Notes under the pieces: generated by a model
Told to the model about the DNA's origin: nothing
The model's input: only the letters and a program-made list of their open reading frames with translations
The model's database searches: none
Program-made: the position numbers and the translations under genes
Shown here: positions 1-18,404 of the stretch, piece by piece
Numbering within the stretch: the first letter of the stretch is position 1
How the letters are laid out: every line of letters starts with the position of its first letter
Virus genome (UHGV): UHGV-0256895
Direction: 5' to 3' (one strand)
Source of the DNA: a virus
Length of the DNA: 18,404 nt

Positions 1-394
1 TCACCACTTCCCCAACGGTGGTCTTGTGCCACGACTTTTCACGGCGGGTATTCAGCGTTTCACGAAAATCAGCACTTCGCGCCCGGATAGTCAGGCGGTC
101 CGGTGCGCCAGTGTGTTCAATCTCGTCCACCGTGAATGCCCCTTTCGGGAAAAGCGGCTGCCCCTTCCAGCCCAGCGCCAGCGTAATAACCGCACCACGG
201 CGCGGCAGCACGATTTTTCCGTCGGCGTCGTCCAGCTCCAGATCAAGCTGGTCTGCTTCAAAGCCCCGATTGTCCGTCAGCGTCAAACTCATCAGGCGGT
301 TATCCAGCACAGTGGTGATATCCCTGCCCTCAATACTGATGCTGAATGCGGGAGTTTTGTTGCCTTTGTTAAGCAGTTCAGAGCTGAAATTCAC
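1..394 (-). CDS. D: Tail protein gpD (late gene D), C-terminal part cut by window edge
   Basis: Minus-strand frame open from 394 to the window edge, translating ...NFSSELLNKGNKTPAFSISIEGRDITTVLDNRLMSLTLTDNRGFEADQLDLELDD...; GTG at 394..392 preceded by GGGAGG at RBS distance; 4-nt overlap with the gpU stop. Not in the ORF track because it runs off the edge. Confidence 0.7.
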   Translation of the reverse strand, partial: MNFSSELLNKGNKTPAFSISIEGRDITTVLDNRLMSLTLTDNRGFEADQLDLELDDADGKIVLPRRGAVITLALGWKGQPLFPKGAFTVDEIEHTGAPDRLTIRARSADFRETLNTRREKSWHKTTVGEVV

Positions 395-876
395 GACAGC
401 AGCCCTCCCACCGTTTTACTGATATCGCTTAAGGCAGACGTTGCCGTGTCCTGCAGATTATTCAGTTGCGCACTGAGATCACCGAACATATCGGACAGGG
501 ATTCATCCACCCGTTTGAGCGACAGGGTGAACTCAATCCGGCGCGGCATACCGTCGCGGAAAAACTCCGTTTTAGTCTGATTCAGTCCCTCAATCACATA
601 CATGCCGTAAATCGTGCCGCTGCCTTCAATCAGGGGCCATGCTTTCCCCTGTTCTGCCATCTGCTCCAGTACCAGCAACGACAGCCTGCCGCCTGTTATC
701 TCCGGCATAAGAACACCAGAAAGCGTCAGCATGTCGTTGTCCGGTCCCAGAAACTGCGTGGACGGACGTCGGTTGACCCGGCTGTTTGCCGCATGTCGCC
801 AGCTGCGTTGATACTGCAGTTCCTGATACGGCACAGTGCGCAGCATAAACACGTACAATCCCAGCACCATCATCAT
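391..876 (-). CDS. U: Tail protein gpU
   Basis: 161 aa ORF in the track, immediately downstream of the tape measure gene in the conserved FETUD order; size matches P2 gpU. Confidence 0.8.
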   Translation of the reverse strand: MMMVLGLYVFMLRTVPYQELQYQRSWRHAANSRVNRRPSTQFLGPDNDMLTLSGVLMPEITGGRLSLLVLEQMAEQGKAWPLIEGSGTIYGMYVIEGLNQTKTEFFRDGMPRRIEFTLSLKRVDESLSDMFGDLSAQLNNLQDTATSALSDISKTVGGLLS

Positions 877-3800
877 GCGTCGTATCCCCCCTGATCGCTG
901 TAGTTACTCCTGGCTTTTGCCTTCAGCCTGCGTTCACGTTCATCAAGCTGGCGTGCCACCTCCCGCGCAATATCCTGCGCACTTTGTCCTGGCTGCGTCT
1001 GGATGATGATCTGCGTCGGTGCCTCAATCCGTTGAGCGGGCGGCACAGTGGCTGCACGACTCACCATCGCTTCGCCGCCTTTCGCGGGAAGTGCCAAAGG
1101 ATGTAACGGCGGAAGCTCTGCAGGCGCGGCAGCAACGCCCATCATTCCGGCAACAACGGCAGCCAGTGCAGCTGTATTTCTCCGACTGGTCACGTTTGCC
1201 GGACCGTTGACAATTTCAGGCCCGTTTTCACCGACAATGCCGAACTGCCCGCGCGGGATATAGCCGCCGCTGTCATACATCCCCGCAAAGCCATATCCCC
1301 ATGACGGAAAACCACCCGATGGCATCATCACTTTACCGTCTGCATTCACCGTCGCAGGTTGCTGACGCGTCACGCTTTCCGGCAGTTTCGCCTTTGCAGC
1401 CTCTTTACTGACAATACCGAGTTTCTCCAGCAACCAGGAAACGCCGGATTTCAGGGAGTCCAACGGATGCATGACCATATTCAGCCCTTCCGCCAGTGCC
1501 TCCCCGAATCGTCGCCCCATTGCCGCTGCGCTCTGCAGTTCGGCAGAGGTCGACTTAACAGGCGTCAGCAGATCAGTAAACCAGCCCCACAACGCCTGTA
1601 CTTTGTCGCCAATCCACTGGAACACGGGCTTAAGCGGTTCGAATGCAGCACTGATGGGACCTGCCGCCGCTTTGAATCCTTCCACCACGCCACCGAGAAA
1701 TGCGGTGATGGGTTGCCAGTATTTCCAGACAACCAGCGCCACGCCCGCCAGTGCAGTAACCACAAGACCTATCGGACTGAGCAGAGCACCTAACAGACCA
1801 GATACGGCATACAGGGCAACGCGCAGCATCGCCAGCGGACCGGATGCCAGCACACGCAGCACCGCGCCTGCGGCAGCCAGTCCACCGCGTAGTGCTGCCA
1901 GTGGATTCATAAACATCACAGCAACCGCACGTAAACCGGATAATCCAGACCGCAACAGTGCAACCGGCACACCTGCTACAGTTTTCAGGACATTCCCCGT
2001 CAGTGATGCGGTGCGGCGCAAAGACGACAACGGCGCAGTAAGTAAACCCGCTGCGTTGCCCGATGAAGCAAGCCCGCGTCGCAGCAGTGCCAGTGGAGCG
2101 CCAGCTAACCAGGACAACGCGCTGCTGGTTCGTGTTACTGCTGCCGTAACGGAAGGTAACGTTTTGATACCCAGCACAGAGAATCCCAGACGGATGACTG
2201 CCAGCGGCCCCAGCACTGCAGCCAGCGCCACCGCTAAGGTGCCGAGGCCTACGGTAACCGCAGCCACAACAGCCGCTACTTTCATCAGTGTGCCTGTCAG
2301 TTCCGGGTTAGCTTCCACCCAGCGGCGCAACGCCCCCGTGATGCTTTTTACCGTGTACAGAATATCCATCAGCGGCTGGCGCAGCGTTTCGCCCAGGCTG
2401 CTGAAGGTGTTCTGCGCTCCGGTTTTGACCAGCAACCACTGAGCGGAAAGTGAGTCTTTGTTGATGTCGGATTCTTTCTGCATGGAACCGAGCGCATCAT
2501 TGCCCGCTGTCAGTTTTAGCTGGCGCTGCAGTTCCGGAAGGTTGTTTGCCAGTTTCGCTGCATCATCACCAAACTCTTTACCAAACAACATGGTCATGGC
2601 AGACAGACGCTTGTCCTGCGGCAGTGCGTTCACCTTCTCCAGCACACGCTGGATAGTTCCCATCGCATCCTTCGTCATCTGCTTTTCAATCACTTCAGGA
2701 TTGAGTTTCAGCAGATTCATCCCTTCAAAGAAACTCTTACTTTGCATGGTGGCAATGGACAATTCACGCACCATCGCGTTTGCTGCACTGGCAGCAACCT
2801 CCGGCGCAGCGCCCAGTGTCAGGAAGGTGGAACCCAGCGCCGCCGCTTTACGATAATCCAGACGATCTGCCACACCGCCCAGGCGTTGCATGACATCAAT
2901 GATGTCTGCCCCTTTCGACATGGCGTTATCATCCAGATAGTTCAGCGCATCACCGAGCTGTTCAATATTGCGGGTAGGGATTTTGTAGAGCTGGGCGATT
3001 TTCCCCAGACTTTCTGACAGTTCATCCGCTGGCAGCTCAAAGGCTGTTGCCGCCTTTGCTGCCGTGCTGGCGAAGGCCAGCAGGTCACGTTTCTGGTCTT
3101 CCCAGCTGTCGTCAGGATTTGCGACGTTCATGCGCGCACCACCTTCAACCAGTGCGGCAAAGTCCACAGCACCGTTTTCCATCGGCAACTGTTCGCTGGC
3201 AGCCTTGATGGCATCCTGCATTTCGTAAAAACGCGCAGTGCGGTTGCCATTATCATCACGCAGACCATTGACCTGCTTTGCCACACCTTTCATGGCATCT
3301 TCCATGCTGGTATAGCTTTTTACTGCTGCCATCACTGGCGCACCCATTGCCAGCCCTGCAGCCGTGGTAGTGGCTCCGGCTCCTGCGATGCGATCGCGCA
3401 CTTCAAGCCGTCTTGAGTATTGTTCTCTGGCAGCGTTCATCCGTGCCTGTTGTTCACCCAGACGTTTAAGTGCTTTTTGCTGGCCCTCCAGTGCCTGCCT
3501 TGTTTCTTCAGCATTTTTCTTAAGTTCTCGCTGGGCACTACTGAGTTGTCTGGTATCAATCCCTGATTCTTTAAGTGCCTGACGTTGTCTCTGGACCGCC
3601 CCCAACAAGCCGTTATAGGTCTGCTGAAGTTCCTGTACTCGTGTTTTGGCCTGACTGAATAACTTTGCCTGCGCGGCGGTTGGCCTGTTAGTGGCAGCAA
3701 ATTGTGTGGCGAGTTTTGCCGCCTCTTCGCGGGCTGCGTTCAGGTTGTTGGCTGTTATGGCTAGTTGCGAGCGCGTCTTGCGAAATTCATCAATTCTGCC

Positions 3801-3950
3801 AGCCTGCTTATTCAGTTCTTTGAGGCTGTTTCGGGTATTCTGAATTGCGCCAGCCAGCTCTTTCGAACTGGCCTGTGCAACACGGAATGGGCGGGTGAGT
3901 TTGTCAACCGCATTAAGAATGACCTGCAGCCGCAGGTTGTTATCACTCAT
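873..3950 (-). CDS. T: Tail tape measure protein gpT
   Basis: 1025 aa ORF; N-terminal coiled-coil-like Q/A/K/E/R-rich region, central Ala/Gly/Leu-rich hydrophobic repeats, C-terminal domain; position between E/E' and U. Confidence 0.9.
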   Translation of the reverse strand: MSDNNLRLQVILNAVDKLTRPFRVAQASSKELAGAIQNTRNSLKELNKQAGRIDEFRKTRSQLAITANNLNAAREEAAKLATQFAATNRPTAAQAKLFSQAKTRVQELQQTYNGLLGAVQRQRQALKESGIDTRQLSSAQRELKKNAEETRQALEGQQKALKRLGEQQARMNAAREQYSRRLEVRDRIAGAGATTTAAGLAMGAPVMAAVKSYTSMEDAMKGVAKQVNGLRDDNGNRTARFYEMQDAIKAASEQLPMENGAVDFAALVEGGARMNVANPDDSWEDQKRDLLAFASTAAKAATAFELPADELSESLGKIAQLYKIPTRNIEQLGDALNYLDDNAMSKGADIIDVMQRLGGVADRLDYRKAAALGSTFLTLGAAPEVAASAANAMVRELSIATMQSKSFFEGMNLLKLNPEVIEKQMTKDAMGTIQRVLEKVNALPQDKRLSAMTMLFGKEFGDDAAKLANNLPELQRQLKLTAGNDALGSMQKESDINKDSLSAQWLLVKTGAQNTFSSLGETLRQPLMDILYTVKSITGALRRWVEANPELTGTLMKVAAVVAAVTVGLGTLAVALAAVLGPLAVIRLGFSVLGIKTLPSVTAAVTRTSSALSWLAGAPLALLRRGLASSGNAAGLLTAPLSSLRRTASLTGNVLKTVAGVPVALLRSGLSGLRAVAVMFMNPLAALRGGLAAAGAVLRVLASGPLAMLRVALYAVSGLLGALLSPIGLVVTALAGVALVVWKYWQPITAFLGGVVEGFKAAAGPISAAFEPLKPVFQWIGDKVQALWGWFTDLLTPVKSTSAELQSAAAMGRRFGEALAEGLNMVMHPLDSLKSGVSWLLEKLGIVSKEAAKAKLPESVTRQQPATVNADGKVMMPSGGFPSWGYGFAGMYDSGGYIPRGQFGIVGENGPEIVNGPANVTSRRNTAALAAVVAGMMGVAAAPAELPPLHPLALPAKGGEAMVSRAATVPPAQRIEAPTQIIIQTQPGQSAQDIAREVARQLDERERRLKAKARSNYSDQGGYDA

Positions 3951-4379
3951 CGTTGGCCCCGCTTCTCTGAATCGCTTTATACCGCCATTCCAGCACTTCG
4001 GTCAGCGGCATAACGTCAGTAACGGATGGCGGCCAGTGAAAGATGGTGGCGATATCAGCCACCAGATCGTCAACCGTCAGGCTGTCGGTAAACCGGCAAG
4101 CACCGACTTCTTCAACAAAAAAGTGACAACCTCAACCGACATGGCAGTGAGATCTGCCGGGTCCATCTCTGCAATTTCCTGTGCAGTCAGTGCCGGACTG
4201 GAGATACGGGGGATCACGGTCATCATCGCGTTCACATCCATATCCATAATGGCCTGCAGGCGTGTACCGCGCAGCGCACCGGACTGCGGTTTACGCAGCA
4301 CAATTTCGGTGATTTCTGTTTTACCGCGCTTGATGGGGGTATCCAGTTGAATAGTCTTTTCAGTCTGCTTATCGCTCAT
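3943..4379 (-). CDS. E': gpE+E' fusion made by a programmed -1 ribosomal frameshift
   Basis: From the heptamer at 4122..4116 the -1 frame stays open for 57 codons (VEEVGACRFTDSLTVDDLVADIATIFHWPPSVTDVMPLTEVLEWRYKAIQRSGANDE) and stops at 3945..3943, overlapping the T start codon (ATGAGTGA). Confidence 0.65.
4077..4379 (-). CDS. E: Tail assembly chaperone gpE (zero-frame product)
   Basis: 100 aa ORF directly upstream of the tape measure gene; ends ...VEVVTFLLKKSVLAGLPTA with a T-run slippery site near its 3' end. Confidence 0.8.
   Translation of the reverse strand: MSDKQTEKTIQLDTPIKRGKTEITEIVLRKPQSGALRGTRLQAIMDMDVNAMMTVIPRISSPALTAQEIAEMDPADLTAMSVEVVTFLLKKSVLAGLPTA
4116..4122 (-). other. Slippery heptamer T_TTT_TTG for the E/E' -1 frameshift
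   Basis: Minus strand reads act ttt ttg ttg in the E frame; T TTT TTG fits the X_XXY_YYZ pattern, lies 13 codons before the E stop, and the -1 frame downstream is open to the T start. Confidence 0.6.
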
Positions 4380-4433
4380 TTTGCTGTCCTGTAAATTGGG
4401 TTCTGGCGCGGTATCCCGCGCCGTTCAGATACA

Positions 4434-4949
4434 TCAGAGGCCGAGGGCGTTGCGGTGCGCTTCCATCAGGTCCACACCGTCCACAATTTCCACCATGTTG
4501 ATAAGGTCCACTTCATAGAGCACCTCACCATTGATGGTCAGCTTCGCGTAGCTGTTGGTACTGGTCACTTTGGTGGTGTTGCTTTCGCCCGTCTTCCACT
4601 CGCCGGAATCCACTTCTTTGTGACGTCCACGCACCACAAGCTCCACGGCCTGCACTTCCCCGGTATCGTCACGCTGGATAGAGCCGGTAAAGCGCAGCTG
4701 AATGCCATCTACCGTGGCTTTGCCCATCTGCTTAAACAGCAGCAGTTCAGTACCACCAATGGAAAATTCTGTGTCCAGCGCACTGTCATCAAGCCCCAGA
4801 TCCACATCCACTGCACCCGGCATTCCGCCGCCGCGATACTTCTCATATTTGCGGGTGAATTTCGGCAGCGTCAGCGACTCAACGATCCCCTGCCAGTTGT
4901 TCCCGTCGTTAAACAGGTTCAGATGTTTTAATTTGCGTGGTAAAGCCAT
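4434..4949 (-). CDS. FII: Tail tube protein gpFII
   Basis: 171 aa ORF (MALPRKLKHLNLFNDGNNWQGIVESLTLPKF...), between sheath and E; size and sequence consistent with P2 FII. Confidence 0.9.
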   Translation of the reverse strand: MALPRKLKHLNLFNDGNNWQGIVESLTLPKFTRKYEKYRGGGMPGAVDVDLGLDDSALDTEFSIGGTELLLFKQMGKATVDGIQLRFTGSIQRDDTGEVQAVELVVRGRHKEVDSGEWKTGESNTTKVTSTNSYAKLTINGEVLYEVDLINMVEIVDGVDLMEAHRNALGL

Positions 4950-5235
4950 GTTGTCCCCTTACGCGCTGACCTGGCTGGCGAAATTCACCAGGTACTGATC
5001 GGTGATGCGCTGGCGCAGCATCAGATTTTCAAGTGGCGGCACTGGCGTGTAGTCATAGTCGATGGTGAGTTTTCCGGCTTTCAGCGTGTCTTTGTCGTTC
5101 ACCGACTCATCCAGCCAGCAATCACCACCAATGAGATAGCCCTGACTGACCAGGCTGCGTATTTTGGCGCGGATACCTTCGATAATGTCGCGGGCCAGCG
5201 ACGGGTTAAGCGGTTTATCCACCGCCCACATGTGT

Positions 5236-5315
5236 GCTTCTGCCATTGTGTCCGTCAGCACCTGCGCCGTGCGGGTGTAGTTTTCGAAGGCAAAAAGCGG
5301 ATCATCGCTCAGACA
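5236..5315. repeat. Left copy of a perfect 80 bp inverted repeat inside FI (native-orientation copy)
   Basis: Plus 5236..5315 is the exact reverse complement of 5518..5597 (checked base by base, 80/80); encodes [27 protein letters not shown] in the minus-strand sheath frame. Confidence 0.9.
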
Positions 5316-5517
5316 TGCACTTGGTCTGCGTGCCAAAATTGATGAGCAGACCGGGTGGCACAAAAGCCTGTCCAACGTGGGCGTGAACGGTGTCACCGGA
5401 ATTTCTGCAGATGTGTTCTGGGATCTGCAGGACCCGGCAACCGATGCAGGTCTGCTGAACCAGAACGACGTCACCACGCTTGTGCGTAAAGACGGTTTCC
5501 GCTTCTGGGGTTCCCGC

Positions 5518-5597
5518 TGTCTGAGCGATGATCCGCTTTTTGCCTTCGAAAACTACACCCGCACGGCGCAGGTGCTGACGGACACAATGGCAGAAGC
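5518..5597. repeat. Right copy of the perfect 80 bp inverted repeat inside FI (inverted copy)
   Basis: Reverse complement of 5236..5315; encodes the same 26 residues on the plus strand, continuous with the inverted segment 5317..5517. Confidence 0.9.
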
Positions 5598-6248
5598 GTG
5601 TCCCAGCCAGTAAAGTCGGGCCAGATCAGCATTCCTTCGCGCTGGCTGAAGTTTTCACGGTAAGTGATCGCCTCCTGTACCGTCTTGCAGCCATACGCTG
5701 ACAGGTAAGCAAACCCACGCAGGCTTTGCGCCACGCTCAGCAACTCAGTCGCAACGGCTTTGTTATCGTGACCTGGCACGCCGAGAATGCGCGGTTTAAC
5801 GCCGAGCTGTGACTGGGCAGATAACAGAGCTTTCATGCCTGTTTTTTTACCTTCAGCAGTCACTGCGCCGATGATATTGGTCGTGGTTTCTTCTTCCGTT
5901 TCACCCTGCGGCACACGCACAACAACGGTCACGGGTTTTGCCTGGTCAGCGATGGCATCCAGCGAACGGGCCAGCGTGCCGGACTCACCCGCTTTACCGC
6001 TGGCAGTCAGCACATCAGTGATCAGCACAGGTTTGTTAAGAGGAAACATTTTTGCATCGGCATCATCGCCCGTGCAGACCATGCCCACGATGGCGGTGCT
6101 CACCGTGGTAATGGATCGGGTGCCTTCGTTGACTTCAACAACGCGCACCCCGTGGTGGTAATCCTGAGCCATAGTGGCGAACCTCCTGATTGGATTAGGC
6201 TTCGCCCTATGTTGAAGTGATTGTGCCTGACAAACAGCTAAGCGCAGT

Positions 6249-6266
6249 TGTACCGTTATTCACACA
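6249..6266 (-). promoter_or_regulatory. Candidate Ogr-type late promoter element (TGT-N12-ACA) for the FI-FII-E-T-U-D operon
   Basis: TGTACCGTTATTCACACA, centred about 85 bp upstream of the FI start codon (6172); P2 late promoters carry this dyad near -55. The motif alone is expected by chance a few times in 18 kb; position is what supports it. Confidence 0.4.
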
Positions 6267-6314
6267 AAATGACGGTATTTGTCTACTTGCAGGGATAATC
6301 AAAATAATGCTGAT

Positions 6315-6887
6315 TCAGGGGGATTCATTACTCTTATTTGCCGGAAATTTTCTATAAATTGTGGAAACACCCACATCAAAAATCAGTGCAATACGCTGTC
6401 TTGATTCTCCGGCCTCGAGTAAACGCCCAATCTGTGCCCACTGTTCGGTGGTCAACTTAGGACGGCGTCCACCTACTCTGCCTTTGGCACGAGCTGCAGC
6501 CAGCCCTGCCCTGGTACGTTCAACTATCAGTTCGCGTTCCATTTCAGCCAGGGCACCCATGACATGAAAAAAGAAACGGCCCATTGGGGTACTGGTATCA
6601 ATACTGTCAGTCAGGCTTCGGAAATTCACACCACGCTGGCGCAACTCCTCTATCAGCGTAACAAGATGCCGCATACTGCGCCCCAACCTGTCCAGCTTCC
6701 AGACAACCAGCGTGTCTCCTGCCGATAGTGTCCTGAGCAGCTTTTTCAGCCCCGGTCTGTCGGACTTAGTGCCACTGATTTTATCCTCAAAAATCCGCTC
6801 ACATCCCGCGCAGTTCAGTGCATTACGTTGCAAATCGGTGTTCTGGTCATTTGTTGACACGCGTACATAGCCAATAAGCATGATCAT
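6315..6887 (-). CDS. Serine DNA invertase of the Gin/Pin/Cin/Hin family
   Basis: 190 aa ORF starting M(IM)LIGYVRVSTNDQNTDLQRNAL..., the characteristic N-terminal catalytic motif of the invertase subfamily of serine recombinases, with a C-terminal HTH-like region; true start may be the third Met (6881). Located beside an invertible tail-fibre segment. Confidence 0.85.
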   Translation of the reverse strand: MIMLIGYVRVSTNDQNTDLQRNALNCAGCERIFEDKISGTKSDRPGLKKLLRTLSAGDTLVVWKLDRLGRSMRHLVTLIEELRQRGVNFRSLTDSIDTSTPMGRFFFHVMGALAEMERELIVERTRAGLAAARAKGRVGGRRPKLTTEQWAQIGRLLEAGESRQRIALIFDVGVSTIYRKFPANKSNESP

Positions 6888-6936
6888 CCCCCTGAATAAA
6901 AACCGGAGATGATGCCAGTTAGCCGTTATCTCTGCA

Positions 6937-6962
6937 TTTTCATAAACGTTGGTTTGGGAGAG
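6937..6962. other. Invertase crossover site 1 (gix/hix-like, 26 bp)
   Basis: TTTTCATAAACG TT GGTTTGGGAGAG: two AAAC/GGTTT half-sites around a central dinucleotide as in hixL/gix; sits between the invertase start and the silent tail-fibre segment; matches site 2 at 19 of 26 positions in inverted orientation. Confidence 0.6.
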
Positions 6963-7298
6963 GGAGCAAAATTAGGCGCAGCGGTGTGTGTGGCCGGCTC
7001 TACAGGCTATATGACTATCCCGGCAATGGTCGCCGGGAAAGAACGGGTGATCATATTGCAGTGGTTTGGTGCTGCTACAACTGATTATGTGACACCAGTA
7101 ACTGCGAATTTCCCTATTGCATTCCCAAATGAGTGCATGATTCCGTTATTTAGTGATGTATCAACTGGGGCAGTTGATTTGAGTTCTACAGCCGCATATA
7201 GCTTAGCGGTGGGCCGATCATACTATACGACGGTAACAAGAACTCAGATTACATGTGCTGGCTACGGTGGCTTTAGAGTTTTCGCGATTGGATGGTGA
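6951..7298 (+). CDS. Silent alternative tail-fibre C-terminal segment (Sv'), no start of its own; would fuse to the constant part of H after inversion
   Basis: Plus frame from the crossover core gives [69 protein letters not shown]...GFRVFAIGW, sharing ILQW, FPIAFP and GGF..FA.G motifs with the expressed H C-terminus. The track ORF 6909..7298 covers it. Confidence 0.6.
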
Positions 7299-7303
7299 TT
7301 AAT

Positions 7304-7723
7304 ATGTTTTATTCTGCAAAAGAAAATGCGTTCTACGCTGATGAGCTAAAAAGTATTTATGAAAATGCAGGTAGCTGGCCTGACGATGCCGTTGAAGTAG
7401 ACTATTCCGTATTCGTTGAGTTTGCCGGAGAATCACCTAACGGAAAATTACGCGCTCCTAATTCTGATGGTTTACCTGAATGGATAGATATTCCCGAACC
7501 AACTGAAGAGGAAATTATTGCGTTGGCAGAAGCCGAAAAATCGCGACTGCGTGCTTCAGCTGACTCTGAAATAGAATGGCGGCAGGACGCCGTTGATGCG
7601 GGGATCGCGACGGAAGAAGAAACTGTTTCATTAGCCGAATGGAAAAAATACCGGGTGCTGCTGATGCGAGTTGATACAGCAGACCCGGACTGGCCTACTC
7701 CTCCGGCGACTCAGGCCAGTTGA
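7304..7723 (+). CDS. Alternative tail fibre assembly protein (Tfa, U'-like), silent orientation
   Basis: [28 protein letters not shown]... parallels the N-terminus of the expressed Tfa ([30 protein letters not shown]...); lies directly after the silent fibre segment. Track ORF starts 4 codons earlier at 7292. Confidence 0.7.
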
Positions 7724-8126
7724 TATCTGGTGCGCTGGATATGTCCACAGATTCCAGCGCATCGAGATAATCCAGCCACTCGTTATACTGGGCCTTCTCG
7801 TCGTCTGTAAGTCGCCCCAGCGCAGCTTTACCCGGCCACTGCTTGCTGTTTATATACTCATTAGCCTGATCGATACGATACTGTTTTTCAGCTTCAGCTG
7901 CTGCGATTTCCTCCTCATGGCTTAAAGGTGGAATGTCTACCCATGCCGGCATTCCATCCTCAGTAGCTCCACGAGTTTTACCCTCTGGTGGCATCCCCGA
8001 ATATTCAGTGAATGTCTCATCTGAGACGGCTATGAGATCGTCAGGCCAGTTTCTACTCGCTTCATAAACATCTCTGAGCTCATCAGGGTAGAAAGCGTTA
8101 TTTAATGCTGAATAAAAATAAGCCAT
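7695..8126 (-). CDS. G: Tail fibre assembly protein (Tfa, gpG / Mu U-like), expressed orientation
   Basis: 143 aa ORF immediately downstream of the tail fibre gene; Tfa-like N-terminus; converges on the alternative Tfa with a 29 bp 3' overlap. Confidence 0.75.
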
Positions 8127-8129
8127 TTA

Positions 8130-9545
8130 TTAATACCCCACAGCAAAATAGTTAAACCCGCCAGCGCCGATGGATGATTCAGCGTTGGTTCCTGTCTGAT
8201 AAGCGCGTAGCTGGAAATTAGTTCTCGTAAAATCCTGGGCGGTTAACGCAAAACCTTGACCTGTACCGCCAACACTCTGGTCTGTTGCAACAACACATAG
8301 CGCCCTGGTTGGAAACGCAATCGGGAATGATACTGTTTCTGGGGATGTTTTCGTTTTGGCTATTGCCCATTGAAGAATTAACCCGCCTGGCAGGTATTGA
8401 TACCCCGAATCGGCTCGCTGATTACCAAATGAAGACATGTCCGGAATCTGTCCGGAACCAGTGCCAACATTTTTTTTTGCCGCATCTCCTAAACCAAGGT
8501 ATGCGAGAAGACCAGCGACATCCTTTCCACTCAAATTAGTCAGCGTATTGTCCAGCGGTTGTTTACCTGCCAGCGCATTAAGCATTGTCGTGGCAAAGTT
8601 CGGATCATTCCCCAACGCCGACGCCAGTTCGTTCAGTGTATCCAGTGCCGCAGGTGCAGAACCTACCATTGCTGCAATCGCCGATTTCACAAAAGCCGTG
8701 GTGGCAATCTGTGTATTGTTGACCGACTGTGCAGCAGTGGGGGCTGTTGGCGTTCCGGTGAGTGCCGGACTCGACAACGGCGCTTTCAGTGCCAGCGCAT
8801 TGTTAATGGTGGTACTGAAATTCGGATCATTGTTAATGGCTGCGGCTATTTCTTTCAGCGTGTCCAGCGTGGCTGGCGCACCATTAATAAGAGCCGTCAG
8901 TGCCGCCTGAACAAACGCGGTGGTCGCAACCTGCGTGGTGTTATTCCCTGCCGCTGGAGTTGGCGCTTTTGGTGTCCCGGTAAACGTCGGACTTTCTTTG
9001 GGTGCATACTGTGAATGCGGGTCCGGTGCGGCAAGATGTTTTGCCATCTGATCATCCACGTACACCTTCAGCTCCAGTACCTTGTCATCCACATACTTGC
9101 GGGTTGCCAGCACTACGGCAGGGTCGATTTTCAGGGTGATATTGTCCGTGCTGCTGGTAATCAGCACCATGCGCACGGTCTGGGTACGCCCGCTGCCTTC
9201 AGCCAGTTGCGGCTTATAGCTTTCCGGGCAGTTGCCCACGGCAATCAATGCCCCGGACTCATCAAACAGGCCCACTTCACGTATCCACCAACCGCCCTCG
9301 TTTTCAGGGATCACCTGTTCAGCAATAATCTGGCTGCTGTTCTGCGGGTCGATATAGAGCATATTCAGCGCAGCCCGGCGTTTCTCATTTACCAATGCTG
9401 TCTGCTTGGCGTCCGGCGTTGGCAATGTTCCGCCGCCATCGCCCACCGCCATATGGGTAATTTTTAGCGGCACACCGAGCGCGGCGGCGCTGGCAAGTTT
9501 CGCCGCGCCAATATCCGTCAGCAGGGTATAAAATTTTGTGCTCAT
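8130..9545 (-). CDS. H: Tail fibre protein gpH (constant N-terminal part plus currently expressed variable C-terminal segment)
   Basis: 471 aa ORF; N-terminus MSTKFYTLLTDIGAAKLASAAALGVPLKITHMAVGDGGG... is typical of P2-type fibres; two tandem repeats of about 72 aa; crossover site embedded about 116 codons from the stop. Confidence 0.85.
   Translation of the reverse strand: MSTKFYTLLTDIGAAKLASAAALGVPLKITHMAVGDGGGTLPTPDAKQTALVNEKRRAALNMLYIDPQNSSQIIAEQVIPENEGGWWIREVGLFDESGALIAVGNCPESYKPQLAEGSGRTQTVRMVLITSSTDNITLKIDPAVVLATRKYVDDKVLELKVYVDDQMAKHLAAPDPHSQYAPKESPTFTGTPKAPTPAAGNNTTQVATTAFVQAALTALINGAPATLDTLKEIAAAINNDPNFSTTINNALALKAPLSSPALTGTPTAPTAAQSVNNTQIATTAFVKSAIAAMVGSAPAALDTLNELASALGNDPNFATTMLNALAGKQPLDNTLTNLSGKDVAGLLAYLGLGDAAKKNVGTGSGQIPDMSSFGNQRADSGYQYLPGGLILQWAIAKTKTSPETVSFPIAFPTRALCVVATDQSVGGTGQGFALTAQDFTRTNFQLRAYQTGTNAESSIGAGGFNYFAVGY
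8484..8509. other. Invertase crossover site 2 (gix/hix-like), inside the tail fibre gene at the constant/variable boundary
   Basis: ATCTCCTAAACC AA GGTATGCGAGAA on the plus strand; inverted relative to site 1; falls on the GLG codons of H (..LAYLGLGDAAKK..), the point where the silent segment (..[12 protein letters not shown]..) would join in frame. Confidence 0.6.
8556..8990 (-). repeat. Tandem duplication of about 72 codons inside the tail fibre gene
   Basis: Protein segments ..NTTQVATTAFVQAALTALINGAPATLDTLKEIAAAINNDPNFSTTINNALALKAP and ..NNTQIATTAFVKSAIAAMVGSAPAALDTLNELASALGNDPNFATTMLNALAGKQP are clearly homologous. Confidence 0.7.
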
Positions 9546-10147
9546 GGATTCACTCTCATTGTGTCAATAACATGGACCGCCCCGCCTTCATGCGCGGTGC
9601 CGCCGGAAATAATTGTTTCGTTGATATACGGATAGATCGTGATTTCTTCGCCAAGATAGCTGGCGGCCCCCACCCAATGCGGACCGCTGGTCTGCAGATT
9701 GATGGACATGCCGATCATGTGACGGCTACATGGTTTGGCATCGCTTATCAGCCGCTCAAGTTCCAGATAGGTATCTTCAGTGATGCCCTGGTCCTGCACG
9801 CCGATATCCAGGCGAAACGTGCCCGGTGTTTCTCCGGTCTGCCACCACTCAATAATGCGGATCAGGAATCCGAACGGTTCCACCACCCGCCGCACGGCAC
9901 TGGTAGTTCCTTTATGCTGATGAATATAAAAAGCATCCTTCACTACCTGGCGTTTGACGCTTTCTGTCCAGCCCTCGTCCCAGCGATCCACAGAGAACGC
10001 CCAGGCGAGATAAGGCAGGAAGCTGACCGGACAGGTAGCCGGATTCCACAAGTCACGCAGCGGCACCTGCAGATCAGAAATCCCGCTACAGGTTTGCGCC
10101 AGTCGGCGCTCCAGTGAAGTTGAACCCGGTGGCAGCAGACTATTCAT
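9542..10147 (-). CDS. I: Baseplate assembly protein gpI
   Basis: 201 aa ORF between J and H in the conserved V-W-J-I-H order. Confidence 0.75.
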   Translation of the reverse strand: MNSLLPPGSTSLERRLAQTCSGISDLQVPLRDLWNPATCPVSFLPYLAWAFSVDRWDEGWTESVKRQVVKDAFYIHQHKGTTSAVRRVVEPFGFLIRIIEWWQTGETPGTFRLDIGVQDQGITEDTYLELERLISDAKPCSRHMIGMSINLQTSGPHWVGAASYLGEEITIYPYINETIISGGTAHEGGAVHVIDTMRVNP

Positions 10148-11048
10148 CCGTTCCTCCGTTGGTTACGCTCCACTGCGTACATGATGCCGCCTGTGTTTTG
10201 TTCAGGACCACATCCGCCAGCGGAGAAGCCAGTTCCACACGTTGAACACCCTCAACATGCAGAGCAGCAAAGATGGCGCTACGGCGAATATCCCGACCAA
10301 GCCTCGTCTGGCTGGCAATGTACTTCTGCAGACTGGCTTTTGCCGCTGCCATTACCGGCTCTGCTTCCGGTCCCGGATAGAGAAAAATGGTGGCTTCCAC
10401 GCGATACGGGATGATTTCTGCGCTGCGAACCGTAAGACGGTCAGCCACCGGGCGGACGTTCTCACTGTTCAGAGCTTTTTCCACCACGTCCAGCAGGTCT
10501 TTTTCTGCAGTTCCATCGCCTTCGCGGCTAAGGACAGTCAGCACCACCTCTGCAGGTGCCGGGCTGGTTGCACTGGCATCCGCCACCCGACCGTCGGCGC
10601 TTCGGGCATGAAATTCATAAGCTGCAGTTGGCCCCGCAACTGAAAGCCCTTCAAAGGCTGCAGGCACACGCAGGCGTAACGCTTCATCGCTTTCCATCAC
10701 AGCTGCAACGGGCGGCACAGCGTCATTATCAGCAGGCGTCACCGTCAGGCGTTTCACGTTGTAGTTGGCGGCGAGCTGGTCCAGATCGCCCCCTATGGCA
10801 TAAGCCACCATCACCGCCTGCGCAGCTTCGTTAATGCGCTGGCGCAGAAGCAACTCACGGTAAGCATTCTCCTGCAACAATTTGGTGACGGGTTCAGATT
10901 CCAGTTCCAGCGTGCGGATCACTGCTTCCTGCTCATCTTTCGGATGAAGCGCCACAAATTCTGCCTTGCGTTCGGCAAGCAGCGTCTCAAAGTCCGGCAC
11001 ATCCACAATCTGCGGCGCAGGCAACTGCGAAAGGTCAATCACTGCCAT
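10140..11048 (-). CDS. J: Baseplate assembly protein gpJ
   Basis: Track ORF 10140..11087; the likely start is the internal Met giving MAVIDLSQLPAPQIVDVPDFETLLAERKAEF..., which resembles the remembered P2 gpJ N-terminus; C-terminal ..GRDIRRSAIFAALHVEGVQRVELASPLADVVLN.. also conserved. Confidence 0.8.
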   Translation of the reverse strand: MAVIDLSQLPAPQIVDVPDFETLLAERKAEFVALHPKDEQEAVIRTLELESEPVTKLLQENAYRELLLRQRINEAAQAVMVAYAIGGDLDQLAANYNVKRLTVTPADNDAVPPVAAVMESDEALRLRVPAAFEGLSVAGPTAAYEFHARSADGRVADASATSPAPAEVVLTVLSREGDGTAEKDLLDVVEKALNSENVRPVADRLTVRSAEIIPYRVEATIFLYPGPEAEPVMAAAKASLQKYIASQTRLGRDIRRSAIFAALHVEGVQRVELASPLADVVLNKTQAASCTQWSVTNGGTDE

Positions 11049-11394
11049 TCTCTGCTCCTGTTGATACGGAAAGGGAAACAGGCACACCGTTATTACGCCG
11101 CCCGGTCAGCTCCACCACCATTGAACCGTCAAAATTGCTGTTAATGGTGATGGAATCCAGCGTCAGCCGTGGCTCCCAGCGACTCAGCGCCACATACACT
11201 GCCGACATGACCTGCAGGCGTAATGCCGGATTTTGTGGCTGGTCTATCAGTGCCGACAGCAGGGAACCATATTCCCGACGGGCAATGCGGCTACCCTGCG
11301 GCGTCAGCAAAATGTCCCGCACCGACTGGCGCAGATGATCAATATCAGTAATGGCTTTACCGCTGGTATTGTTCATCCCGCTATAAAGCGTCAT
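11035..11394 (-). CDS. W: Baseplate wedge protein gpW (gp25-like)
   Basis: 119 aa ORF MTLYSGMNNTSGKAITDIDHLRQSVRDILLTPQGSRIARREYGSLLSALIDQP... with a W/gp25-like pattern; overlaps V stop and J start. Confidence 0.8.
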   Translation of the reverse strand: MTLYSGMNNTSGKAITDIDHLRQSVRDILLTPQGSRIARREYGSLLSALIDQPQNPALRLQVMSAVYVALSRWEPRLTLDSITINSNFDGSMVVELTGRRNNGVPVSLSVSTGAENGSD

Positions 11395-11969
11395 ACCGGG
11401 CCTCCGGTTGTGTCGCCGCCTTTCAGGACGTCAGTATGCTGATGCGCATCAACCACGATCCCGTTAGAACTCATCGCTCCGCCGCCCTGGGTAACGCCAC
11501 CATTGATCACCACTTCGCTGTTAATGCGCGTGCGGTCAGCCTCCAGTACAAACTCACTGGTTTTCATGGTGATGTTGTCAGCGGCCTCAATGACCATTGA
11601 TTTGATGCCCCTGACATACCAGCGCCCGGTAGTGGGTTCGTATTCAAACCAGCCGCCGTCAGGATGTTCTGTCACGCAGGCGTCTGCCGACGTCGACGGT
11701 GGTGCGAACTGATTCGAATAGACAGCGGGCAGCGCAAAGGCAGTTTCCAGATTGCCGCCCAGACTCAGCAGCACCACCTGCTCACCTTCCGATGGTCGCC
11801 ACCATGTGCGGGCATTCCCGGCACGCAGCGTCAGCCAGCTGATCCAGTTGGTTTCAAGCTCGCCCGTTTTCACCCGGCAAAGCCAGTTTTCCCGGTCCAC
11901 TTCGGTGACTACACCAGTGCGGATCAGGTTGGTGATAAGGCGCATGATTTCGGTTAGTTGTGCGTTCAT
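11391..11969 (-). CDS. V: Baseplate spike protein gpV
   Basis: Track ORF runs to 12077 with a TTG start, but similarity to P2 gpV begins at the internal ATG (11969): MNAQLTEIMRLITNLIRTGVVTEVDRENWLCRVKTGELETNWISWLT... Confidence 0.75.
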   Translation of the reverse strand: MNAQLTEIMRLITNLIRTGVVTEVDRENWLCRVKTGELETNWISWLTLRAGNARTWWRPSEGEQVVLLSLGGNLETAFALPAVYSNQFAPPSTSADACVTEHPDGGWFEYEPTTGRWYVRGIKSMVIEAADNITMKTSEFVLEADRTRINSEVVINGGVTQGGGAMSSNGIVVDAHQHTDVLKGGDTTGGPV

Positions 11970-12015
11970 AGGGTTAGGTTGCACGGACCTTGAATCTATG
12001 GCATCAATACGTCCT

Positions 12016-12033
12016 TGTGTGGTAAATGACACA
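12016..12033 (-). promoter_or_regulatory. Candidate late-promoter dyad (TGT-N12-ACA) upstream of V
   Basis: TGTGTGGTAAATGACACA, centred about 55 bp upstream of the V start codon, which leaves almost no leader if the P2 geometry holds; overlaps the putative promoter and 5' end of the opposite-strand cargo ORF. Motif alone is weak evidence. Confidence 0.3.
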
Positions 12034-12064
12034 AATACAATTCCAATCAAAGAAAGGTAAAAGA

Positions 12065-12595
12065 ATGAGCCATCCAATTGATTATTACGCTATAGAAGAA
12101 CACGCAAGAATAATTGAGCAATTATGCTGTTCATCTGAATTTTATTTACAGCGTATATATTCCACACAGAAAGTATATGATGGTTCTATAGTAACTGAAT
12201 TTGAAATGGAGGAGTTATCGTACAACGGATGGTTGGAATATACCATTAGCAACAATCTTATTAGCCTTTGTACAAAACTACGAATTCTCCAAGACACTAG
12301 TGAACATGAGTGGAACCCAGATTACTCACCTGAGAAAGAAGCATTTGAAGAACATGAAAATATACTTTTTGTTATAGATGGTCATGTTAAAGATTCTATA
12401 CGCGAATGCTGCAATAAAATTATTCACGCATTAAGTTTTGAGTTAACAAAAAAGACCGGCAAAAATGGAATAAAATATTGGGACGGTTCTATTATTGCTT
12501 CTGGGGTTCAAAACAAAAAAAACTGGAAAATTAAAATAGACCTTTTCCCTTTTTGCCAAAGCATAAAAAGTTATTTAAGTTTATTAAGAGCGTAA
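12065..12595 (+). CDS. Hypothetical protein, AT-rich cargo (moron) ORF in the S-V junction; function unknown
   Basis: Track ORF 12026..12595; the RBS-supported start is ATG 12065 (GAAAGG 7 nt upstream), giving a 176 aa soluble, acidic protein (MSHPIDYYAIEEHARIIEQLCCSSEFYLQRIYSTQKVYDG...). Strongly AT-rich and on the opposite strand to all flanking tail genes; no similarity I recognise. Confidence 0.6.
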   Translation: MSHPIDYYAIEEHARIIEQLCCSSEFYLQRIYSTQKVYDGSIVTEFEMEELSYNGWLEYTISNNLISLCTKLRILQDTSEHEWNPDYSPEKEAFEEHENILFVIDGHVKDSIRECCNKIIHALSFELTKKTGKNGIKYWDGSIIASGVQNKKNWKIKIDLFPFCQSIKSYLSLLRA

Positions 12596-12600
12596 ACATT

Positions 12601-13053
12601 CTAATTTTTCATCAATAAATACTTTAAAAGTAAATCTCTTACTTCATTTTCAGTATGTTCATTTAAACCCAGCAATTTTCGGGATGGATACTTAATGACT
12701 CCCCCCTTTGGACTGACGCGATCGCGCAGACCGTAGTGATGAACACGGGCAATACGCTGTACCTTACCTTCAAACTGTACGCTGGCAGAATCCGCGCTGG
12801 CGGCAGTTCTCAGGTATTTTGTGGTGCGCAGCTTTGCAAACATCTGACGTTTGATGCGCCCCTTCTTGCTGCGTGCTGTTACCCTGCGCGGCTCATAACT
12901 GCTGCCATCTGGATTGCGCTGCATCCTGATATTCTGCTGCTGTGTCCGGCGCAGTTCCTGCGCCAGCTGGCGCATCATTCGGCTTCTTGCGGCTGGTTCC
13001 AGATTCGCCAGCAAAGCACTCAGCCAGTCGTCCACCTTCTGCAGTTCAGCCAC
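12601..13053 (-). CDS. S: Tail completion protein gpS
   Basis: 150 aa ORF with ..LEPAARSRMMRQLAQELRRTQQQNI..NPDGSSYEPRRVTARSKKGRIKRQMFAKLRT..VQRIARVHHYGL.. resembling P2 gpS; the last ~20 codons lie in AT-rich DNA. Confidence 0.8.
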   Translation of the reverse strand: MAELQKVDDWLSALLANLEPAARSRMMRQLAQELRRTQQQNIRMQRNPDGSSYEPRRVTARSKKGRIKRQMFAKLRTTKYLRTAASADSASVQFEGKVQRIARVHHYGLRDRVSPKGGVIKYPSRKLLGLNEHTENEVRDLLLKYLLMKN

Positions 13054-13477
13054 GTTTCACCGTCCACATTTCTTCAGGTTCATCGGGTTCCGCTACTGCT
13101 TCAACGCTCGACACACTTCCGTCAGTGCTGACCAGCACACGTTCCGTCAGTTGCAGGTTGAGGCTGATATCACAGACATCGTTGCGCAGAATATCCACCT
13201 CAAAGGTGAATAACTTTTCCCGTAACGCCGGATTATTGATGGCATCGGGCTGGTTATCACGCAGCCACAGCAAAACCGGGGCCATCAGCAGATTCTGGTC
13301 GCCGCTGAAATCCTCAATCACCACGTTGAGGGTATAACGGTACTCCCATGACATGGAGCTGGCCCCCGTGGCAACCAGCGAACCGTTATCCACAAACAGA
13401 TGCAGCTTATCCGGGTTATTGCGGACATAAGGCACTGCTTTATTGAGGGCGTGGCGCAGGGATTGTGGTTTGTTCAC
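13046..13477 (-). CDS. R: Tail completion protein gpR
   Basis: Track ORF 13046..13498; likely start is GTG 13477 with AGGAG 7 nt upstream (..VNKPQSLRHALNKAVPYVRNNPDKLHLF..); gpR-like. Confidence 0.75.
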   Translation of the reverse strand: MNKPQSLRHALNKAVPYVRNNPDKLHLFVDNGSLVATGASSMSWEYRYTLNVVIEDFSGDQNLLMAPVLLWLRDNQPDAINNPALREKLFTFEVDILRNDVCDISLNLQLTERVLVSTDGSVSSVEAVAEPDEPEEMWTVKRG

Positions 13478-13730
13478 TGTTTCGCTCCTGACACGCAATA
13501 ATCATGTCCACTTTGTCTGCACAGACCGCCCAGGCGGCCTCCGTTTCATCCAGCAATGCGTTCAGATCACCGTTAGTGCGCGGCGCTGCCTGCTCCAGCC
13601 GACACGGCGTCACTCGCGGACAACCACTGACGGTAAGCTGCACCTCCGGTGAGTGCCGGACGTTCCCGCAGCCGGATAATGTCAGCAGGCAAAGGAGTAT
13701 CAGCCCAGCGGCGTAAATCCTCGTTCTCAC
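13440..13730 (-). CDS. lysC: Outer-membrane lipoprotein spanin (LysC/Rz1-like o-spanin)
   Basis: 96 aa ORF with signal peptide and lipobox (MRTRIYAAGLILLCLLTLSGC), Pro-rich mature part; starts inside lysB in another frame and runs past its stop, overlapping the R start. Confidence 0.65.
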   Translation of the reverse strand: MRTRIYAAGLILLCLLTLSGCGNVRHSPEVQLTVSGCPRVTPCRLEQAAPRTNGDLNALLDETEAAWAVCADKVDMIIACQERNSEQTTIPAPRPQ

Positions 13731-14001
13731 GTTTCAGTTCCTCGATCCGGTGTTGTCGTTGTCTCAGCAGCGCGCTGGTTTGTTCTGCTTCGGCATAGAG
13801 CCGCGCCTGCTCCCGGTTATTGGTTTCAGCCAGAATGGACAGACTGATCAGCTGGCTATTTTTCTTCGTTAGTTCGTGCGCTTTACTTTTCAGCGCCGTG
13901 CGCTGCGTTTCGATGGTGTGGCTGGCGCTGTTAAGCCGCCACGACTGCCAGCCCAGCGCAACGAGTGCCAGCGCCGCCACTACCGCCAGCGCACGCGTCA
14001 T
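13573..14001 (-). CDS. lysB: Inner-membrane spanin (LysB/Rz-like i-spanin)
   Basis: 142 aa; N-terminal TMD (ALAVVAALALVALGW) followed by a charged coiled-coil-like region; directly downstream of the endolysin. Confidence 0.7.
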   Translation of the reverse strand: MTRALAVVAALALVALGWQSWRLNSASHTIETQRTALKSKAHELTKKNSQLISLSILAETNNREQARLYAEAEQTSALLRQRQHRIEELKRENEDLRRWADTPLPADIIRLRERPALTGGAAYRQWLSASDAVSAGAGSAAH

Positions 14002-14513
14002 AATCCAGCTCCTTTAAGGCACCAGGCCATCTCCCGCGCACGGCGGTTATCCAGCCCCTGATTAAACACACCTTTCACATAAACCCAGCGCGGCAACTGT
14101 CGGCACGCTTCTGCCCAGCGCCGCTGATTGAGCAATTTCACCAGCGTAGAACTGCAGGCATTGCCCGTTCCCACGTTGAAGGCAAACGACACCGTAGCGT
14201 CATATACCTTCTGCGGCGGCTGTTGCTTCACACACCTTTCCAGCGCCCGCTCCACACGCAGCACGTTGGAAATAAGCCCTTCTGCTGCCTGTCGTTCCGT
14301 GATTGTTTTGCCGGGAATGACGCCCGACGTATTTCCAATGCCGTCGGTCCAGACACCCGCGCTGCACTGATACGGCTGCAGACGACAACCTTCGTAATCG
14401 GCAATCAGTTTCAGCCCCTCCACGGAGGTGTGAAGCTGCTGAAACCCCGGCAGCGTGGCAGCAATAGCCAGCACGGCCCCGACAAGGCAGCGTTTAACGA
14501 TTGATGGATTCAT
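13998..14513 (-). CDS. K: Endolysin gpK, lysozyme-like with N-terminal signal-anchor-release (SAR) domain
   Basis: 171 aa; weakly hydrophobic Gly/Ala-rich N-terminus (CLVGAVLAIAATLPG) then a lysozyme-like core (..EGLKLIADYEGCRLQPYQCSAGVWTDGIGNT..); start overlaps the holin stop. Confidence 0.8.
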   Translation of the reverse strand: MNPSIVKRCLVGAVLAIAATLPGFQQLHTSVEGLKLIADYEGCRLQPYQCSAGVWTDGIGNTSGVIPGKTITERQAAEGLISNVLRVERALERCVKQQPPQKVYDATVSFAFNVGTGNACSSTLVKLLNQRRWAEACRQLPRWVYVKGVFNQGLDNRRAREMAWCLKGAGL

Positions 14514-14709
14514 AGTCCTCCCGCGAAATCTGCCCGTCGCGCAGAAGCTGGTAGGCTTTGTGTTTGTAGTACCAGTTGATAGCCAGCATCAGCACACCAA
14601 TCATCAGGCCGCCCAGCGTTGATGCATCCTTGATGGACAAATCGCCCAGCCAGGCCAGCACGACGGCGATGCAATACGTGATAAAGGCGCTGATTCGCTC
14701 AAGCGTCAT
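14494..14709 (-). CDS. Y: Holin, class II / pinholin-like (two TMDs)
   Basis: 71 aa with two hydrophobic segments (ISAFITYCIAVVLAWL; GGLMIGVLMLAINWYY) and a charged C-terminus, immediately upstream of a SAR-type endolysin. Confidence 0.7.
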   Translation of the reverse strand: MTLERISAFITYCIAVVLAWLGDLSIKDASTLGGLMIGVLMLAINWYYKHKAYQLLRDGQISREDYESINR

Positions 14710-14712
14710 AAT

Positions 14713-14916
14713 TCAGTCCCATAGCTGGACGGTCTGCACGGTGGTGGTTGTCGGAATGTCCGGCAGCTCCACCTGCAGCCCGTGAGGTAAAAAGGGGCCG
14801 TATTCGGCAAGCCCCGGATTTGCCTTCAGTACCTGCTCCGTGACACCCTGCGTGCGCCCGTAATGACGCCAGCAAAGTGCGTCCACCGTGTCATACTGAT
14901 GCGCACGCACTTTCAT
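14713..14916 (-). CDS. X: Tail protein gpX
   Basis: 67 aa ORF, same size and position as P2 gpX between L and the lysis genes. Confidence 0.7.
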   Translation of the reverse strand: MKVRAHQYDTVDALCWRHYGRTQGVTEQVLKANPGLAEYGPFLPHGLQVELPDIPTTTTVQTVQLWD

Positions 14917-15380
14917 CAGATAAGCTCCACTGTGCAGTGCGGCGCATCCTGCACCCGGCTGATGGCCCAGCGGGCGTCACGCCATAAATCACCGCTTGCT
15001 TCCGCCAGTTCCTCGCCTCGCTTCGCACCGGATGCCGTGGCGTCATAGTCCTGGTAACGTTCGTTGAGCATGGCGCGTGCCCAGCAGTAAACCGCGTTGA
15101 AATAGTGCTGAATGCGCTCGCTTTTGCCGTCCAGTTGTTCCGCCGGGACTTCTGCCAGCGAGGCATACCCCAGCATCTGCTGGCGTCTGCGAAACTCATA
15201 CAGCTCTGCGTTGACCTCCGAAATTGCCGACAGCGCAACCTGCTTTAAACGCGGCTGCGTCACCGTGCCGTCAGTGCGCATGACACTGCGAAACTCCGAC
15301 AGGTCCACATCAGGCCAGAACGGCGTATTTCTGATGATTTCCGCCTGTTCCGGTGCCTGTTCTGGCGCAACAAACTTCAT
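14916..15380 (-). CDS. L: Head completion/stabilisation protein gpL
   Basis: Track ORF 14916..15443; likely start ATG 15380 with AGGAG 8 nt upstream (MKFVAPEQ...); ..NAELYEFRRRQ..LWRDARWAISRVQDAPHCTVELI resembles gpL. Confidence 0.8.
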   Translation of the reverse strand: MKFVAPEQAPEQAEIIRNTPFWPDVDLSEFRSVMRTDGTVTQPRLKQVALSAISEVNAELYEFRRRQQMLGYASLAEVPAEQLDGKSERIQHYFNAVYCWARAMLNERYQDYDATASGAKRGEELAEASGDLWRDARWAISRVQDAPHCTVELI

Positions 15381-15475
15381 GCTGCTTTCTCCTGAAATAA
15401 AGGGCGGTGGACGGGGTTTTGATGTGGCAGTGCCTTTCGCCACCCCGTGCCGCCCGTGCGCGGGGGCACGTTCTG

Positions 15476-16068
15476 TCAGCGGCTATCATTGCGCAGTCTG
15501 CGCTCCAGCTGCTGTTTGTCTTTTTTCACGCCACAGCGGGGATCGAGCTGTAACGCATGGTTGAGATGATTAAGGGCGGAAGCCGGATTACTTTCACTCA
15601 GGACAGCGCCAATCGCTTTATGCAGACGCGCCCGTGACTGGTCCGGCATATCCAGACCGTCTGTCAGCTCCAGCGTCTGCAGCAGCAGATCGACATCAAA
15701 GCCGGTAGTGGCAAGCATTGCGCTCTGCGCTGCGTCTGCCATTTCCTCTGCCAGCACGGTCTGCACGTTGCGGTTACCCAGCGGCATCACCCAGCCATGA
15801 CGCAGGGCATGACGCCCGATCTCCAGCGCTCCGACATAATCTCCGGCATCAATGCGCCACAGCATCACGTACATCAGCACGTCATCCTGTTGAGCGCCTC
15901 CGGCAGCCAGGACACCCTCCGCCCAGGCGGCGTATTTCGGCAGCAGCTCCACCTTGATTTCCGCTTTTTTGACCGTGGACTGAACGCCCTTGAGACGGCG
16001 GCGGTCTTCTGCCAGTTGCAGCAGCATCAGGTCATAGCCCGACGCGTGGCGAACGCTGCGCGCTGCTG
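15476..16068 (-). pseudogene. M: Terminase small (endonuclease) subunit gpM body; first 18 codons are separated from it by the N/M inversion
   Basis: Minus frame ..SAARSVRHASGYDLMLLQLAEDRRRLKGVQSTVKKAEIKVELLPKY.. is gpM-like from 16068 down to the stop at 15476 but has an in-frame stop just upstream of 16069; the native start (MSLSPARQHRLRVQAECQ) lies on the plus strand at 16276..16329. The track ORF starts at the internal Met 16027. Confidence 0.7.
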
Positions 16069-16272
16069 ATCACCCGTCTGGATAACCTGTCCATTTACTG
16101 GCAGGAAGACACCCGCCGCCGTTCGGTTATCGACAACCCGAAACGTGACCGGATTGAAAATTTTGAATCCGTTAACGAAGCCTATGTGGTTGAGGACTAC
16201 CGCTGCGCCGCACTGGTGGAAAACATCCAGATTGGCGACTTCAGCGCCGCCGCAGCAGAAACCGGAGCGTAA
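16069..16272 (+). other. N: Displaced C-terminal 67 codons of capsid gene N, on the opposite strand
   Basis: Plus frame ITRLDNLSIYWQEDTRRRSVIDNPKRDRIENFESVNEAYVVEDYRCAALVENIQIGDFSAAAAETGA* matches the remembered C-terminus of P2 gpN; the frame is open without a start codon and is absent from the track. Confidence 0.7.
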
Positions 16273-17047
16273 ACCATGAGCCTGAGTCCCGCACGGCAGC
16301 ATCGCCTGCGCGTTCAGGCTGAATGTCAGACAGCAGCTCACGACCGCAAATCACCACCAGATCGTCATCGTCCTGGTAGACCACGTCGATAAGCTCATTG
16401 ACCGCATCCATCACCACGGCGTCCAGGTTGGCATATTCGCCACCTTTCCCGACTTTCACCGCACCCGGTGTGGTTTCACCGCCCGTGGTGGTGCTGCCCA
16501 TGACGTGATCCGGTGCATCCTCACGGATTTTCTGCAGCCAGCCTTTGTTCACATCCTGCAGCAGCGGGTTTTCGCTACGGTTGGAGGTTTTCGCACGCTT
16601 CACGCCGTTAAAGCCGATCATGATGCGGTCCAGTGCCTGGCGTTTCACGATGGCGTCACGGATACGCACCTGGAAATCCTGAAACTTCGCCCACAGGTCC
16701 AGCTTCGCGTAGGTCAGCACCGTGTCAAAGTTGGTCTGTTCGCATTTGTATTCCACATCGATCATCAGCGTCGGATCGACAGGTTCACGCTCTTTCGCGG
16801 TGGTGTCAGTGGTTCCGGCAATGGTGCTGCCAACACCCAATCCAAGCAGCTGACCGGACTGCTCAGTCACTGGCGTGACGTTAATCAGCGTCAGGAAAGC
16901 GGCGGACTGCTGGATCTGGTCTTCCAGCGTCTGCTGCACAGACGGCTCTACGGTGAACTTGCTGGACAGTTCCTCAACTGCCACACCGTTCAGACGCGCC
17001 AGTTGCTGCAGGTAAGCGTTAAAAGCAAAACGGGTATTCTTCTTCAT
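16241..17047 (-). pseudogene. N: Major capsid protein gene N, N-terminal 239 codons intact; C-terminus displaced by the inversion
   Basis: Track ORF 268 aa; MKKNTRFAFNAYLQQLARLNGVAVEELSSKFTVEPSV...LVVICGRELL is gpN-like to about 16331; the last 29 codons (SDIQPERAGDAAVRDSGSWFTLRFLLRRR) are antisense of the displaced M start and N end. Confidence 0.8.
16276..16329 (+). other. M: Displaced first 18 codons of terminase small subunit gene M, on the opposite strand
   Basis: ATG 3 nt after the displaced N stop, MSLSPARQHRLRVQAECQ, resembling the gpM N-terminus; joins in frame to the minus-strand M body through the inverted repeat when the segment is re-inverted. Confidence 0.6.
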
Positions 17048-17063
17048 TGGGTTTTATGCTCCA

Positions 17064-17807
17064 TCAGCAATTGGTCAGAGTGTCAGCGGGGGCGTTGCCG
17101 CCTGTTGCACGCTGGCGGTAGTCCTGGCGGCTGTCTTCATGACTCAGCTTATCCACCAGTTCGTTAAAGGCGGTTTGCTGCTCCTGCAGAGCAGTCTCCA
17201 GCTCAGACAGGCGTTCTTCCTGCTCAGACAGGGATTTTTCGGTGCGCGTGCTCAGGTTCTGCTGCTCAGTGGCGACCAGTTCCACGGCCTTATGCACATC
17301 AGAGAACCGGACGTCATCGGACTGCTCTTTTTTGGTAAACAGCGCCGTGACGCGGGCAAACAGGGACGGCTTGTCCTCCTGGATTTCTTCCAGTTCGATC
17401 ACCGTTTCCTCTGCAGCGGTAAAAAGATTGGCAGGATTCTGCTTGCGGTTTGCCAGCGGGTTATGGGCTGCACTGGCGCTGAATGTCAGCATTTCCGTAC
17501 CCAGACTGGCGGGATCATCAGTGGCAGCCAGGCCGACCAGGTAGGCTTTGCCCGTATCAGCAAACTTCGGGCTGACTTCCATAGAGGTGAATAATTTCTG
17601 GCCTTTTTTCACCAGTTCCACCAGGGACTCCGTTGGCTCAACGTCGGCATACAGTGCCATCTTGCCTGCCAGCGGACCTTCCGCGATTTCTTCAGCAAAC
17701 CCTGCGGTTTGTGTGGTTGTCGGTACAAATACCGCGCATTGTTTCACTGCCCCCATCACCGCAACCATAAGGCTCCAGTAAGTTTTTTCTAACGGAGCAC
17801 GGCTCAT
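17064..17807 (-). CDS. O: Capsid scaffold protein gpO (body); native 5' end uncertain
   Basis: Track ORF 17064..18029; from about residue 108 (..GFAEEIAEGPLAGKMALYADVEPTESLVELVKKGQKLFTSMEVSPKFADTGKAYLVGLAATDDPASLGTE...TGGNAPADTLTNC) it is clearly gpO-like. Upstream of about 17710 similarity is lost; the first 74 codons of the track ORF are antisense of terminase P. Confidence 0.7.
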   Translation of the reverse strand: MSRAPLEKTYWSLMVAVMGAVKQCAVFVPTTTQTAGFAEEIAEGPLAGKMALYADVEPTESLVELVKKGQKLFTSMEVSPKFADTGKAYLVGLAATDDPASLGTEMLTFSASAAHNPLANRKQNPANLFTAAEETVIELEEIQEDKPSLFARVTALFTKKEQSDDVRFSDVHKAVELVATEQQNLSTRTEKSLSEQEERLSELETALQEQQTAFNELVDKLSHEDSRQDYRQRATGGNAPADTLTNC

Positions 17808-17853
17808 GACAGTGAAAGCAAAGCGTTTTCGCATCGGGGTGGAAGGTGCCACT
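17806..17853 (+). other. O: gpO N-terminal motif encoded on the opposite strand (possible third inverted fragment)
   Basis: Plus ATG 17806: MTVKAKRFRIGVEGAT matches the gpO N-terminus as I remember it (MAKKVSKFFRIGVEGDT); after codon 16 similarity ends. The 52-codon frame (to 17964) is too short for the track. Confidence 0.45.
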
Positions 17854-17921
17854 AGAAAGTTGCAACCGTTCACAGCTGGAAAAAACGCGACAAGTGGGGT
17901 GACTATGGGCCGCTGGATCAG

Positions 17922-18404
17922 ATGCAGCTCACCACCGCCGCCCGCTACTGCCAGCTCATTATGAAGGAGCACAAAGAAGGGAAAGATTTCAAAGAAATTG
18001 ACCTGCTGGCGCGCCAGTCGGAGCGCCACGCGCGGATCGGCAAGTTTAACAATGGCGGCAACGAAGCCGACTTAAACCCTAACGTCGCCAACCGCAACAA
18101 AGGGCCGCGCCGTCAGCCGGAAAAGAATGTTTTCACCGATGAACAGATTGAGAAGCTGGAAGAAATCTTCCATTCCTCCATGTTCAACTACCAGCGCCAC
18201 TGGTGGGAAGCCGGAAAAACCAATCGCATCCGCAACCTGCTGAAGTCTCGCCAGATCGGCGCGACCTTTTACTTTGCCCGTGAAGCCCTGATTGACGCCC
18301 TGCTGACCGGACGTAACCAGATTTTCCTTTCCGCCAGTAAGGCACAGGCCCACGTCTTTAAGCAGTACATCATCGACTTCGCCAAAGAAGTCGAGGTGGA
18401 GCTG
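17922..18404 (+). CDS. P: Terminase large (ATPase) subunit gpP, N-terminal part; runs off the window edge
   Basis: Plus frame open from 17856 to the window end; first ATG 17922 ([20 protein letters not shown]...); contains a Walker-A-like ..[40 protein letters not shown].. Not in the track because it lacks a stop in the window. Confidence 0.75.

Follow-up and report, generated by a model that had tools for sequence, protein, structure and literature searches.

We analysed an 18,404-nt stretch of viral DNA (UHGV virus genome UHGV-0256895), referred to here as the window. It covers the late region of a P2-like phage (Peduoviridae, Elveevirus) that is nearly identical to Escherichia phage Cartapus and carries its structural genes on the minus strand. 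Past the tail tube gene FII, the gene order is E, E′, T and U, and a GC-rich inverted repeat lies in the spacer between FII and E. The features relevant to this junction are the following:

6249–6266: TGT-N12-ACA dyad 5′ of the sheath gene FI, likely the Ogr/B-type activator site of the late promoter that drives FI-FII-E-T-U-D
4434–4949, minus strand: FII, major tail tube protein of 171 amino acids (Pfam Phage_tube, 8.8e-60; Cartapus CARTA_25), with its stop codon UGA at 4436–4434
4380–4433, minus strand: FII–E intercistronic spacer of 54 nt, consisting of 11 nt between the FII stop and the hairpin, the hairpin itself, and 25 nt between the hairpin end and the E start codon that include the E Shine-Dalgarno sequence
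4405–4422, minus strand: stem-loop with the RNA sequence GGCGCGG-GAUA-CCGCGCC, seven G-C or C-G pairs and a 4-nt loop (5′ arm 4422–4416, loop 4415–4412, 3′ arm 4411–4405)
4387–4390, minus strand: Shine-Dalgarno sequence AGGA of E, 7 nt 5′ of the AUG, read from the sequence
4077–4379, minus strand: E, tail assembly chaperone of 100 amino acids (Pfam Phage_TAC_7, 1e-18; Cartapus CARTA_26), with its AUG at 4379–4377
3943–4062: E′, placed from the Cartapus annotation
873–3950: T, tape measure

On the coding strand the spacer reads UGA-uguaucugaac-GGCGCGG-gaua-CCGCGCC-agaacccaauuuacAGGAcagcaaa-AUG, and the plus strand at 4405–4422 is GGCGCGG-TATC-CCGCGCC. A preliminary description of this hairpin, made from the window alone, had given its coordinates, its 7-bp stem, its 4-nt loop and the 54-nt gap, all of them exactly, and was also right that no U-tract follows the stem. 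RNA folding of the junction, which it had put forward as a check, gave the hairpin in both the minimum free energy and the centroid structures computed with RNAfold. By itself the hairpin has a folding energy of about −15 kcal/mol. The Shine-Dalgarno sequence of E lies outside the hairpin and is not sequestered, remaining unpaired in the minimum free energy fold that contains the hairpin. A covariance model of the element (R1) had a single match in the window, namely the hairpin itself (4398–4429, minus strand), with a score of 37.5 bits on the sense strand versus 16.8 bits on the antisense strand. No curated Rfam family matched at or above its gathering score; the two matches seen were at chance level, one of 15.4 bits (gathering score 35) and one of 13.4 bits (gathering score 40).

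A canonical intrinsic terminator consists of a GC-rich hairpin that is directly followed by a U-rich tract of about 7–9 nt. The window hairpin resembles canonical Rho-independent terminators, such as that of P2 for ogr and the F operon (NC_001895, 24265–24288), in being a GC-rich hairpin with a short loop just past a stop codon. By contrast, the RNA that follows its stem, AGAACCCAAUUUACA, contains no U-tract (T-score 0.02), the hairpin lies within an operon that has essential distal genes, and it was not called by a consensus terminator scan of the window. Because the U-tract is missing, the window hairpin is not a canonical intrinsic terminator, and this absence counts against efficient intrinsic termination in this phage.

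Taken alone, the window makes the hairpin just marginally unusual, and it is the comparative data that decide. Several numbers would suit a GC-rich palindrome that arose by chance and has no function. The whole window contains 11 perfect stems of 7 bp or more, compared with 8.1 ± 3.5 in dinucleotide shuffles, which is the level expected by chance, and an all-GC perfect 7-bp stem appeared somewhere in 18 of 60 shuffles of the window (30%). The folding energy of the 101-nt junction also did not differ significantly from that of shuffled sequences (z = −0.48), because the signal is a local hairpin. Within the 54-nt spacer such a structure is rarer: of 20,000 dinucleotide shuffles of the spacer, 0.5% had perfect pairing over 7 bp or more, and in 0.03% such a stem was all GC.

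Close relatives showed that the stem is fixed while the loop is free. The preliminary description had named a lack of conservation in related phages as the observation that would refute its interpretation; instead, all 14 stem bases were invariant across the 22 junction haplotypes found in 80 IMG/VR contigs whose FII is 99–100% identical. The loops of these contigs were GATA, AATG, GATT or AATA, and several flank positions varied as well. This pattern shows that the stem is under purifying selection. The free variation of the loop even among near-identical phages also led us to reject a boxB/nut-type antitermination hairpin, in which an N-like protein recognises a conserved loop sequence.

Further evidence for selection on pairing came from the Fels-2/Elveevirus clade, defined by an FII identity of at least 81%, for which the 21 sequences whose loop is 4 nt long were aligned with MAFFT; the alignment has no gaps. 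The seven core pairs were paired in 21 of 21 sequences, a percentage that is inflated by selection because the sequences had been centred beforehand on the detected hairpin; changes on both sides of a pair are unaffected by this centring. The covariation score of the alignment was 0.168, compared with 0.079 in shuffles (0 of 500 reached 0.168), and all slid controls scored lower. The clade contains 14 distinct stems, with compensatory double changes at five of the seven stem positions. The base of the stem (GG…CC) was invariant and served to anchor the numbering. Position 3 alternates between C-G and U-A, position 4 between G-C and A-U (12 sequences), position 5 between C-G and G-C (11 sequences) and position 6 between G-C and C-G. 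Three pair types, G-C, C-G and G·U, are found at position 7. Of two further outer pairs, which are optional, one also switches between C-G, U-A and U·G and the other between C-G and A-U. Loops across the clade include GAUA, AAUG, GAUU, GCAG, UGAU and UUUU, among others. Two other alignments were set aside: a MAFFT alignment with coding flanks (A3) placed Pantoea-type stems out of register, and a covariance-model alignment (A6), which included antisense and weak in-gene matches and missed most alleles with a 5-nt loop, was excluded from the pair counts. Across clades, RNAalifold gave no usable consensus, and the stems could not be placed in one register. Since the stems of distant clades share no common register, the evidence there is recurrence rather than covariation.

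This recurrence was extensive. In a divergent sample of 15 Peduoviridae phages, with FII identity down to 37%, a GC-rich hairpin was located directly 3′ of the tube stop codon in 13 (Fels-2, KPC3phi13.6, ENT90, PSP3, phiCTX, P2, RsoM1USA, P88, Smp131, phi52237, PHL101, Kp4852-2 and 3LV2017), and the stem sequences were unrelated. A hairpin is also present in YenM_42.18 once the start of E is corrected. A scan of one genome per species, which used eight FII sequences (an alignment of 15 FII sequences was too diverse), added 80 more prophage loci from many genera with FII identities of 61–100%. In all, 84 distinct FII–E spacers from P2-like phages and prophages were scored for a compact stem, meaning 7 bp or more of perfect pairing capped by a 3–8-nt loop. 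Of these, 63% contained one. The two controls gave 1.74% for dinucleotide-shuffled spacers (n = 16,800) and 0.70% for equal-length windows of the upstream coding sequence (n = 4,445), an enrichment at the junction of about 36-fold over shuffles and up to 90-fold across the controls. This compact-stem measure replaced the energy of the best hairpin, a metric that permits bulges, because GC-rich coding windows also score well on the latter: the median energy was −14.8 kcal/mol in the spacers, compared with −7.1 in shuffled and −9.4 in coding sequence, and 31% of coding windows likewise lay at or below −12 kcal/mol. The stems of the family are 92% GC and 7–9 bp long in 53 relatives. They start at a median of 8 nt past the tube stop codon (interquartile range 6–11) and end at a median of 28 nt before the start of E (interquartile range 25–30). 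The commonest spacer class among the relatives is 52–57 nt, with the same layout as in the window.

Weak matches to R1 also occurred about 48–92 nt into FII in loci L104–L127 and L082 (locus positions 949–993 and 749–793, respectively), with 13–18 bits and E values of 0.025–0.76. These matches, within the 5′ portion of the FII reading frame, carry a large loop insertion and are seen in many relatives; they are probably a coincidence of the coding sequence.

The U-tract was more variable than the hairpin. At least five T residues in the 9 nt after the stem were found in 13 of 53 family hairpins. A U-tract is present in phiCTX, PHL101 and the Shewanella, Serratia and L148/L149 prophages, and is absent from Cartapus, KPC3phi13.6 and phi52237. 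That the U-tract comes and goes while the hairpin persists fits a function that rests on the stem itself.

The hairpin was absent from a set of Xenorhabdus/Photorhabdus loci (L150, L152–L159, L166 and L172), which have AT-rich spacers of 31–46 nt, and from a Tatumella locus (L124). Because some relatives do without it, the hairpin is dispensable in some contexts. These short-spacer loci may perhaps be tailocin clusters (xenorhabdicin-type) with other expression needs. Other Xenorhabdus loci (L171, L174, L175 and L177) have long spacers with a hairpin. In the Mannheimia phage PHL101 (L093), the depositors annotated a promoter within the tube–chaperone spacer (1245–1272), which overlaps or just follows a hairpin with a UUUU tail that resembles a genuine intrinsic terminator. 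The distal tail genes of this lineage may be re-initiated instead of being read through.

Taken together, the conserved stem, its covariation and its enrichment at the junction across the family refute the idea that the palindrome is a functionless accident, which has thereby become extremely improbable. What this analysis adds, as judged from the comparative sequence data, is that the hairpin appears to be a family-wide element kept by compensatory change.

We considered whether the conserved feature could act in DNA rather than in the late transcript, as a palindromic protein-binding site, a cruciform or a terminator of antisense transcription entering the late operon. A perfect Watson–Crick palindrome such as that in the window is equally stable on either strand, and our strand tests, which compared sense with antisense energies and counted G·U against A·C pairs (15 to 9, P = 0.31), did not significantly favour a sense RNA over DNA or an antisense RNA. 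Tail composition served as a further strand test, which A-rich stop codons located within the 9 nt upstream confounded. However, in other clades the stem has been replaced by sequences unrelated to it, with its dyad symmetry preserved and the loop still free to vary, and a dyad that is kept while its sequence is swapped is the signature of a structure and not of a recognition site. In addition, the strong hairpins of 186, PSP3, YenM_42.18, P88 and the L130 locus include G·U pairs, which would be mismatches on the opposite strand or in DNA; the R1 score was higher for the sense strand of the window; and no promoter-like site faces the hairpin from downstream. An element acting at the DNA level is therefore very unlikely.

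A counterpart of the hairpin has been annotated in phage 186. The RefSeq record of 186 (NC_001317) describes positions 15906–15932 as "terminator tI; partial terminator of pJ transcript". This element sits between gene I, which encodes the tube and is the homologue of P2 FII, and gene H, the homologue of P2 E. It consists of a 9-bp stem, CCGGUCAGC-acu-GCUGGCCGG, with one U·G pair, followed by UUAUUACCCCC. This hairpin recurs unchanged in PSP3 and in slightly altered form in P2; the hairpin is not annotated in the P2 reference record or in the Cartapus record. When aligned by sequence alone with MAFFT, the hairpins of the window, Fels-2, KPC3phi13.6, P2, 186 and PSP3 fell in the same columns, with spacers of similar length. 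Like tI, the window hairpin lies at the tube–chaperone position on the coding strand of the late tail operon, upstream of essential tail genes that need read-through, and it has a GC-rich stem that starts 11 nt past the stop codon (8 nt in 186) in a spacer of 54 nt (61 nt in 186). Unlike tI, it has an unrelated stem (GGCGCGG…CCGCGCC, 7 bp instead of 9 bp), and its tail is AGAACCCA where that of 186 is UUAUUA. MAFFT recovered traces of shared flank motifs; the stems could not be aligned in one register. Judged by position, the window element would be the Elveevirus/Felsduovirus counterpart of the partial terminator tI.

Whether the genes past the hairpin have a promoter of their own bears on how it could act. 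By analogy with the sites annotated upstream of P2 FI and of 186 pJ, the dyad at 6249–6266 is likely to be the activator site of the late promoter. A scan for TGT-N12-ACA found no such dyad between FII and E; the nearest were this site and one at 4898–4915, which lies within FII and is too distant from E. We also found no sigma-70-like site between FII and E. An internal late promoter in the spacer was thus rejected. Because this interval has neither an activator dyad nor a promoter, E, E′, T, U and D, which are essential, depend on transcription through the hairpin, and any stop there must be leaky. Further dyads are present at 12016–12033 (5′ of the V baseplate operon) and 18128–18145 (capsid region). 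Together with 6249–6266 they are likely the late promoters PF, PV and PO, an assignment made by position only, as the total of seven TGT-N12-ACA dyads in the window is not above chance (4.5 ± 2.1).

The P2 virion contains 192 sheath subunits and a matching number of tube subunits, but 6 copies of gpU and 3 of gpD (bioRxiv 10.64898/2026.09.14.750843). The position of the hairpin is the boundary at which this drop in copy number occurs in P2.

These observations suggest that the hairpin is a leaky element at which transcript 3′ ends form, by acting as an exonuclease barrier, a weak terminator or both, so that sheath and tube mRNA is kept above the mRNA of the chaperone, tape measure and baseplate hub. 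We give this reading a probability of roughly 65%. The stem-loop would form in the late transcript of the tail operon as soon as the ribosome has left FII, and a fraction of transcripts would end at the hairpin, either through weak termination or through exonuclease stopping. Read-through RNA that has been cleaved would be degraded by 3′→5′ exonucleases (PNPase and RNase II) back to the stem, where they would be halted. As a result, the FI–FII segment, encoding the sheath and tube proteins needed at about 190 copies each per virion, would accumulate over the E/E′-T-U-D segment, encoding the chaperone, the tape measure, the six gpU and the three gpD. That 3′ ends form here, by which route and with what effect on protein ratios, we infer from sequence. 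The preliminary description had proposed a role in RNA processing or stability, or an attenuator that sets the ratio of tube to chaperone; the conserved stem, its compensatory changes and the presence of tI at the same junction in 186 support that proposal in kind.

For the allele in the window, the exonuclease-barrier route is the more probable one, because the tail is nearly free of U, the terminator score is low and the stem is kept while the U-tract varies. On a rough score of the d'Aubenton-Carafa type, the window hairpin scored −35, 186 tI −16, P2 −11.5 and phiCTX +21, and just 4 of 64 family hairpins scored above 0. Given this score, the lack of a U-tract and the failure of the terminator scan to call the hairpin, intrinsic termination at the window allele may be negligible.

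Intercistronic hairpins that stabilise mRNA are known from the Rhodobacter capsulatus pufBA|LMX, the E. coli malE-malF REP and the papB-papA systems, and such hairpins need the stem alone, as a barrier to 3′ exonucleases. Like these elements, the window hairpin is a stable stem-loop between high-copy proximal and low-copy distal cistrons; it is located 3′ of the more highly expressed cistron, and its stem is kept while the U-tract is variable or absent, as expected of an exonuclease barrier. Unlike REP-type elements, it is unrepeated and unique in the window, and a REP reading was therefore rejected. Leaky terminators also follow major structural genes in other phages, including T7 T-phi after gene 10 and the terminator after gene VIII of filamentous phages. 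The similarity to the window hairpin is that a leaky stop past the gene for the most abundant structural protein leads to less of the later products, although T-phi and the gene VIII terminator have U-tracts and measured termination efficiencies, unlike the window hairpin. An RNase III site was ruled out: such a site needs about two helical turns, or roughly 20 bp of double-stranded RNA, and the stem is 7 bp here. Literature searches for P2 and 186 transcript data, for Peduoviridae or P2-like tail-operon transcriptomes, for segmental mRNA stability and for the R-pyocin PA0622/PA0623 terminators returned nothing relevant, and the genome papers of Smp131 and of the Burkholderia and Mannheimia phages do not discuss a hairpin between FII and E.

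The hairpin could instead protect the RNA that follows it. The 5′ stem-loop of ompA protects that mRNA from 5′-end-dependent attack by RNase E, and after endonucleolytic cleavage a short way upstream the FII–E hairpin, then at the 5′ end of the E-T-U-D RNA, might likewise shield that RNA and raise distal expression. The fairly constant distance between the hairpin and the start of E and the conservation of the stem alone, with no requirement for a U-tract, are in keeping with such a role. However, the distance of the hairpin from the FII stop codon is at least as constrained, and the stoichiometry of the virion calls for less distal product, not more. The relatives with a U-tract (phiCTX, PHL101, Shewanella and Serratia) and the annotation of 186 point to the formation of 3′ ends. 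We consider protection of the distal RNA unlikely.

A translational role was also considered, in which the stem would insulate initiation at E from ribosomes terminating at FII, by preventing their re-initiation or sliding, or would be part of a standby site, and so set the rate of E translation. The stem starts 5–11 nt past the stop codon, inside the footprint of a ribosome terminating there or at its margin, and the length of the spacer is tightly conserved at about 54 nt. Against this, the Shine-Dalgarno sequence (4390–4387) and the AUG of E are both outside the stem and unpaired in the fold, and no conserved loop or flank sequence hints at a specific interaction. Such a role is thus quite improbable; like protection from the 5′ end, it fits the relatives with a U-tract, the 186 annotation and the stoichiometry less well than 3′-end formation does.

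The formation of 3′ ends at the hairpin might in addition be gated by the ribosome. A ribosome terminating at FII would cover the 5′ arm, and formation of the stem, together with any pausing, termination or exonuclease blocking that it causes, would then track the coupling of translation to transcription. We regard this elaboration as doubtful. If it were true, the ratio of sheath and tube to chaperone and tape measure would be linked to the state of translation in the infected cell, and the hairpin would represent a Peduoviridae-wide design for tail stoichiometry that needs no canonical terminator and is kept by compensatory evolution.

Several other features of the window were recorded. A T_TTT_TTG heptamer at 4116–4122 (minus strand), in the zero frame of E and about 40 nt before its stop codon, matches the −1 frameshift site expected to produce E+E′. 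A second perfect 7-bp hairpin, TGGTGGC-GATATCA-GCCACCA, lies at 4044–4064, just 3′ of the E stop codon and inside E′; at about 55 nt from the slippery site, it is too distant for classical stimulation of frameshifting. FI, the sheath gene, is disrupted and split into two open reading frames (4959–5477 and 5471–6172). Relative to Cartapus, a 282-bp segment of FI (5316–5597) is inverted, so that one 80-bp stretch is present in two inverted copies (5236–5315 and 5518–5597), and about 32 bp are missing. Searches of 5,426 complete E. coli genomes and 50,697 phage records gave no other example of this arrangement, which looks like either an assembly artefact of the foldback type or a rearrangement that is unique. 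The window departs from the Cartapus record from about position 6971 onwards. A Gin/Hin-type DNA invertase gene (6315–6887; Resolvase, 2.3e-53) adjoins oppositely oriented tail-fibre-assembly open reading frames in the 6315–8126 region, which suggests an invertible host-range segment.

In practical terms, the hairpin is a feature to annotate in P2-like prophages and in the clusters of R-type tailocins, and one to consider when those operons are re-engineered. The current understanding of the field is unchanged by it. For the biology of the family, the proposed 3′-end formation outlines how one late promoter may yield about 190 copies each of the sheath and tube proteins but few copies of the proteins encoded downstream, and a feature that had been annotated once, in phage 186, is shown to be a family-wide element maintained by compensatory evolution.

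Follow-up and report, generated by a model that had tools for sequence, protein, structure and literature searches.

The window examined here (UHGV-0256895; the whole stretch of DNA that was analysed, 18,404 nt) corresponds to the late region of a prophage of the P2 type and is 99.6-100% identical to Cartapus, an Escherichia phage of E. coli LF82. Short segments within several of its virion genes read on the wrong strand, which raises the question of whether the prophage is degraded, whether it has undergone an undescribed inversion process or whether the sequence itself is at fault. The initial annotation offered all three readings, of which the last was favoured by the evidence, an intact twin having been found in an independent assembly.

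The inverted segments reported inside the sheath gene, the capsid/small-terminase pair and the scaffold gene were confirmed where they had been placed. Each block matched the opposite strand of both Cartapus and the parent scaffold described below at 100% identity (E 1e-76 to 1e-145), the remainder being collinear. The blocks measured 154-282 nt, and not about 90 to 280 bp as first estimated. Their positions, and those of the genes and sites discussed below, are given in Table 1.

An intact twin, and exact parent, of the window was identified in a public metagenome as XUQI22-1_SAMN14445755_METAG-scaffold_333 (ENA ERZ28659622), referred to below as scaffold_333 (record positions 12423-31215). 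Among 153 billion indexed gene positions this was the sole long contig encoding the exact tail-fibre protein of the window. The same protein was found in only two indexed contigs, from which we infer that scaffold_333 and the window come from one sample. Identity between the two was 100% in every collinear block and in every inverted block, and three block replacements in scaffold_333, each following the rule 'keep to A, insert the reverse complement of C..B, resume at D', regenerated the window in full (18404/18404 bases) with no other change. Outside the blocks, the comparison with the intact twin revealed no substitutions, frameshifts, IS elements or simple deletions over 17.7 kb. The sheath, capsid, small terminase and scaffold protein genes are intact in scaffold_333 (lengths in Table 1), all of whose genes were called full length, and the statement that all other genes of the window are intact was thereby upheld. 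The 469 nt that are absent from the window are present in scaffold_333, and the intact allele therefore exists in that sample's data.

Table 1. Positions of the inverted blocks, affected genes and invertase system in the window. P followed by numbers denotes positions in the intact parent, as distinct from gene P
Feature	Position in window	Length	Strand	Parental origin or remarks
Event 1, inverted block, sheath FI	5316-5597	282 nt		Reverse complement of parent P 7148-7429
80-nt perfect inverted repeat, event 1	5236-5315 (left arm); 5518-5597 (right arm)	80 nt		
Event 2, inverted block, end of capsid N and start of small-terminase M	16060-16323	264 nt		Reverse complement of parent P 17950-18213
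Event 3, inverted block, start of O and O-P intergenic region	17701-17854	154 nt		Reverse complement of parent P 19861-20014
Tail sheath gene, gpFI homologue	4959-6172		-	Split; 390 aa in parent
Small terminase gene, gpM homologue	15476-16059		-	Truncated; 216 aa in parent
Major capsid gene, gpN homologue	16324-17047		-	Truncated; 352 aa in parent
Capsid scaffold/protease gene, gpO homologue	17064-17700		-	Truncated; 277 aa in parent
Large terminase gene, gpP homologue	17855-18404		+	Runs off window; start codon and first 34 codons deleted (event 3)
Serine DNA invertase	6315-6881		-	Intact; Resolvase E 2e-53, HTH_7 E 1e-15
Invertible tail-fibre cassette	6937-8509			Crossover sites, 26 nt, at 6937-6962 and 8484-8509, 19/26 complementary

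In event 1, 241 nt of the sheath gene were replaced, with a net change in length of +41 nt, and the adjoining 39 parental nt (P 7430-7468, a hairpin) were lost. The 80-nt repeat at this locus is an inverted duplication in which the same parental nucleotides appear once forward and once within the inverted block; it was thus produced by the event and is not a pre-existing site. Event 2 replaced 405 nt (net change -141 nt) with the loss of 19 nt (P 17931-17949, a hairpin more stable than any other in the region) on one side and of 122 nt (P 18214-18335) on the other. The block of event 3 contains codons 1-16 of O plus 105 nt upstream; here 443 nt were replaced (net change -289 nt), with the loss of 148 nt of O and of a further 141 nt comprising what was left of the O-P intergenic region together with codons 1-34 of P. 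The segments are therefore inverted, as had been reported, but they are not simple inversions between inverted repeats, given the parental nucleotides that were also deleted: the events are block replacements with loss or duplication of flanking sequence.

All six junctions were blunt, sharing 0, 1, 0, 0, 0 and 1 nt, where the chance of at least 2 shared nt with overlap-free joining is approximately 0.16 per junction. None of the six showed microhomology; mismatches occur in the 7-nt overlap that BLAST gave at 5591-5597. As to the inverted repeats that were said to bound the segments, a scan of the boundaries found only the self-made 80-nt repeat of event 1, events 2 and 3 having nothing beyond chance 8-mers. 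No restriction site common to the junctions was found when their sequences were read by eye for a ligation signature, and the breakpoint coordinates, in the window and in the record, showed no regularity pointing to scripted editing. Breakpoint proximity to sites that vary among related phages, taken to stand in for branch points of an assembly graph in a mixed sample, was uninformative, with 10-15% of sites varying in events 1 and 2.

The events disrupt five essential virion genes, fragments of which were confirmed by Pfam searches: those for the sheath, the capsid, the small terminase, the large terminase and the scaffold. The genes initially listed as affected were all hit, but the list was incomplete, as it omitted the large terminase, whose beginning was removed by event 3; the start of P lies at L001 18624 in Cartapus, and L001 18587-18726 is absent from the window. 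In the sheath gene, the N-terminal 191 native codons (6172-5598) enter the inverted block and reach a stop at 5471, while the C-terminal 118 native codons (5315-4959) are left with no start. The capsid gene retains its first 241 native codons, which continue into the inverted block to a stop at 16241, with a Pfam match that reaches only position 230 of the 327-position profile. The small terminase gene has lost its start and approximately its first 22 codons, of which 16 lie within the inverted block, with 19 nt deleted. Only the C-terminal 212 codons remain of the gpO homologue, in which the Pfam GPO match begins at profile position 63.

Damage to five essential genes is what would be seen in a domesticated or defective prophage undergoing ordinary decay. 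However, the absence of any point difference from the intact twin beside three complex rearrangements does not fit a time-dependent process, and three complex inversions on their own are unlike the accumulation of mutations. Prophages of the Cartapus type are, moreover, active, encapsidated genomes having been measured for LF82 (PMC9928086), and the lesions are common to no related strain among approximately 1000 E. coli genomes. Simple decay, as the initial annotation had envisaged it, is accordingly very unlikely indeed.

The window also encodes an intact serine invertase of the Gin/Cin/Pin family, and since all three events invert short segments, off-target action of this enzyme on secondary sites in the late genes had been put forward. 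Serine invertases carry out conservative strand exchange at a 2-nt core. The events were instead non-conservative, with 19-148 nt deleted and 80 nt duplicated, and the twelve parental breakpoints matched the 26-nt crossover sites at 9-13 positions, which is no better than the background (mean 11.5, 95th percentile 14). The tail-fibre cassette is the only natural substrate of the invertase here; flipped in four of 31 related loci, it was the only segment ever found inverted among them, no small inversion having been detected outside it in the 371.5 kb aligned. An origin in invertase action was refuted by the sequence gained and lost at the boundaries and by the background level of the breakpoint matches, and its probability is practically negligible.

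No trace of the rearranged version was found elsewhere. Approximately 1000 complete E. coli genomes carrying these genes gave no megablast match spanning a junction, an exact scan for the junction 32-34-mers found none in GTDB genomes, IMG/VR or JGI metagenomes, and an exact look-up of two chimeric ORF proteins showed neither to be on record. The junctions were also absent from all 24 related loci checked, which were collinear wherever an event site was reached. Among contigs encoding an identical tape-measure protein, every listed one that extends to the sheath gene carried the 390-aa sheath. Searches by way of four proteins (invertase, tail-fibre assembly protein, alternative fibre tip and tape-measure protein) for more contigs of run SRR11413006 that might likewise end at the breakpoints yielded none from that run, and the contigs they did yield were of use solely as further intact controls. 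A Logan contig encoding the exact tail-fibre protein, presumably of the same sample as scaffold_333, stops within the hairpin deleted in event 2, at a distance of 3 nt from breakpoint A of that event, which shows that breaks do occur here when these data are assembled; the contig follows the intact allele 3 nt beyond the junction rather than ending at it. The initial annotation had named long reads with all three loci in the intact orientation as evidence against the inversions, and equivalent data were in effect supplied by the independent assembly, which is otherwise 100% identical to the window.

The breakpoints adjoin unusually stable DNA hairpins (P = 0.0006 by rigid-shift permutation; 0.0009-0.0035 with other window sizes), one of which is more stable than any other in the 18.8 kb. 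This association argues for a structure-sensitive process over random corruption; it is the single observation left unexplained, and the only one pointing to real events. It would be accounted for by real rearrangements in a sub-population of the prophage, arising in a hairpin-provoked burst of template switching and return or by hairpin cleavage and end joining, an explanation that we regard as unlikely. A single lineage would then have suffered three hits to the late region, possibly within one aberrant round of replication, and the occurrence of three events without a SNP would suit a single catastrophic event. In the four-point template-switch model, forward copying proceeds to point 1, the reverse complement of point 2 to point 3 is copied and forward copying resumes at point 4 (Loytynoja & Goldman, 2017; PMC5453318). 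Each event is exactly a product of this kind, event 1 being of type 3-1-2-4 and events 2 and 3 of type 1-3-2-4, both of which are known in real genomes (PMC5453318).

In the form of their products, and in having point 1 ahead of point 4, the events thus agree with switching and return; support from annealing was lacking, the six switch points showing neither microhomology nor pre-existing inverted repeats. The common mechanism that had been suggested, template switching at short inverted repeats, was accordingly borne out in its geometry but not in its repeats. E. coli is without efficient non-homologous end joining, which also counts against real rearrangement, as do the intact allele in an independent assembly of the matching sample, the course of the Logan contig beyond the junction and the confinement of the junctions to this one genome among those searched. 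It is distinctly unlikely that the blocks are real and stem from a hairpin-provoked process of switch-and-return (or cut-and-rejoin), independent of microhomology, that hit one lineage on three occasions, for example within a single aberrant round of replication, left no point mutation and inactivated the sheath, the capsid, both terminase subunits and the scaffold together.

Chimeric molecules made in vitro, by strand-displacement amplification or as structure-dependent library artefacts, and then assembled as genuine are a slimmer prospect again. Most chimeras formed in MDA join nearby segments in inverted orientation and lack the stretch between them (85% of 475; Lasken & Stockwell, 2007; PMC1855051), which resembles the arrangement seen here, and the link of library-preparation chimeras with inverted-repeat and palindromic DNA (PMC10908179) fits the hairpin association. 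However, 93.5% of the inverted joins made by phi29 in MDA that are <10 kb apart have at least 2 nt of junction complementarity, with a range of 2-21 nt (PMC1855051), whereas none of the six junctions of the window had at least 2 nt, an outcome with a probability of approximately 1e-7 under the MDA model. Each event would further require two matched chimeric junctions 154-282 nt apart, and molecules so rare should not win the consensus at three loci. A literature search on SRR11413006 / SAMN14445755 found neither a paper nor metadata.

Very probably, then, the blocks are an error of sequence construction, or of editing after assembly, and not phage biology. The underlying DNA would be that of an intact, ordinary Cartapus-like P2 prophage, in whose sequence a stretch of 154-282 nt would have been placed backwards at three places, its ends butted without overlap, with pieces of 19-148 nt beside it left out or, at one of the places, a piece of 80 nt used a second time. 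The most likely route would be that a metagenome assembly, fragmented and of low coverage, was joined or scaffolded with short contigs between its breaks turned the wrong way round, and some of these breaks would fall at hairpin-forming DNA. A deliberate or accidental edit of the assembled scaffold would give the same product as misorientation, and without reads the two would look alike. Six blunt junctions are as expected for overlap-free joining, and unlike the products of polymerase switching or annealing. The dropped pieces (19, 39, 122, 141 and 148 nt) are all shorter than the retained inverted pieces (154, 264 and 282 nt), as they would be if small contigs had been discarded below a minimum length; a threshold near 150 nt would account for the pattern. 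The comparison is, however, post hoc, and its chance probability is 1 in 56.

Some observations count against an artefact. The window contains 0 Ns, whereas scaffolders normally leave Ns, and De Bruijn assemblers cannot make overlap-free junctions unless these are present in the reads. The hairpin link is unexpected from random editing and would also be predicted by a real structure-provoked event, and all three events have one topology, which the biological four-point template-switch model allows.

If the blocks are artefactual, the prophage should not be called defective on the strength of this record, and other records made by the same pipeline may hold similar short backwards pieces in conserved phage genes, which automated annotation would take for pseudogenes or 'cryptic prophages'. 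If they are real, clustered, overlap-free, hairpin-associated inversions would represent a kind of mutation as yet undescribed for the prophages of enterobacteria, and a new way in which a prophage can be inactivated.

Among known systems, the tail-fibre switches of the Gin/Cin/Hin/Pin type are represented in this element by its own cassette and invertase gene. The three events differ from such switches in being non-conservative, in having no crossover sites at their boundaries and in never occurring in both orientations among the relatives. Classic quasi-palindrome switching was reportedly described by Ripley. Four-point template switches share with the events an identical product structure, event types that occur in nature and the nearby hairpins; the window differs in the size of its fragments (154-282 nt, with up to 148 nt lost at a flank) and in its net length changes (+41, -141 and -289 nt), in the absence of inverted repeats or microhomology at the switch points and in the occurrence of three events in 18 kb without a point mutation. 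From inverted MDA chimeras it differs in that its junctions come in matched pairs, 0/6 of them with the 2-21 nt of complementarity. Local mis-assembly through misoriented short contigs, the 'inversion' class of assembly error, differs in that the joins of the window contain no Ns. The window shares with it short stretches in the wrong orientation, the loss or reuse of small neighbours and junctions that are overlap-free; an independent assembly that we take to be of the same sample shows the normal arrangement, and in another, apparently made from the same data, one breakpoint coincides with a break.

The window holds the virion and lysis (late) region of a P2-like prophage, starting within gene D and ending within the large-terminase gene P; the minus strand carries most of the genes. 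The sequence matched the P2-like prophage that E. coli LF82 carries, Escherichia phage Cartapus (Peduoviridae, Elveevirus), at 99.6-100% identity; besides three backwards blocks (events 1-3), the sole departure was the invertible tail-fibre cassette, a naturally occurring version that other E. coli genomes also carry (98.5-99.7% identity). The blocks matched Cartapus with E values of 1e-76 to 1e-145, far beyond chance, confirming the three inverted segments described in the initial annotation; they are real features of the sequence as written. In Pfam comparisons the sheath fell into two parts at profile position 99 of 168, the capsid match broke off at position 230 of 327 and GPO was without its first 62 profile positions. 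These breaks had been listed correctly, but the list missed that event 3 also takes away the start and first 34 codons of gene P. The start of the small-terminase gene M was lost as well, yet an in-frame ATG ORF persists that spans the complete Pfam domain (profile positions 1-130 of 130), and an automated annotator could therefore call the gene intact.

Positions of the features discussed (in the window unless another sequence is named)
Feature	Position	Strand	Content
Event 1 block	5316-5597 (282 nt)	opposite to Cartapus	100% identity (pairwise BLAST); sheath gene
Event 2 block	16060-16323 (264 nt)	opposite to Cartapus	100% identity; end of capsid gene N, start of small-terminase gene M
Event 3 block	17701-17854 (154 nt)	opposite to Cartapus	100% identity; start of scaffold gene O, part of O-P intergenic region
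Inverted repeat	5236-5315 / 5518-5597		80 nt; bounds event 1 only
Serine invertase gene	6315-6881		intact
Crossover sites of cassette	6937-6962 and 8484-8509		genuine invertible cassette
Tail-fibre cassette	6937-8509		two convergent tail-fibre-assembly genes, alternative fibre tip
Departure from Cartapus	about 6972-8423		within tail-fibre cassette
Low-GC (0.33) gene	12065-12595	+	between tail genes S and V, opposite strand to neighbours
Remaining gene M ORF	15476-16027	-	183 aa
Event 2 hairpin	L003 reverse complement, 17929-17946		GCCGCCC TCGC GGGCGGC; GC-rich, 7-bp stem, inside gene M; missing from window between 16059 and 16060
Reverse transcriptase gene	L015 (Logan ERR1789778_51), 549-1319		RVT_1, 256 aa; adjoins ogr at prophage end
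Prophage end in parent scaffold	L025, 15853-16636		adjoins smpB

When the exact tail-fibre protein of the window was looked up among 153 billion indexed gene positions, only two contigs were found to encode it: ENA scaffold XUQI22-1_SAMN14445755_METAG-scaffold_333 (L003, 85.9 kb) and L004, a Logan contig from run SRR11413006. Scaffold_333 was 100.000% identical to every collinear and every inverted block, with intact genes for the sheath (390 aa), capsid (352), small terminase (216) and scaffold protein (277), and zero further differences beyond the three events; we infer that both sequences come from the same sample. With P denoting scaffold_333 coordinates in window orientation and rc the reverse complement, the formula P[1913-7227] + rc(P[7148-7429]) + P[7469-17930] + rc(P[17950-18213]) + P[18336-19712] + rc(P[19861-20014]) + P[20156-20705] regenerated 18404 of 18404 window bases. 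Each event accordingly amounts to a block replacement, in which the parental sequence runs to a point A, the reverse complement of C..B follows, and the parent continues from D. Simple inversion of each segment, as first proposed, does not hold, since sequence was lost or duplicated every time: event 1 duplicated 80 nt in inverted orientation and lost 39 nt, event 2 lost 19 + 122 nt and event 3 lost 148 + 141 nt. Bounding inverted repeats, claimed for all three, exist at event 1 only, where the 80-nt repeat was made by the event itself. The six junctions shared 0, 1, 0, 0, 0 and 1 nt; all are blunt, matching the chance expectation of overlap-free joining. Ordinary decay, in which broken genes reflect mutation accumulation in a defective prophage, does not fit three complex events that come without a single substitution, frameshift or IS element against an intact twin, nor the encapsidated genomes that Cartapus itself yields (PMC9928086).

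About 1000 complete E. coli genomes with these genes were matched by junction-spanning queries, but none covered at least 80% of a query, and thus none crosses a junction. Exact junction 32-34-mers were not found in GTDB species genomes, IMG/VR or JGI metagenomes, the two chimeric ORFs tested gave no record, and junction 24-mers were missing from all 24 related loci examined, those reaching the three event sites being collinear there. The sheath was 390 aa in all listed contigs with an identical tape-measure protein that reach its gene. A real sub-population variant is improbable. In the 371.5 kb of P2-like late region aligned from 31 related loci, no small inversion occurred outside the tail-fibre cassette, which was flipped in four of the loci.

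That cassette occurs in both orientations among related loci and also next to tail modules of Mu-like and other types (L018, L023), and thus behaves as a mobile host-range module. The low-GC gene encodes a 176-aa protein (phrog_18838) with no Pfam or PADLOC match. In related prophages the content of this position differs: an AAA_15/AAA_21 ATPase together with HNH (L008, L014), DUF6216 (L007) or uncharacterised 381-429-aa proteins (L015, L016). The site resembles a hotspot for variable cargo or defence. The reverse transcriptase gene of L015, a related P2-like prophage, is probably retron-type cargo. Other prophages of the type found in the parent scaffold (L007-L011) adjoin the Asp-Al_Ex/ybjM side, a different chromosomal locus from smpB, which suggests that close relatives use at least two integration sites.

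Off-target activity of the invertase had also been proposed. Exchange by the Gin/Hin family is conservative. The events are not, and the twelve parental breakpoints agreed with the crossover sites in 9-13 of 26 positions (background mean 11.5, 95th percentile 14), so this origin was rejected.

Breakpoint placement was non-random with respect to DNA structure. The 40-nt window that holds the 19 nt lost between the first breakpoint (A) and the inverted piece of event 2, CGCCCTCGCGGGCGGCCTG, forms the most stable hairpin in the 18.8-kb region (-15.4 kcal/mol, rank 1 of 18,752), and the 39 nt lost in event 1 also form a hairpin (0.9th percentile). A permutation test with 20,000 rigid shifts per event gave P = 0.0006 (0.0009-0.0035 with other window sizes), values to be discounted somewhat as the test was devised after the event 2 hairpin had been seen. 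The association speaks for a structure-sensitive step and tells against corruption that is uniformly random. L004, identical to the intact parent, ends within the event 2 hairpin, 3 nt beyond the first breakpoint; this spot is therefore one where assemblies of the data do break, and because the contig follows the intact allele for those 3 nt it does not indicate the rearranged one. Variable sites cluster in this hairpin among P2-like phages (17926, 17929, 17932, 17938, 17941).

The artefact reading is favoured by the identical intact twin, the junctions found nowhere else and the blunt joins: the blocks are likely an error of sequence construction or of post-assembly editing of the scaffold. 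Starting from these direct observations, together with the event anatomy and the hairpin association, contig breaks at hairpins followed by mis-orientation may have given the blocks, short pieces between breaks being put in backwards and tiny neighbours lost; alternatively, the scaffold may have been edited after assembly. The dropped pieces (19-148 nt) are all shorter than the retained inverted ones (154-282 nt), as a minimum-length cut-off for small contigs would produce, a post hoc pattern expected by chance 1 time in 56. The lack of Ns at the joins counts against construction error, and so does the hairpin association in that it would also be predicted by a real process provoked by hairpins.

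Each event is also formally a switch-and-return product of template switching under the four-point model, event 1 being of type 3-1-2-4 and events 2 and 3 of type 1-3-2-4, both of which are natural (PMC5453318). Chimeras from MDA, another conceivable source, have the same geometry, joining inverted pieces across an intervening deletion; however, 93.5% of proximal inverted MDA junctions have at least 2 nt of complementarity (PMC1855051), compared with none of the six here.

Follow-up and report, generated by a model that had tools for sequence, protein, structure and literature searches.

A homology-free inverted-block replacement private to one sequence of a P2-type prophage sheath gene, probably of technical origin

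Introduction

The locus considered here raises the question of how a phage tail sheath gene came to have its middle part on the strand opposite to both of its ends, and whether that arrangement is a property of the phage or of one sequence. The whole stretch of DNA that was analysed, 18,404 nt long and referred to below as the window, was assigned to the late region of a P2-family E. coli prophage of the Elveevirus type, Cartapus-like. Its identity to Escherichia phage Cartapus (Peduoviridae, Elveevirus) is 99.9-100%, and prophages located next to ssrA in many E. coli match it equally well. An earlier reading of the letters alone (the sequence-only reading) had drawn attention to the sheath gene, and its claims are taken up below with the data that bear on them.

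Results

Gene context

The gene order on the tail side is gpD, gpU, tape measure, gpE/E', tube, and sheath. From the sheath onward it continues with a Gin/Pin-like serine invertase, an invertible tail-fibre cassette, baseplate genes, and lysis genes, and after lysis come head completion, small terminase, capsid, scaffold, and large terminase.

Two side observations were made on the surroundings of these genes. The prophage adjoins ssrA/smpB, a typical tmRNA attachment site lying to the left of the window end, in many E. coli genomes and in the twin scaffold described below, while in other strains the same tail module adjoins a giant BapA-like adhesin locus; the same phage thus occupies at least two chromosomal contexts. 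Between the gpS-like tail-completion gene and the gpV-like baseplate gene lies an accessory ORF of 189 aa on the opposite strand (12026-12595, +), which matched phrog_18838 (function unknown) from end to end with E = 6e-136. No match to a PADLOC defence system was found for this ORF and the twin's copy has no Pfam match on record; it was classed as moron-like cargo.

Anatomy of the sheath lesion

The sheath region consists of the following features.

4959-5315 (-), inside ORF 4959-5477: sheath C-terminal part, codons ~273-390 and stop; exact match to the intact gene
5236-5315: left arm of the repeat, a copy in native orientation, collinear with the C-terminal part; from comparison with the intact gene
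5315/5316: novel junction 1; 0 nt of microhomology
5316-5597 (+): inverted block of 282 bp, sheath codons ~206-299; 100% identical to the reverse complement of Cartapus-locus 6337-6618
5316-5517 (+): spacer of 202 bp, sheath codons 206-272, present once and inverted; from comparison with intact genes
5518-5597: right arm of the repeat, an extra, inverted copy of sheath codons ~273-299; single copy in intact genes
5597/5598: novel junction 2, site of a 39-bp deletion (VLNAEATAYATAR); 1 nt of microhomology
5598-6172 (-): N-terminal part of the gpFI-like sheath, codons 1-192; identical to the intact gene of both Cartapus and the twin scaffold

The perfect inverted repeat reported by the sequence-only reading was confirmed, its two 80-nt arms (5236-5315 and 5518-5597) being 100% complementary and 202 nt apart. 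The chance expectation of such an arm pair in 18.4 kb is ~1e-40. No uninterrupted sheath ORF of ~390 aa was found. Instead, the N-terminal part runs into 41 out-of-frame codons to give an ORF of 233 aa at 5471-6172 (-), the C-terminal part lies in an ORF of 172 aa at 4959-5477 (-), and the middle lies on the plus strand as an open frame of 93 codons (5317-5595) that ends in ...TDTMAEA.

The assignment of these pieces was supported by Pfam matches. The N-terminal part matched Gp18_domIII_N and positions 1-99 of the Phage_sheath_1 profile, the plus-strand piece matched Phage_sheath_1 positions 104-167, and the C-terminal part matched Phage_sheath_1C, so that all three fragments are recognizable as sheath-family sequence of the P2 gpFI-like kind (PF22671, PF04984, and PF17482). 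Since the three pieces fall on successive parts of the sheath profiles, the plus-strand segment was deduced to be the middle of the sheath protein. The sequence-only reading had proposed the same for the 93-codon piece, and in the intact homologues this DNA is sheath sequence with 100% identity.

Comparison with the intact sheath gene of Cartapus (1173 bp, 390 aa) defined the rearrangement to the nucleotide. The window corresponds to the Cartapus reference up to 6416 at window position 5315 and again from 6657/6658 onward at 5597/5598, and the inverted block in between is also 100% identical to the reverse complement of twin positions 7148-7429. In effect, 241 bp of the sheath gene have given way to a 282-bp stretch that overlaps them and is present as its reverse complement, which leaves 202 bp inverted, 80 bp duplicated, and 39 bp lost. 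This comparison bore out the earlier description of the order as N-terminal part, an inverted piece (A+B), a second B, and the C-terminal part.

The alignment to intact sheath genes of related phages, proposed earlier as a check, also identified the missing part. The 39 lost bp encode VLNAEATAYATAR, residues 193-205 of 390. The earlier estimate of about 19 missing residues, made against a length of 396 aa for P2 FI, was therefore too high, the actual number being 13 and the intact relative being 390 aa long.

The repeat itself was then accounted for from the same comparison. The 80-mer occurs once in the intact gene, and the reference maps once and in direct orientation. It was concluded that the inverted repeat is a product of the rearrangement and not its cause.

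A flip of the spacer between the arms was simulated and gave open frames of only 243 and 197 codons, in agreement with the earlier claim that no flip restores the frame; the earlier description of 26 duplicated codons also holds. When the flip was combined with removal of one arm, a 377-aa in-frame product was obtained that still lacked 13 residues.

Search for the lesion in relatives

The megablast searches covered 5,426 E. coli genomes and 50,697 phage records. No match covering at least 80% of the sheath query was found in the 1,019 matching E. coli records (1,013 of the 5,426 genomes) or in the 57 phage records. The breakpoints are the same in every listed match to this query, each being split there and the inverted piece aligning as a second placement. 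In all 11 loci that were fetched the four canonical junction 24-mers were present, and the novel junction 24-mers occurred in none of them. The string spanning 5315/5316 was absent from genome_contigs, viral_contigs, and metagenome_contigs, and that spanning 5597/5598 was absent from viral_contigs and genome_contigs.

The protein-level data agreed with these results. Among the loci listed that carry the identical tape-measure protein and reach the sheath gene, every one has an intact 390-aa sheath, while no exact protein on record among 153 billion gene positions matched the chimeric 233-aa product. The lesion is private to the window sequence and is not a property of the phage. A recurrent or lineage-specific variant was accordingly rejected, as no junction string, collinear match, or chimeric protein was found in the collections searched.

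The neighbouring invertase and tail-fibre cassette

The region next to the sheath gene contains the following features.

6315-6887 (-): Gin/Pin-like serine DNA invertase; Pfam Resolvase and HTH_7
~6933-6958: 26-bp crossover site TTTTCATAAACGTTGGTTTGGGAGAG, bounding the tail-fibre cassette
6909-7298 (+): alternative gp53-like fibre C-terminus, between the crossover sites
7292-7723 (+): tail-fibre assembly gene, inside the cassette
7695-8126 (-): tail-fibre assembly gene, opposed to that at 7292-7723
8130-9545 (-): tail-fibre protein of 471 aa, a rare mosaic
~8482-8507: 26-bp crossover site TCTCCTAAACCAAGGTATGCGAGAAG, bounding the tail-fibre cassette

Matches to the Gin/Hin-type core (AAACC-NN-GGTTT-type) with at most one mismatch were found only at 6944-6955 and 8491-8502, and the total count of core matches is what chance would give. 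The invertase works on the tail-fibre cassette, and the sheath lesion is not attributed to it. The orientation of the cassette is the same in the window and in the twin scaffold, and high-identity coverage of it was found in no complete E. coli genome and no phage record.

A twin scaffold and two sister events

The rare tail-fibre protein was used as a fingerprint (window 8133-9545, exact match). In an index of 153 billion genes the exact 471-aa protein is carried by only two contigs on record, an ENA metagenome scaffold from SAMN14445755 and a Logan contig from SRR11413006; no literature on either SRR11413006 or SAMN14445755 was found. The former, ERZ28659622 XUQI22-1_SAMN14445755_METAG-scaffold_333, is an 85.9-kb E. 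coli metagenome scaffold that encodes an intact 390-aa sheath, and it is referred to here as the twin. An exact-match walk in the record's own orientation gave 0 mismatches and 0 indels between twin and window over 18,404 nt, apart from three inverted-block replacements. A single gap reported by BLAST in a long collinear block was an end-extension artefact, as no indel was present in the exact walk. The next-closest relatives differ from the window by ~0.08%.

The sheath lesion is thus one of three replacements of the same style in the window, a point that the sequence-only reading had missed. The two sister events, both from the exact walk against the twin, are as follows.

16060-16323: event 2, in which a 264-bp inverted block replaces 405 bp (19 and 122 bp lost)
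17701-17854: event 3, in which a 154-bp inverted block replaces 443 bp (148 and 141 bp lost)

Event 2 removes the C-terminal ~111 codons of the P2-type, gpN-like major capsid gene together with the first ~22 codons of the gpM-like small terminase gene. What is missing through event 3 is the start of the gpO-like scaffold gene, the divergent O/P intergenic control region, and the first ~35 codons of the gpP-like large terminase gene. Each of the three events destroys an essential late gene, and in each of them segments less than 500 bp apart have been joined in inverted orientation. The microhomology at the junctions is 0 and 0 nt for event 2 and 0 and 1 nt for event 3.

Events 2 and 3 were absent from ~1,200 E. 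coli records, where the order is canonical. A 2,705-nt query across both maps to 3,135 nt in each listed record, the difference being exactly the 430 nt lost.

Discussion

Origin of the lesion

Several origins could be dismissed from the structure of the intact gene. Inversion by homologous recombination between pre-existing repeats is excluded since the unrearranged parent has the 80-mer once and no inverted repeat, and misassembly at a pre-existing repeat fails likewise because the intact gene holds a single copy. An insertion sequence or transposon was rejected as both arms and the interior are all sheath sequence, 100% identical to the intact gene, with no foreign DNA.

The sheath lesion as such has no function, and it is probably a homology-free artefact of sequence production. 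This reading is based on the following data. The microhomology at the six junctions of the three events is 0, 1, 0, 0, 0, and 1 nt, against ~0.67 nt expected for random joining. The combination of 0 substitutions relative to the twin with three structural lesions, where the next relatives are ~0.08% off, is unlike natural divergence, and the presence of three inverted-block replacements of the same style in one window was deemed the strongest argument against a biological origin. Once the other routes are set aside, the process left would be cut-and-paste without homology, and it may have taken place as an assembly or chimera error or through alteration of the record after assembly. From the private occurrence of the lesion, the intact twin, and the blunt junctions, we infer this technical origin.

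The sequence-only reading had suggested either a rearrangement by inverted duplication or that the sequence had been misassembled at a repeat. The evidence falls within that pair, with the artefact favoured, but the phrase "at a repeat" could not be retained, as the intact gene has no repeat.

Certain points weigh against an artefact. We know of no specific assembler or library process whose products would be local inverted replacements, each with two blunt joins, inside a contig, and paths through De Bruijn graphs require that the junction k-mers be present in the reads. In chimeras of the MDA type, moreover, complementarity normally extends over 2 bp or more (PMC1855051).

The best-surviving alternative is that the mutations are real and arose in vivo by very recent homology-independent recombination or double-strand-break misrepair in the decaying prophage of one E. 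coli lineage, which we consider unlikely. Prophage genes are known to decay, the gene is killed with its ORFs cut to 233 and 172 aa, and copies that are 100% identical fit a recent event. The source of the window is in none of the collections searched and may be a separate isolate. Homology-free joints can also arise when gyrase or a topoisomerase mediates illegitimate recombination. This explanation nevertheless demands three independent double-junction inversions with flanking deletions within 18 kb at zero point differences from the twin, with six of six junctions blunt (0-1 nt), and no such event was seen in more than 1,000 related prophages. E. coli is not known to have classical NHEJ, and microhomology is a feature of the end-joining and template-switch routes that are known in it.

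That all three lesions are physically real and represent one burst of illegitimate recombination or break misrepair in the late region of a single prophage was judged very improbable. If true, such a burst would be a small bacterial analogue of chromothripsis or chromoanasynthesis and a route of prophage killing undescribed so far.

Template switching by a polymerase, whether in the cell at a stalled fork (fork stalling and template switching) or during amplification in vitro as an inverted chimera of the phi29/MDA type that was then assembled, was considered less likely still. Its topology does fit, with synthesis running forward, jumping to the nearby opposite strand, running back, and jumping forward again, and it would leave inverted segments and, between sites lying within 500 bp of each other, intervening deletions. 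Products of this kind are the dominant form among MDA chimeras, of which 85% are inverted and in which proximity is favoured (PMC1855051). Of the inverted joins less than 10 kb apart, however, 93.5% show junction complementarity of at least 2 bp (PMC1855051), and this was the case at 0 of the 6 junctions here, the probability of which is roughly 0.065^6. Microhomology of 0-1 nt is at chance level and so argues against template switching. Two switches per event would furthermore be needed in each of three events, all of which would have to win the consensus.

Least credible, to the point of being negligible, is a programmed or recombinase-mediated inversion, whether by the Gin/Pin-like invertase acting on cryptic sites in the sheath gene or with the 80-bp arms serving as a flip-flop switch. 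A functional-looking serine invertase does lie 143 bp upstream of the sheath start and the window does hold a true invertible tail-fibre cassette, but no Gin/Hin-type site was found at any sheath breakpoint (5236, 5315, 5517, or 5597), serine invertases are conservative whereas 80 bp have been gained and 39 bp lost, no intact gene results whichever way the spacer is turned, and the alternative orientation occurs in no relative (1,019 E. coli and 57 phage records; 11 loci). The switch was rejected in particular because the simulated flip and the full repair both failed to restore the gene.

Implications for the use of the sequence

With a technical origin as the preferred reading, the practical value of these results is that of a quality flag, since the window differs by three local scrambles from an otherwise identical public scaffold. 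Because of these scrambles, inferences based on ORFs are untrustworthy in the sheath, capsid/small-terminase, and scaffold/large-terminase regions, and other anomalies at 16060-16323 and 17701-17854 should be read in the same way.

Should the molecule physically exist, the only consequence of event 1 would be a dead sheath gene, and if events 2 and 3 were real as well, the capsid, scaffold, and terminase genes would also be dead and the prophage would be unable to make virions. The 80-bp arms would then permit at most rare RecA-dependent flipping of the 202-bp spacer, which would restore nothing. A real sheath lesion would amount to trivial pseudogenisation, one more dead prophage gene, and it would be the reality of all six junctions that gave the case its interest, as a clustered multi-break rearrangement in a bacterium.

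Comparison with known systems

The invertible segments of the Gin/Cin/Pin/Hin systems (Mu G, P1 C, and e14 P) resemble the sheath lesion in being inverted DNA that is bounded by inverted repeats and lies beside a serine invertase. A genuine segment of the Gin/Pin type is present in the window at ~6946-8496. Unlike these segments, the sheath lesion lacks the 26-bp crossover sites, is non-conservative, leaves the gene non-functional whichever way it is oriented, and is found in no relative.

The inverted chimeras formed in MDA (Lasken & Stockwell 2007, PMC1855051) likewise consist of local inverted segments with intervening deletions at sites a few hundred bp apart. They differ in that 93.5% of their proximal inverted joins show complementarity of at least 2 bp, against 0-1 nt in the window, and in that each of the window events needs two junctions.

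A further comparison is with the sheath of Cartapus (YP_010663996; E. coli prophage copies WP_000046133), whose 1173-bp gene shares 100% DNA identity with all three pieces of the window gene. Its neighbours are also those of the window: one flank holds tube, gpE/E', tape measure, gpU, and gpD, and the opposite flank holds the invertase and tail-fibre cassette. In contrast to the Cartapus gene, the window has codons 206-299 inverted, ~273-299 duplicated, and 193-205 deleted, and holds no intact ORF. The gene that underlies the lesion is an ordinary gpFI-like sheath gene.

Follow-up and report, generated by a model that had tools for sequence, protein, structure and literature searches.

The window, by which we mean the whole stretch of 18,404 nucleotides analysed here, shares 99.9% identity with the LF82 prophage as annotated and carries its tail genes in the order of the P2 family, V-W-J-I-H-G followed by FI-FII-E-T-U-D. 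Between G and FI lies an accessory slot, which holds fun(Z) in P2 and an invertase module in Fels-2. The earlier note had placed the module of the window where P2 has Z/fun, and this is exactly its position (Table 1). The invertase ORF occupies the minus strand at 6315-6887. Read from the first ATG, at 6887, it would give a protein of 190 aa, yet translation probably begins at the second (6881, 188 aa), where the start of the identical LF82 protein has been annotated. A domain search placed Pfam Resolvase on residues 5-137 (E 2e-53) and HTH_7 on residues 140-183, the Gin crystal structure 3UJ3 was matched with E 8e-93, and the Ser9 motif RVSTNDQ aligns to Gin residues 7-13. Over 180-185 residues, identity is 87% with PinE, 85% with Fels-2 Fin, 79% with Cin and 76% with Gin; the invertase of the LF82 prophage Cartapus is 100% identical. 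Membership of the Gin/Cin/Pin/Hin (Din) group is supported by these sequence comparisons. Enzymes of this group are small (about 185-195 aa), with the Ser9/10 nucleophile in an N-terminal catalytic domain and a helix-turn-helix at the C-terminus, and its founding members can replace one another in function. They act on 26-bp sites built of two imperfect, inverted 12-bp half-sites about a 2-bp core, and their catalysis depends on Fis, bound at two places in an enhancer in cis, and on supercoiling. A serine invertase of the Gin/Pin/Cin family next to a segment of about 1.55 kb had been proposed, and the domains, Ser9 and the identities bear this out, the segment measuring 1547 bp. Matches to a sigma-70 promoter for the invertase, and to a terminator 3' of the late operon, were no commoner than in shuffled sequence. 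The promoter and terminator scan found nothing stronger than a weak hairpin at 6901-6920, and the region upstream of the sheath gene, aligned with the P2 pF promoter region, was too diverged to inform.

Table 1. Features of the invertase and tail-fibre locus, in window coordinates.
Feature	Position	Strand	Remarks
Serine DNA invertase	6315..6881	-	188 aa; Pfam Resolvase + HTH_7
Putative Fis-dependent recombinational enhancer	6792..6863	-	Invertase gene +19 to +90; homology to P1 element
ORF matching Gp53-like_C	6909-7298	+	Pfam; contains silent tip
Invertase-proximal 26-bp crossover site	6937..6962	+	TTTTCATAAACGTTGGTTTGGGAGAG; core TT 6949-6950
Silent fibre tip Hc'	6951..7298	+	115 codons + stop, without own start; Pfam Gp53-like_C, PHROG tail-fibre families
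Silent tail-fibre assembly chaperone Tfa'	7292..7723	+	Pfam Caudo_TAP, E 1e-33
Expressed tail-fibre assembly chaperone Tfa (P2 G equivalent)	7695..8126	-	Pfam Caudo_TAP, E 2e-38
Expressed variable fibre tip Hc	8130..8495	-	Residues 351-471 of H; Pfam Gp53-like_C
Distal 26-bp crossover site inside H	8484..8509	-	ATCTCCTAAACCAAGGTATGCGAGAA; core 8496-8497, TT on minus strand
Constant N-terminal part of H	8498..9545	-	Residues 1-350; Pfam Phage_tail_fib N-terminus, E 3e-65; outside segment

The segment consists of a silent tip and chaperone followed by an expressed chaperone and tip. The complete H ORF (8130-9545, minus strand) joins a Phage_tail_fib N-terminus to Gp53-like_C, with Tfa directly downstream on the same strand. 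Hc and Hc' are 43% identical, as are Tfa and Tfa'. The segment had been said to hold two alternative fibre C-termini and two alternative Tfa chaperones, and the domain matches agree, with Gp53-like_C and Caudo_TAP each found twice.

The two 26-bp sites lie where the earlier note had put its inverted hix/gix-like elements, and when one is reverse-complemented they are identical at 19/26 positions, as it had stated. The inverted repeat reaches 35 nt, and the two sites, inverted relative to each other, have an identical non-palindromic TT core when oriented alike (the minus-strand reading of the distal site is TTCTCGCATACCTTGGTTTAGGAGAT). Their fit to the family consensus had been suggested as a check. 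At up to 3 mismatches, the Gin/Cin/Pin/Hin consensus TTCTCNNAAACCNNGGTTTNNGAGAA matches just these two places in 18.4 kb, with 3 mismatches at the proximal and 2 at the distal site, where 0 matches are expected (200 shuffles). The departures of the proximal site include a G for C beside the core. No further crossover site was found in the window even at up to 5 mismatches; a shufflon or Min-type multiple inversion, with three or more sites, was rejected on this count. With respect to the reading frame, the cores had been assigned to a shared Gly-Leu-Gly codon triplet. Inversion is indeed in frame, but the core forms positions 2-3 of the preceding codon (GTT Val, CTT Leu), and Gly-Leu-Gly is encoded next to it by the inner half-sites. 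Likewise, the frame is kept in the proposed swap of the last ~116 residues of H, but the exchanged tip is of 121 aa in the expressed orientation, giving a fibre of 471 aa, and of 115 aa in the other, giving 465 aa. Inverting the segment in silico yields an open, in-frame H of 465 aa, which agrees at 454/465 residues with H as annotated in E. coli Ecol_224; Hc' itself is identical at 114/115 residues to the tip expressed there.

The closest layout is that of Fels-2 (Salmonella LT2, Felsduovirus; Fin), whose gene order is identical: sheath FI, invertase, H' fragment, G', G, H, I. As in the window, the first of two Din-type sites is on the 5' side of the invertase gene and the second falls within H, and the two phages share a genus through Cartapus (PMC9928086). 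The core is TC/GA in Fels-2, as in gix, and TT/AA in the window, as in pix, cix and hix; the Fels-2 segment is larger (about 2.7 kb) and its tips are unrelated. The closest named invertase is that of e14 of E. coli K-12 (PinE, P segment). The proximal site of the window is 25/26 identical to the pix site adjoining pinE, the TT/AA core is common to both, and in the e14 segment, too, stf tips and tfa chaperones form convergent pairs. Unlike the window, e14 is a defective lambdoid element and not a myovirus of the P2 type, with fibre genes that are in part pseudogenes. Inversion in e14 has been verified experimentally, and inversion in e14 and in EPEC P2-like prophages has been demonstrated by sequencing and PCR (PMC4272514). 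In the Mu Gin/G and P1 Cin/C segments, as here, a constant fibre N-terminus lies outside and two opposed sets of tip and chaperone inside, the invertase is outside the segment and the enhancer lies in the 5' coding region of its gene (putatively so in the window). Mu also resembles the window in that the 5' end of the invertase gene faces the near site, the first Fis-like site being about 96-97 bp from the site centre. In P1, by contrast, the site overlaps the 3' end of cin instead of lying 5' of the gene. Mu and P1 further differ in invertase identity (76-79%), segment size (3-4.2 kb) and tip families.

For the enhancer, a stretch homologous to the Cin enhancer of the P1 annotation is present at 6792-6863 with no indels. 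It is 78% identical to cin, compared to 68% for the rest of the gene, a difference confounded by coding constraint. Synonymous divergence is lowest in the first 30 invertase codons (0.27 versus 0.40) as part of a 5'-to-3' gradient, and since this coding sequence is conserved anyway, the homology to the P1 element is confounded as well. Fis-like 15-mers are centred near 6853 and 6804 (core positions were set by alignment to gin and cin and by the positions in hin), and one 15-mer of the putative enhancer fits the degenerate Fis pattern. Judged from the letters of the DNA, Fis may bind here, and we infer that the invertase system depends on it.

The state opposite to that of the window exists in nature. 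A cassette 99.7-99.9% identical is flipped in the E. coli chromosomes Ecol_224, MS6192, NCTC11023 and CH468 (sequence-checked), all four of which have the H-side junction TTCTCGCATACC-TT-GGTTTGGGAGAG. On the far side, the junction in Ecol_224 reads ATCTCCTAAACC-AA-CGTTTATAAAAA. The flipped junctions combine an outer with an inner half-site, as predicted, and map the crossover to a 7-bp interval around the core. In the viral contig L061 the flipped cassette adjoins an intact invertase, and in CM151386 and CUWW10 the cassette is unflipped. The different cassette of LF82 Cartapus, served by an identical invertase, is found in one state in 60 complete genomes and in the state flipped in silico in 26, the flipped junction matching FDAARGOS_1372 and G3 at 100% over 301 nt. 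Additionally, IMG/VR contains three further clusters of cassettes that are found either way round, and swapped inner half-sites can be read in L049 versus L063, the sole IMG/VR pair where the half-sites differ. The earlier note had named in advance the lack of the alternative orientation as the finding that would speak against a switch; public genomes hold the flipped state, with the hybrid junctions predicted.

In the lineage of the window, the parts could nonetheless be a complete but frozen relic, in which weak sites, a dead enhancer or a silent invertase have ended inversion and fixed the fibre. Locked derivatives are known, as the Ecol_224-type prophages have lost the invertase gene and the enhancer and kept both sites. 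The three consensus mismatches of the proximal site and the want of an invertase promoter above chance could be read in the same way, and a Logan contig from the matching run is continuous through the distal site in the orientation of the window. Against this, the invertase is 100% identical to that of Cartapus, which up to 6961 and from 8491 also has the same outer half-sites and flanks, and the Cartapus cassette stands in both states among close genomes, with junctions 100% identical in each. Moreover, the deviant proximal half-site TTTTCATAAACG is the half-site used in e14 (PMC4272514). Loss of inversion is very improbable. An exact-pattern scan of genome and metagenome contigs gave no match to the invertase-side junction of the window. 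In the source population, reads spanning TTTTCATAAACGTTGGTTTAGGAGAT and TTCTCGCATACCTTGGTTTGGGAGAG would be markers of switching.

We thus have little doubt that the locus is a working inversion switch of the Gin/Cin/Pin/Hin (Din) family, lying among the tail genes of an E. coli prophage of the P2 family that resembles Fels-2 (Felsduovirus). Its anatomy, the fit of the sites, the continuity of the frame and the existence of natural genomes in either orientation, with the crossover mapped to the site centre, are established. In the mechanism proposed, dimers of the invertase would bind the two 26-bp sites and form an invertasome with the Fis-bound enhancer in the 5' end of the invertase gene, ~97 bp from the near site. 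Both sites would then be cut at the central TT/AA dinucleotide and the ends rotated and rejoined, inverting 1547 bp. Since the distal site lies inside the fibre gene H, inversion would give H the 115-residue tip, with its own chaperone, in place of the 121 residues at its end and the chaperone downstream, so that a population of lysogens would release virions of two receptor specificities. Fis dependence, the switching rate and the receptors are the parts of this scheme that we infer.

The sites could have a second role. From the invertase side, the window is base for base LF82 over 1364 nt up to 6961, and again from 8491 over at least 1710 nt (checked through 10200); between these points its cassette has almost no nucleotide similarity to that of LF82, with one 181-nt match at 73%. 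The cassette appears to have been swapped cleanly, with the sites as its limits. The reverse is seen in CM151386, where cassette and sites have 5 differences in 1573 nt and the flanks are 20-33% divergent from 8-15 nt outside the sites. Clean swaps were also found in the IMG/VR contigs L025, L034/L036/L055 and L043/L050, where unrelated cassettes stand between flanks identical over 400 nt on either side, and unrelated cassettes are carried by 52/76 of the locus pairs whose flanks are at least 97% identical. The cassette of the window itself is found in at least 3 other backbones. Food for thought, tentative as it is, is that the 26-bp sites may also serve as exchange junctions through which whole cassettes of tip and chaperone pass between otherwise unrelated P2-type backbones. 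Exchange could proceed by rare intermolecular double crossovers made by the invertase between co-resident phages, and would then be a natural counterpart of recombinase-mediated cassette exchange. Alternatively, the same picture would result if short-homology recombination took place in the conserved 35-nt repeats and selection then kept intact cassettes. That the mosaic breaks so sharply at the sites suggests a way in which temperate phages exchange cassettes for host range, and if the invertase drives the exchange, a classic enzyme would have a second evolutionary role.

Such a boundary could also be made by an assembler that joined, at the short sites, a backbone and a cassette from different P2-like prophages, in which case the combination would not be natural. 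The window comes from a metagenome scaffold, the identity to LF82 breaks off at the sites, three artefact-like blocks lie elsewhere in the window and no complete E. coli genome has this backbone together with this cassette. However, the identical 471-aa hybrid H occurs in an ENA scaffold and a Logan contig (which may be one sample), and the equally clean swaps in IMG/VR, the frequency of unrelated cassettes between near-identical flanks and the other backbones of this cassette all count against an artefact. A chimera of this kind is very unlikely, and the architecture of the switch would be the same either way.

The three blocks are reverse-complemented (5236-5597, 16060-16323 and 17701-17854) and look artefactual. 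We rejected them as products of the invertase: none is bordered by Din-like sites, and they carry deletions and are absent from an otherwise identical public scaffold. An exact-pattern scan of viral contigs gave no match to the sheath inversion junction. The blocks are unrelated to the switch; if they were real, no virions would be built and the switch would have no phenotype in the window copy. The sheath, capsid and scaffold genes are broken in this copy, which would suit an inversion mainly of benefit to the bacterium, for example through a fibre or chaperone variant that hinders other phages, as reported for the PinQ and PinR segments of cryptic prophages; PinQ-driven inversion in a cryptic prophage is reported to inhibit T2 adsorption (PMC12529663). 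Yet the structural genes are all intact in the public scaffold, LF82 makes Cartapus virions (PMC9928086), and matched pairs of tip and chaperone are encoded in a complete late operon. There is only the slightest chance that the switch chiefly serves the host.

The earlier note had called the switch known biology, and it is: the same layout is found in Fels-2, and for a P2-like prophage of EPEC E2348/69 two-state inversion was shown experimentally by whole-genome sequencing (PMC4272514). In the paper on the LF82 prophages (PMC9928086) the terms 'invertase', 'inversion' and 'tail fiber' are absent. The value of the locus is mainly confirmatory, as the sites, the frame logic and the position of the enhancer can be read from it and both states are already in public genomes. 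The switch is ordinary apart from its rare pair of fibre tips. Among 50,697 phage records both tips are at most 54% identical to anything, and the silent tip has almost no relative there. The cassette is essentially absent from these records and present in just 7/5426 complete E. coli genomes. Such rare tips are a possible source of new receptor-binding modules for P2-type phages or tailocins.

Direct Fis dependence and a putative enhancer apart, the switch shows each defining feature of the Din family that could be checked, and is a further member of this family rather than a shufflon. The earlier note had read it as known biology and was correct: this is ordinary biology, accurately described. 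The invertase (Table) belongs to the Gin/Pin/Cin family, sharing 87% identity with PinE, 85% with Fels-2 Fin, 79% with Cin and 76% with Gin, and matching Gin structures at E about 1e-92. We scanned the whole window with the family consensus TTCTCNNAAACCNNGGTTTNNGAGAA, a search that found the known gix (Mu) and cix (P1) sites at their annotated boundaries. Only two matches were obtained, the left site with 3 mismatches and the second with 2; 200 shuffles gave none. Both of the hix/gix-like sites proposed before are therefore present as the sole consensus matches. Written in the same sense they read TTTTCATAAACG-TT-GGTTTGGGAGAG and TTCTCGCATACC-TT-GGTTTAGGAGAT, with 19/26 identity, a common non-palindromic core and inverted orientation, and the left one shares 25/26 positions with the e14 pix site beside pinE. 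A shufflon was ruled out, as there are just these two sites in the window even at up to 5 mismatches.

Table. Features of the switch, of the surrounding late region and of related loci (L096, ENA metagenome scaffold; L001-L004, E. coli loci)
Feature	Position	Strand	Remarks
Serine recombinase	6315-6881/6887	-	Resolvase and HTH_7 matches
Putative Fis-dependent enhancer	6792-6863		Homologue of P1 cin +19 to +90, aligned without indels
Left 26-bp site	6937-6962		Consensus match
Fibre-tip fragment	ends 7298	+	Silent tip
Silent chaperone	7292-7723	+	
Expressed chaperone	7695-8126	-	
Fibre gene H	8130-9545	-	
Second 26-bp site	8484-8509		Within H
189-aa ORF	12026-12595	+	Opposite strand, between baseplate V gene and tail completion genes
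Reverse-complemented block 1	5316-5597 (5236-5597 with the duplication)		Relative to LF82 and L096; disrupts sheath FI
Reverse-complemented block 2	16060-16323		Relative to LF82 and L096; disrupts junction of small terminase M and capsid N
Reverse-complemented block 3	17701-17854		Relative to LF82 and L096; disrupts scaffold O start
E. coli Ecol_224, MS6192, NCTC11023, CH468 (L001-L004)	4521-4680		Locus positions

The earlier note proposed looking for both orientations in a population; across public genomes both states are found, with the predicted hybrid junctions. Of 5426 complete E. coli genomes only 7 contain the 1521-bp cassette interior (97.6-99.7% identity), and in the four checked (Ecol_224, MS6192, NCTC11023 and CH468) the cassette is reversed relative to H and sheath. 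Junctions in the flipped genomes, read on the H side in Ecol_224 and NCTC11023 and on the far side in Ecol_224, are the hybrids predicted from the window's half-sites, and they confine the crossover to 7 bp around the core. One viral contig (L061) carries the cassette at 99.9%, flipped, beside an intact invertase, and CM151386 and CUWW10 hold it in the window's orientation. Cartapus, the P2-like prophage of E. coli LF82, has an identical invertase; the 301-nt junction of its cassette, flipped in silico, matches FDAARGOS_1372 and G3 at 100%, and the flipped state is found in 26 genomes versus 60 in the LF82 state. Of the 80 IMG/VR loci with this invertase, 56 have exactly two sites, and the offset of the proximal site is constant. 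Three cassette types there are present in both orientations, and in the one pair with differing inner half-sites (L049 and L063) these are swapped as predicted. Inversion has been shown experimentally for e14 and P2-like prophages of EPEC (PMC4272514), and programmed inversions have phage tail genes among their recognised targets (PMC9881135).

The proposed in-frame swap of the H C-terminus holds as well: after in-silico inversion of 6951-8495, H stays open throughout at 465 aa, and 454/465 residues (114/115 in the tip) match the H annotated in Ecol_224. The cores had been placed on a Gly-Leu-Gly triplet. This triplet is encoded by the inner half-sites of both copies, but the core dinucleotide itself supplies the last two bases of the codons GTT (Val, silent copy) and CTT (Leu350, expressed copy). 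The expressed and silent tips are 43% identical, as are the two chaperones. The cassette is rare: among 50,697 phage records the expressed tip has at most 54% identity to any, and the silent tip has one weak partial match only.

A search of the 5' end of the invertase gene, suggested in the earlier note, located a homologue of the Cin enhancer annotated in the P1 record, to which Fis would be predicted to bind. Identity is higher in this stretch than in the rest of the gene against cin (78 vs 68%), gin (72 vs 66%), pinE (87.5 vs 75%) and fin (83 vs 72%). Across 25 non-redundant genes, codons 7-30 have a synonymous divergence of 0.27, vs 0.40 downstream, within a 5'-to-3' gradient. Two 15-mers, +22 to +36 and +71 to +85, have the terminal G and C and are one base off those in gin and cin. 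The nearer one is centred ~97 bp from the site centre, as in Mu (~96 bp) and Hin (about 100 bp; PMC3798978).

In the same gene, a perfect 12-nt inverted repeat, ATTCAGGGGGAT / ATCCCCCTGAAT (6313-6324 and 6886-6897), pairs the Shine-Dalgarno region with the last codons and stop. Some relatives keep it, with one compensatory change (L053, a comparison locus) and, in several, G-U pairs; it is broken in others, and the 197-aa subfamily, pinE, fin, gin and cin lack it. It may be due to chance or reflect long-range mRNA pairing that restricts translation.

In the four E. coli loci L001-L004, 633 bp are gone (window equivalent 6296-6928), and with them the invertase gene together with the putative enhancer inside it; these loci are locked derivatives, with the cassette in the flipped state and both sites retained. 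Resident Pin-type invertases should be unable to rescue switching, because the enhancer acts in cis.

Cassette and backbone are inherited independently. LF82 and the window show zero differences over 1364 nt up to 6961 and over 1710 nt from 8491, and almost zero nucleotide similarity between these limits. CM151386 differs from the window at 5 positions in 1573 nt (cassette and both sites), and its flanks reach 20% and 33% divergence, beginning 15 and 8 nt beyond the sites. On both sides the mosaic boundaries thus fall some 15 nt or less from the 26-bp sites (window 6923-6961 and 8491-8516), and equally sharp ones are seen in L025, L034, L036, L043, L050, L055 and L094. The 58 loci with an invertase sharing 85-100% identity with that of the window hold 48 distinct cassettes, and of 76 locus pairs whose flanks are at least 97% identical, 52 have unrelated ones. 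As the window comes from a metagenome scaffold, it could conceivably contain a chimeric join at the sites, although the same hybrid H is encoded in two assemblies. The boundary pattern fits cassette exchange at the sites, which could proceed by the invertase acting between molecules or by short-homology recombination. E. coli Combat11I9, KW21 and an IMG/VR contig (H68, H69 and L092) share with the window, at ~97%, no more than the left 60% of the cassette (6963-7871: silent tip, its chaperone and ~150 nt beyond), which suggests that about half a cassette can reassort alone.

The window, the late region of a P2-family prophage, matches Cartapus at 99.9% identity across 88% of the window's length; Cartapus is P2-related, near Fels-2 (PMC9928086). 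The five switch features all lie between the sheath gene and H; P2 has fun(Z) in this slot between G and FI, and Fels-2 the same invertase module, so the module does sit where P2 has Z/fun. The minus-strand TGTGTGAATAACGGTACA (6249-6266) fits TGT-N12-ACA, the dyad of the Ogr/activator site at late promoters of P2. By direct reading, this match precedes the sheath start by ~90 nt and follows the invertase stop; therefore the module appears to occupy the interval that separates the H-G operon's end from the F-operon promoter. Alignment of the sheath-upstream region to P2 pF was uninformative.

ENA metagenome scaffold ERZ28659622 scaffold_333 (L096) equals the window at 100% except in three reverse-complemented blocks, each with adjacent deletions of 16-148 bp. 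At the first there is also an inverted duplication of 80 nt, perfect in sequence (5236-5315 / 5518-5597). The borders have no Din/hix-like sites and little or no microhomology; none of the 5426 E. coli genomes has any such arrangement, and IMG/VR lacks the sheath inversion junction. The blocks probably reflect artefacts of assembly or amplification, or sequence alterations, and have no bearing on the switch. The 189-aa ORF gave no match in a Pfam search; it falls in PHROG 18838 (function unassigned), is annotated as hypothetical in LF82, and is possibly a moron.

Follow-up and report, generated by a model that had tools for sequence, protein, structure and literature searches.

A tandem pair of 74-residue modules in the constant part of a P2 gpH-type phage tail fibre

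We analysed a stretch of 18,404 nucleotides from the virus genome UHGV-0256895 (the window) and found that the gpH-type tail-fibre gene of this P2-like prophage carries two tandem copies, A and B, of a 74-residue module upstream of a putatively invertible tip. The two-copy repeat is real, yet phage fibres are very commonly built in this way and it is ordinary. Phages P1, P2, Mu and lambda and the T-even phages reportedly have repeated motifs in their tail fibres; modular shaft motifs that are exchanged horizontally are said to lie in the conserved 5' portion of the genes, whose host-specific 3' parts are said to be bounded by invertase crossover sites. With a probability of about 0.85, our observations are best explained as a whole by an ancient A–B shaft pair whose copy number would set the reach of the tip and would occasionally change by unequal crossing-over.

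The tail-fibre gene and its 74-residue repeat

The fibre gene, its N-terminal domain and the two modules are located as follows:

8130–9545, minus strand: gpH-type tail-fibre gene, 471 aa (from the ORF list and its translation), oriented with the variable tip 8130–8483 currently fused
9096–9545, minus strand: N-terminal baseplate-attachment domain, aa 1–150 (PF12571, Phage_tail_fib)
8772–8993, minus strand: shaft module copy A, aa 185–258, SPTFTGTPKAPT...ATTAFV...APATLDTLKEIAAAINNDPNF...LKAPLS (self-alignment; HMM 138.7 bits, positions 1–74)
8550–8771, minus strand: shaft module copy B, aa 259–332, SPALTGTPTAPT...ATTAFV...APAALDTLNELASALGNDPNF...GKQPLD (self-alignment)

A preliminary description, made from the sequence alone, had named this fibre H, and both its domains and its neighbours agree with that name. 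In Pfam, the product matches PF12571 (phage tail-collar fibre) with E 2.7e-65 and 219 bits against a cutoff of 23, over profile positions 1–150 of 150, and PF21882 matches aa 385–471. On the 5' side lie homologues of gpJ (PF04865 Baseplate_J, 10140–11087) and gpI (PF09684 Tail_P2_I, 9542–10147), and on the 3' side lies a PF02413 fibre-assembly gene (gpG/Tfa, 7695–8126), all on the minus strand. The gene thus has both marks of a P2 gpH-type fibre, that is, the PF12571 N-terminus and the position after J and I and before a gpG/Tfa gene. This order of J, I, H and assembly gene is common to the window, P2 and phage Cartapus. Over its full length, the product is 97% identical to an Escherichia coli 'phage tail protein' (P0002). 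Two antisense ORFs across the repeat on the plus strand (8437–8910 and 8559–9014) have products rich in Arg and Cys, as is usual for the strand opposite an Ala-rich gene, and were not regarded as genes. No RNA family from Rfam was found anywhere in the window. Other genes of the window contain inverted pieces, at 5316–5597, 16060–16323 and 17701–17854, which may be assembly chimeras.

When the 471-aa product is compared to itself, the best off-diagonal alignment pairs aa 185–257 with aa 259–331, without gaps and at an offset of 74 residues (222 nt). In the split-and-align scan, 45 of 73 residues are identical (62%, with 77% positives). The BLOSUM62 score of 233 compares to 36 ± 6.8 in 2000 shuffles (maximum 71; z = 28.9), and BLASTP with compositional adjustment yields E = 9e-29. 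The tandem duplication that had been proposed for the fibre is thus significant in self-comparison. The bounds proposed for it, 8556–8990, lie within 6 nt of the 8550–8993 found here, whereas its unit, put at about 72 codons, has 74. A relaxed HMM scan of H detected exactly two copies and no additional degenerate ones.

At the DNA level, the copies are identical in register at 137 of 222 positions (61.7%), with 65, 82 and 38% identity at the first, second and third codon positions, and only 21 of the 45 conserved residues have an identical codon. Identical runs reach 12 nt at most. The DNA similarity has a z of 10 against codon shuffles and a blastn E of 1e-4. Tandem Repeats Finder and an exact-seed repeat finder returned no match for the repeat, which is detectable only by blastn at word size 7 or in protein comparison. 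This is in line with the earlier statement that the copies are homologous as proteins and diverged as DNA. Both copies contain the motif SPxxTGxPxAPT...NxTQ[IV]ATTAFV in the first half and APxxLDTLxE[IL]AxA[IL]xNDPNF...ALxxKxPL in the second half, and 45 alignment columns are invariant between them. The two motifs are also present in P2 gpH, in RCS47 gpS and in a further protein (P0122).

Constant part and putatively invertible tip

Downstream of the repeat, the fibre gene runs into a putative invertible segment with the following features:

8484–8509, minus strand: right crossover site, coding strand TTCTCGCATACC TT GGTTTAGGAGAT, codons L346–D354, end of the constant part (read directly and by pattern match)
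6937–6962, plus strand: left crossover site, TTTTCATAAACG TT GGTTTGGGAGAG, in the opposite orientation to the right site (read directly and by pattern match)
6909–7298, plus strand: alternative fibre tip (PF21882, E 8e-10), within the contents of the invertible segment, 6909–8126
7292–7723, plus strand: assembly protein for the alternative tip (PF02413)
7695–8126, minus strand: assembly protein for the current tip (PF02413)
6315–6887, minus strand: serine DNA invertase of the Gin/Cin/Hin type (PF00239 Resolvase, E 2.3e-53; PF02796 HTH_7, E 1.5e-15)

The two sites are identical at 19 of 26 positions in inverted orientation and have the same central TT. PF02413 matches the two assembly proteins with E 1e-33 and 1.9e-38. 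An invertase, inverted sites of about 26 bp, opposed sets of tip and assembly genes and an upstream site within the fibre gene together form the layout of a Gin/Cin/Hin-type switch, comparable to the Mu G segment and the P1 C segment. The 26-bp right site follows the end of the repeat at a distance of 14 residues. Homology to Cartapus and to Klebsiella phages ends at 8475–8488, with near-identity to Cartapus stopping at 8475, and Cartapus homology restarts at 6971. The repeat is thus part of the constant part of the fibre, where it had been placed before.

Escherichia phage Cartapus (NC_070909; Peduoviridae, Elveevirus) resembles the window closely up to this point. The constant part of its gp19 gene, including both modules, has 99.8% DNA identity to window positions 8475–9545. 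The protein is identical over aa 1–353, and the first difference, D354E, falls within the crossover site. The gene order also agrees: J, I, H, assembly protein, inverted assembly protein with alternative tip, Gin-like invertase (annotated as a Mu Gin homologue in Cartapus) and sheath. The window segment 6972–8474 has no megablast-level match in Cartapus, and the tips and assembly proteins are different cassettes. Among the truncated IMG/VR contigs of close relatives, about 13 of 24 end at H residues 351–367, which is the crossover site; such ends are expected if assemblies break where reads disagree, and they would be an indirect sign that the segment may occur in both orientations.

Spread and copy number of the module

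The module family has no curated model and was here defined by a profile built from a module alignment (A1). At E <= 1e-3, 40,092 representatives of clusters made at 50% identity match this profile, and 13,648 still do so at E <= 1e-10. Among the best 150 of the 40,092 representatives, which as top scorers are biased towards many copies, one protein has 11 full-length copies, the maximum, and another has nine in strict 74-residue tandem; the commonest spacing is exactly 74 residues (48 pairs). The profile hits 30 PHROG families, and nearly all of those that have a category belong to 'tail'. Lambda Stf and minor tail proteins of mycobacteriophages contain the module as well. Searches with the two-module segment and with the nine-copy homologue yielded neither PF03406 (Phage_fiber_2, 'phage tail fibre repeat') nor any other Pfam repeat family at E <= 10, and NCBIfam has no model that matches the module. 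Exact 74-residue boundaries are now available for a shaft unit that lacks a Pfam or NCBIfam model and matches more than 40,000 cluster representatives; the practical value of this is small, and the general understanding of tail fibres is unchanged.

Two better-known fibres were compared to the window. P2 gpH (NP_046775, 669 aa) shares the PF12571 N-terminus and the J, I, H, G neighbourhood. It has a single module at aa 256–328, which is identical to B at 59 of 74 residues (80%) and to A at 42 of 74 (57%). Unlike the fibre in the window, P2 gpH has a different tandem repeat of its own (TAKGFTQLSSATNSTSETLAATPKAVK, twice) and a long non-invertible tip, and P2 has no invertase. RCS47 gpS (P1-type, constant part Sc, Punavirus) carries the A–B pair at aa 257–330 and 331–404, in the same order and phase as in the window. 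Its first module is 81% identical to A and its second is 84% identical to B. Here, too, an invertible segment follows downstream of the pair, and it has U and U' assembly genes. The N-terminal 250 residues, in contrast, are unrelated to those of H, and the tip is far longer (975 aa in total). A cluster representative related to RCS47 gpS (P0141) has three module copies.

Comparing repeat numbers among relatives, as the preliminary description had suggested, we observed two copies in about 95% of them and only rarely one, three or four. Most of the relatives sampled share 80% identity or more in the N-terminal domain. They comprise the best 120 cluster representatives of roughly 8,000 PF12571-containing homologues, where 113 have two copies, five have three, one has four in tandem, and the remaining one (P0001) has four through repetition of a larger block. 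They further comprise 78 IMG/VR loci, where 75 have two copies, one has three, one has one, and one is cut off inside its second copy. The counts of one, two, three or four module copies among near-identical relatives support the earlier claim that the repeats change fibre length.

The variants also bear on the claim that the repeats are recombination substrates. The one-copy variant (L080) is a chimera of A1–59 and B60–74, joined within AATGAYCCGAA. In two three-copy variants, the middle copy is a B/A chimera whose junction differs between them: B1–28/A29–74, joined within the ATTAFV codons, in P0005 (= L076), and B1–46/A47–74, joined after LDTL, in P0004. Furthermore, P0007 and P0010 have the arrangement A-A-B, and P0003 has A-A-A-B (four copies). 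The junctions of variants were mapped in DNA to short shared patches. The copies have thus apparently recombined with each other. The one-, three- and four-copy variants look like the products expected of unequal crossing-over at short patches of identity, a mechanism that we infer from these products only. With no uninterrupted match longer than 12 nt between them, A and B are poorly suited to classical homologous recombination. Some of the variants, for instance A-A-B, could also stem from shaft blocks being replaced repeatedly by horizontal exchange between phages. Natural fibres with one to four copies that arose from unequal exchange could be useful for engineering fibre length and for grafting tips in P2-like phages or tailocins.

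Age and proposed role of the A–B pair

In two-copy E. coli relatives, A orthologues are 97–98% identical to copy A of the window and B orthologues are 97–98% identical to copy B. Matching copies in the three- and four-copy variants, including an Enterobacter protein, are 83–98% identical to their counterparts in the window, and the B/A chimeric middle copies have intermediate identity; A compared to B across relatives reaches 56–66%. Of 170 modules from diverse proteins, 104 resemble A more than B does, and 131 resemble B more than A does. Since the same A–B pair occurs in P1-like gpS and most unrelated modules are nearer to A or B than A is to B, the duplication does not appear to be specific to this lineage. 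Judging from these comparisons, it is ancient and did not arise within the prophage's own lineage. The A–B order is kept in P2-like and P1-like fibres, which suggests that the pair moves as a block.

Could the pair instead be the result of a recent duplication within this prophage lineage, followed by rapid divergence? A and B are adjacent, in frame and without a spacer, and relatives offer examples of young duplicates of copy A (100% identity between copies 1 and 2 in P0010, 97% between the copies of P0007). However, the third-position identity of 38%, the 81–84% identity of A and B to their P1-like counterparts and the 83–98% identity to enterobacterial ones make such an origin highly improbable, as do the clearly B-type single copy of P2 and the unrelated modules that are nearer to A or B than A is to B. 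Quite improbable, but less so, is that A and B were acquired separately from a module pool and juxtaposed by mosaic (horizontal) recombination. Tail-fibre genes are mosaic, the module is found behind unrelated N-terminal domains, and, compared with Cartapus, which is otherwise 99.9% identical, this prophage has had its invertible tip exchanged; yet exact head-to-tail phasing at 74 residues without a linker is the norm in the family, with up to nine modules in a row, as tandem duplication yields, and the order A–B is conserved between P2-like and P1-like fibres. Separate acquisition departs from the best explanation only over how the original pair formed.

The similarity might also be an artefact of low-complexity composition, with two Ala/Thr/Pro-rich stretches that are merely alike. 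Residues A, T, L, N and P are indeed abundant in the module (copies A and B, together 148 residues, have 33 Ala and 23 Thr), the low-complexity filter of tblastn masks its first 14 residues, and the DNA repeat finders remained empty. This reading has next to no chance of being correct given 73 ungapped residues at 62% identity, an E-value of 9e-29 that is adjusted for composition, a z of 28.9 against shuffles of the same residues, and the recurrence of the unit in thousands of other proteins, spaced at exactly 74 residues. Phage tail-fibre genes are, moreover, classical DGR targets, and one distant multi-copy homologue shows weak similarity, below threshold, to the second domain of Mtd. We dismissed the reading of A and B as a DGR template/variable repeat pair, or as other programmed hypervariation, on account of the mismatch spectrum and the conservation of each copy, and consider it almost certainly wrong: the 85 mismatches include all substitution types without adenine bias (A in copy A at 25 and in copy B at 21), and A and B both encode protein in frame, each of them conserved across relatives. 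In addition, the ORF list and the ten window proteins scanned with Pfam, a subset of the ORFs, contain phage structural genes and the invertase and no reverse transcriptase, and the Rfam search was empty.

According to the explanation that we prefer, an ancient A–B shaft pair, modules A and then B would form the shaft of a P2 gpH-type fibre between the attachment domain of aa 1–150 and a receptor-binding tip, which the Gin-type DNA invertase would exchange. The pair would stem from an ancient duplication and would since have been inherited and swapped between phages as a block. Each module most likely corresponds to one fixed-length segment of a homotrimeric shaft, so that copy number would set the reach of the tip from the baseplate; the shaft role and the length per copy are suggested by the place of the modules in the protein and by the annotations of homologues. 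Copy number may occasionally change when A and B are misaligned and undergo unequal crossing-over or replication slippage at patches of about 11–18 nt of near-identity, with the enzymology being conjectural. The saturated synonymous divergence between A and B would keep such changes rare and thus the two-copy state stable.

A more tentative idea, which we consider possible though not probable, is that module copy number acts as a selectable ruler that tunes the reach of the tip to the thickness of the host surface layer (O-antigen or capsule), and that synonymous divergence between A and B is maintained because it suppresses the deletion of copies. If this were true, variants with one, three or four copies, such as the A-A-A-B of an Enterobacter prophage, would reflect adaptation to hosts rather than neutral accidents.

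An AF2 single-sequence monomer model of aa 151–357 is poor (pLDDT 43.7) and places helices in the second half of the module at low confidence. At the sequence level, this second half matches the solved chain 9d93, 'tail collar fibers gp4', with E 2e-9. The match to 6v8i (E 0.47) serves as a lead only, and chain 9k09 belongs to cyanopodophage A4.

Two probable shaft modules in the tail fibre protein

A split-and-align self-scan of the tail fibre protein H revealed a single strong off-diagonal alignment, ungapped and offset by 74 residues (aa 185-257 against 259-331). The two copies, A and B, are identical at 45 of 73 residues (62%, with 77% positives). Their alignment score of 233, compared to 36 +/- 6.8 in 2000 shuffles (z = 28.9), and the composition-adjusted BLASTP result (E = 9e-29) rule out a composition artefact. 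With an HMM built from both copies, we find exactly two full-length units in the protein (aa 185-258 and 259-332) and no further copies, relaxed thresholds included. The preliminary description had located a duplication of about 72 codons at 8556-8990; these bounds are correct to within 6 nt at each end, whereas the length is 74 codons.

At the DNA level, A and B are 61.7% identical in register (65, 82 and 38% at first, second and third codon positions), and the same codon is kept at only 21 of the 45 conserved residues. The characterization of the copies as homologous in protein and diverged in DNA is thus accurate. Identity between them is uninterrupted for 12 nt at most; in the DNA, neither Tandem Repeats Finder nor a search from exact seeds picked up the repeat, and short-word blastn detected it (E 1e-4).

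Features of the fibre region
8130-9545, minus: gpH-type tail fibre ORF of 471 codons (H), from ORF list and translation
H aa 1-150: N-terminal 'tail-collar fibre' domain of the P2 gpH type (PF12571, E 2.7e-65)
8772-8993, minus: copy A (aa 185-258)
8550-8771, minus: copy B (aa 259-332)
8484-8509, minus: right 26-bp crossover site, TTCTCGCATACC-TT-GGTTTAGGAGAT (codons L346-D354)
H aa 385-471: gp53-like C-terminal tip domain (PF21882)
10140-11087: baseplate protein J homologue, upstream of the fibre gene
9542-10147: baseplate protein I homologue, directly before the fibre gene
7695-8126: lambda-gpK/Tfa-type assembly gene, after the fibre gene
6937-6962, plus: left 26-bp site, TTTTCATAAACG-TT-GGTTTGGGAGAG, inverted relative to the right site and bounding the segment
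6909-7298: alternative fibre tip in opposite orientation (PF21882)
6315-6887: serine invertase (PF00239 and PF02796)

The order J, I, H and assembly gene is the same in P2 and in the near-identical Escherichia phage Cartapus (NC_070909; Peduoviridae, Elveevirus), which together with the PF12571 match shows that the gene had been correctly named H. Among the surrounding tail genes, a 189-aa ORF lies on the opposite strand (12026-12595, plus); it is the counterpart of the Cartapus hypothetical protein gp14, has no match in the Pfam scan and is possibly a moron-type accessory gene.

Origin and distribution of the module

Modular repeated shaft motifs in the fibres of P1, P2, Mu and lambda have been under discussion since the early 1990s. 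A profile of both copies, run against the representatives of 50%-identity clusters (1.84 billion sequences), matched 40,092 proteins at E <= 1e-3, of which 13,648 were left at E <= 1e-10 and 1,607 at E <= 1e-30. Among the best 150 of the 40,092, there are up to 11 full-length units per protein, the commonest start-to-start spacing is exactly 74, and one protein of 1039 residues carries nine units in strict 74-residue tandem. The 74-residue unit is itself composite, as its first half of ~35 residues (SPxxTGxPxAPT...ATTAFV) is also found alone, in arrays with as many as 23 stretches in a protein. Thirty PHROG families are matched, nearly all of those with an assigned category being 'tail', and the unit also occurs in lambda Stf, in minor tail proteins of mycobacteriophages and Gordonia phages and in cyanophage fibres. 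No Pfam-A or NCBIfam model, PF03406 included, covers the 74-residue unit.

From their position in the protein and their occurrence in tandem in annotated tail fibres, the two units would form the fibre shaft between the baseplate-binding domain and the exchangeable tip, with each unit probably adding one segment of fixed length to a homotrimer. In a sequence search, the second half of the unit matches a solved 'tail collar fibers gp4' chain (9d93, E 2e-9), so that relatives of this half are present in solved fibre assemblies; weaker matches are the cyanopodophage A4 tail fibre (9k09) and the 80-alpha upper fibre (6v8i). In a low-confidence AF2 monomer, the second half of each unit contains helices, and the first half a Pro/Thr-rich stretch in extended conformation.

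In E. coli relatives with two copies, the A-type copies are 97-98% identical to A and the B-type copies 97-98% identical to B. Counterpart copies in variants with three and four copies, including an Enterobacter protein, are 83-98% identical to ours, and A against B is always at 56-66% among relatives. P2 gpH has one unit only (aa 256-328), which is identical to B at 59 of 74 residues and to A at 42 of 74. The P1-like phage RCS47 carries the same pair in gpS, in the same order and phase (aa 257-404; unit 1 81% to A, unit 2 84% to B), behind an N-terminus unrelated to that of our fibre. Of 170 ungapped, full-length units from the best-scoring 150 of the 40,092 representatives, 104 resemble A more closely than B does, and 131 resemble B more closely than A does. 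Together, these orthologies and distances place the split of A and B before P2-like and P1-like fibres exchanged shaft blocks.

A duplication that is recent and specific to this lineage is ruled out because third positions are saturated and because A and B are orthologous to units in the fibres of P1-like phages and P2, and the mismatch spectrum rules out a template/variable pair of a DGR; no reverse transcriptase was seen among the window ORFs listed or the ten Pfam-scanned proteins. For the original event, A and B might instead have been acquired separately by mosaic recombination; however, their exact phasing and conserved order make this less economical than one tandem duplication. Judged by these sequence comparisons, the duplication is ancient and widely shared, and this prophage has inherited its pair as a two-module block. 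The repeat is confirmed and its interpretation supported, but the feature is ordinary, and the identical constant part is already in the published Cartapus genome. The added value is modest: exact unit boundaries, a census of a family that is huge yet has no curated model, and a clean series of natural unequal-crossover products with one to four copies.

Copy number variation

We counted the modules in the best 120 protein-cluster representatives and in 78 close IMG/VR loci.

Copy number among relatives of H
Cluster representatives (120): one copy, 0; two, 113; three, 5; four in tandem, 1; other, 1 (P0001)
IMG/VR loci (78): one copy, 1; two, 75; three, 1; four, 0; cut off inside the second copy, 1
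Locus L080, one copy: A1-59/B60-74 chimera, junction within AATGAYCCGAA
P0005 (same as locus L076), three copies: A-[B1-28/A29-74]-B, junction within the ATTAFV codons
P0004, three copies: A-[B1-46/A47-74]-B, junction after LDTL
P0007 and P0010, three copies: A-A-B, the two A copies 97-100% identical
P0003 (Enterobacter), four copies: A-A-A-B

The DNA of L080 and L076 switches cleanly between A-specific and B-specific bases at the junctions. The variants match the prediction for unequal exchange, and these natural products with chimeric junctions support the earlier proposal that the repeats serve as recombination substrates and would change fibre length. The proposal needs a qualification in that uninterrupted identity is at most 12 nt, which is too short for RecA-dependent exchange to be efficient. 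The short shared identity is consistent with the rarity of the variants (~5%) and suggests that they may arise through short-homology recombination or replication slippage. In P0001 (768 aa, Salmonella Typhi, 'Gifsy-2 prophage tail fiber protein'), some 264 residues are present twice, a stretch comprising module A for the most part, all of module B and a PF07484-type tip. The outcome is 2+2 modules, four in all, due either to duplication of a large internal part or to an error of assembly.

The invertible segment and comparison to Cartapus

The repeat had been assigned to the constant part of the fibre, and this is borne out: it ends at residue 332, 14 residues ahead of the crossover site, and an invertase and inverted 26-bp sites are present. 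Between invertase and repeat lie two opposed assembly genes (PF02413) alongside the alternative tip. Both flanks of the invertible segment are 99.8-99.9% identical to Cartapus, and megablast finds no match in that genome for 6972-8474, where both tips and their assembly genes lie. The difference is a swap of the host-range cassette, bounded within ~10 nt of both crossover sites.

Among IMG/VR relatives (L001-L080), about 13 of the 24 contigs ending inside H stop at residues 351-367, at or just past the crossover site. Such ends would be expected if conflicting reads from the two segment orientations interrupted the assembly, and are indirect evidence of an active switch in those populations. 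The variable tip starts with a potentially slippage-prone run of nine A (8470-8478; coding strand GCA AAA AAA AAT), located 6 nt past the crossover site when read in the direction of coding.

Compared to Cartapus, three short pieces of the window are inverted (5316-5597, 16060-16323 and 17701-17854), with sequence lost or duplicated next to them. At 5316-5597, a 282-nt inverted piece is accompanied by an 80-nt inverted duplication and the loss of 38 nt, all pieces being otherwise 100% identical to Cartapus. This inversion leaves the fibre gene untouched and splits the tail-sheath gene (4959-6172, minus) into ORFs 5471-6172 and 4959-5477, an arrangement absent from all 997 complete E. coli genomes in which this sheath gene occurs. 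The rest of the sequence is 99.9% identical to a viable phage, and the arrangement has the look of an assembly chimera or of a private rearrangement that inactivates the gene. The same pattern is seen at 16060-16323 and 17701-17854, where 16 + 122 nt and 148 + 140 nt are lost from the flanks; these two rearrangements hit the major head gene at its end and the intergenic region of terminase and scaffold.

What the first reader, a model, noticed from the sequence alone, without database searches (positions are those of the whole stretch)
12016..12660. AT-rich opposite-strand cargo ORF in the S-V junction: candidate undescribed accessory or defence gene
A roughly 650 bp block of much lower GC than the rest of the window sits exactly between tail genes S and V, where I recall P2 carrying its non-essential orf30. 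It encodes one 176 aa protein on the strand opposite to every flanking gene, with its own RBS and a plausible sigma70 promoter (TTGTGT 12015..12020, 15 nt spacer, TACAAT 12036..12041). I recognise nothing in the protein, which looks soluble and has several Cys. Cargo genes at fixed positions in P2-like prophages are often anti-phage or superinfection-exclusion factors, so this is the most likely place for a novel system here.
Basis: partly seen in the sequence, partly recalled or inferred. Interest (0 to 1): 0.7.

Follow-up and report, generated by a model that had tools for sequence, protein, structure and literature searches.

The report
Unknown cargo gene in P2-like prophage
A real, lysogen-expressed gene of unknown function sits in a swap-prone slot between two tail genes of a P2-like E. 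coli prophage; it belongs to a small unannotated protein family with an enzyme-like conserved motif and is a good but untested candidate for a phage-competition gene.

Summary
Window 11970-12690 is an AT-rich block (GC about 0.33, flanks 0.55-0.60). It carries one 176-aa ORF (12065-12595, +) between gpV and gpS of a P2-like prophage that is 100% identical here to Escherichia phage Cartapus of E. coli LF82.

The gene is real: dN/dS is 0.09 against a Salmonella homologue, and published LF82 RNA-seq shows transcription while the flanking tail genes are silent.

It is cargo. Only 22 of 5,426 complete E. coli genomes carry it. The same S-V junction is empty in about half of related prophages. Elsewhere it holds at least 11 unrelated single AT-rich genes, including TIR, FRG and DUF6216 proteins and P2 Orf30.

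Homologues (about 150 clusters, none annotated) are solitary. They occur in other P2-like hotspots, in Vibrio integron cassettes, and at one end of an Aeromonas filamentous prophage.

My best guess is a stand-alone HEPN-like nuclease used in phage competition. This is untested.

The parts
12065..12595 (+). Cargo CDS, 176 aa (stop included). Equals Cartapus gp14 / LF82_787 / WP_000019234.1 and is a member of phrog_18838.
   Evidence: Translation. 100% identity to Cartapus. PGAP CDS in LF82. PHROG hit at 6.6e-127. dN/dS 0.094. Family alignments A1 and A2.
12052..12058 (+). Shine-Dalgarno-like GAAAGGT; its GG lies 7 nt upstream of ATG 12065.
   Evidence: Read directly from the sequence. The conserved M-S-H-P N-terminus supports this start.
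12015..12034 (-). TTGT-N12-ACAA dyad: the Ogr-family late-activator binding site of the V-operon promoter. Its centre is 55.5 nt upstream of the V ATG.
   Evidence: P2 annotation of 'activator binding site; activation of pV promoter' shows the same geometry. The dyad is kept in all 13 junction variants aligned, including the empty one. It occurs 3 times in the window against 0.36 expected, upstream of FI, V and O/P.
12036..12041 (+). TACAAT, a possible -10 element of the cargo promoter. It is unverified; the real transcription start is unknown.
   Evidence: Sequence. Not called by the consensus scan. Transcription of the gene in lysogens is seen in published RNA-seq.
11970..12690 (.). AT-rich exchangeable module (GC about 0.33): P_V promoter region, cargo gene and a cargo-linked 3' end of S. 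Boundaries are approximate.
   Evidence: Composition. Relatives with an empty junction align only to the V part and to S from about 12689 onward.
12601..12690 (-). 3' end of gpS (its last 30 or so codons), encoded inside the AT-rich module. It is diverged from the S tail of relatives, and each cargo type has its own version.
   Evidence: S C-termini compared across 12 loci.
12601..13053 (-). gpS (tail completion / virion morphogenesis), the last gene of the upstream late operon. It is convergent with the cargo gene; the two stop codons are 5 bp apart.
   Evidence: Pfam Phage_tail_S in homologous loci. No terminator-like hairpin found.
11391..11969 (-). gpV (baseplate spike), the first gene of the V late operon. 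It is divergent from the cargo gene.
   Evidence: Pfam Phage_base_V in homologous loci.

Best explanation
Shown: the gene is a horizontally mobile, single-gene cargo ("moron") in the inter-operon gap between the S-terminated late operon and the V late operon of a P2-like prophage (Cartapus type). This is the same slot as P2 orf30. It is transcribed in the lysogen independently of the silent late genes.

Shown: it encodes a soluble, cytoplasmic 20.6-kDa protein of an unannotated family of about 150 clusters. Family members are always solitary.

Inferred: the protein is an enzyme. Its invariant polar residues (R73, R113, N117, K118, H121, with near-invariant H3, D77, E114, C116) lie on or next to a short helix packed on a long helical bundle. 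The best-supported chemistry is a HEPN-like, metal-independent RNase. N117-x3-H121 matches the N-x3-H part of the canonical R-N-x3-H motif. The Arg sits one helical turn earlier, at R113. R73/D77 on the preceding long helix would play the role of the second HEPN charged site.

Inferred: the biological role is competition with other phages or mobile elements. The protein would stay inactive in the lysogen and be triggered on superinfection, giving abortive infection or exclusion.

Inferred: late transcription reading through S in antisense, and Ogr binding over the cargo promoter, would silence the gene during Cartapus's own lytic growth.
For: Real gene and expression:
- dN/dS is 0.094.
- The family has 93 representatives at E<=1e-3 among 1.84 billion proteins and 154 clusters in a profile search, all about 175-205 aa.
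- In LF82 RNA-seq (units log2(fpkm+5)) the gene reads 5.1-6.0 in DMEM/macrophage conditions, while V and S stay at 2.3-3.3; the floor is 2.32.

Cargo and hotspot:
- 22 of 5,426 genomes carry it, against 1,039 with the flanks.
- In a sample taken at even steps down the ranking, 27 of 49 junctions were empty, 20 held other single genes and 2 held this gene.
- Twelve cargo genes compared (this one, ten from other E. coli prophages and P2 Orf30) fall into 11 unrelated families, all with GC 0.31-0.37.
- These include TIR_2, FRG (PADLOC PDC-S15, 8.5e-32) and DUF6216 proteins.
- Literature already lists orf30 as one of three variable regions in P2-like phages (PMC3091744).

Mobility:
- Homologues sit in the same slot in Salmonella, Enterobacter and another P2-like phage.
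- One lies next to gpD/gpU in a distant P2-like phage.
- Two are attC-flanked integron cassettes in Vibrio and Aliivibrio.
- One lies beside Zot of an Aeromonas filamentous prophage.
- One is two genes from a ThsB-like TIR protein, and one is next to a Lit cassette.

Enzyme-like features:
- AF2 models have pLDDT 90.3 and 95.2 with the same topology.
- The HEPN description in PMC3710099 fits: the motif at the end of a helix entering a loop, a polar residue after R, a second charged site on the preceding helix, inserts between helices 2 and 3, and a beta-hairpin after the motif in Csx1.
- A bona fide DUF4145 HEPN protein of the same phage has K-D-D-G-N-D-G-A-H, with the same spacing as R-E-C-C-N-K-I-I-H.

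Regulation: the Ogr dyad geometry comes. The convergent stops 5 bp apart with no terminator come.
Against: - No phenotype exists for this gene or any homologue.
- There is no hit in PADLOC, Pfam or NCBIfam, even at E<=1. Scanning all 64 family members gave no consistent Pfam hit.
- The profile search against PDB sequences found nothing.
- Foldseek found nothing below E=0.1 in PDB or BFVD.
- hhalign against a DUF4145 alignment gave probability 0.1%.
- R113-x7-H121 lies outside the defining Rx4-6H spacing.
- The motif helix is only 9 residues long.
- Expression in LB overnight culture is near the floor and below the authors' moron cut-off.
- Only 2 of the 10 contexts examined outside P2-like tail-gene slots have a recognisable defence neighbour.
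- No autoinhibitory domain or partner is evident to keep a solitary nuclease in check.
Confidence: 0.4

Rival explanations
1. It is a lysogenic-conversion gene with a host-benefit function unrelated to phages, such as a stress or niche-adaptation enzyme. It is carried as cargo because it helps the lysogen in particular environments.
For: Expression is higher in DMEM and inside macrophages than in LB overnight culture. Several chromosomal homologues sit among ordinary metabolic genes, twice next to an M14 peptidase. There is no defence-database hit. Integron cassettes and prophage morons carry many non-defence functions.
Against: There is no signal peptide or membrane segment and no metabolic-enzyme homology. 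The gene hops between slots that elsewhere hold TIR, FRG and Lit genes. There is no conserved metabolic neighbour across 12 contexts.
Confidence: 0.2
2. It is a phage-benefit gene: an anti-defence or host-takeover factor that helps Cartapus-type phages or other mobile elements establish themselves, for example by inactivating a host immune component.
For: Small helical proteins are common inhibitors. The gene travels with phages (P2-like, filamentous) and integrons, which also carry counter-defence genes. In one genome it follows an Imm33 immunity-type gene.
Against: It is oriented against both late operons and is transcribed in the repressed prophage while the late genes are silent. That pattern fits lysogenic rather than lytic use. 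An invariant R/N/K/H constellation is unusual for fast-evolving inhibitors. Many homologues are chromosomal and far from any phage.
Confidence: 0.13
3. It is the toxin of an addiction module that stabilises its carrier, such as an integron array or prophage. The antidote would be unrecognised, for example an antisense RNA from the convergent S transcript or a cis-encoded small RNA.
For: Integron arrays that hold homologues also hold Phd/ParE modules. The similarity is to HEPN-type toxins. The S operon is convergent with no terminator, so an antisense transcript is possible.
Against: No conserved adjacent ORF or conserved flanking non-coding sequence is seen across 12 very different contexts. 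There is no Rfam hit. The P2-specific antisense arrangement cannot explain the chromosomal and integron copies.
Confidence: 0.1
4. It is a non-catalytic binding protein, for example a metal- or nucleotide-binding sensor, or an immunity-type protein. The conserved residues would form a ligand site using H3, C116 and H121.
Against: Two invariant Arg plus Asn and Lys are more typical of phosphate or nucleic-acid chemistry than of a Cys/His metal site. Only one Cys is widely conserved (52 of 64 sequences). There is no partner effector gene.
Confidence: 0.1
5. It is a chance ORF or a decaying remnant in AT-rich junk DNA.
Against: dN/dS is 0.094. There are 154 homologous clusters with invariant residues. 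The AF2 model has pLDDT 95. The gene is transcribed. A 176-codon open frame is unlikely by chance in DNA of 33% GC.
Confidence: 0.01

Closest known systems
Phage P2 Orf30 (NP_046770.1), the nonessential gene between S and V
   Same: It occupies the identical slot and architecture: downstream of S, upstream of the Ogr-activated P_V, on the strand opposite to the tail genes. It is AT-rich (GC 0.34), a single gene, and of unknown function.
   Different: There is no sequence similarity (BLASTP). Orf30 is 261 aa with a hydrophobic N-terminus and has no Pfam or PADLOC hit. P2 keeps a terminator between S and orf30, which this locus lacks.
HEPN-superfamily stand-alone RNases: HepT/DUF86 toxins (7ae2, 5yep), integron-cassette HEPN (3jrt), DUF4145, AbiJ-type proteins, and the integron cassette 'Esos'
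   Different: The spacing is R-x7-H, not Rx4-6H. A Cys occupies the canonical Arg position. A 4-stranded beta-sheet is inserted around the motif helix. There is no Pfam or hhalign similarity. There is no MNT antitoxin or other partner. Its relation to Esos could not be tested because no sequence was available.
P2-like prophage defence hotspots (old/tin at gpA-portal; Z/fun; tail-cI locus)
   Same: These are AT-rich cargo in P2-like prophages, swapped between close relatives and expressed from the prophage (Rousset 2022 PMC9122126, Vassallo 2022 PMC9519451, Egorov 2024 bioRxiv). One distant homologue of this gene sits next to gpD, in one of those other loci.
   Different: The S-V junction is not among the hotspots analysed in the passages of those papers that I searched. 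It holds one gene at a time. No cargo at this junction, including this gene, has a demonstrated anti-phage phenotype as far as I could find.
Other cargo at the same S-V junction: TIR-domain protein, FRG-domain protein (PADLOC PDC-S15), DUF6216 (in BL21(DE3))
   Same: Same slot and same single-gene, AT-rich design. Each has its own diverged gpS C-terminal tail.
   Different: These are unrelated proteins. The TIR gene is on the same strand as the tail genes.
phrog_18838
   Same: This is the family itself (E 6.6e-127, full length).
   Different: The PHROG carries no function and uses the 13-codon-longer start.

Membership tests
HEPN superfamily (Anantharaman et al. 2013, PMC3710099) | [quoted passage not shown] | tested here: inconclusive
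HEPN superfamily | [quoted passage not shown] | tested here: not met
   The invariant residues are R113-E-x-C-N117-K-x-x-H121, which is R-x7-H. Only the N-x3-H part and the placement at a helix end match. The canonical Arg position is C116.
HEPN superfamily | Detectable sequence or profile similarity to a recognised HEPN family (Pfam clan CL0291 and the Abi/HEPN models) | tested here: not met
   No Pfam hit at E<=1 for the protein, and none consistent at E<=0.1 across 64 members. hhalign against a DUF4145 alignment gave probability 0.1%. HHpred against all HEPN families could not be run.
HEPN superfamily | Metal-independent RNase activity; dimer with a composite active site | not testable with these tools
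   Needs biochemistry or multimer modelling.
P2-like 'orf30-position' cargo (moron) | Lies between S and V, outside the late operons; variable among relatives; atypical composition | tested here: met
   PMC3091744.
P2-like 'orf30-position' cargo (moron) | Transcribed autonomously in the lysogen | tested here: met
   Published strand-resolved RNA-seq of LF82 gives 5.1-6.0 log2(fpkm+5) against 2.3-3.3 for V and S in four of five conditions. The gene is below the authors' 5-fold moron cut-off in LB overnight culture. The transcription start is not mapped.
P2 Orf30 protein family | Sequence homology to P2 Orf30 | tested here: not met
   No BLASTP hit at E<=1e-3.
Known anti-phage defence systems (PADLOC-DB v2) | Match to a defence-protein HMM | tested here: not met
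   Zero families at E<=1.
Known anti-phage defence systems | Protection against phage when expressed | not testable with these tools
   No experiment was found in the searched literature.
Type II toxin-antitoxin module | Conserved adjacent partner gene | tested here: not met
   The gene is solitary, with different neighbours, in 12 contexts.
Integron gene cassette (applies to homologues, not to the window copy) | A single ORF bounded by attC-type repeats in a unidirectional array | tested here: met
   Repeats of 129-130 nt (TAACAAA...GCGTTA) lie between every gene in L024 and L025, flanking the homologue.

The most novel reading that the evidence does not exclude
The protein founds a previously undescribed enzyme family: a helical bundle with an inserted beta-sheet and an R...R-E-x-C-N-K-x-x-H site. 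It would not be a HEPN derivative, and it would act alone as sensor and effector of a new anti-phage mechanism. The S-V (orf30) junction would then be an unmined, single-gene defence hotspot of P2-like prophages, with at least 11 unrelated cargo families, most of them unknown.
Probability: 0.2. Interest if true: 0.7.

Novelty: new variant of a known kind. Interest (0 to 1): 0.5.

Why it matters
Prophage hotspots have been the richest source of new bacterial immune genes. In P2-like phages, the hotspot passages I read cover the cos-proximal, Z/fun and tail-cI loci.

This work shows that the S-V junction behaves the same way in E. coli. About half of related prophages carry one of many unrelated AT-rich single genes there, among them TIR and FRG proteins. 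The junction therefore gives a defined, small set of candidates, including the DUF6216 gene in the P2-like prophage of BL21(DE3).

The specific gene is an unusually clean test case. It is one small soluble protein with a confident structure model and a handful of invariant residues to mutate. There is published evidence of expression in a clinically relevant strain (AIEC LF82). Homologues move between myovirus prophages, a filamentous prophage and Vibrio integron cassettes.

If it proves to be a nuclease-type exclusion factor, it would extend the sequence space of HEPN-like effectors or add a new one. If it has no phage phenotype, it becomes a marker for non-defence cargo in such hotspots.

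Tried and rejected
- Pfam, NCBIfam and PADLOC on the protein at E<=1 gave nothing. Pfam on all 64 family members gave only scattered single hits.
- A PDB sequence-profile search gave one chance hit.
- Foldseek against PDB and BFVD gave nothing below E=0.1. AFDB50 was not available on the server.
- hhalign of the family against Cartapus gp01 (DUF4145), and against a 30-sequence DUF4145 alignment, gave probability about 0.1%. The striking motif parallel (K-D-D-G-N-D-G-A-H against R-E-C-C-N-K-I-I-H) is therefore not backed by profile similarity.
- Two long "homologues" (P0098, P0103) were rejected as false hits to helicase-associated (HA) repeats.
- Upstream ATG 12026 (189 aa) was rejected as the start.
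- Terminator and Rfam searches of the module gave nothing.
- Searches for a paper on this protein (WP_000019234) found none. The 2026 P2/P4 defence preprint and Rousset 2022 do not mention orf30, gpS, gpV or a baseplate locus in the text searched.
- I tried to link the family to the HEPN-like integron cassette "Esos". No sequence or locus tag was retrievable.
- L045 was first read as a D-cI hotspot copy. BLAST showed a scrambled prophage remnant, with D and terminase fragments flanking the gene, so I do not count it as a clean hotspot.
Full report
**What is there**

The window matches Escherichia phage Cartapus (NC_070909.1; Peduoviridae, Elveevirus) at 100% identity over 11400-13100. Cartapus is the P2-like prophage 4 of adherent-invasive E. 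coli LF82.

Between gpV (11391-11969, -) and gpS (12601-13053, -) the GC content drops from 0.54-0.61 to 0.29-0.36. The 631 bp between the V start and the S stop have GC 0.33.

A single 176-aa ORF runs on the opposite strand, from ATG 12065 to stop 12595, with a GAAAGGT ribosome-binding site at 12052-12058. The ORF list extends the frame to ATG 12026, giving 189 aa. That start was used in the first LF82 annotation and in the PHROG. Fourteen of the 15 aligned homologues begin directly at M-S-H-P (P0013 has a four-residue extension), and ATG 12026 lies inside a regulatory dyad, so 12065 is the start, as PGAP also calls it.

The protein is acidic (pI 5.4) and hydrophilic, has no hydrophobic segment, and contains six Cys. 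Against the Salmonella homologue dN/dS is 0.094. It is a genuine protein-coding gene.

**Why the junction tolerates cargo, and a correction to the promoter call**

In the annotated P2 record the order is: S, the terminator of the O operon, nonessential Orf30 on the opposite strand, an "activator binding site; activation of pV promoter", then V. The S-V gap is therefore a boundary between two late operons.

In the window, TTGTGTGGTAAATGACACAA (12015-12034) is a TTGT-N12-ACAA dyad. Its centre lies 55.5 nt upstream of the V ATG, the same geometry as in P2. The dyad is retained at that distance in all 13 junction variants I aligned, including the empty one.

The extended dyad occurs three times in the window against 0.36 expected. 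The three sites lie upstream of FI, of V, and in the O/P intergenic region, which are the expected P2-type late promoters.

TACAAT at 12036-12041 may still be a -10 element for the cargo gene, but the consensus scan does not call a promoter there and no transcription start is mapped.

The cargo stop and the S stop are 5 bp apart, and no terminator-like hairpin or Rfam element is present. I infer two consequences. Late transcription through S would run antisense across the cargo gene. Ogr bound at the dyad would overlap the cargo core promoter. Together these would restrict expression to the lysogenic state.

**Expression**

Misson et al. (PLoS Pathog 2023, PMC9928086) give per-gene RNA-seq values for LF82. 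The gene is LF82_787 / CARTA_14. Units are log2(fpkm+5), so the floor is 2.32.

| Gene | BLB (LB to stationary phase) | B1 | B6 | MB1 | MB6 (macrophages, 6 h) |
|---|---|---|---|---|---|
| LF82_787 (this gene) | 3.51 / 2.71 | 5.06 / 5.16 | 5.89 / 5.97 | 5.11 / 5.28 | 4.57 / 4.38 |

- The table legend lists LB, DMEM and macrophage conditions. The text defines only BLB and MB6; I read B1/B6 as DMEM and MB1 as macrophage.
- In B1 and B6, V reads 2.4-3.1 and S reads 2.4-3.3.
- The CI repressor reads about 8.2 in B1 and B6.

The gene is thus transcribed independently of the late genes in the lysogen, at a modest level. It falls below the authors' 5-fold moron cut-off in LB.

**Cargo, not core**

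The AT-rich module is found in only 22 of 5,426 complete E. coli genomes, always in this prophage context. It is found in only the Cartapus records among 50,697 phage records. The V and S flanks occur in 1,039 genomes.

I sampled 49 records taken at even steps down the ranking in which both V and S matched:

- 27 junctions were empty (V-S span about 1,130 bp, with a 68-bp spacer of GC 0.50).
- 2 held this gene.
- 20 held other inserts.

I fetched eleven of these loci and compared their cargo. With this gene and P2 Orf30 that makes 12 cargo genes, which form 11 families unrelated by BLASTP, of 145-311 aa. All are single genes with GC 0.31-0.37, and all but one lie on the strand opposite to the tail genes.

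Three have recognisable domains:

- TIR_2.
- FRG, which matches the PADLOC candidate PDC-S15 at 8.5e-32.
- DUF6216, the cargo in the P2-like prophage of BL21(DE3).

The rest have no Pfam or PADLOC hit.

Each cargo type is linked to its own diverged version of the last 20-35 residues of gpS. The exchange boundaries therefore lie at the V start codon and inside the 3' end of S, and the P_V promoter region travels with the cargo.

The orf30 position was already listed with the TO and Z regions as a site of horizontally acquired genes in P2-like phages (PMC3091744, citing Nilsson and Haggard-Ljungquist). The passages of recent defence-hotspot papers that I read describe the gpA-portal, Z/fun and tail-cI loci, not this one.

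**The protein family**

- phmmer against 1.84 billion representatives found 93 hits at E<=1e-3. Two were false hits to HA-repeat proteins.
- A profile search of 5.8 billion clusters found 154.
- Members are about 175-205 aa and stand-alone. None has a Pfam domain or a name other than "hypothetical".
- The only library hit is phrog_18838, of unknown function.

Genomic contexts are diverse and the gene is always solitary:

- the S-V junction of P2-like prophages in Salmonella (74% identity), Enterobacter (60%) and another prophage (58%);
- next to gpD/gpU of a distant P2-like phage (29% identity);
- a scrambled P2-like remnant beside cI;
- attC-flanked cassettes in Vibrio campbellii and Aliivibrio chromosomal integrons, the latter adjacent to a Lit (Peptidase_U49) cassette;
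- beside Zot at one end of an Aeromonas filamentous prophage;
- two genes from a ThsB-like TIR protein in Stutzerimonas;
- a mobile element with AlpA;
- several small chromosomal islets, two of them next to an M14 peptidase and one preceded by Imm33.

**Structure and conserved residues**

AlphaFold2 gives the same fold with a 15-sequence alignment (pLDDT 90.3, pTM 0.86) and a 64-sequence alignment (pLDDT 95.2, pTM 0.89). The elements are H7-34, H45-78, H89-95, E101-105, H112-120, E124-131, E137-149, E152-159 and H160-175.

Across 64 sequences with a mean column identity of 27%:

- Invariant: R73, R113, N117, K118, H121 and W154.
- Near-invariant: M1, H3, D77, E114, C116, W139, G141 and G147.

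The motif L-R-E-x-C-N-K-I-I-H-A occupies the short helix 112-120, and H121 sits at its end.

- HepT toxins 7ae2_A, 5yep_B and 8xdj_A;
- the integron-cassette HEPN 3jrt_A;
- 1wwp_B and 1ylm_B;
- the kanamycin and aminoglycoside nucleotidyltransferases 6nlt_A and 4ebj_A, which carry a HEPN-type C-terminal domain.

**Testing the HEPN idea**

The HEPN survey (PMC3710099) defines the fold by these features:

- a four-helix up-down bundle;
- an Rx4-6H motif at the end of helix 3 running into the loop;
- a polar residue after the Arg;
- often a second charged site on helix 2;
- inserts between helices 2 and 3;
- in Csx1, a beta-hairpin right after the motif.

The family fits the placement and the N-x3-H half of the canonical R-N-x3-H. 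It also has R73/D77 on the preceding long helix. But the Arg is three residues further upstream, giving R-x7-H, with Cys in the canonical Arg position.

A bona fide DUF4145 (HEPN clan) protein of the same phage, gp01, has K-D-D-G-N-D-G-A-H with identical spacing. However, hhalign of the two family alignments gives probability 0.1%, and no HEPN Pfam model is hit by any of the 64 members.

Membership is therefore not established. One defining feature (motif spacing) and one operational criterion (profile similarity) were tested and not met. "Works like a HEPN RNase" remains the best mechanistic guess, at roughly one chance in three.

**Verdict**

- The cargo and hotspot reading is supported.
- The defence reading is plausible but untested.
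- The promoter detail is corrected.

The most likely account (confidence about 0.4 for the whole chain) is a lysogen-expressed, stand-alone, nuclease-type effector used in competition with other phages. The rivals are a non-phage host-benefit enzyme, a phage-benefit or anti-defence factor, an addiction toxin, and a ligand-binding protein.

The gene is already catalogued as hypothetical (Cartapus gp14, LF82_787, phrog_18838), so it is not a new sequence. Its family, motif, fold and distribution have not been described in anything I could find.

Noticed in passing
window 5316-5597, 16060-16323, 17701-17854: Three short segments (282, 264 and 154 bp) are inverted relative to the Cartapus reference. 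The first lies inside the tail-sheath gene FI and explains why the ORF list splits it (4959..5477 and 5471..6172). No complete E. coli genome among 5,426 has the FI inversion configuration. They may be artefacts of the source sequence or real disruptions.
   Followed up: partly
window 6972-8474 (next to Gin-like invertase 6315-6887): The invertible tail-fibre region (C-terminus of H and the tail-fibre assembly genes) is a different sequence from the Cartapus record, with at best 71% identity over 209 bp. The window therefore comes from a Cartapus-like prophage with another host-range cassette, not from the reference record itself.
   Followed up: partly
window 6248-6267, 12015-12034, 17709-17728: The TTGT-N12-ACAA dyad occurs exactly three times (0.36 expected), upstream of FI, of V, and in the O/P intergenic region. 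These are the Ogr-type late promoters of a P2-like phage.
   Followed up: partly
window 12601-12690 and loci L008-L018: The last 20-35 residues of gpS differ with each cargo type while keeping the pattern LLG-x-N. The recombination boundary of the cassette is therefore inside S, and gpS tolerates many C-terminal tails.
   Followed up: partly
L001 18591-19289 (Cartapus gp01; outside the window): The cos-proximal hotspot of the same phage carries a DUF4145 (HEPN-clan) protein with an N-terminal Cys-rich region. In LF82 RNA-seq it and its neighbour LF82_789 rise strongly in macrophages (4.65 to about 9.5 and 5.4 to about 10.5 log2 units).
   Followed up: partly
L010 974-1780 (E. coli BL21(DE3), NC_012971.2): The laboratory strain BL21(DE3) carries a DUF6216 protein in the S-V junction of its P2-like prophage. 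Its 3' end overlaps the S gene by 59 bp.
   Followed up: no
L022 7001-8866; L026 7631-9735: In Photobacterium and Chitinibacter the homologue is adjacent to an M14 peptidase gene, and in Chitinibacter it is preceded by an Imm33 immunity-type gene 17 bp upstream. This could be coincidence, a shared insertion site or a functional link; I could not tell which.
   Followed up: no
L013 966-1832 and L014 948-1799: Two of the unknown S-V cargo proteins (288 and 283 aa) are homologous to each other (35% identity). This is the only related pair among the 12 cargo genes compared.
   Followed up: no
window 12593-12603: The cargo and gpS genes are convergent, with stop codons 5 bp apart and no terminator. 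P2 has an annotated terminator in the equivalent place.
   Followed up: partly

Follow-up and report, generated by a model that had tools for sequence, protein, structure and literature searches.

Tail gene S of the P2-like prophage Cartapus ends in a foreign AT-rich segment that was probably imported in one cassette with an accessory gene and the late promoter of gene V

Our comparison of the S-V locus of Escherichia phage Cartapus with its relatives suggests with high probability that the last 36 codons of S, the neighboring accessory ('cargo') gene and the late promoter PV of gene V constitute one imported cassette, which took the place of about 157 bp, likely via recombination with a P2-like phage. 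The window, that is, the whole 18.4-kb stretch of DNA that was analysed, is 100% identical to Cartapus (NC_070909; Peduoviridae, Elveevirus), a P2-like prophage of E. coli LF82 with its late genes on the minus strand. The entire replacement cassette, comprising PV, the cargo gene and the S tail, extends from ~11975/11983 to 12710, measures ~0.73 kb, has a G+C content of ~0.33 (window 0.54) and stands where relatives devoid of the insert have ~157 bp. Among 5426 complete E. coli genomes, 22 contain it as a unit, as do 12 (L007-L018) of the 80 loci contributed by a scan of IMG/VR, with 400-plus further IMG/VR hits lying outside this set. The gap between S and V amounts to 631 bp in Cartapus and holds one ORF, a gene absent from close relatives, which makes this an accessory locus of the orf30 type.

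We suggest that the right crossover took place where the last strongly conserved block of S (codons 101-114) ends and the left one at the start codon of V or slightly upstream of it, and that the sequence between these two anchors would travel together. Since the right crossover would lie within an essential gene, a viable cassette would have to bring a working gpS C-terminus; likewise, a leaderless V mRNA and a fixed activator distance would require the cassette to bring a correctly spaced PV. The Cartapus cassette has both.

The chimeric S gene

Gene S (12601-13053, minus strand) comprises 150 codons from a GTG start to a TAG stop at 12601-12603, and its product ends in ...NEHTENEVRDLLLKYLLMKN. 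The cargo gene converges on it with a TAA stop at 12593-12595, which leaves a spacer of exactly 5 nt (12596-12600) between the two stops, as had been stated in an earlier note made from the DNA sequence. The same note held that no terminator separates the two genes, and indeed a scan of both strands from 11900 to 12800 returned no terminator-like site, and folding of the S/cargo junction against shuffled sequence revealed no stable structure on either strand (z = +0.33 and +1.81). It had furthermore assigned the final ~20 codons of S to an AT-rich block: the end of S is certainly AT-rich (G+C 0.315 over the last 108 nt), but the foreign segment comprises 36 codons, not ~20. The 108-nt windows outside the island have a mean G+C content of 0.552 ± 0.053, and none of them is as low as the S tail. 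The composition check proposed in the note bears out the island as well, with GC3 values of 0.28 for the tail and 0.27 for the cargo gene as compared with 0.61 for the S core.

The boundary of the foreign segment is sharp. The maximum-likelihood breakpoint is located at S nt 343 (codon 115; 12711/12710 in the window) with a delta-logL of 81.8, and the DNA identity between Cartapus S and the closest insert-less S falls from 0.97 to 0.41 at this nucleotide, which upholds the proposal that acquisition of the island replaced the native 3' end of S. For the proteins, the core and tail of Cartapus S are, respectively, 98% and 38% identical to those of Escherichia phage 500465-1, while the corresponding values for two insert-less phages compared with each other are 94% and 79%. 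Cartapus S is identical or nearly so to insert-less S through residue 114. Its native core (codons 1-114; 12712-13053, minus strand), which would have served as the right recombination anchor, ends in the block IARVHHYGLRDRVS (codons 101-114), the last strongly conserved one in S and invariant in our alignment; there follows PKGGVIKYPSRKLLGLNEHTENEVRDLLLKYLLMKN, encoded by codons 115-150 and the stop (12601-12711, minus strand). Within the core, comparison with the insert-less relatives yields an identity of 0.83-0.97 for 12715-12894 versus 0.90-1.00 beyond. An imported tract reaching that much further into S was considered and rejected, as the cassette relatives gave no support for it.

A megablast search identified many phages that match both flanks yet are devoid of ~570 bp; in Klebsiella phage 4LV2017, Escherichia phage 500465-1 and Fels-2, S and V are only 68 bp apart. 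The same 68-bp gap is present in all 63 insert-less loci collected (42 distinct S sequences, including that of the more distant Fels-2, with an S core that is 93-94% identical). All 63 likewise encode a GC-rich tail of the type …VRYAERRLLGVN…WLAG, in the form …VRYAERRLLGVNDDVEAMTRDMILQWLAG or a close variant, with a G+C content of 0.56-0.59 (0.69 in Fels-2). The earlier note had reasoned that the same AT-rich codons in relatives without any insert would mean that they are ancestral; in the alignment of gpS C-termini, the AT-rich Cartapus-type tail is absent from 63 of 63 insert-less relatives.

An AT-rich tail that is original to the Cartapus lineage, with loss of the cargo gene and gain of a GC-rich tail in the insert-less relatives, is improbable. 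The joint arrangement of cargo gene and tail is old, reaching the 60% level of cargo divergence across three enterobacterial phage lineages, and to this extent it would fit such a scenario. However, (i) the GC-rich tail fits the rest of each phage and is common to the insert-less loci up to and including Fels-2, (ii) the G+C content of the Cartapus tail (0.31) lies below that of every other 108-nt window in 18 kb, and (iii) the flanks are 97-100% identical to those of insert-less phages right to the breakpoints, which is the signature of a recent import and not of an old loss.

Judged from its sequence, the new S tail is a full-length, homologous, diverged but genuine gpS C-terminus. The Pfam profile PF05069 (Phage_tail_S) matches chimeric S with E = 4e-42 over residues 3-146 (profile positions 2-147 of 148), and the spacing of conserved residues is retained in the new tail (KG..I.Y..R.LLG.N...L pattern). 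The chimeric ORF is intact in the 22 E. coli genomes and the 12 IMG/VR loci, with one amino-acid polymorphism in the tail, and chimeric S is probably functional. A sequence search for a solved structure of gpS returned none. Cartapus DNA has been recovered from DNase-protected particles; no Cartapus plaques or myovirus particles were seen, and there was no indicator host (PMC9928086).

The latter observation could be taken to mean that transposition or illegitimate recombination truncated S, and that an accidental fusion has left the prophage tail-defective. We regard this as quite improbable, since homology to gpS extends over the full length of the new end, S retains the length typical of the family (148-152 aa), the ORF has stayed intact, apart from that one tail polymorphism, wherever the cassette was found, and encapsidated Cartapus DNA was detected (PMC9928086). 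Moreover, neither target-site duplications nor terminal inverted repeats or direct repeats were found bounding 11983/12710, and the island consists of a single ORF and contains no transposase domain.

Similarly, it is very improbable that the tail turned AT-rich in place, be it by local mutation bias or by selection (as an antisense 3' UTR, or by spreading of H-NS-type silencing). Even in insert-less phages, no part of S evolves faster than the C-terminus (79% identity versus 94% for the core), and several cassette tails exhibit an intermediate G+C content (0.38-0.46). The intermediate values are explained, however, by shorter replaced tracts (14-33 codons) within a measuring window of 36 codons. 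Drift could not, moreover, produce a fall in identity from 97% to 41% over a few nucleotides in phages that elsewhere share 95-100% identity, and it is at odds with the all-or-none pattern of tails that is observed and with the presence in the tail of IKYPSRKLLG, which is typical of distant S lineages.

Where this motif is native is informative about the origin of the tail. A back-translated search with IKYPxR[KR]LLG located it in insert-less P2-like phages with a low G+C content throughout S (0.37-0.43) and in one with a high G+C content (0.70). These are the only insert-less phages with an IKYPSRKLLG-type tail, and their whole S is ~45% identical to Cartapus S. When the low-GC S protein is compared with 346 phage records, its best match is Cartapus S, which ranks above the sister phages of Cartapus; this lead is due to the tail, so that the tail evidently comes from another S lineage than the core. 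The low-GC tails resemble the Cartapus tail in the first ~14 residues only, and a donor with a closely matching tail was not found: BLASTN of the low-GC locus L097 against the phage collection gave no match, and a search with the 40-aa foreign tail in a set of 5.8 billion proteins was uninformative, its only hit being a 24-aa fragment of this very protein. The Cartapus tail is 49-50% identical to the tails of two cassettes with cargo homologues and 38-44% identical to native tails, which is a modest gap. The low-GC P2-like family itself (L097, L100, L102, L103 and others; IMG/VR) has a locus G+C content of ~0.37 and a 72-bp gap between S and V.

The mosaic structure, its boundaries and its recurrence with other cargo types can be read directly from the sequences. 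Taken together, the step-like identity, the composition shared by tail and cargo gene, the absence of transposition marks and the existence of low-GC phages with the same motif argue for import by recombination from a donor of the lower-GC type. The tail would then be AT-rich because it shares its compositional history with the cargo gene, probably in a lower-GC P2-like phage, and not because it drifted in place.

The late promoter and the cargo gene

At the other end of the cassette, gene V (11391-11969, minus strand), which by translation and annotation encodes the baseplate spike (192 aa), is native and would have served as the left recombination anchor. Up to its ATG at 11969, V is 93-100% identical to insert-less relatives, as are W and R, and no breakpoint was detected inside V (delta-logL 5.4). 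The identity ends between the V ATG and 11983: positions 11970-11982 are native-like, and from 11983 onward the sequence is cassette-specific. In our alignments, the core segment of PV, from the dyad to the V ATG, corresponds to 11970-12015 (minus strand).

The recognised form of the P2 late-activator (Ogr/Delta) site is TGT-N12-ACA, centred ~55 nt upstream of the transcription start. Cartapus contains such a predicted Ogr-type dyad, TGTGTGGTAAATGACACA (12016-12033), which ends 46 nt before the V ATG and has its centre 55.5 nt from it. In the GenBank record of P2, transcription from PV starts at the first base of the V coding sequence and the centre of the activator site is likewise located 55.5 nt upstream, so that the Cartapus dyad conforms to a P2-type late promoter in both form and position. 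The insert-less relatives exhibit a different dyad, TGTATCAGCACTGATACA, at the equal distance of 46 nt. The earlier note had regarded the Cartapus dyad as sequence of the native V promoter, a view that cannot be maintained: the dyad lies inside the island and hence was imported with it, at the spacing found in native loci.

Since the PV start given in the P2 record falls on the V ATG, the V mRNA would be leaderless, and V appears from the sequence to be translated from such a leaderless mRNA in Cartapus. There is no Shine-Dalgarno sequence before V, and the distance from dyad to ATG is 46-48 nt though the intervening sequence is unrelated between cassettes. The loci considered in this respect are 11969-12033 in the window, L002, L004, L006, L019, L031, L043, L049 and L087 (1740-1809). 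In insert-less relatives, the S stop lies 4 nt from the dyad and no terminator is present there either, which indicates that read-through from S to V is probably normal in the lineage.

The cargo gene (12065-12595, plus strand; convergent with S) encodes a protein of 176 aa. Its conserved start is the ATG at 12065, and the interval of 95 nt between this ATG and that of V agrees with the value of about 100 bp given in the note. A longer ORF of 189 aa starting from 12026 is unsupported, as all 15 homologues begin with MSHPI. The protein family is small (16 clusters), has distant members in Pseudoalteromonas, a Chloroflexia MAG and a Dokdonia MAG, and is characterized by an invariant SIRECCNKIIHA segment. 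The cargo protein has no match in Pfam, PADLOC returned no families at E <= 1, and the one PHROG to which it belongs (18838) is of unknown function; its AF2 model is confident (pLDDT 90), and the fold matches are weak and generic. The HEPN superfamily is defined by an R-x4-6-H catalytic motif on a four-helix bundle, and a relationship of the cargo protein to HEPN-domain toxins is only a lead. By analogy with the company that the gene keeps at this hotspot, its product may plausibly serve in defence or in a toxin-like capacity. A 40%-identical homologue is encoded outside any phage in Pseudoalteromonas aliena (L094, 3001-5510), where it is directly succeeded by genes for an AAA_23/SMC_N ATPase and an unknown protein and then by a fragment of an IS110 transposase. 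The setting may be a defence island.

The cargo gene is not LF82_789, a listed moron of Cartapus, but LF82_787 (CARTA_14), which lies below the LB cut-off of that listing and is expressed in DMEM and macrophage samples (PMC9928086). Its RNA-seq values in LF82, as log2(FPKM+5), are 3.5 and 2.7 in overnight LB cultures, 5.1-6.0 in DMEM (~28-58 FPKM in the lysogens) and 4.4-5.3 in macrophages, with S and V near the floor at 2.3-3.6 (4.3 in one V sample; PMC9928086 S1 Table). Since the cargo gene is expressed and S and V are not, its promoter must lie in the 95 nt between the two ATGs, which also contain the whole of PV. A strict scan for a consensus sigma-70 promoter of the cargo gene found none. 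With a relaxed scan, the sole good -10-like hexamer upstream of the gene is the candidate TACAAT (12036-12041, plus strand), located 3 nt from the dyad; the accompanying -35 is poor and would lie inside the dyad. Similar TACAAT/TACAAA elements overlap a dyad arm in the cassettes of L089 and L088. With the cargo promoter confined to 95 nt that hold all of PV, and with its candidate -35 in the dyad, an overlap of the two promoters is unavoidable.

In the lysogen, a weak promoter abutting or overlapping the dyad would then drive the cargo gene and, with no terminator in between, its transcription would continue antisense into S. During lytic growth, cargo expression would be counteracted by binding of the activator and by late-operon transcription reading through the cargo gene. 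The cargo gene and V may thus interfere with each other, as the note had suggested, and transcripts from either side may read antisense through the junction, which lacks a terminator. In the RNA-seq data, S (LF82_394) is slightly above its neighbor R in DMEM and macrophages (~3.1-3.6 versus 2.3-2.8 log2 units); the excess could represent antisense transcripts of the cargo gene if the counts are not strand-resolved.

Other cargo types at the same site

Eight further cargo types are present in the same S lineage, with S-V gaps of 748, 797, 848, 930, 1034, 1622, 1664 and 1894 bp and with genes that include those for AIPR, SIR2_2, FRG-domain, DUF6216 and PcfJ-like proteins. Each cargo type has a private S tail, and the breakpoints are located at codons 108, 110, 115, 117, 119, 125, 130 and 135 (delta-logL 19.8-115 across the nine types). 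Each of the nine types also has its own TGT-N12-ACA dyad, positioned 46-48 nt from the V ATG in otherwise unrelated sequence, and in none of them was a breakpoint found in the 5' part of V. In eight of nine types the cargo gene is antisense to S, its stop being offset from that of S by -4 to +55 nt. Between 14 and 42 codons are replaced, depending on the cassette, the tail of RE2010 being nearly native, and several cassette tails have the intermediate G+C content of 0.38-0.46 considered above. In these sequence comparisons, a junction of the Cartapus type inside the 3' third of S is the rule in the Fels-2/Elveevirus-like lineage.

Homologues of the Cartapus cargo protein with 74% (Salmonella) and 60% (Enterobacter cloacae) identity are encoded in the same slot and in the same orientation. 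Their cassettes keep the gap of 5 nt from stop to stop and the AT-rich tails of the IKYP type, with breakpoints at codon 112, and judging by these sequences the Cartapus cassette evolves and persists as a unit. In L105 (IMGVR_UViG_2703718834_000011), which has a SIR2_2-type cargo, S is 100% identical to that of the insert-less L036 for 323 nt and 40% identical thereafter; this looks like the freshest swap in the set.

A functional coupling of S tail and cargo, such as a defence factor directed against foreign gpS tails to which the linked tail is self-resistant, might be read into the private tail of every cargo type and the defence-type character of several cargos (AIPR, SIR2_2, FRG), but it is most improbable, since simple hitch-hiking explains the linkage, the replaced tract is not of constant length, and S is untouched by the orf30 island of P2 and nearly native at its end in RE2010.

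Relation to known systems and implications

According to passages of PMC3091744 and PMC13586616, the S-V (orf30) site is one of three classical horizontally acquired regions in P2-like phages, along with tin/old and Z/fun. The orf30 locus of P2 resembles the Cartapus locus in several respects: the cargo occupies the same slot between S and V, is AT-rich (0.32-0.37; ~0.34 for P2 orf30) and antisense to the late genes, its start adjoins the activator site of PV, and the V mRNA starts at the ATG. In P2, however, the island does not start until just past the S stop, and S and orf30 are separated by a hairpin terminator; P2 S and the S of the orf30-less phage L-413C share 98% identity right to the last codon. 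The Cartapus junction, in contrast, is located 36 codons inside S, without a terminator and with the stops 5 nt apart, and the Cartapus cargo protein shows no homology to P2 Orf30 (BLASTP E = 0.22). The P2 arrangement demonstrates that inclusion of an S tail is not obligatory at this site. In the Peduovirus phage R18C (L131, NC_049461; 416-1626), the S-V cargo has the same orientation as S, and S diverges from P2 S from about residue 27, with an identity of 56% overall, which places the crossover far deeper in S. From the different junctions of P2 and R18C it follows that crossovers can fall at different depths in S.

In lambdoid phages, the modules of mosaic genomes are exchanged via recombination at conserved flanking sequences. 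The Cartapus locus shares with these the sharp breakpoints at the edges of conserved blocks, the alternative cassettes for one slot and the lack of transposition signatures. It differs in that one junction lies inside an essential structural gene and in that the module contains, besides the accessory gene, a coding tail and a precisely spaced, activator-dependent promoter.

There is likewise a resemblance to the defence hotspots of P2-like phages as portrayed in passages of PMC9122126 and PMC13586616, namely in the rapid turnover, the AIPR- and SIR2-like genes and the wholly different content of close relatives; in those passages the focus is on the cos-proximal (old/tin) and Z/fun hotspots. 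PMC13586616 (NAR 2026), in the part considered here, also mentions hotspots within tail genes and describes the recombination processes as yet to be elucidated. A gene-internal junction combined with a foreign gpS C-terminus and an exactly spaced PV specific to each cargo was not found in the literature passages searched. The S-V hotspot and gene-internal mosaic joints are already known; as far as these passages go, the anatomy of the cassette is the new part. The Cartapus junction is a neat trace of recombination at an established phage hotspot rather than a new kind of system.

It is nearly as likely as not that accessory and defence genes at the S-V site move in general as self-contained swap modules, the ends of which are fixed by anchors in two essential genes. 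If so, no module could do without a compatible gpS C-terminus and a promoter for leaderless V at the right spacing, and the ends of an essential tail protein would diversify as passengers of defence genes. A testable mechanism would then be at hand for the very fast swapping of defence genes that surveys of thousands of P2-like phages report and, in the passages at hand (PMC13586616), leave unexplained. Owing to the breakpoints (S codons 108-135, with L105 being 100% identical to the joint), the question of swapping can be tested at this locus. The cassette affords a view, at the level of nucleotides, of how one accessory slot is refilled by DNA that carries along the essential parts it displaces. 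For practical purposes, pipelines for hotspot detection that treat whole flanking genes as fixed borders misplace the edge of this cassette, and gpS C-termini are unsuitable as vertical phylogenetic markers.

Two further observations concern other parts of the window. A gene for a Gin-like DNA invertase (6315-6887) is located beside two convergent sets of a tail-fibre C-terminal end and an assembly gene (6315-8127). This stretch has a G+C content of 0.42-0.45 and contains an inverted repeat (7307-7363 / 8061-8117) of 57 nt with 77% complementarity; by analogy with Mu and P1, 6315-8127 looks like an invertible host-range segment. Finally, the RefSeq record of LF82 includes an embedded Rz1-like gene, lysC, which overlaps lysB and R (~13370-13620 in the window; NC_011993 2750994-2751242) and is unannotated in the record of phage Cartapus.

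Follow-up and report, generated by a model that had tools for sequence, protein, structure and literature searches.

The question raised by this locus is what a GC-rich hairpin, followed by a run of U and looking like a transcription terminator, is doing in the middle of a phage head operon. The window analysed here, 18,404 nt of a virus genome (UHGV-0256895), comes from a P2-like prophage or phage (Peduoviridae, Elveevirus), of which it covers the late region, and its genes lie on the minus strand, as do all features described below unless otherwise stated. It is 99.8% identical to Escherichia phage Cartapus, an ICTV species, in which the gene order is O (scaffold), N (capsid), M (terminase endonuclease or small subunit), a 95-bp spacer, L (head completion), X, holin, endolysin, LysB, R, and S. 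According to the open reading frames and the Cartapus annotation, M ends with a UGA stop codon (TGA, 15478-15476) and L starts with the ATG at 15380-15378, which makes the spacer exactly 15381-15475, 95 nt. The L protein of the window is 100% identical to that of Cartapus (CAH1234684), and so is the M–L spacer, the U run included. The head and lysis operon, from O to S, has no other non-coding gap of notable size; in the annotation of the P2 record the O operon runs from O through S, with L to S downstream of the element and in the same operon.

The surroundings of the spacer show some features of their own. The C-terminal half of M (15476-16027 in the window, compared with L001 3577-4227) is TPR-like, and the protein ends with a basic tail rich in Lys and Arg (…KKDKQQLERRLRNDSR); the M proteins of other lineages end in similar basic tails, e.g. 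KRGRGRPKKVTG, directly before the RNA element. Compared with Cartapus, the window also has two short inverted segments flanked by deletions. The first, at 16060-16323, corresponds to L001 4180-4443 in reverse complement, and 16 nt and 122 nt next to it are lost; the second, at 17701-17854, corresponds in the same way to L001 6091-6244, and here the losses are 148 nt and 140 nt. These changes truncate the N-terminus of M, the C-terminus of N, and the N-terminus of O together with the O/P promoter region. Related prophages were matched in 985 of 5,426 complete E. coli genomes (about 18%), and the arrangement at the first inversion (15300-16500) in 0 of the 5,426. The inverted segments can be an assembly artefact, an engineered change or a sign of a degraded prophage.

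RNAfold predicts that the transcript folds into two hairpins, P1 and P2, with a minimum free energy (MFE) of -39.5 kcal/mol over 111 nt. P1 (15456-15469) is small, with the arms GUGC (15469-15466) and GCAC (15459-15456) around the loop CCCCGC (15465-15460), and its pair probability is 0.77. P2 is 54 nt long, -28.1 kcal/mol on its own, with pair probabilities of 0.8-1.0. Its lower stem, P2a, pairs GGGCGG (15450-15455) with CCGCCC (15402-15407), and an internal loop with one unpaired C on the 5' side (15449) and a CCA bulge on the 3' side (15408-15410) separates it from the upper stem P2b, where ACGGGGU (15442-15448) pairs with ACCCCGU (15411-15417). The stem is closed by a variable apical part of 24 nt (15418-15441). 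Directly 3' of P2 is the run UUUAUUU (15395-15401), followed by the Shine-Dalgarno sequence AGGAG of L (15389-15393, anti-Shine-Dalgarno duplex -7.4 kcal/mol). The original prediction, made from the sequence of the window, had described a minus-strand stem followed by UUUAUUU just before the ribosome-binding site of L, and this is what the fold gives: GGGCGG (15455-15450) pairs with CCGCCC (15407-15402), and the folding-energy check proposed with it confirmed that a stable hairpin does adjoin the U tract. It had also pointed to a dyad at about 15447..15469. The two halves are present on the plus strand, GTGCCGCCCG at 15447-15456 and CGGGGGCAC at 15461-15469, but as a functional fold the dyad had to be abandoned, since it is 4.3 kcal/mol worse, has an ensemble probability close to zero and lacks support from covariation. 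A reading of the CCA bulge as a K-turn or as tRNA-like was also discarded, by reasoning only, as the geometry does not fit.

The folding energy of the spacer is not in itself remarkable when compared with shuffled sequences (z = -1.62), and 12 of 200 shuffles fold equally well. Over 43 homologues the mean z is -2.7. It is thus the comparison across homologues, and not the folding energy of the window, that gives the element its significance. We compared the neighbourhoods of L in one genome per GTDB species and in IMG/VR. The M–L spacer is 87-107 nt long in 82 of the 83 distinct sequences, among them loci where the identity to the proteins of the window is down to 35-40% for M and L, and the element is kept where the M and L proteins share no more than 35-60% identity, as in P2, 186, phiCTX and other P2-like (pro)phages. 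The same architecture was found in P2 (NC_001895, 5901-5999), in the R–Q spacer of 186, and in phiCTX, Burkholderia Carl1, a Ralstonia phage, Stenotrophomonas Smp131 and enterobacterial P2-like (pro)phages, and in Mannheimia the element is present in an altered form.

The order of the parts is the M stop, a short flank with the consensus AACCGA, P1 with a CCC loop, 0-3 nt, P2, and a tail. In the consensus, P2 consists of the clamp P2a, GGCGG/CCGCC, a 1x3 internal loop with C on the 5' side against YCA on the 3' side, a P2b of 7-11 bp and a variable tip, and the tail after it is 15-27 nt, often begins with (A)CCUAUU and bears the ribosome-binding site of L. It is the unpaired residues that are the most conserved part. 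The C / YCA combination of the internal loop is present in 62 of 63 aligned rows; the C corresponding to 15449 is a C in 62 of the 63, and the bulge is CCA in 53, UCA in 9 and CCC in 1. The loop of P1 is CCC in 48 of the 63 rows. A P1-type hairpin of 3-5 bp with a C-rich loop was seen in 36 of 38 homologues, and its stems covary (GCUC/GAGC, UCGG/CCGA, UCGC/GCGA). The apical part of P2, on the other hand, varies in both length (18-37 nt in relatives) and sequence, and forms extra stems that are specific to the lineage.

A covariance model built from 38 non-redundant spacers matches the window at 15378-15478, covering the whole intercistronic element, with 88.3 bits (E = 3.5e-29), and the next match in the window has 8.7 bits. 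In 63 of 63 diverse sources, the window included, the model places the element at the M–L junction and in the sense orientation. An exact-word scan of IMG/VR with GGCGGCAC-N30-60-GTCCACCGCC gave more than 120 stretches, and 74 of the 80 loci that we inspected sit between homologues of M and L; the remaining 6 are chance word matches inside genes, without the hairpin. One copy in the window and 74 of 80 loci at the same junction imply that the element is specific to this junction and not a dispersed repeat.

The M–L junctions are bimodal: either the two genes overlap or they are separated by a structured spacer of 92-115 nt, and between these extremes we found only a single junction of 0 nt. 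The phages without the element have overlapping M and L. In the HP1-like phages the overlap is seen in 50 of 54 loci (8 nt in 47 of them and 28 nt in 3), and it is also seen in Zymomonas pZM41. Nearly all of the other lineages have the structured spacer, some in a version of their own. The Vibrio K139-like phages carry a different GC-clamped hairpin with the same ACCUAUUU tail, and a large BIBS67-like clade has the arrangement UAACCGACUA-C7-9-long hairpin-CCUAUUUGAG, with a plain run of C in place of P1. In that clade (IMG/VR, L404-L460) spacers that are otherwise near-identical differ in the number of C in this run, from 6 to 9, which can be slipped-strand length variation or sequencing error.

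Two loci with an unusual junction were also observed. Escherichia phage ESSI2_ev129 (L169, 840-1076) has an extra small ORF with tandem His/Gly-rich repeats (HTHTVGAHSHSLGG...) between M and L, and the M–L element upstream of L is reduced to its 5' half (ACGACUACCGCAAGCCAGGCGG...). In Candidatus Symbiopectobacterium endolongispinus (L067, about 990-1415) the M homologue seems to be interrupted or extended, with an apparent gap of 418 nt, and the element is intact directly upstream of L (51.7 bits).

The reading that the window itself invites is an intrinsic, Rho-independent terminator or attenuator, where P2 and UUUAUUU would release some of the RNA polymerases so that L, X, the lysis genes, R and S are expressed at a lower level than O, N and M. 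To call the site terminator-like, as was done at first, is fair for the window sequence, with its GC-clamped hairpin and UUUAUUU. The stem-loop is stable and GC-rich, its base of six G-C pairs abuts the U run, 6 of the first 8 nt after the stem are U, and P2 is predicted to be fully formed once transcribed. A step-down after the capsid genes would also make stoichiometric sense. With a d'Aubenton-Carafa-type score, which is indicative only, the window lies at -2.9, slightly below the threshold of 0, while the other 37 non-redundant homologues range from -8 to -69, and the window allele is thus the only one of the 38 that comes near a terminator score. The site was not listed in a consensus terminator scan of the window, and P2 is not a compact terminator hairpin with a loop of 3-8 nt and an uninterrupted stem, but extends over 54 nt, its stem being interrupted by a 1x3 internal loop and its apical part measuring 24 nt.

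The U run is also not shared by the relatives. A U tract within 0-2 nt of the stem is present in the window and absent or weak in 37 of the 38 non-redundant homologues. After the same stem, the tail is CUCUAUUU in 73 of 353 instances as compared to 21 with UUUAUUU, and other relatives have ACUUAUUC, ACCUAUUC or ACCCAUC. In the named phages it is GACUUUUC (P2), AACCUGAUG (186), CACCCUUUC (Burkholderia) and CCCAGCUCAU (Ralstonia), and the versions from non-enteric or GC-rich hosts have no U run. A single C-to-U difference (CCCUCUAUUU to CCCUUUAUUU) separates the window allele from its closest relatives. Since L to S are downstream in the O operon of P2, with essential genes among them, and the identical allele is carried by phage Cartapus, read-through must be substantial. 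Several points thus argue against termination as the purpose of the element: the U run is allele-specific, the scores of the relatives are low, the hairpin is atypical and read-through is to be expected.

Judged from these alleles, the terminator-like U run is specific to a variant and not a conserved feature, and termination would not be the conserved function of the element. The bulge, the C-rich loop of P1 and the flank are conserved although termination would not need them, and the conservation of the structure together with specific unpaired residues points to a different or additional function. Through the C-to-U difference P2 does resemble a weak intrinsic terminator in the window allele, and it is possible that some termination takes place, which would then be partial and secondary. 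A partial terminator as the explanation of the element we regard as unlikely, and automated terminator calls at the M–L site would mislead annotation.

If the hairpins are what has been maintained, their two arms should change together, and this was observed. In the covariance model alignment of 63 sequences, 94.9% of the stem cells are paired, compared with 80.7% in shuffles, and for P2a the figure is 99.7%. Changes on both sides were found in 13 of the 17 pairs (131 cells), among them 7 of the 7 pairs of P2b. The covariation score is 0.393 against 0.123 in shuffles and was reached by 0 of 500 shuffles, where it should be kept in mind that the sequences are phylogenetically related and that the P values are inflated; in a control where the partners were slid 1-3 columns the score was at most 0.094. 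As this alignment is fitted to the model, independent checks were made. RNAalifold found 10 pairs, 6 of them with compensatory changes, in a plain MAFFT alignment, and 13 pairs, 10 of them with compensatory changes, in the CM-fitted alignment A3. In an ungapped count based on anchors, 32 of 38 sequences had an unbroken run of 7 or more P2b pairs, and a position could be occupied by as many as six types of pair; for P2b RNAalifold and the anchor-based count agree. P2a also has compensatory variants, namely GGAGG/CCUCC, GCCGG/CCGGC, GGAUGG/CCAUCC and UGACGG/CCGUCA.

There are also indications of which of the strands folds. In an alignment-free count of P2b in 144 distinct elements, the sense strand has 928 Watson-Crick, 51 G-U and 8 A-C cells, and at the population level the intermediates between G-C and A-U states are mostly G-U. 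The asymmetry, 51 G-U to 8 A-C, favours folding of the sense strand, i.e. the mRNA, and the call in favour of this strand rests on the wobble pairs together with the direction of transcription. One observation counts against it: by MFE it is the antisense hairpin that comes out as the more stable one, by 1.5 kcal/mol on average, since the complement of the bulge, UGG, is able to pair. An assignment of the strand by MFE therefore failed, and the wobble-pair count was used instead.

Covariation and tolerance of G-T would also fit with a folded DNA strand of the same polarity, and P2 replicates by a rolling-circle mode, so a single-stranded DNA element is conceivable, which could serve for priming or initiation on the strand that is displaced in replication. 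The position is, however, fixed to the nucleotide between the M stop and the ribosome-binding site of L, in the sense orientation and in every lineage, and where the element is absent an overlap of M and L takes its place. A DNA signal need not follow the start of L in this way, and we know of no P2 replication function that maps to the M–L spacer. We consider this explanation very improbable.

The linear record of Burkholderia phage phiE52237 (DQ087285; L164, 1-66) stops within P2, 63 nt before L, and in several later records of Burkholderia phages the end is found 83-132 nt upstream of L. A role as cos site or genome end was considered and rejected, as the near-identical phiX216 has a P2-like layout and neither of the two papers reports ends at this place. 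It is likely that the assembly or the orientation was broken at a strong GC hairpin and that the later records copied the break.

In diverged genomes the element keeps its position, its helices covary and its wobble pairs are strand-specific, and this is what characterises a conserved cis-regulatory structured RNA. It is well supported by the sequence comparisons that the spacer is one instance of a family-wide, structured sense-strand element in the head operon of the Peduoviridae, and the element is a candidate for a new cis-regulatory RNA family, specific to the M–L junction of P2-like phages.

What the element does is more difficult to establish, but several observations concern L. The distance from the base of the hairpin to the AUG of L is 15-27 nt in all clades. 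The Shine-Dalgarno sequence of L is normal in the enterobacterial versions; it is lacking in those from Burkholderia, Ralstonia, Stenotrophomonas and Mannheimia, and that of phiCTX is weak at best. In the phages outside the enterobacterial group most of the neighbouring genes do have one, with Carl1 LysA, Mannheimia X and BIBS67 M being as weak as L, and in these versions coupling by an overlap is impossible. The predicted accessibility of the L ribosome-binding site is 0.528 in the native fold and 0.482 with shuffled cores, and it is higher in 35 of 41 cases; the gain is small, and any stable local hairpin would yield one. Taken together, the types of junction, the distance from hairpin to AUG, the Shine-Dalgarno pattern and the modelled accessibility appear to tie the element to the translation of L and to the untranslated gap more than to the 3' end of M.

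Some ways in which the spacer could connect M and L were tried and rejected. A helix between the region of the M stop and the ribosome-binding site of L, which would couple the genes by sequestration, was unsupported by RNAduplex in 42 sequences (mean z = +0.52, and 0 of 42 below -1.5), and it was suggestive only in the K139-like Vibrio phages (CUCCU...AGGAG). Spacers of 93, 94 and 95 nt occur in close relatives, and there is thus no conserved relation between the frames of M and L, which argues against a stimulator of stop-codon read-through or frameshifting that would give an M-L fusion. The same indels rule out a hidden coding sequence in the spacer on either strand. In the 93-nt spacers (L005-L011, L019, L025, L039) M and L are in frame with only the M stop between them, the spacer being free of stops, and in those of 94 and 95 nt, the window included, they are out of frame; the in-frame state looks incidental to the GC richness.

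Considering identity and mechanism jointly, the best explanation is a conserved cis-acting mRNA element tied to the expression of L and the genes downstream, and we give it about an even chance of being right. The largest single share of this falls to post-transcriptional control linked to L, which taken alone we put somewhat short of even. It is conceivable that the element acts after the highly expressed O, N and M genes and governs L and, via L, also X and the genes for lysis and tail completion downstream. It would replace the direct translational coupling through overlapping stop and start codons in the relatives that lack it, keep the untranslated gap of about 100 nt folded, and leave the initiation region of L single-stranded. 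The conserved, unpaired C-rich residues would then probably recruit a specific partner, which can be the ribosome or S1, an RNase, or a phage protein.

The need for a partner comes from the part of the element that a role as insulator or standby site alone leaves unexplained, namely the C / YCA loop and the C tract. A plain insulator has no need for an invariant loop, a C tract and an AACCGA flank, and a specific partner is implied. The M–L element could thus be a sequence-specific RNA operator, where the loop and the C tract are recognised by a conserved partner that determines how much head-completion, lysis and tail-completion protein is made relative to capsid protein, but in this precise form we find the proposal rather doubtful. 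In one version of it the operator would be a structured site for Rho entry and attenuation, and the anti-Rho protein Psu of P4 would be the antagonist, rebalancing the late genes of the helper for smaller capsids.

As a rival explanation, the element would be a site for mRNA processing or stability, where RNase III cuts the hairpin, or RNase E or RNase P an adjacent site. The mRNA of O, N and M would then keep a protective 3' hairpin and the L-distal mRNA would decay at a different rate. The geometry is of the RNase III type: a lower stem, an asymmetric internal loop and an upper stem lie about 20 nt upstream of the next ribosome-binding site, the total is 13-22 bp in the family, and in the window there are 13 bp in P2a and P2b together, 3-9 bp in the apical part and a 1x3 loop. 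The tails of the enteric versions are A/U-rich and single-stranded. Around half of the homologues have R-C-C after the stem, as is found in RNase P substrates such as 4.5S RNA. Against this reading, RNase III requires no specific sequence, and lower stems entirely of G-C are poor substrates, such an atypical lower stem being what the element has. Furthermore, the RCC tail is missing in the window, where it reads UUU, P1 abuts P2 and leaves no single-stranded leader for RNase P, and with an apical length of 18 to 37 nt the distance from loop to bulge is not fixed. A processing site seems unlikely.

The conserved unpaired residues are nearly all C or YC, and this can also be read as a Rho-dependent attenuator, where the hairpin would keep three single-stranded pieces together, the C tract or P1 loop, the bulge CCA and the tail ACCUAUU, and these would load Rho in the untranslated gap. 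The Psu protein of the P4 satellite would relieve such attenuation, and Psu is known to suppress polarity in the late operons of P2. The plain C7-9 run that stands in place of P1 in the related clade would agree with this, as would the base composition, with 34 C to 27 G in the spacer and a windowed C/G of 1.26-1.43 where the regional median is 0.81. Classical rut sites are, however, at least about 70 nt long, unstructured, C-rich and G-poor, while the spacer is heavily structured with about 40 nt single-stranded, most of it is base-paired and its C/G does not exceed the values given. Equal or higher C/G peaks are found within M, and rut sites are seldom conserved in sequence. We regard Rho-dependent attenuation as improbable.

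Comparisons with known systems give partial likenesses only. The intrinsic terminators and attenuators after capsid genes, such as Tphi of T7, have in common with the element a GC-rich sense hairpin, the U run in the window allele and the position after highly expressed head genes, and like them the element could create a step-down in expression. It differs in that its U run is not conserved, in its hairpin of 54 nt with a conserved internal loop, in the second, small hairpin and in the essential genes downstream. The RNase III sites of the T7-like phages (R0.3, R1.1) are also intercistronic, conserved in the family and about 20 nt upstream of the next ribosome-binding site, with a lower stem, an asymmetric loop and an upper stem. 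The M–L element has instead an all G-C lower stem, a 1x3 loop with invariant C and YCA, and a variable upper stem.

In structure-mediated translational coupling, as in rpmI-rplT and the long-distance interactions of MS2, structure around two cistrons decides how the downstream ribosome-binding site is used, and the relatives without the M–L element use a direct overlap of stop and start. A helix that sequesters the ribosome-binding site was looked for and not found at the M–L junction, where that of L is predicted to be open. The REP/BIME stabilisers are likewise GC-rich intercistronic hairpins that can shield the upstream mRNA from 3' exonucleases, but they are dispersed multi-copy elements of the host, whereas the M–L element is single-copy, phage-specific and bound to one gene junction. 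More speculative parallels are the rut site of lambda tR1 (rutA-boxB-rutB), where a hairpin organises flanking single-stranded C-rich segments, and the put RNAs of HK022, two adjacent hairpins that act on RNA polymerase. From both of these the element differs in having no sequence or Rfam similarity to them and in being placed mid-operon and not near a promoter. The closest analogues by architecture would be the T7 RNase III sites and the terminator-like attenuators after capsid genes, and by logic structure-dependent translational coupling.

A search of the whole window against Rfam 15 gave no match at the gathering threshold, and for the spacer at E<=10 the best were chance hits to miRNA-precursor models, with 15-18.5 bits against a threshold of 79. 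The phage records that we examined have no RNA or structural feature annotated at the element, the Mannheimia record having only a predicted promoter in the spacer. We found no description of the element in the literature searched, and a recent survey of 5,945 P2-like genomes (2026) does not mention it; the original papers on P2 (NAR 1991), 186 (Virology 1998) and phiCTX (1999) were outside the search and may mention a stem-loop.

P2 and 186 are classical model phages, and yet the gap between their M and L genes holds a deeply conserved, covarying RNA structure that has no Rfam family. If it is true that this structure controls L and the genes downstream, it would represent an overlooked layer of late-gene dosage control in the Peduoviridae, and also a ready-made test case, since compensatory mutants can be designed straight from the alignment.

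Follow-up and report, generated by a model that had tools for sequence, protein, structure and literature searches.

The reversed start of gene O in a P2-like prophage sequence lies within a deletion-inversion-deletion that probably belongs to the sequence record

Introduction

How does the beginning of a phage gene come to lie on the strand opposite to the rest of that gene? The question is raised by the right-hand part of an 18,404-nucleotide stretch of viral DNA (the window), where the scaffold gene O of a P2-like phage appears to start on the plus strand and to continue on the minus strand, next to gene P. An earlier note had taken this for a possible third inversion in the window, with an 8-bp inverted repeat flanking an 89-bp segment that holds the O start. 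In phage P2 and P2-like phages two Ogr-dependent promoters with a TGT-N12-ACA element serve the O/P junction, PO driving ONMLKRS and PP driving PQ, and TGT-N12-ACA is the consensus element of the Ogr-dependent P2 late promoters (PMC3931495). In gpO the maturation protease is formed by the N-terminal domain (residues 1-141 in P2), and viable particles require gpO (PMC7552001). A reversed O start could be one state of a genetic switch, a natural variant of gpO, a scar in a dying prophage or a fault of the sequence record, and here we weigh these readings against an exact map of the breakpoints.

Results

The window contains the late-gene region of a P2-like prophage of the type of Escherichia phage Cartapus (NC_070909; Peduoviridae, Elveevirus), its nearest named relative, which is the prophage adjoining ssrA in E. 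coli LF82. The forward direction of the phage corresponds to the minus strand of the window: leftward from ~17800 follow O (scaffold/protease), N (capsid), M (small terminase), L, the lysis genes and the tail and baseplate genes, and further leftward a Gin-type invertase with its tail-fibre segment, the sheath, the tube and the tape measure. P (large terminase) runs rightward on the plus strand and off the end of the window. We aligned the window by blastn to Cartapus, to LF82 and to the ENA metagenome scaffold ERZ28659622 XUQI22-1_SAMN14445755_METAG-scaffold_333 (scaffold_333), which was reached via the exact tail-fibre protein of the window and is numbered here with the prefix S along the reverse complement of our locus L004. 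Scaffold_333 carries O, P, N, M and the sheath gene intact, with predicted products of 277 aa for gpO, 352 aa for the capsid protein, 216 aa for the small terminase and 390 aa for the sheath.

In this alignment the window resolves into seven exact blocks of scaffold_333, each 100.000% identical, three of them reverse-complemented, and blastn revealed no other difference. Block 1 (window 1-5315) equals S1913-7227, block 2 (5316-5597) is the reverse complement of S7148-7429, block 3 (5597-16059) equals S7468-17930, block 4 (16060-16323) is the reverse complement of S17950-18213, block 5 (16324-17700) equals S18336-19712, block 6 (17701-17854) is the reverse complement of S19861-20014, and block 7 (17854-18404) equals S20155-20705. 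To the sides of the three reverse-complemented blocks 19-148 bp have been lost or 80 bp duplicated. Cartapus/LF82 is 99.5-100% identical to the window per matching block, the tail-fibre segment excluded, and Cartapus differs from the window in that invertible segment (window 6971-8475) as well. At all three lesion sites both Cartapus and scaffold_333 are intact and collinear, in contrast to the window.

The region also contains a natural inversion system of the Gin/Pin type (6315-8509). Its serine invertase gene lies at 6315-6887 on the minus strand, and gix-like crossover sites at 6940-6959 and 8487-8506, within imperfect inverted repeats (6937-6971 and 8475-8509), flank a tail-fibre and fibre-assembly segment whose content differs from that of Cartapus.

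At the O/P junction, 442 reference bases (S19713-20154) have given way to a reverse-complemented copy of the 154 bases at their centre. This copy, window 17701-17854, matches the reverse complement of S19861-20014 exactly, and equally that of positions 20400-20553 in reference locus L003. The lesion is a non-conservative replacement, a deletion-inversion-deletion and not a simple inversion, set where the late operons O-N-M-L (head) and P-Q (terminase/portal) of a Cartapus-type prophage ordinarily diverge. On its left lies the O remnant (17064-17700, minus strand), which retains codons 67-277 with the stop codon, preceded by the final base of codon 66, is collinear with the reference inside exact block 5 and translates as the reference gpO starting at FAEEIAEG. 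At joint J3a (17700/17701) S19712 abuts the reverse complement of S20014 bluntly, with 0 bp shared, and the 148 bp missing there (S19713-19860) correspond to O codons 17-66. The inverted block comprises 105 of the 142 bp of intergenic, late-promoter DNA between O and P (17701-17805, plus strand), O codons 1-16 (17806-17853, plus strand), which are on the wrong strand and now directed into P, and one base of codon 17. Joint J3b (17853-17855, plus strand) sets the reverse complement of S19861 against S20155/6 with 1 bp shared and brings a TAG stop codon (17853-17855) into the P frame. Missing at J3b are 140 bp (S20015-20154), made up of the 37 bp of intergenic DNA directly upstream of the P start, P codons 1-34 and the first base of codon 35; what is left of P (terminase large subunit; 17854-18404, plus strand) runs from the second base of codon 35, has no start codon and exits the window. 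The two deletions add up to 288 bp, which means that the event was not conservative, and no complete gpO or gpP is encoded in the remaining DNA.

Part of what the earlier note had seen at this junction is borne out by the block map. The plus-strand ATG at 17806, which it had connected with the gpO N-terminus, opens MTVKAKRFRIGVEGAT, identical at 16 of 16 residues to the N-terminus of gpO in the near-identical LF82/Cartapus prophage (MTVKAKRFRIGVEGATTDGREIQ); since MTVKAKRFRIGVEGATTDGREIQREWL is how gpO begins in the LF82 prophage, where it is intact, the match represents the exact first 16 codons of O and not a vague resemblance. The O body (codons 67-277, 17064-17699) was correctly placed on the minus strand and P, from 17854, on the plus strand, and the impression that the divergent promoter region has no room reflects the loss of 37 bp of the intergenic DNA and the flipping of the other 105 bp. 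The proposed third inversion stands in part: an inverted segment with the O start is there and is the third lesion of its kind, but it did not arise by simple inversion at the 8-bp repeat. The arms themselves, GTTTTTTC at 17782-17789 and GAAAAAAC at 17879-17886, are present as claimed, but the segment that they enclose is not the inverted one, which is the 154-bp block, a match at 100% identity to the reverse-complemented reference. The left arm is a chance match within the inverted block and the right arm a chance match within collinear P sequence. The two arms both appear as GAAAAAAC on one strand of the intact reference, at a distance of 254 bp, and as direct repeats they would have been unable to bring about an inversion. 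The window contains 70 perfect inverted pairs of 8 bp whose arms are separated by 0-120 nt, with ~0.7 expected per 300 bp, and the 8-bp inverted repeat is thus at chance level. Re-inversion of the 89 bp had yielded a reading, LLEPYGCGDGGSETMRGICTDN, that seemed to resemble gpO. This resemblance is spurious, because the peptide (..LLEPYGCGDGG..RGICTDN..) is translated intergenic promoter DNA, and the 'further frameshift' invoked to reach the body of O is in reality the 148-bp deletion.

The rearranged junction contains two chimeric frames. The O start codon sits in the palindrome TCATGA (17803-17808), which provides an ATG on both strands at the O start, and after the flip the minus-strand ATG at 17807 opens by chance a frame of 247 codons (17064-17807, minus strand) in which 35 codons of inverted intergenic DNA run on in frame into O codons 67-277. 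This false 247-aa 'GPO' ORF is one that annotation pipelines would be likely to report. Its exact protein has no record among 153 billion gene positions. On the plus strand, O codons 1-16 are fused out of frame to P sequence in an ORF of 52 codons (17806-17964), which is without a Pfam match. The O remnant (17064-17699, minus strand) matches the Pfam family Phage_GPO (PF05929) with an E value of 1.6e-75 and a score of 254.7 bits against a cut-off of 33.6, and the match covers only positions 64-268 of the 268-position profile, whereas the gpO of an intact relative covers positions 2-268. A complete N-terminal protease domain contiguous with the scaffold domain is therefore absent, codons 1-16 being on the opposite strand and codons 17-66 deleted. 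For P, the family domains are present, with the fragment at 17856-18404 matching Terminase_5 at positions 27-58 of 58 as well as Terminase_6N, but an intact 5' end with start codon and upstream late promoter is absent.

The biology underlying this locus is that of the well-known P2 O/P junction, and no new system is involved. The gene order is the same (sheath ... L, M, N, O | P), the products of O and P match the same families (Phage_GPO; Terminase_5 and Terminase_6N), and a TGT-N12-ACA dyad (TGTGTGGTTGTCGGTACA), mapped through the exact block from L003 20527-20544, is found between O and P at 17710-17727, where it would belong to a predicted Ogr-dependent PO/PP pair. Unlike the P2 junction, the window has the O start and 105 of the 142 intergenic bases flipped, and it lacks 37 bp of intergenic DNA, O codons 17-66 and P codons 1-34. 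The dyad lies within the inverted block and is reverse-complemented together with the O start, which faces P, and is thus not in the orientation needed for PO to read into O-N-M-L. If the DNA is real, the O-N-M-L operon would be severed from the flipped piece of promoter. A sigma-70 promoter scan of 17550-18000 returned no sites, as expected for activator-dependent late promoters.

The earlier note had proposed a comparison with the O-P region of intact relatives, and this comparison finds the normal collinear layout there and the departure confined to the window. The region is present in 1,190 of 5,426 complete E. coli genomes, none of which (0/1,190) has the arrangement of the window. The whole 901-bp O-P junction is collinear and ungapped, at 99.9-100% identity, in LF82 and six IMG/VR contigs, and three further loci hold 890, 469 and 288 bp of it, the last at 97.2%. 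A 33-mer across J3a and a 35-mer across J3b were both absent from IMG/VR, GTDB genomes and JGI metagenomes; as a positive control, the intact counterpart of J3a was recovered in eight IMG/VR contigs.

The O/P lesion is one of three of the same style within 18 kb, each of which puts the reverse complement of a nearby or overlapping stretch in the place of the original one. In lesion 1 (5316-5597), in the tail sheath gene, 240 reference bases have been replaced by the reverse complement of 282 bases, with deletion of 38 bp and creation of a perfect 80-nt inverted repeat (5236-5315 and 5518-5597). In lesion 2 (16060-16323), at the end of the capsid gene N and the start of the small-terminase gene M, 405 reference bases have become the reverse complement of 264 of them, with deletions of 19 bp and 122 bp. 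Neither the truncated sheath ORF of lesion 1 (5471-6172, minus strand) nor the chimeric ORF of lesion 2 (16241-17047, minus strand) has a record, and overall three lesion-made chimeric ORFs had no exact record among the 153 billion gene positions. One joint of each of these two lesions was scanned in IMG/VR and was absent. The bases shared at the six joints number 0, 1, 0, 0, 0 and 1. The 12 reference breakpoints have no consistent inverted repeat or common motif, only scattered 7-9-mers in G+C-rich sequence, and no inverted repeat relates 17700/17701 to 17854/17855.

A Logan contig from the same BioSample (SAMN14445755), SRR11413006_3717 (our locus L005), corresponds to S9624-17933. Its end at S17933 (window ~16059-16063) lies 3 bp from the left breakpoint of lesion 2 (S17930), inside a small hairpin, GCCGCCCTCGCGGGCGGC, and we estimate the chance of such closeness at ~0.5% if breakpoints were random. 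The position of this contig end may be a coincidence, mark a break in coverage or in the graph at the hairpin, or signal real heterogeneity among the reads.

Discussion

A public contig that is base-identical outside the lesions, together with the normal layout in all relatives checked, points to either an artefact or the scar of a dead prophage and not to a genetic switch. The O/P lesion is not an invertible switch, and a programmed or site-specific segment, such as an O/P promoter switch flipped by a Gin/Pin-type invertase or through the 8-bp repeats, is refuted by the block structure and retains a very slight probability in our judgement. The phage does encode a serine invertase (6315-6887) with a natural invertible tail-fibre segment, and in Gin/Cin/Pin/Hin systems, too, a segment is found reversed. 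Inversion there neither adds nor removes bases and takes place between inverted crossover sites with an AAACC-NN-GGTTT core; the O/P block, by contrast, loses sequence, has no flanking sites and leaves both genes destroyed. Inversion by the invertase was rejected after a search for gix-like cores with up to 3 mismatches, whose only matches were the natural tail-fibre sites at 6940-6959 and 8487-8506. The 8-bp inverted repeat near the O start might seem to offer another route. A simple inversion between its arms is at odds with the exact block boundaries at 17701 and 17854, from which the arms lie away, with the chance level of the repeat and with its direct orientation in the reference. Moreover, the breakpoints at 17700/17701 and 17854/17855 have no inverted repeat, neither orientation of the block restores an intact O or P, and the flipped state occurs in no relative examined, be it the 1,190 genomes, LF82 or the IMG/VR contigs. 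Even less credible, to the point of being negligible, is a natural variant of gpO whose N-terminus is divergent and whose first residue is the minus-strand Met at 17807, the plus-strand MTVKAKRF being a coincidence. The uninterrupted 247-codon frame from this ATG into the O body invites such a reading, and the earlier note had named both a spurious plus-strand match and relatives that start O at this Met as outcomes that would speak against its own view. Every intact relative examined instead starts O at the same ATG, with MTVKAKRF, and alignment to these relatives refutes the variant: its first 35 codons are intergenic promoter DNA read backwards, its Pfam match begins only at profile position 64, its protein is on no record, and the reverse-complemented reference agrees at 100% identity with the 16 plus-strand codons and with all 154 bp.

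The lesions are probably a feature of the sequence record rather than of a living phage. We prefer an artefact because every other base is identical to a public scaffold with the intact layout, and the lesion would most likely have originated in the record itself, whether by misassembly, from a chimeric template or through editing. A real, inactivating scar in a dead prophage is the less likely alternative. It would call for three independent deletion-inversion or duplication-inversion events in a single E. coli lineage or in part of the sampled population, where replication template switching or illegitimate end joining after double-strand breaks had put head, terminase and sheath genes out of action. 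Such decay would be in keeping with the common occurrence of defective P2-like prophages. Deletion-inversion-deletion and duplication-inversion-deletion are known outcomes of replication template switching, and multiple-displacement amplification produces inverted chimeras with intervening deletions; in both, as in the window, the reverse complement of a nearby stretch takes the place of the original one, with loss or gain at its flanks. The replacement by a nearby or overlapping reversed stretch thus fits the template-switch pattern, but template-switch variants and amplification chimeras usually leave a few bases of microhomology, and the joints of the window share 0-1 bp and have no inverted repeats. 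Template switching and the alternative end joining of E. coli normally use microhomology, and Ku/LigD end joining is, to our knowledge, missing in E. coli. Decay is also hard to reconcile with the lack of any point difference from an intact copy over 18.4 kb in the presence of three gross lesions, which would be unlike the usual course of prophage decay, and with the absence of the arrangement from every other genome and contig searched. We therefore consider physical rearrangement in a decaying prophage unlikely, and grant it the share that it has mainly on account of the Logan contig SRR11413006_3717, whose end lies within a hairpin, 3 bp away from one breakpoint. More doubtful again, and distinctly improbable, is that all three blunt lesions are physical and sit on one DNA molecule as the outcome of a burst of double-strand breaks, with fragments rejoined backwards without homology. 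Such breaks might have come, for example, from a host nuclease or from self-targeting in an abortive induction that killed the prophage in a subpopulation of gut E. coli, and the Logan contig end would then be the trace of a minority allele.

On the preferred reading, as an artefact of the record, the relevance of the lesion is one of quality control only. The gene calls across 17064-18029, with a false 'GPO' protein of 247-321 aa and a truncated terminase, would be wrong, and the window would be unfit for the mining of 'inversions'. If instead the DNA is physical, it would exemplify homology-independent inversion and deletion scars that inactivate an E. coli prophage, an uncommon finding, though not a new concept. 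The genes broken in that case are those for the O protease domain, the start of P, the sheath (5316-5597) and the N/M boundary (16060-16323), and such a prophage would presumably be unable to make particles. We consider it likely that the O/P lesion has no function, and nothing in it bears on the workings of P2 late promoters or of gpO.

Additional observations

Between the tail genes S and V the window carries an opposite-strand gene without a Pfam family (12026-12595, plus strand; 176 aa as called in scaffold_333). At the same spot relatives have genes for 399 + 116 aa, 271 aa, 268 aa (DUF6216), 429 aa or 381 aa, or nothing, and the site looks like a variable cargo hotspot. In a related prophage (locus L016, 549-1319; Logan ERR1789778_51) a reverse-transcriptase gene (RVT_1, 256 aa) and a 59-aa ORF lie just past ogr at the prophage end, and may constitute cargo of the retron type.
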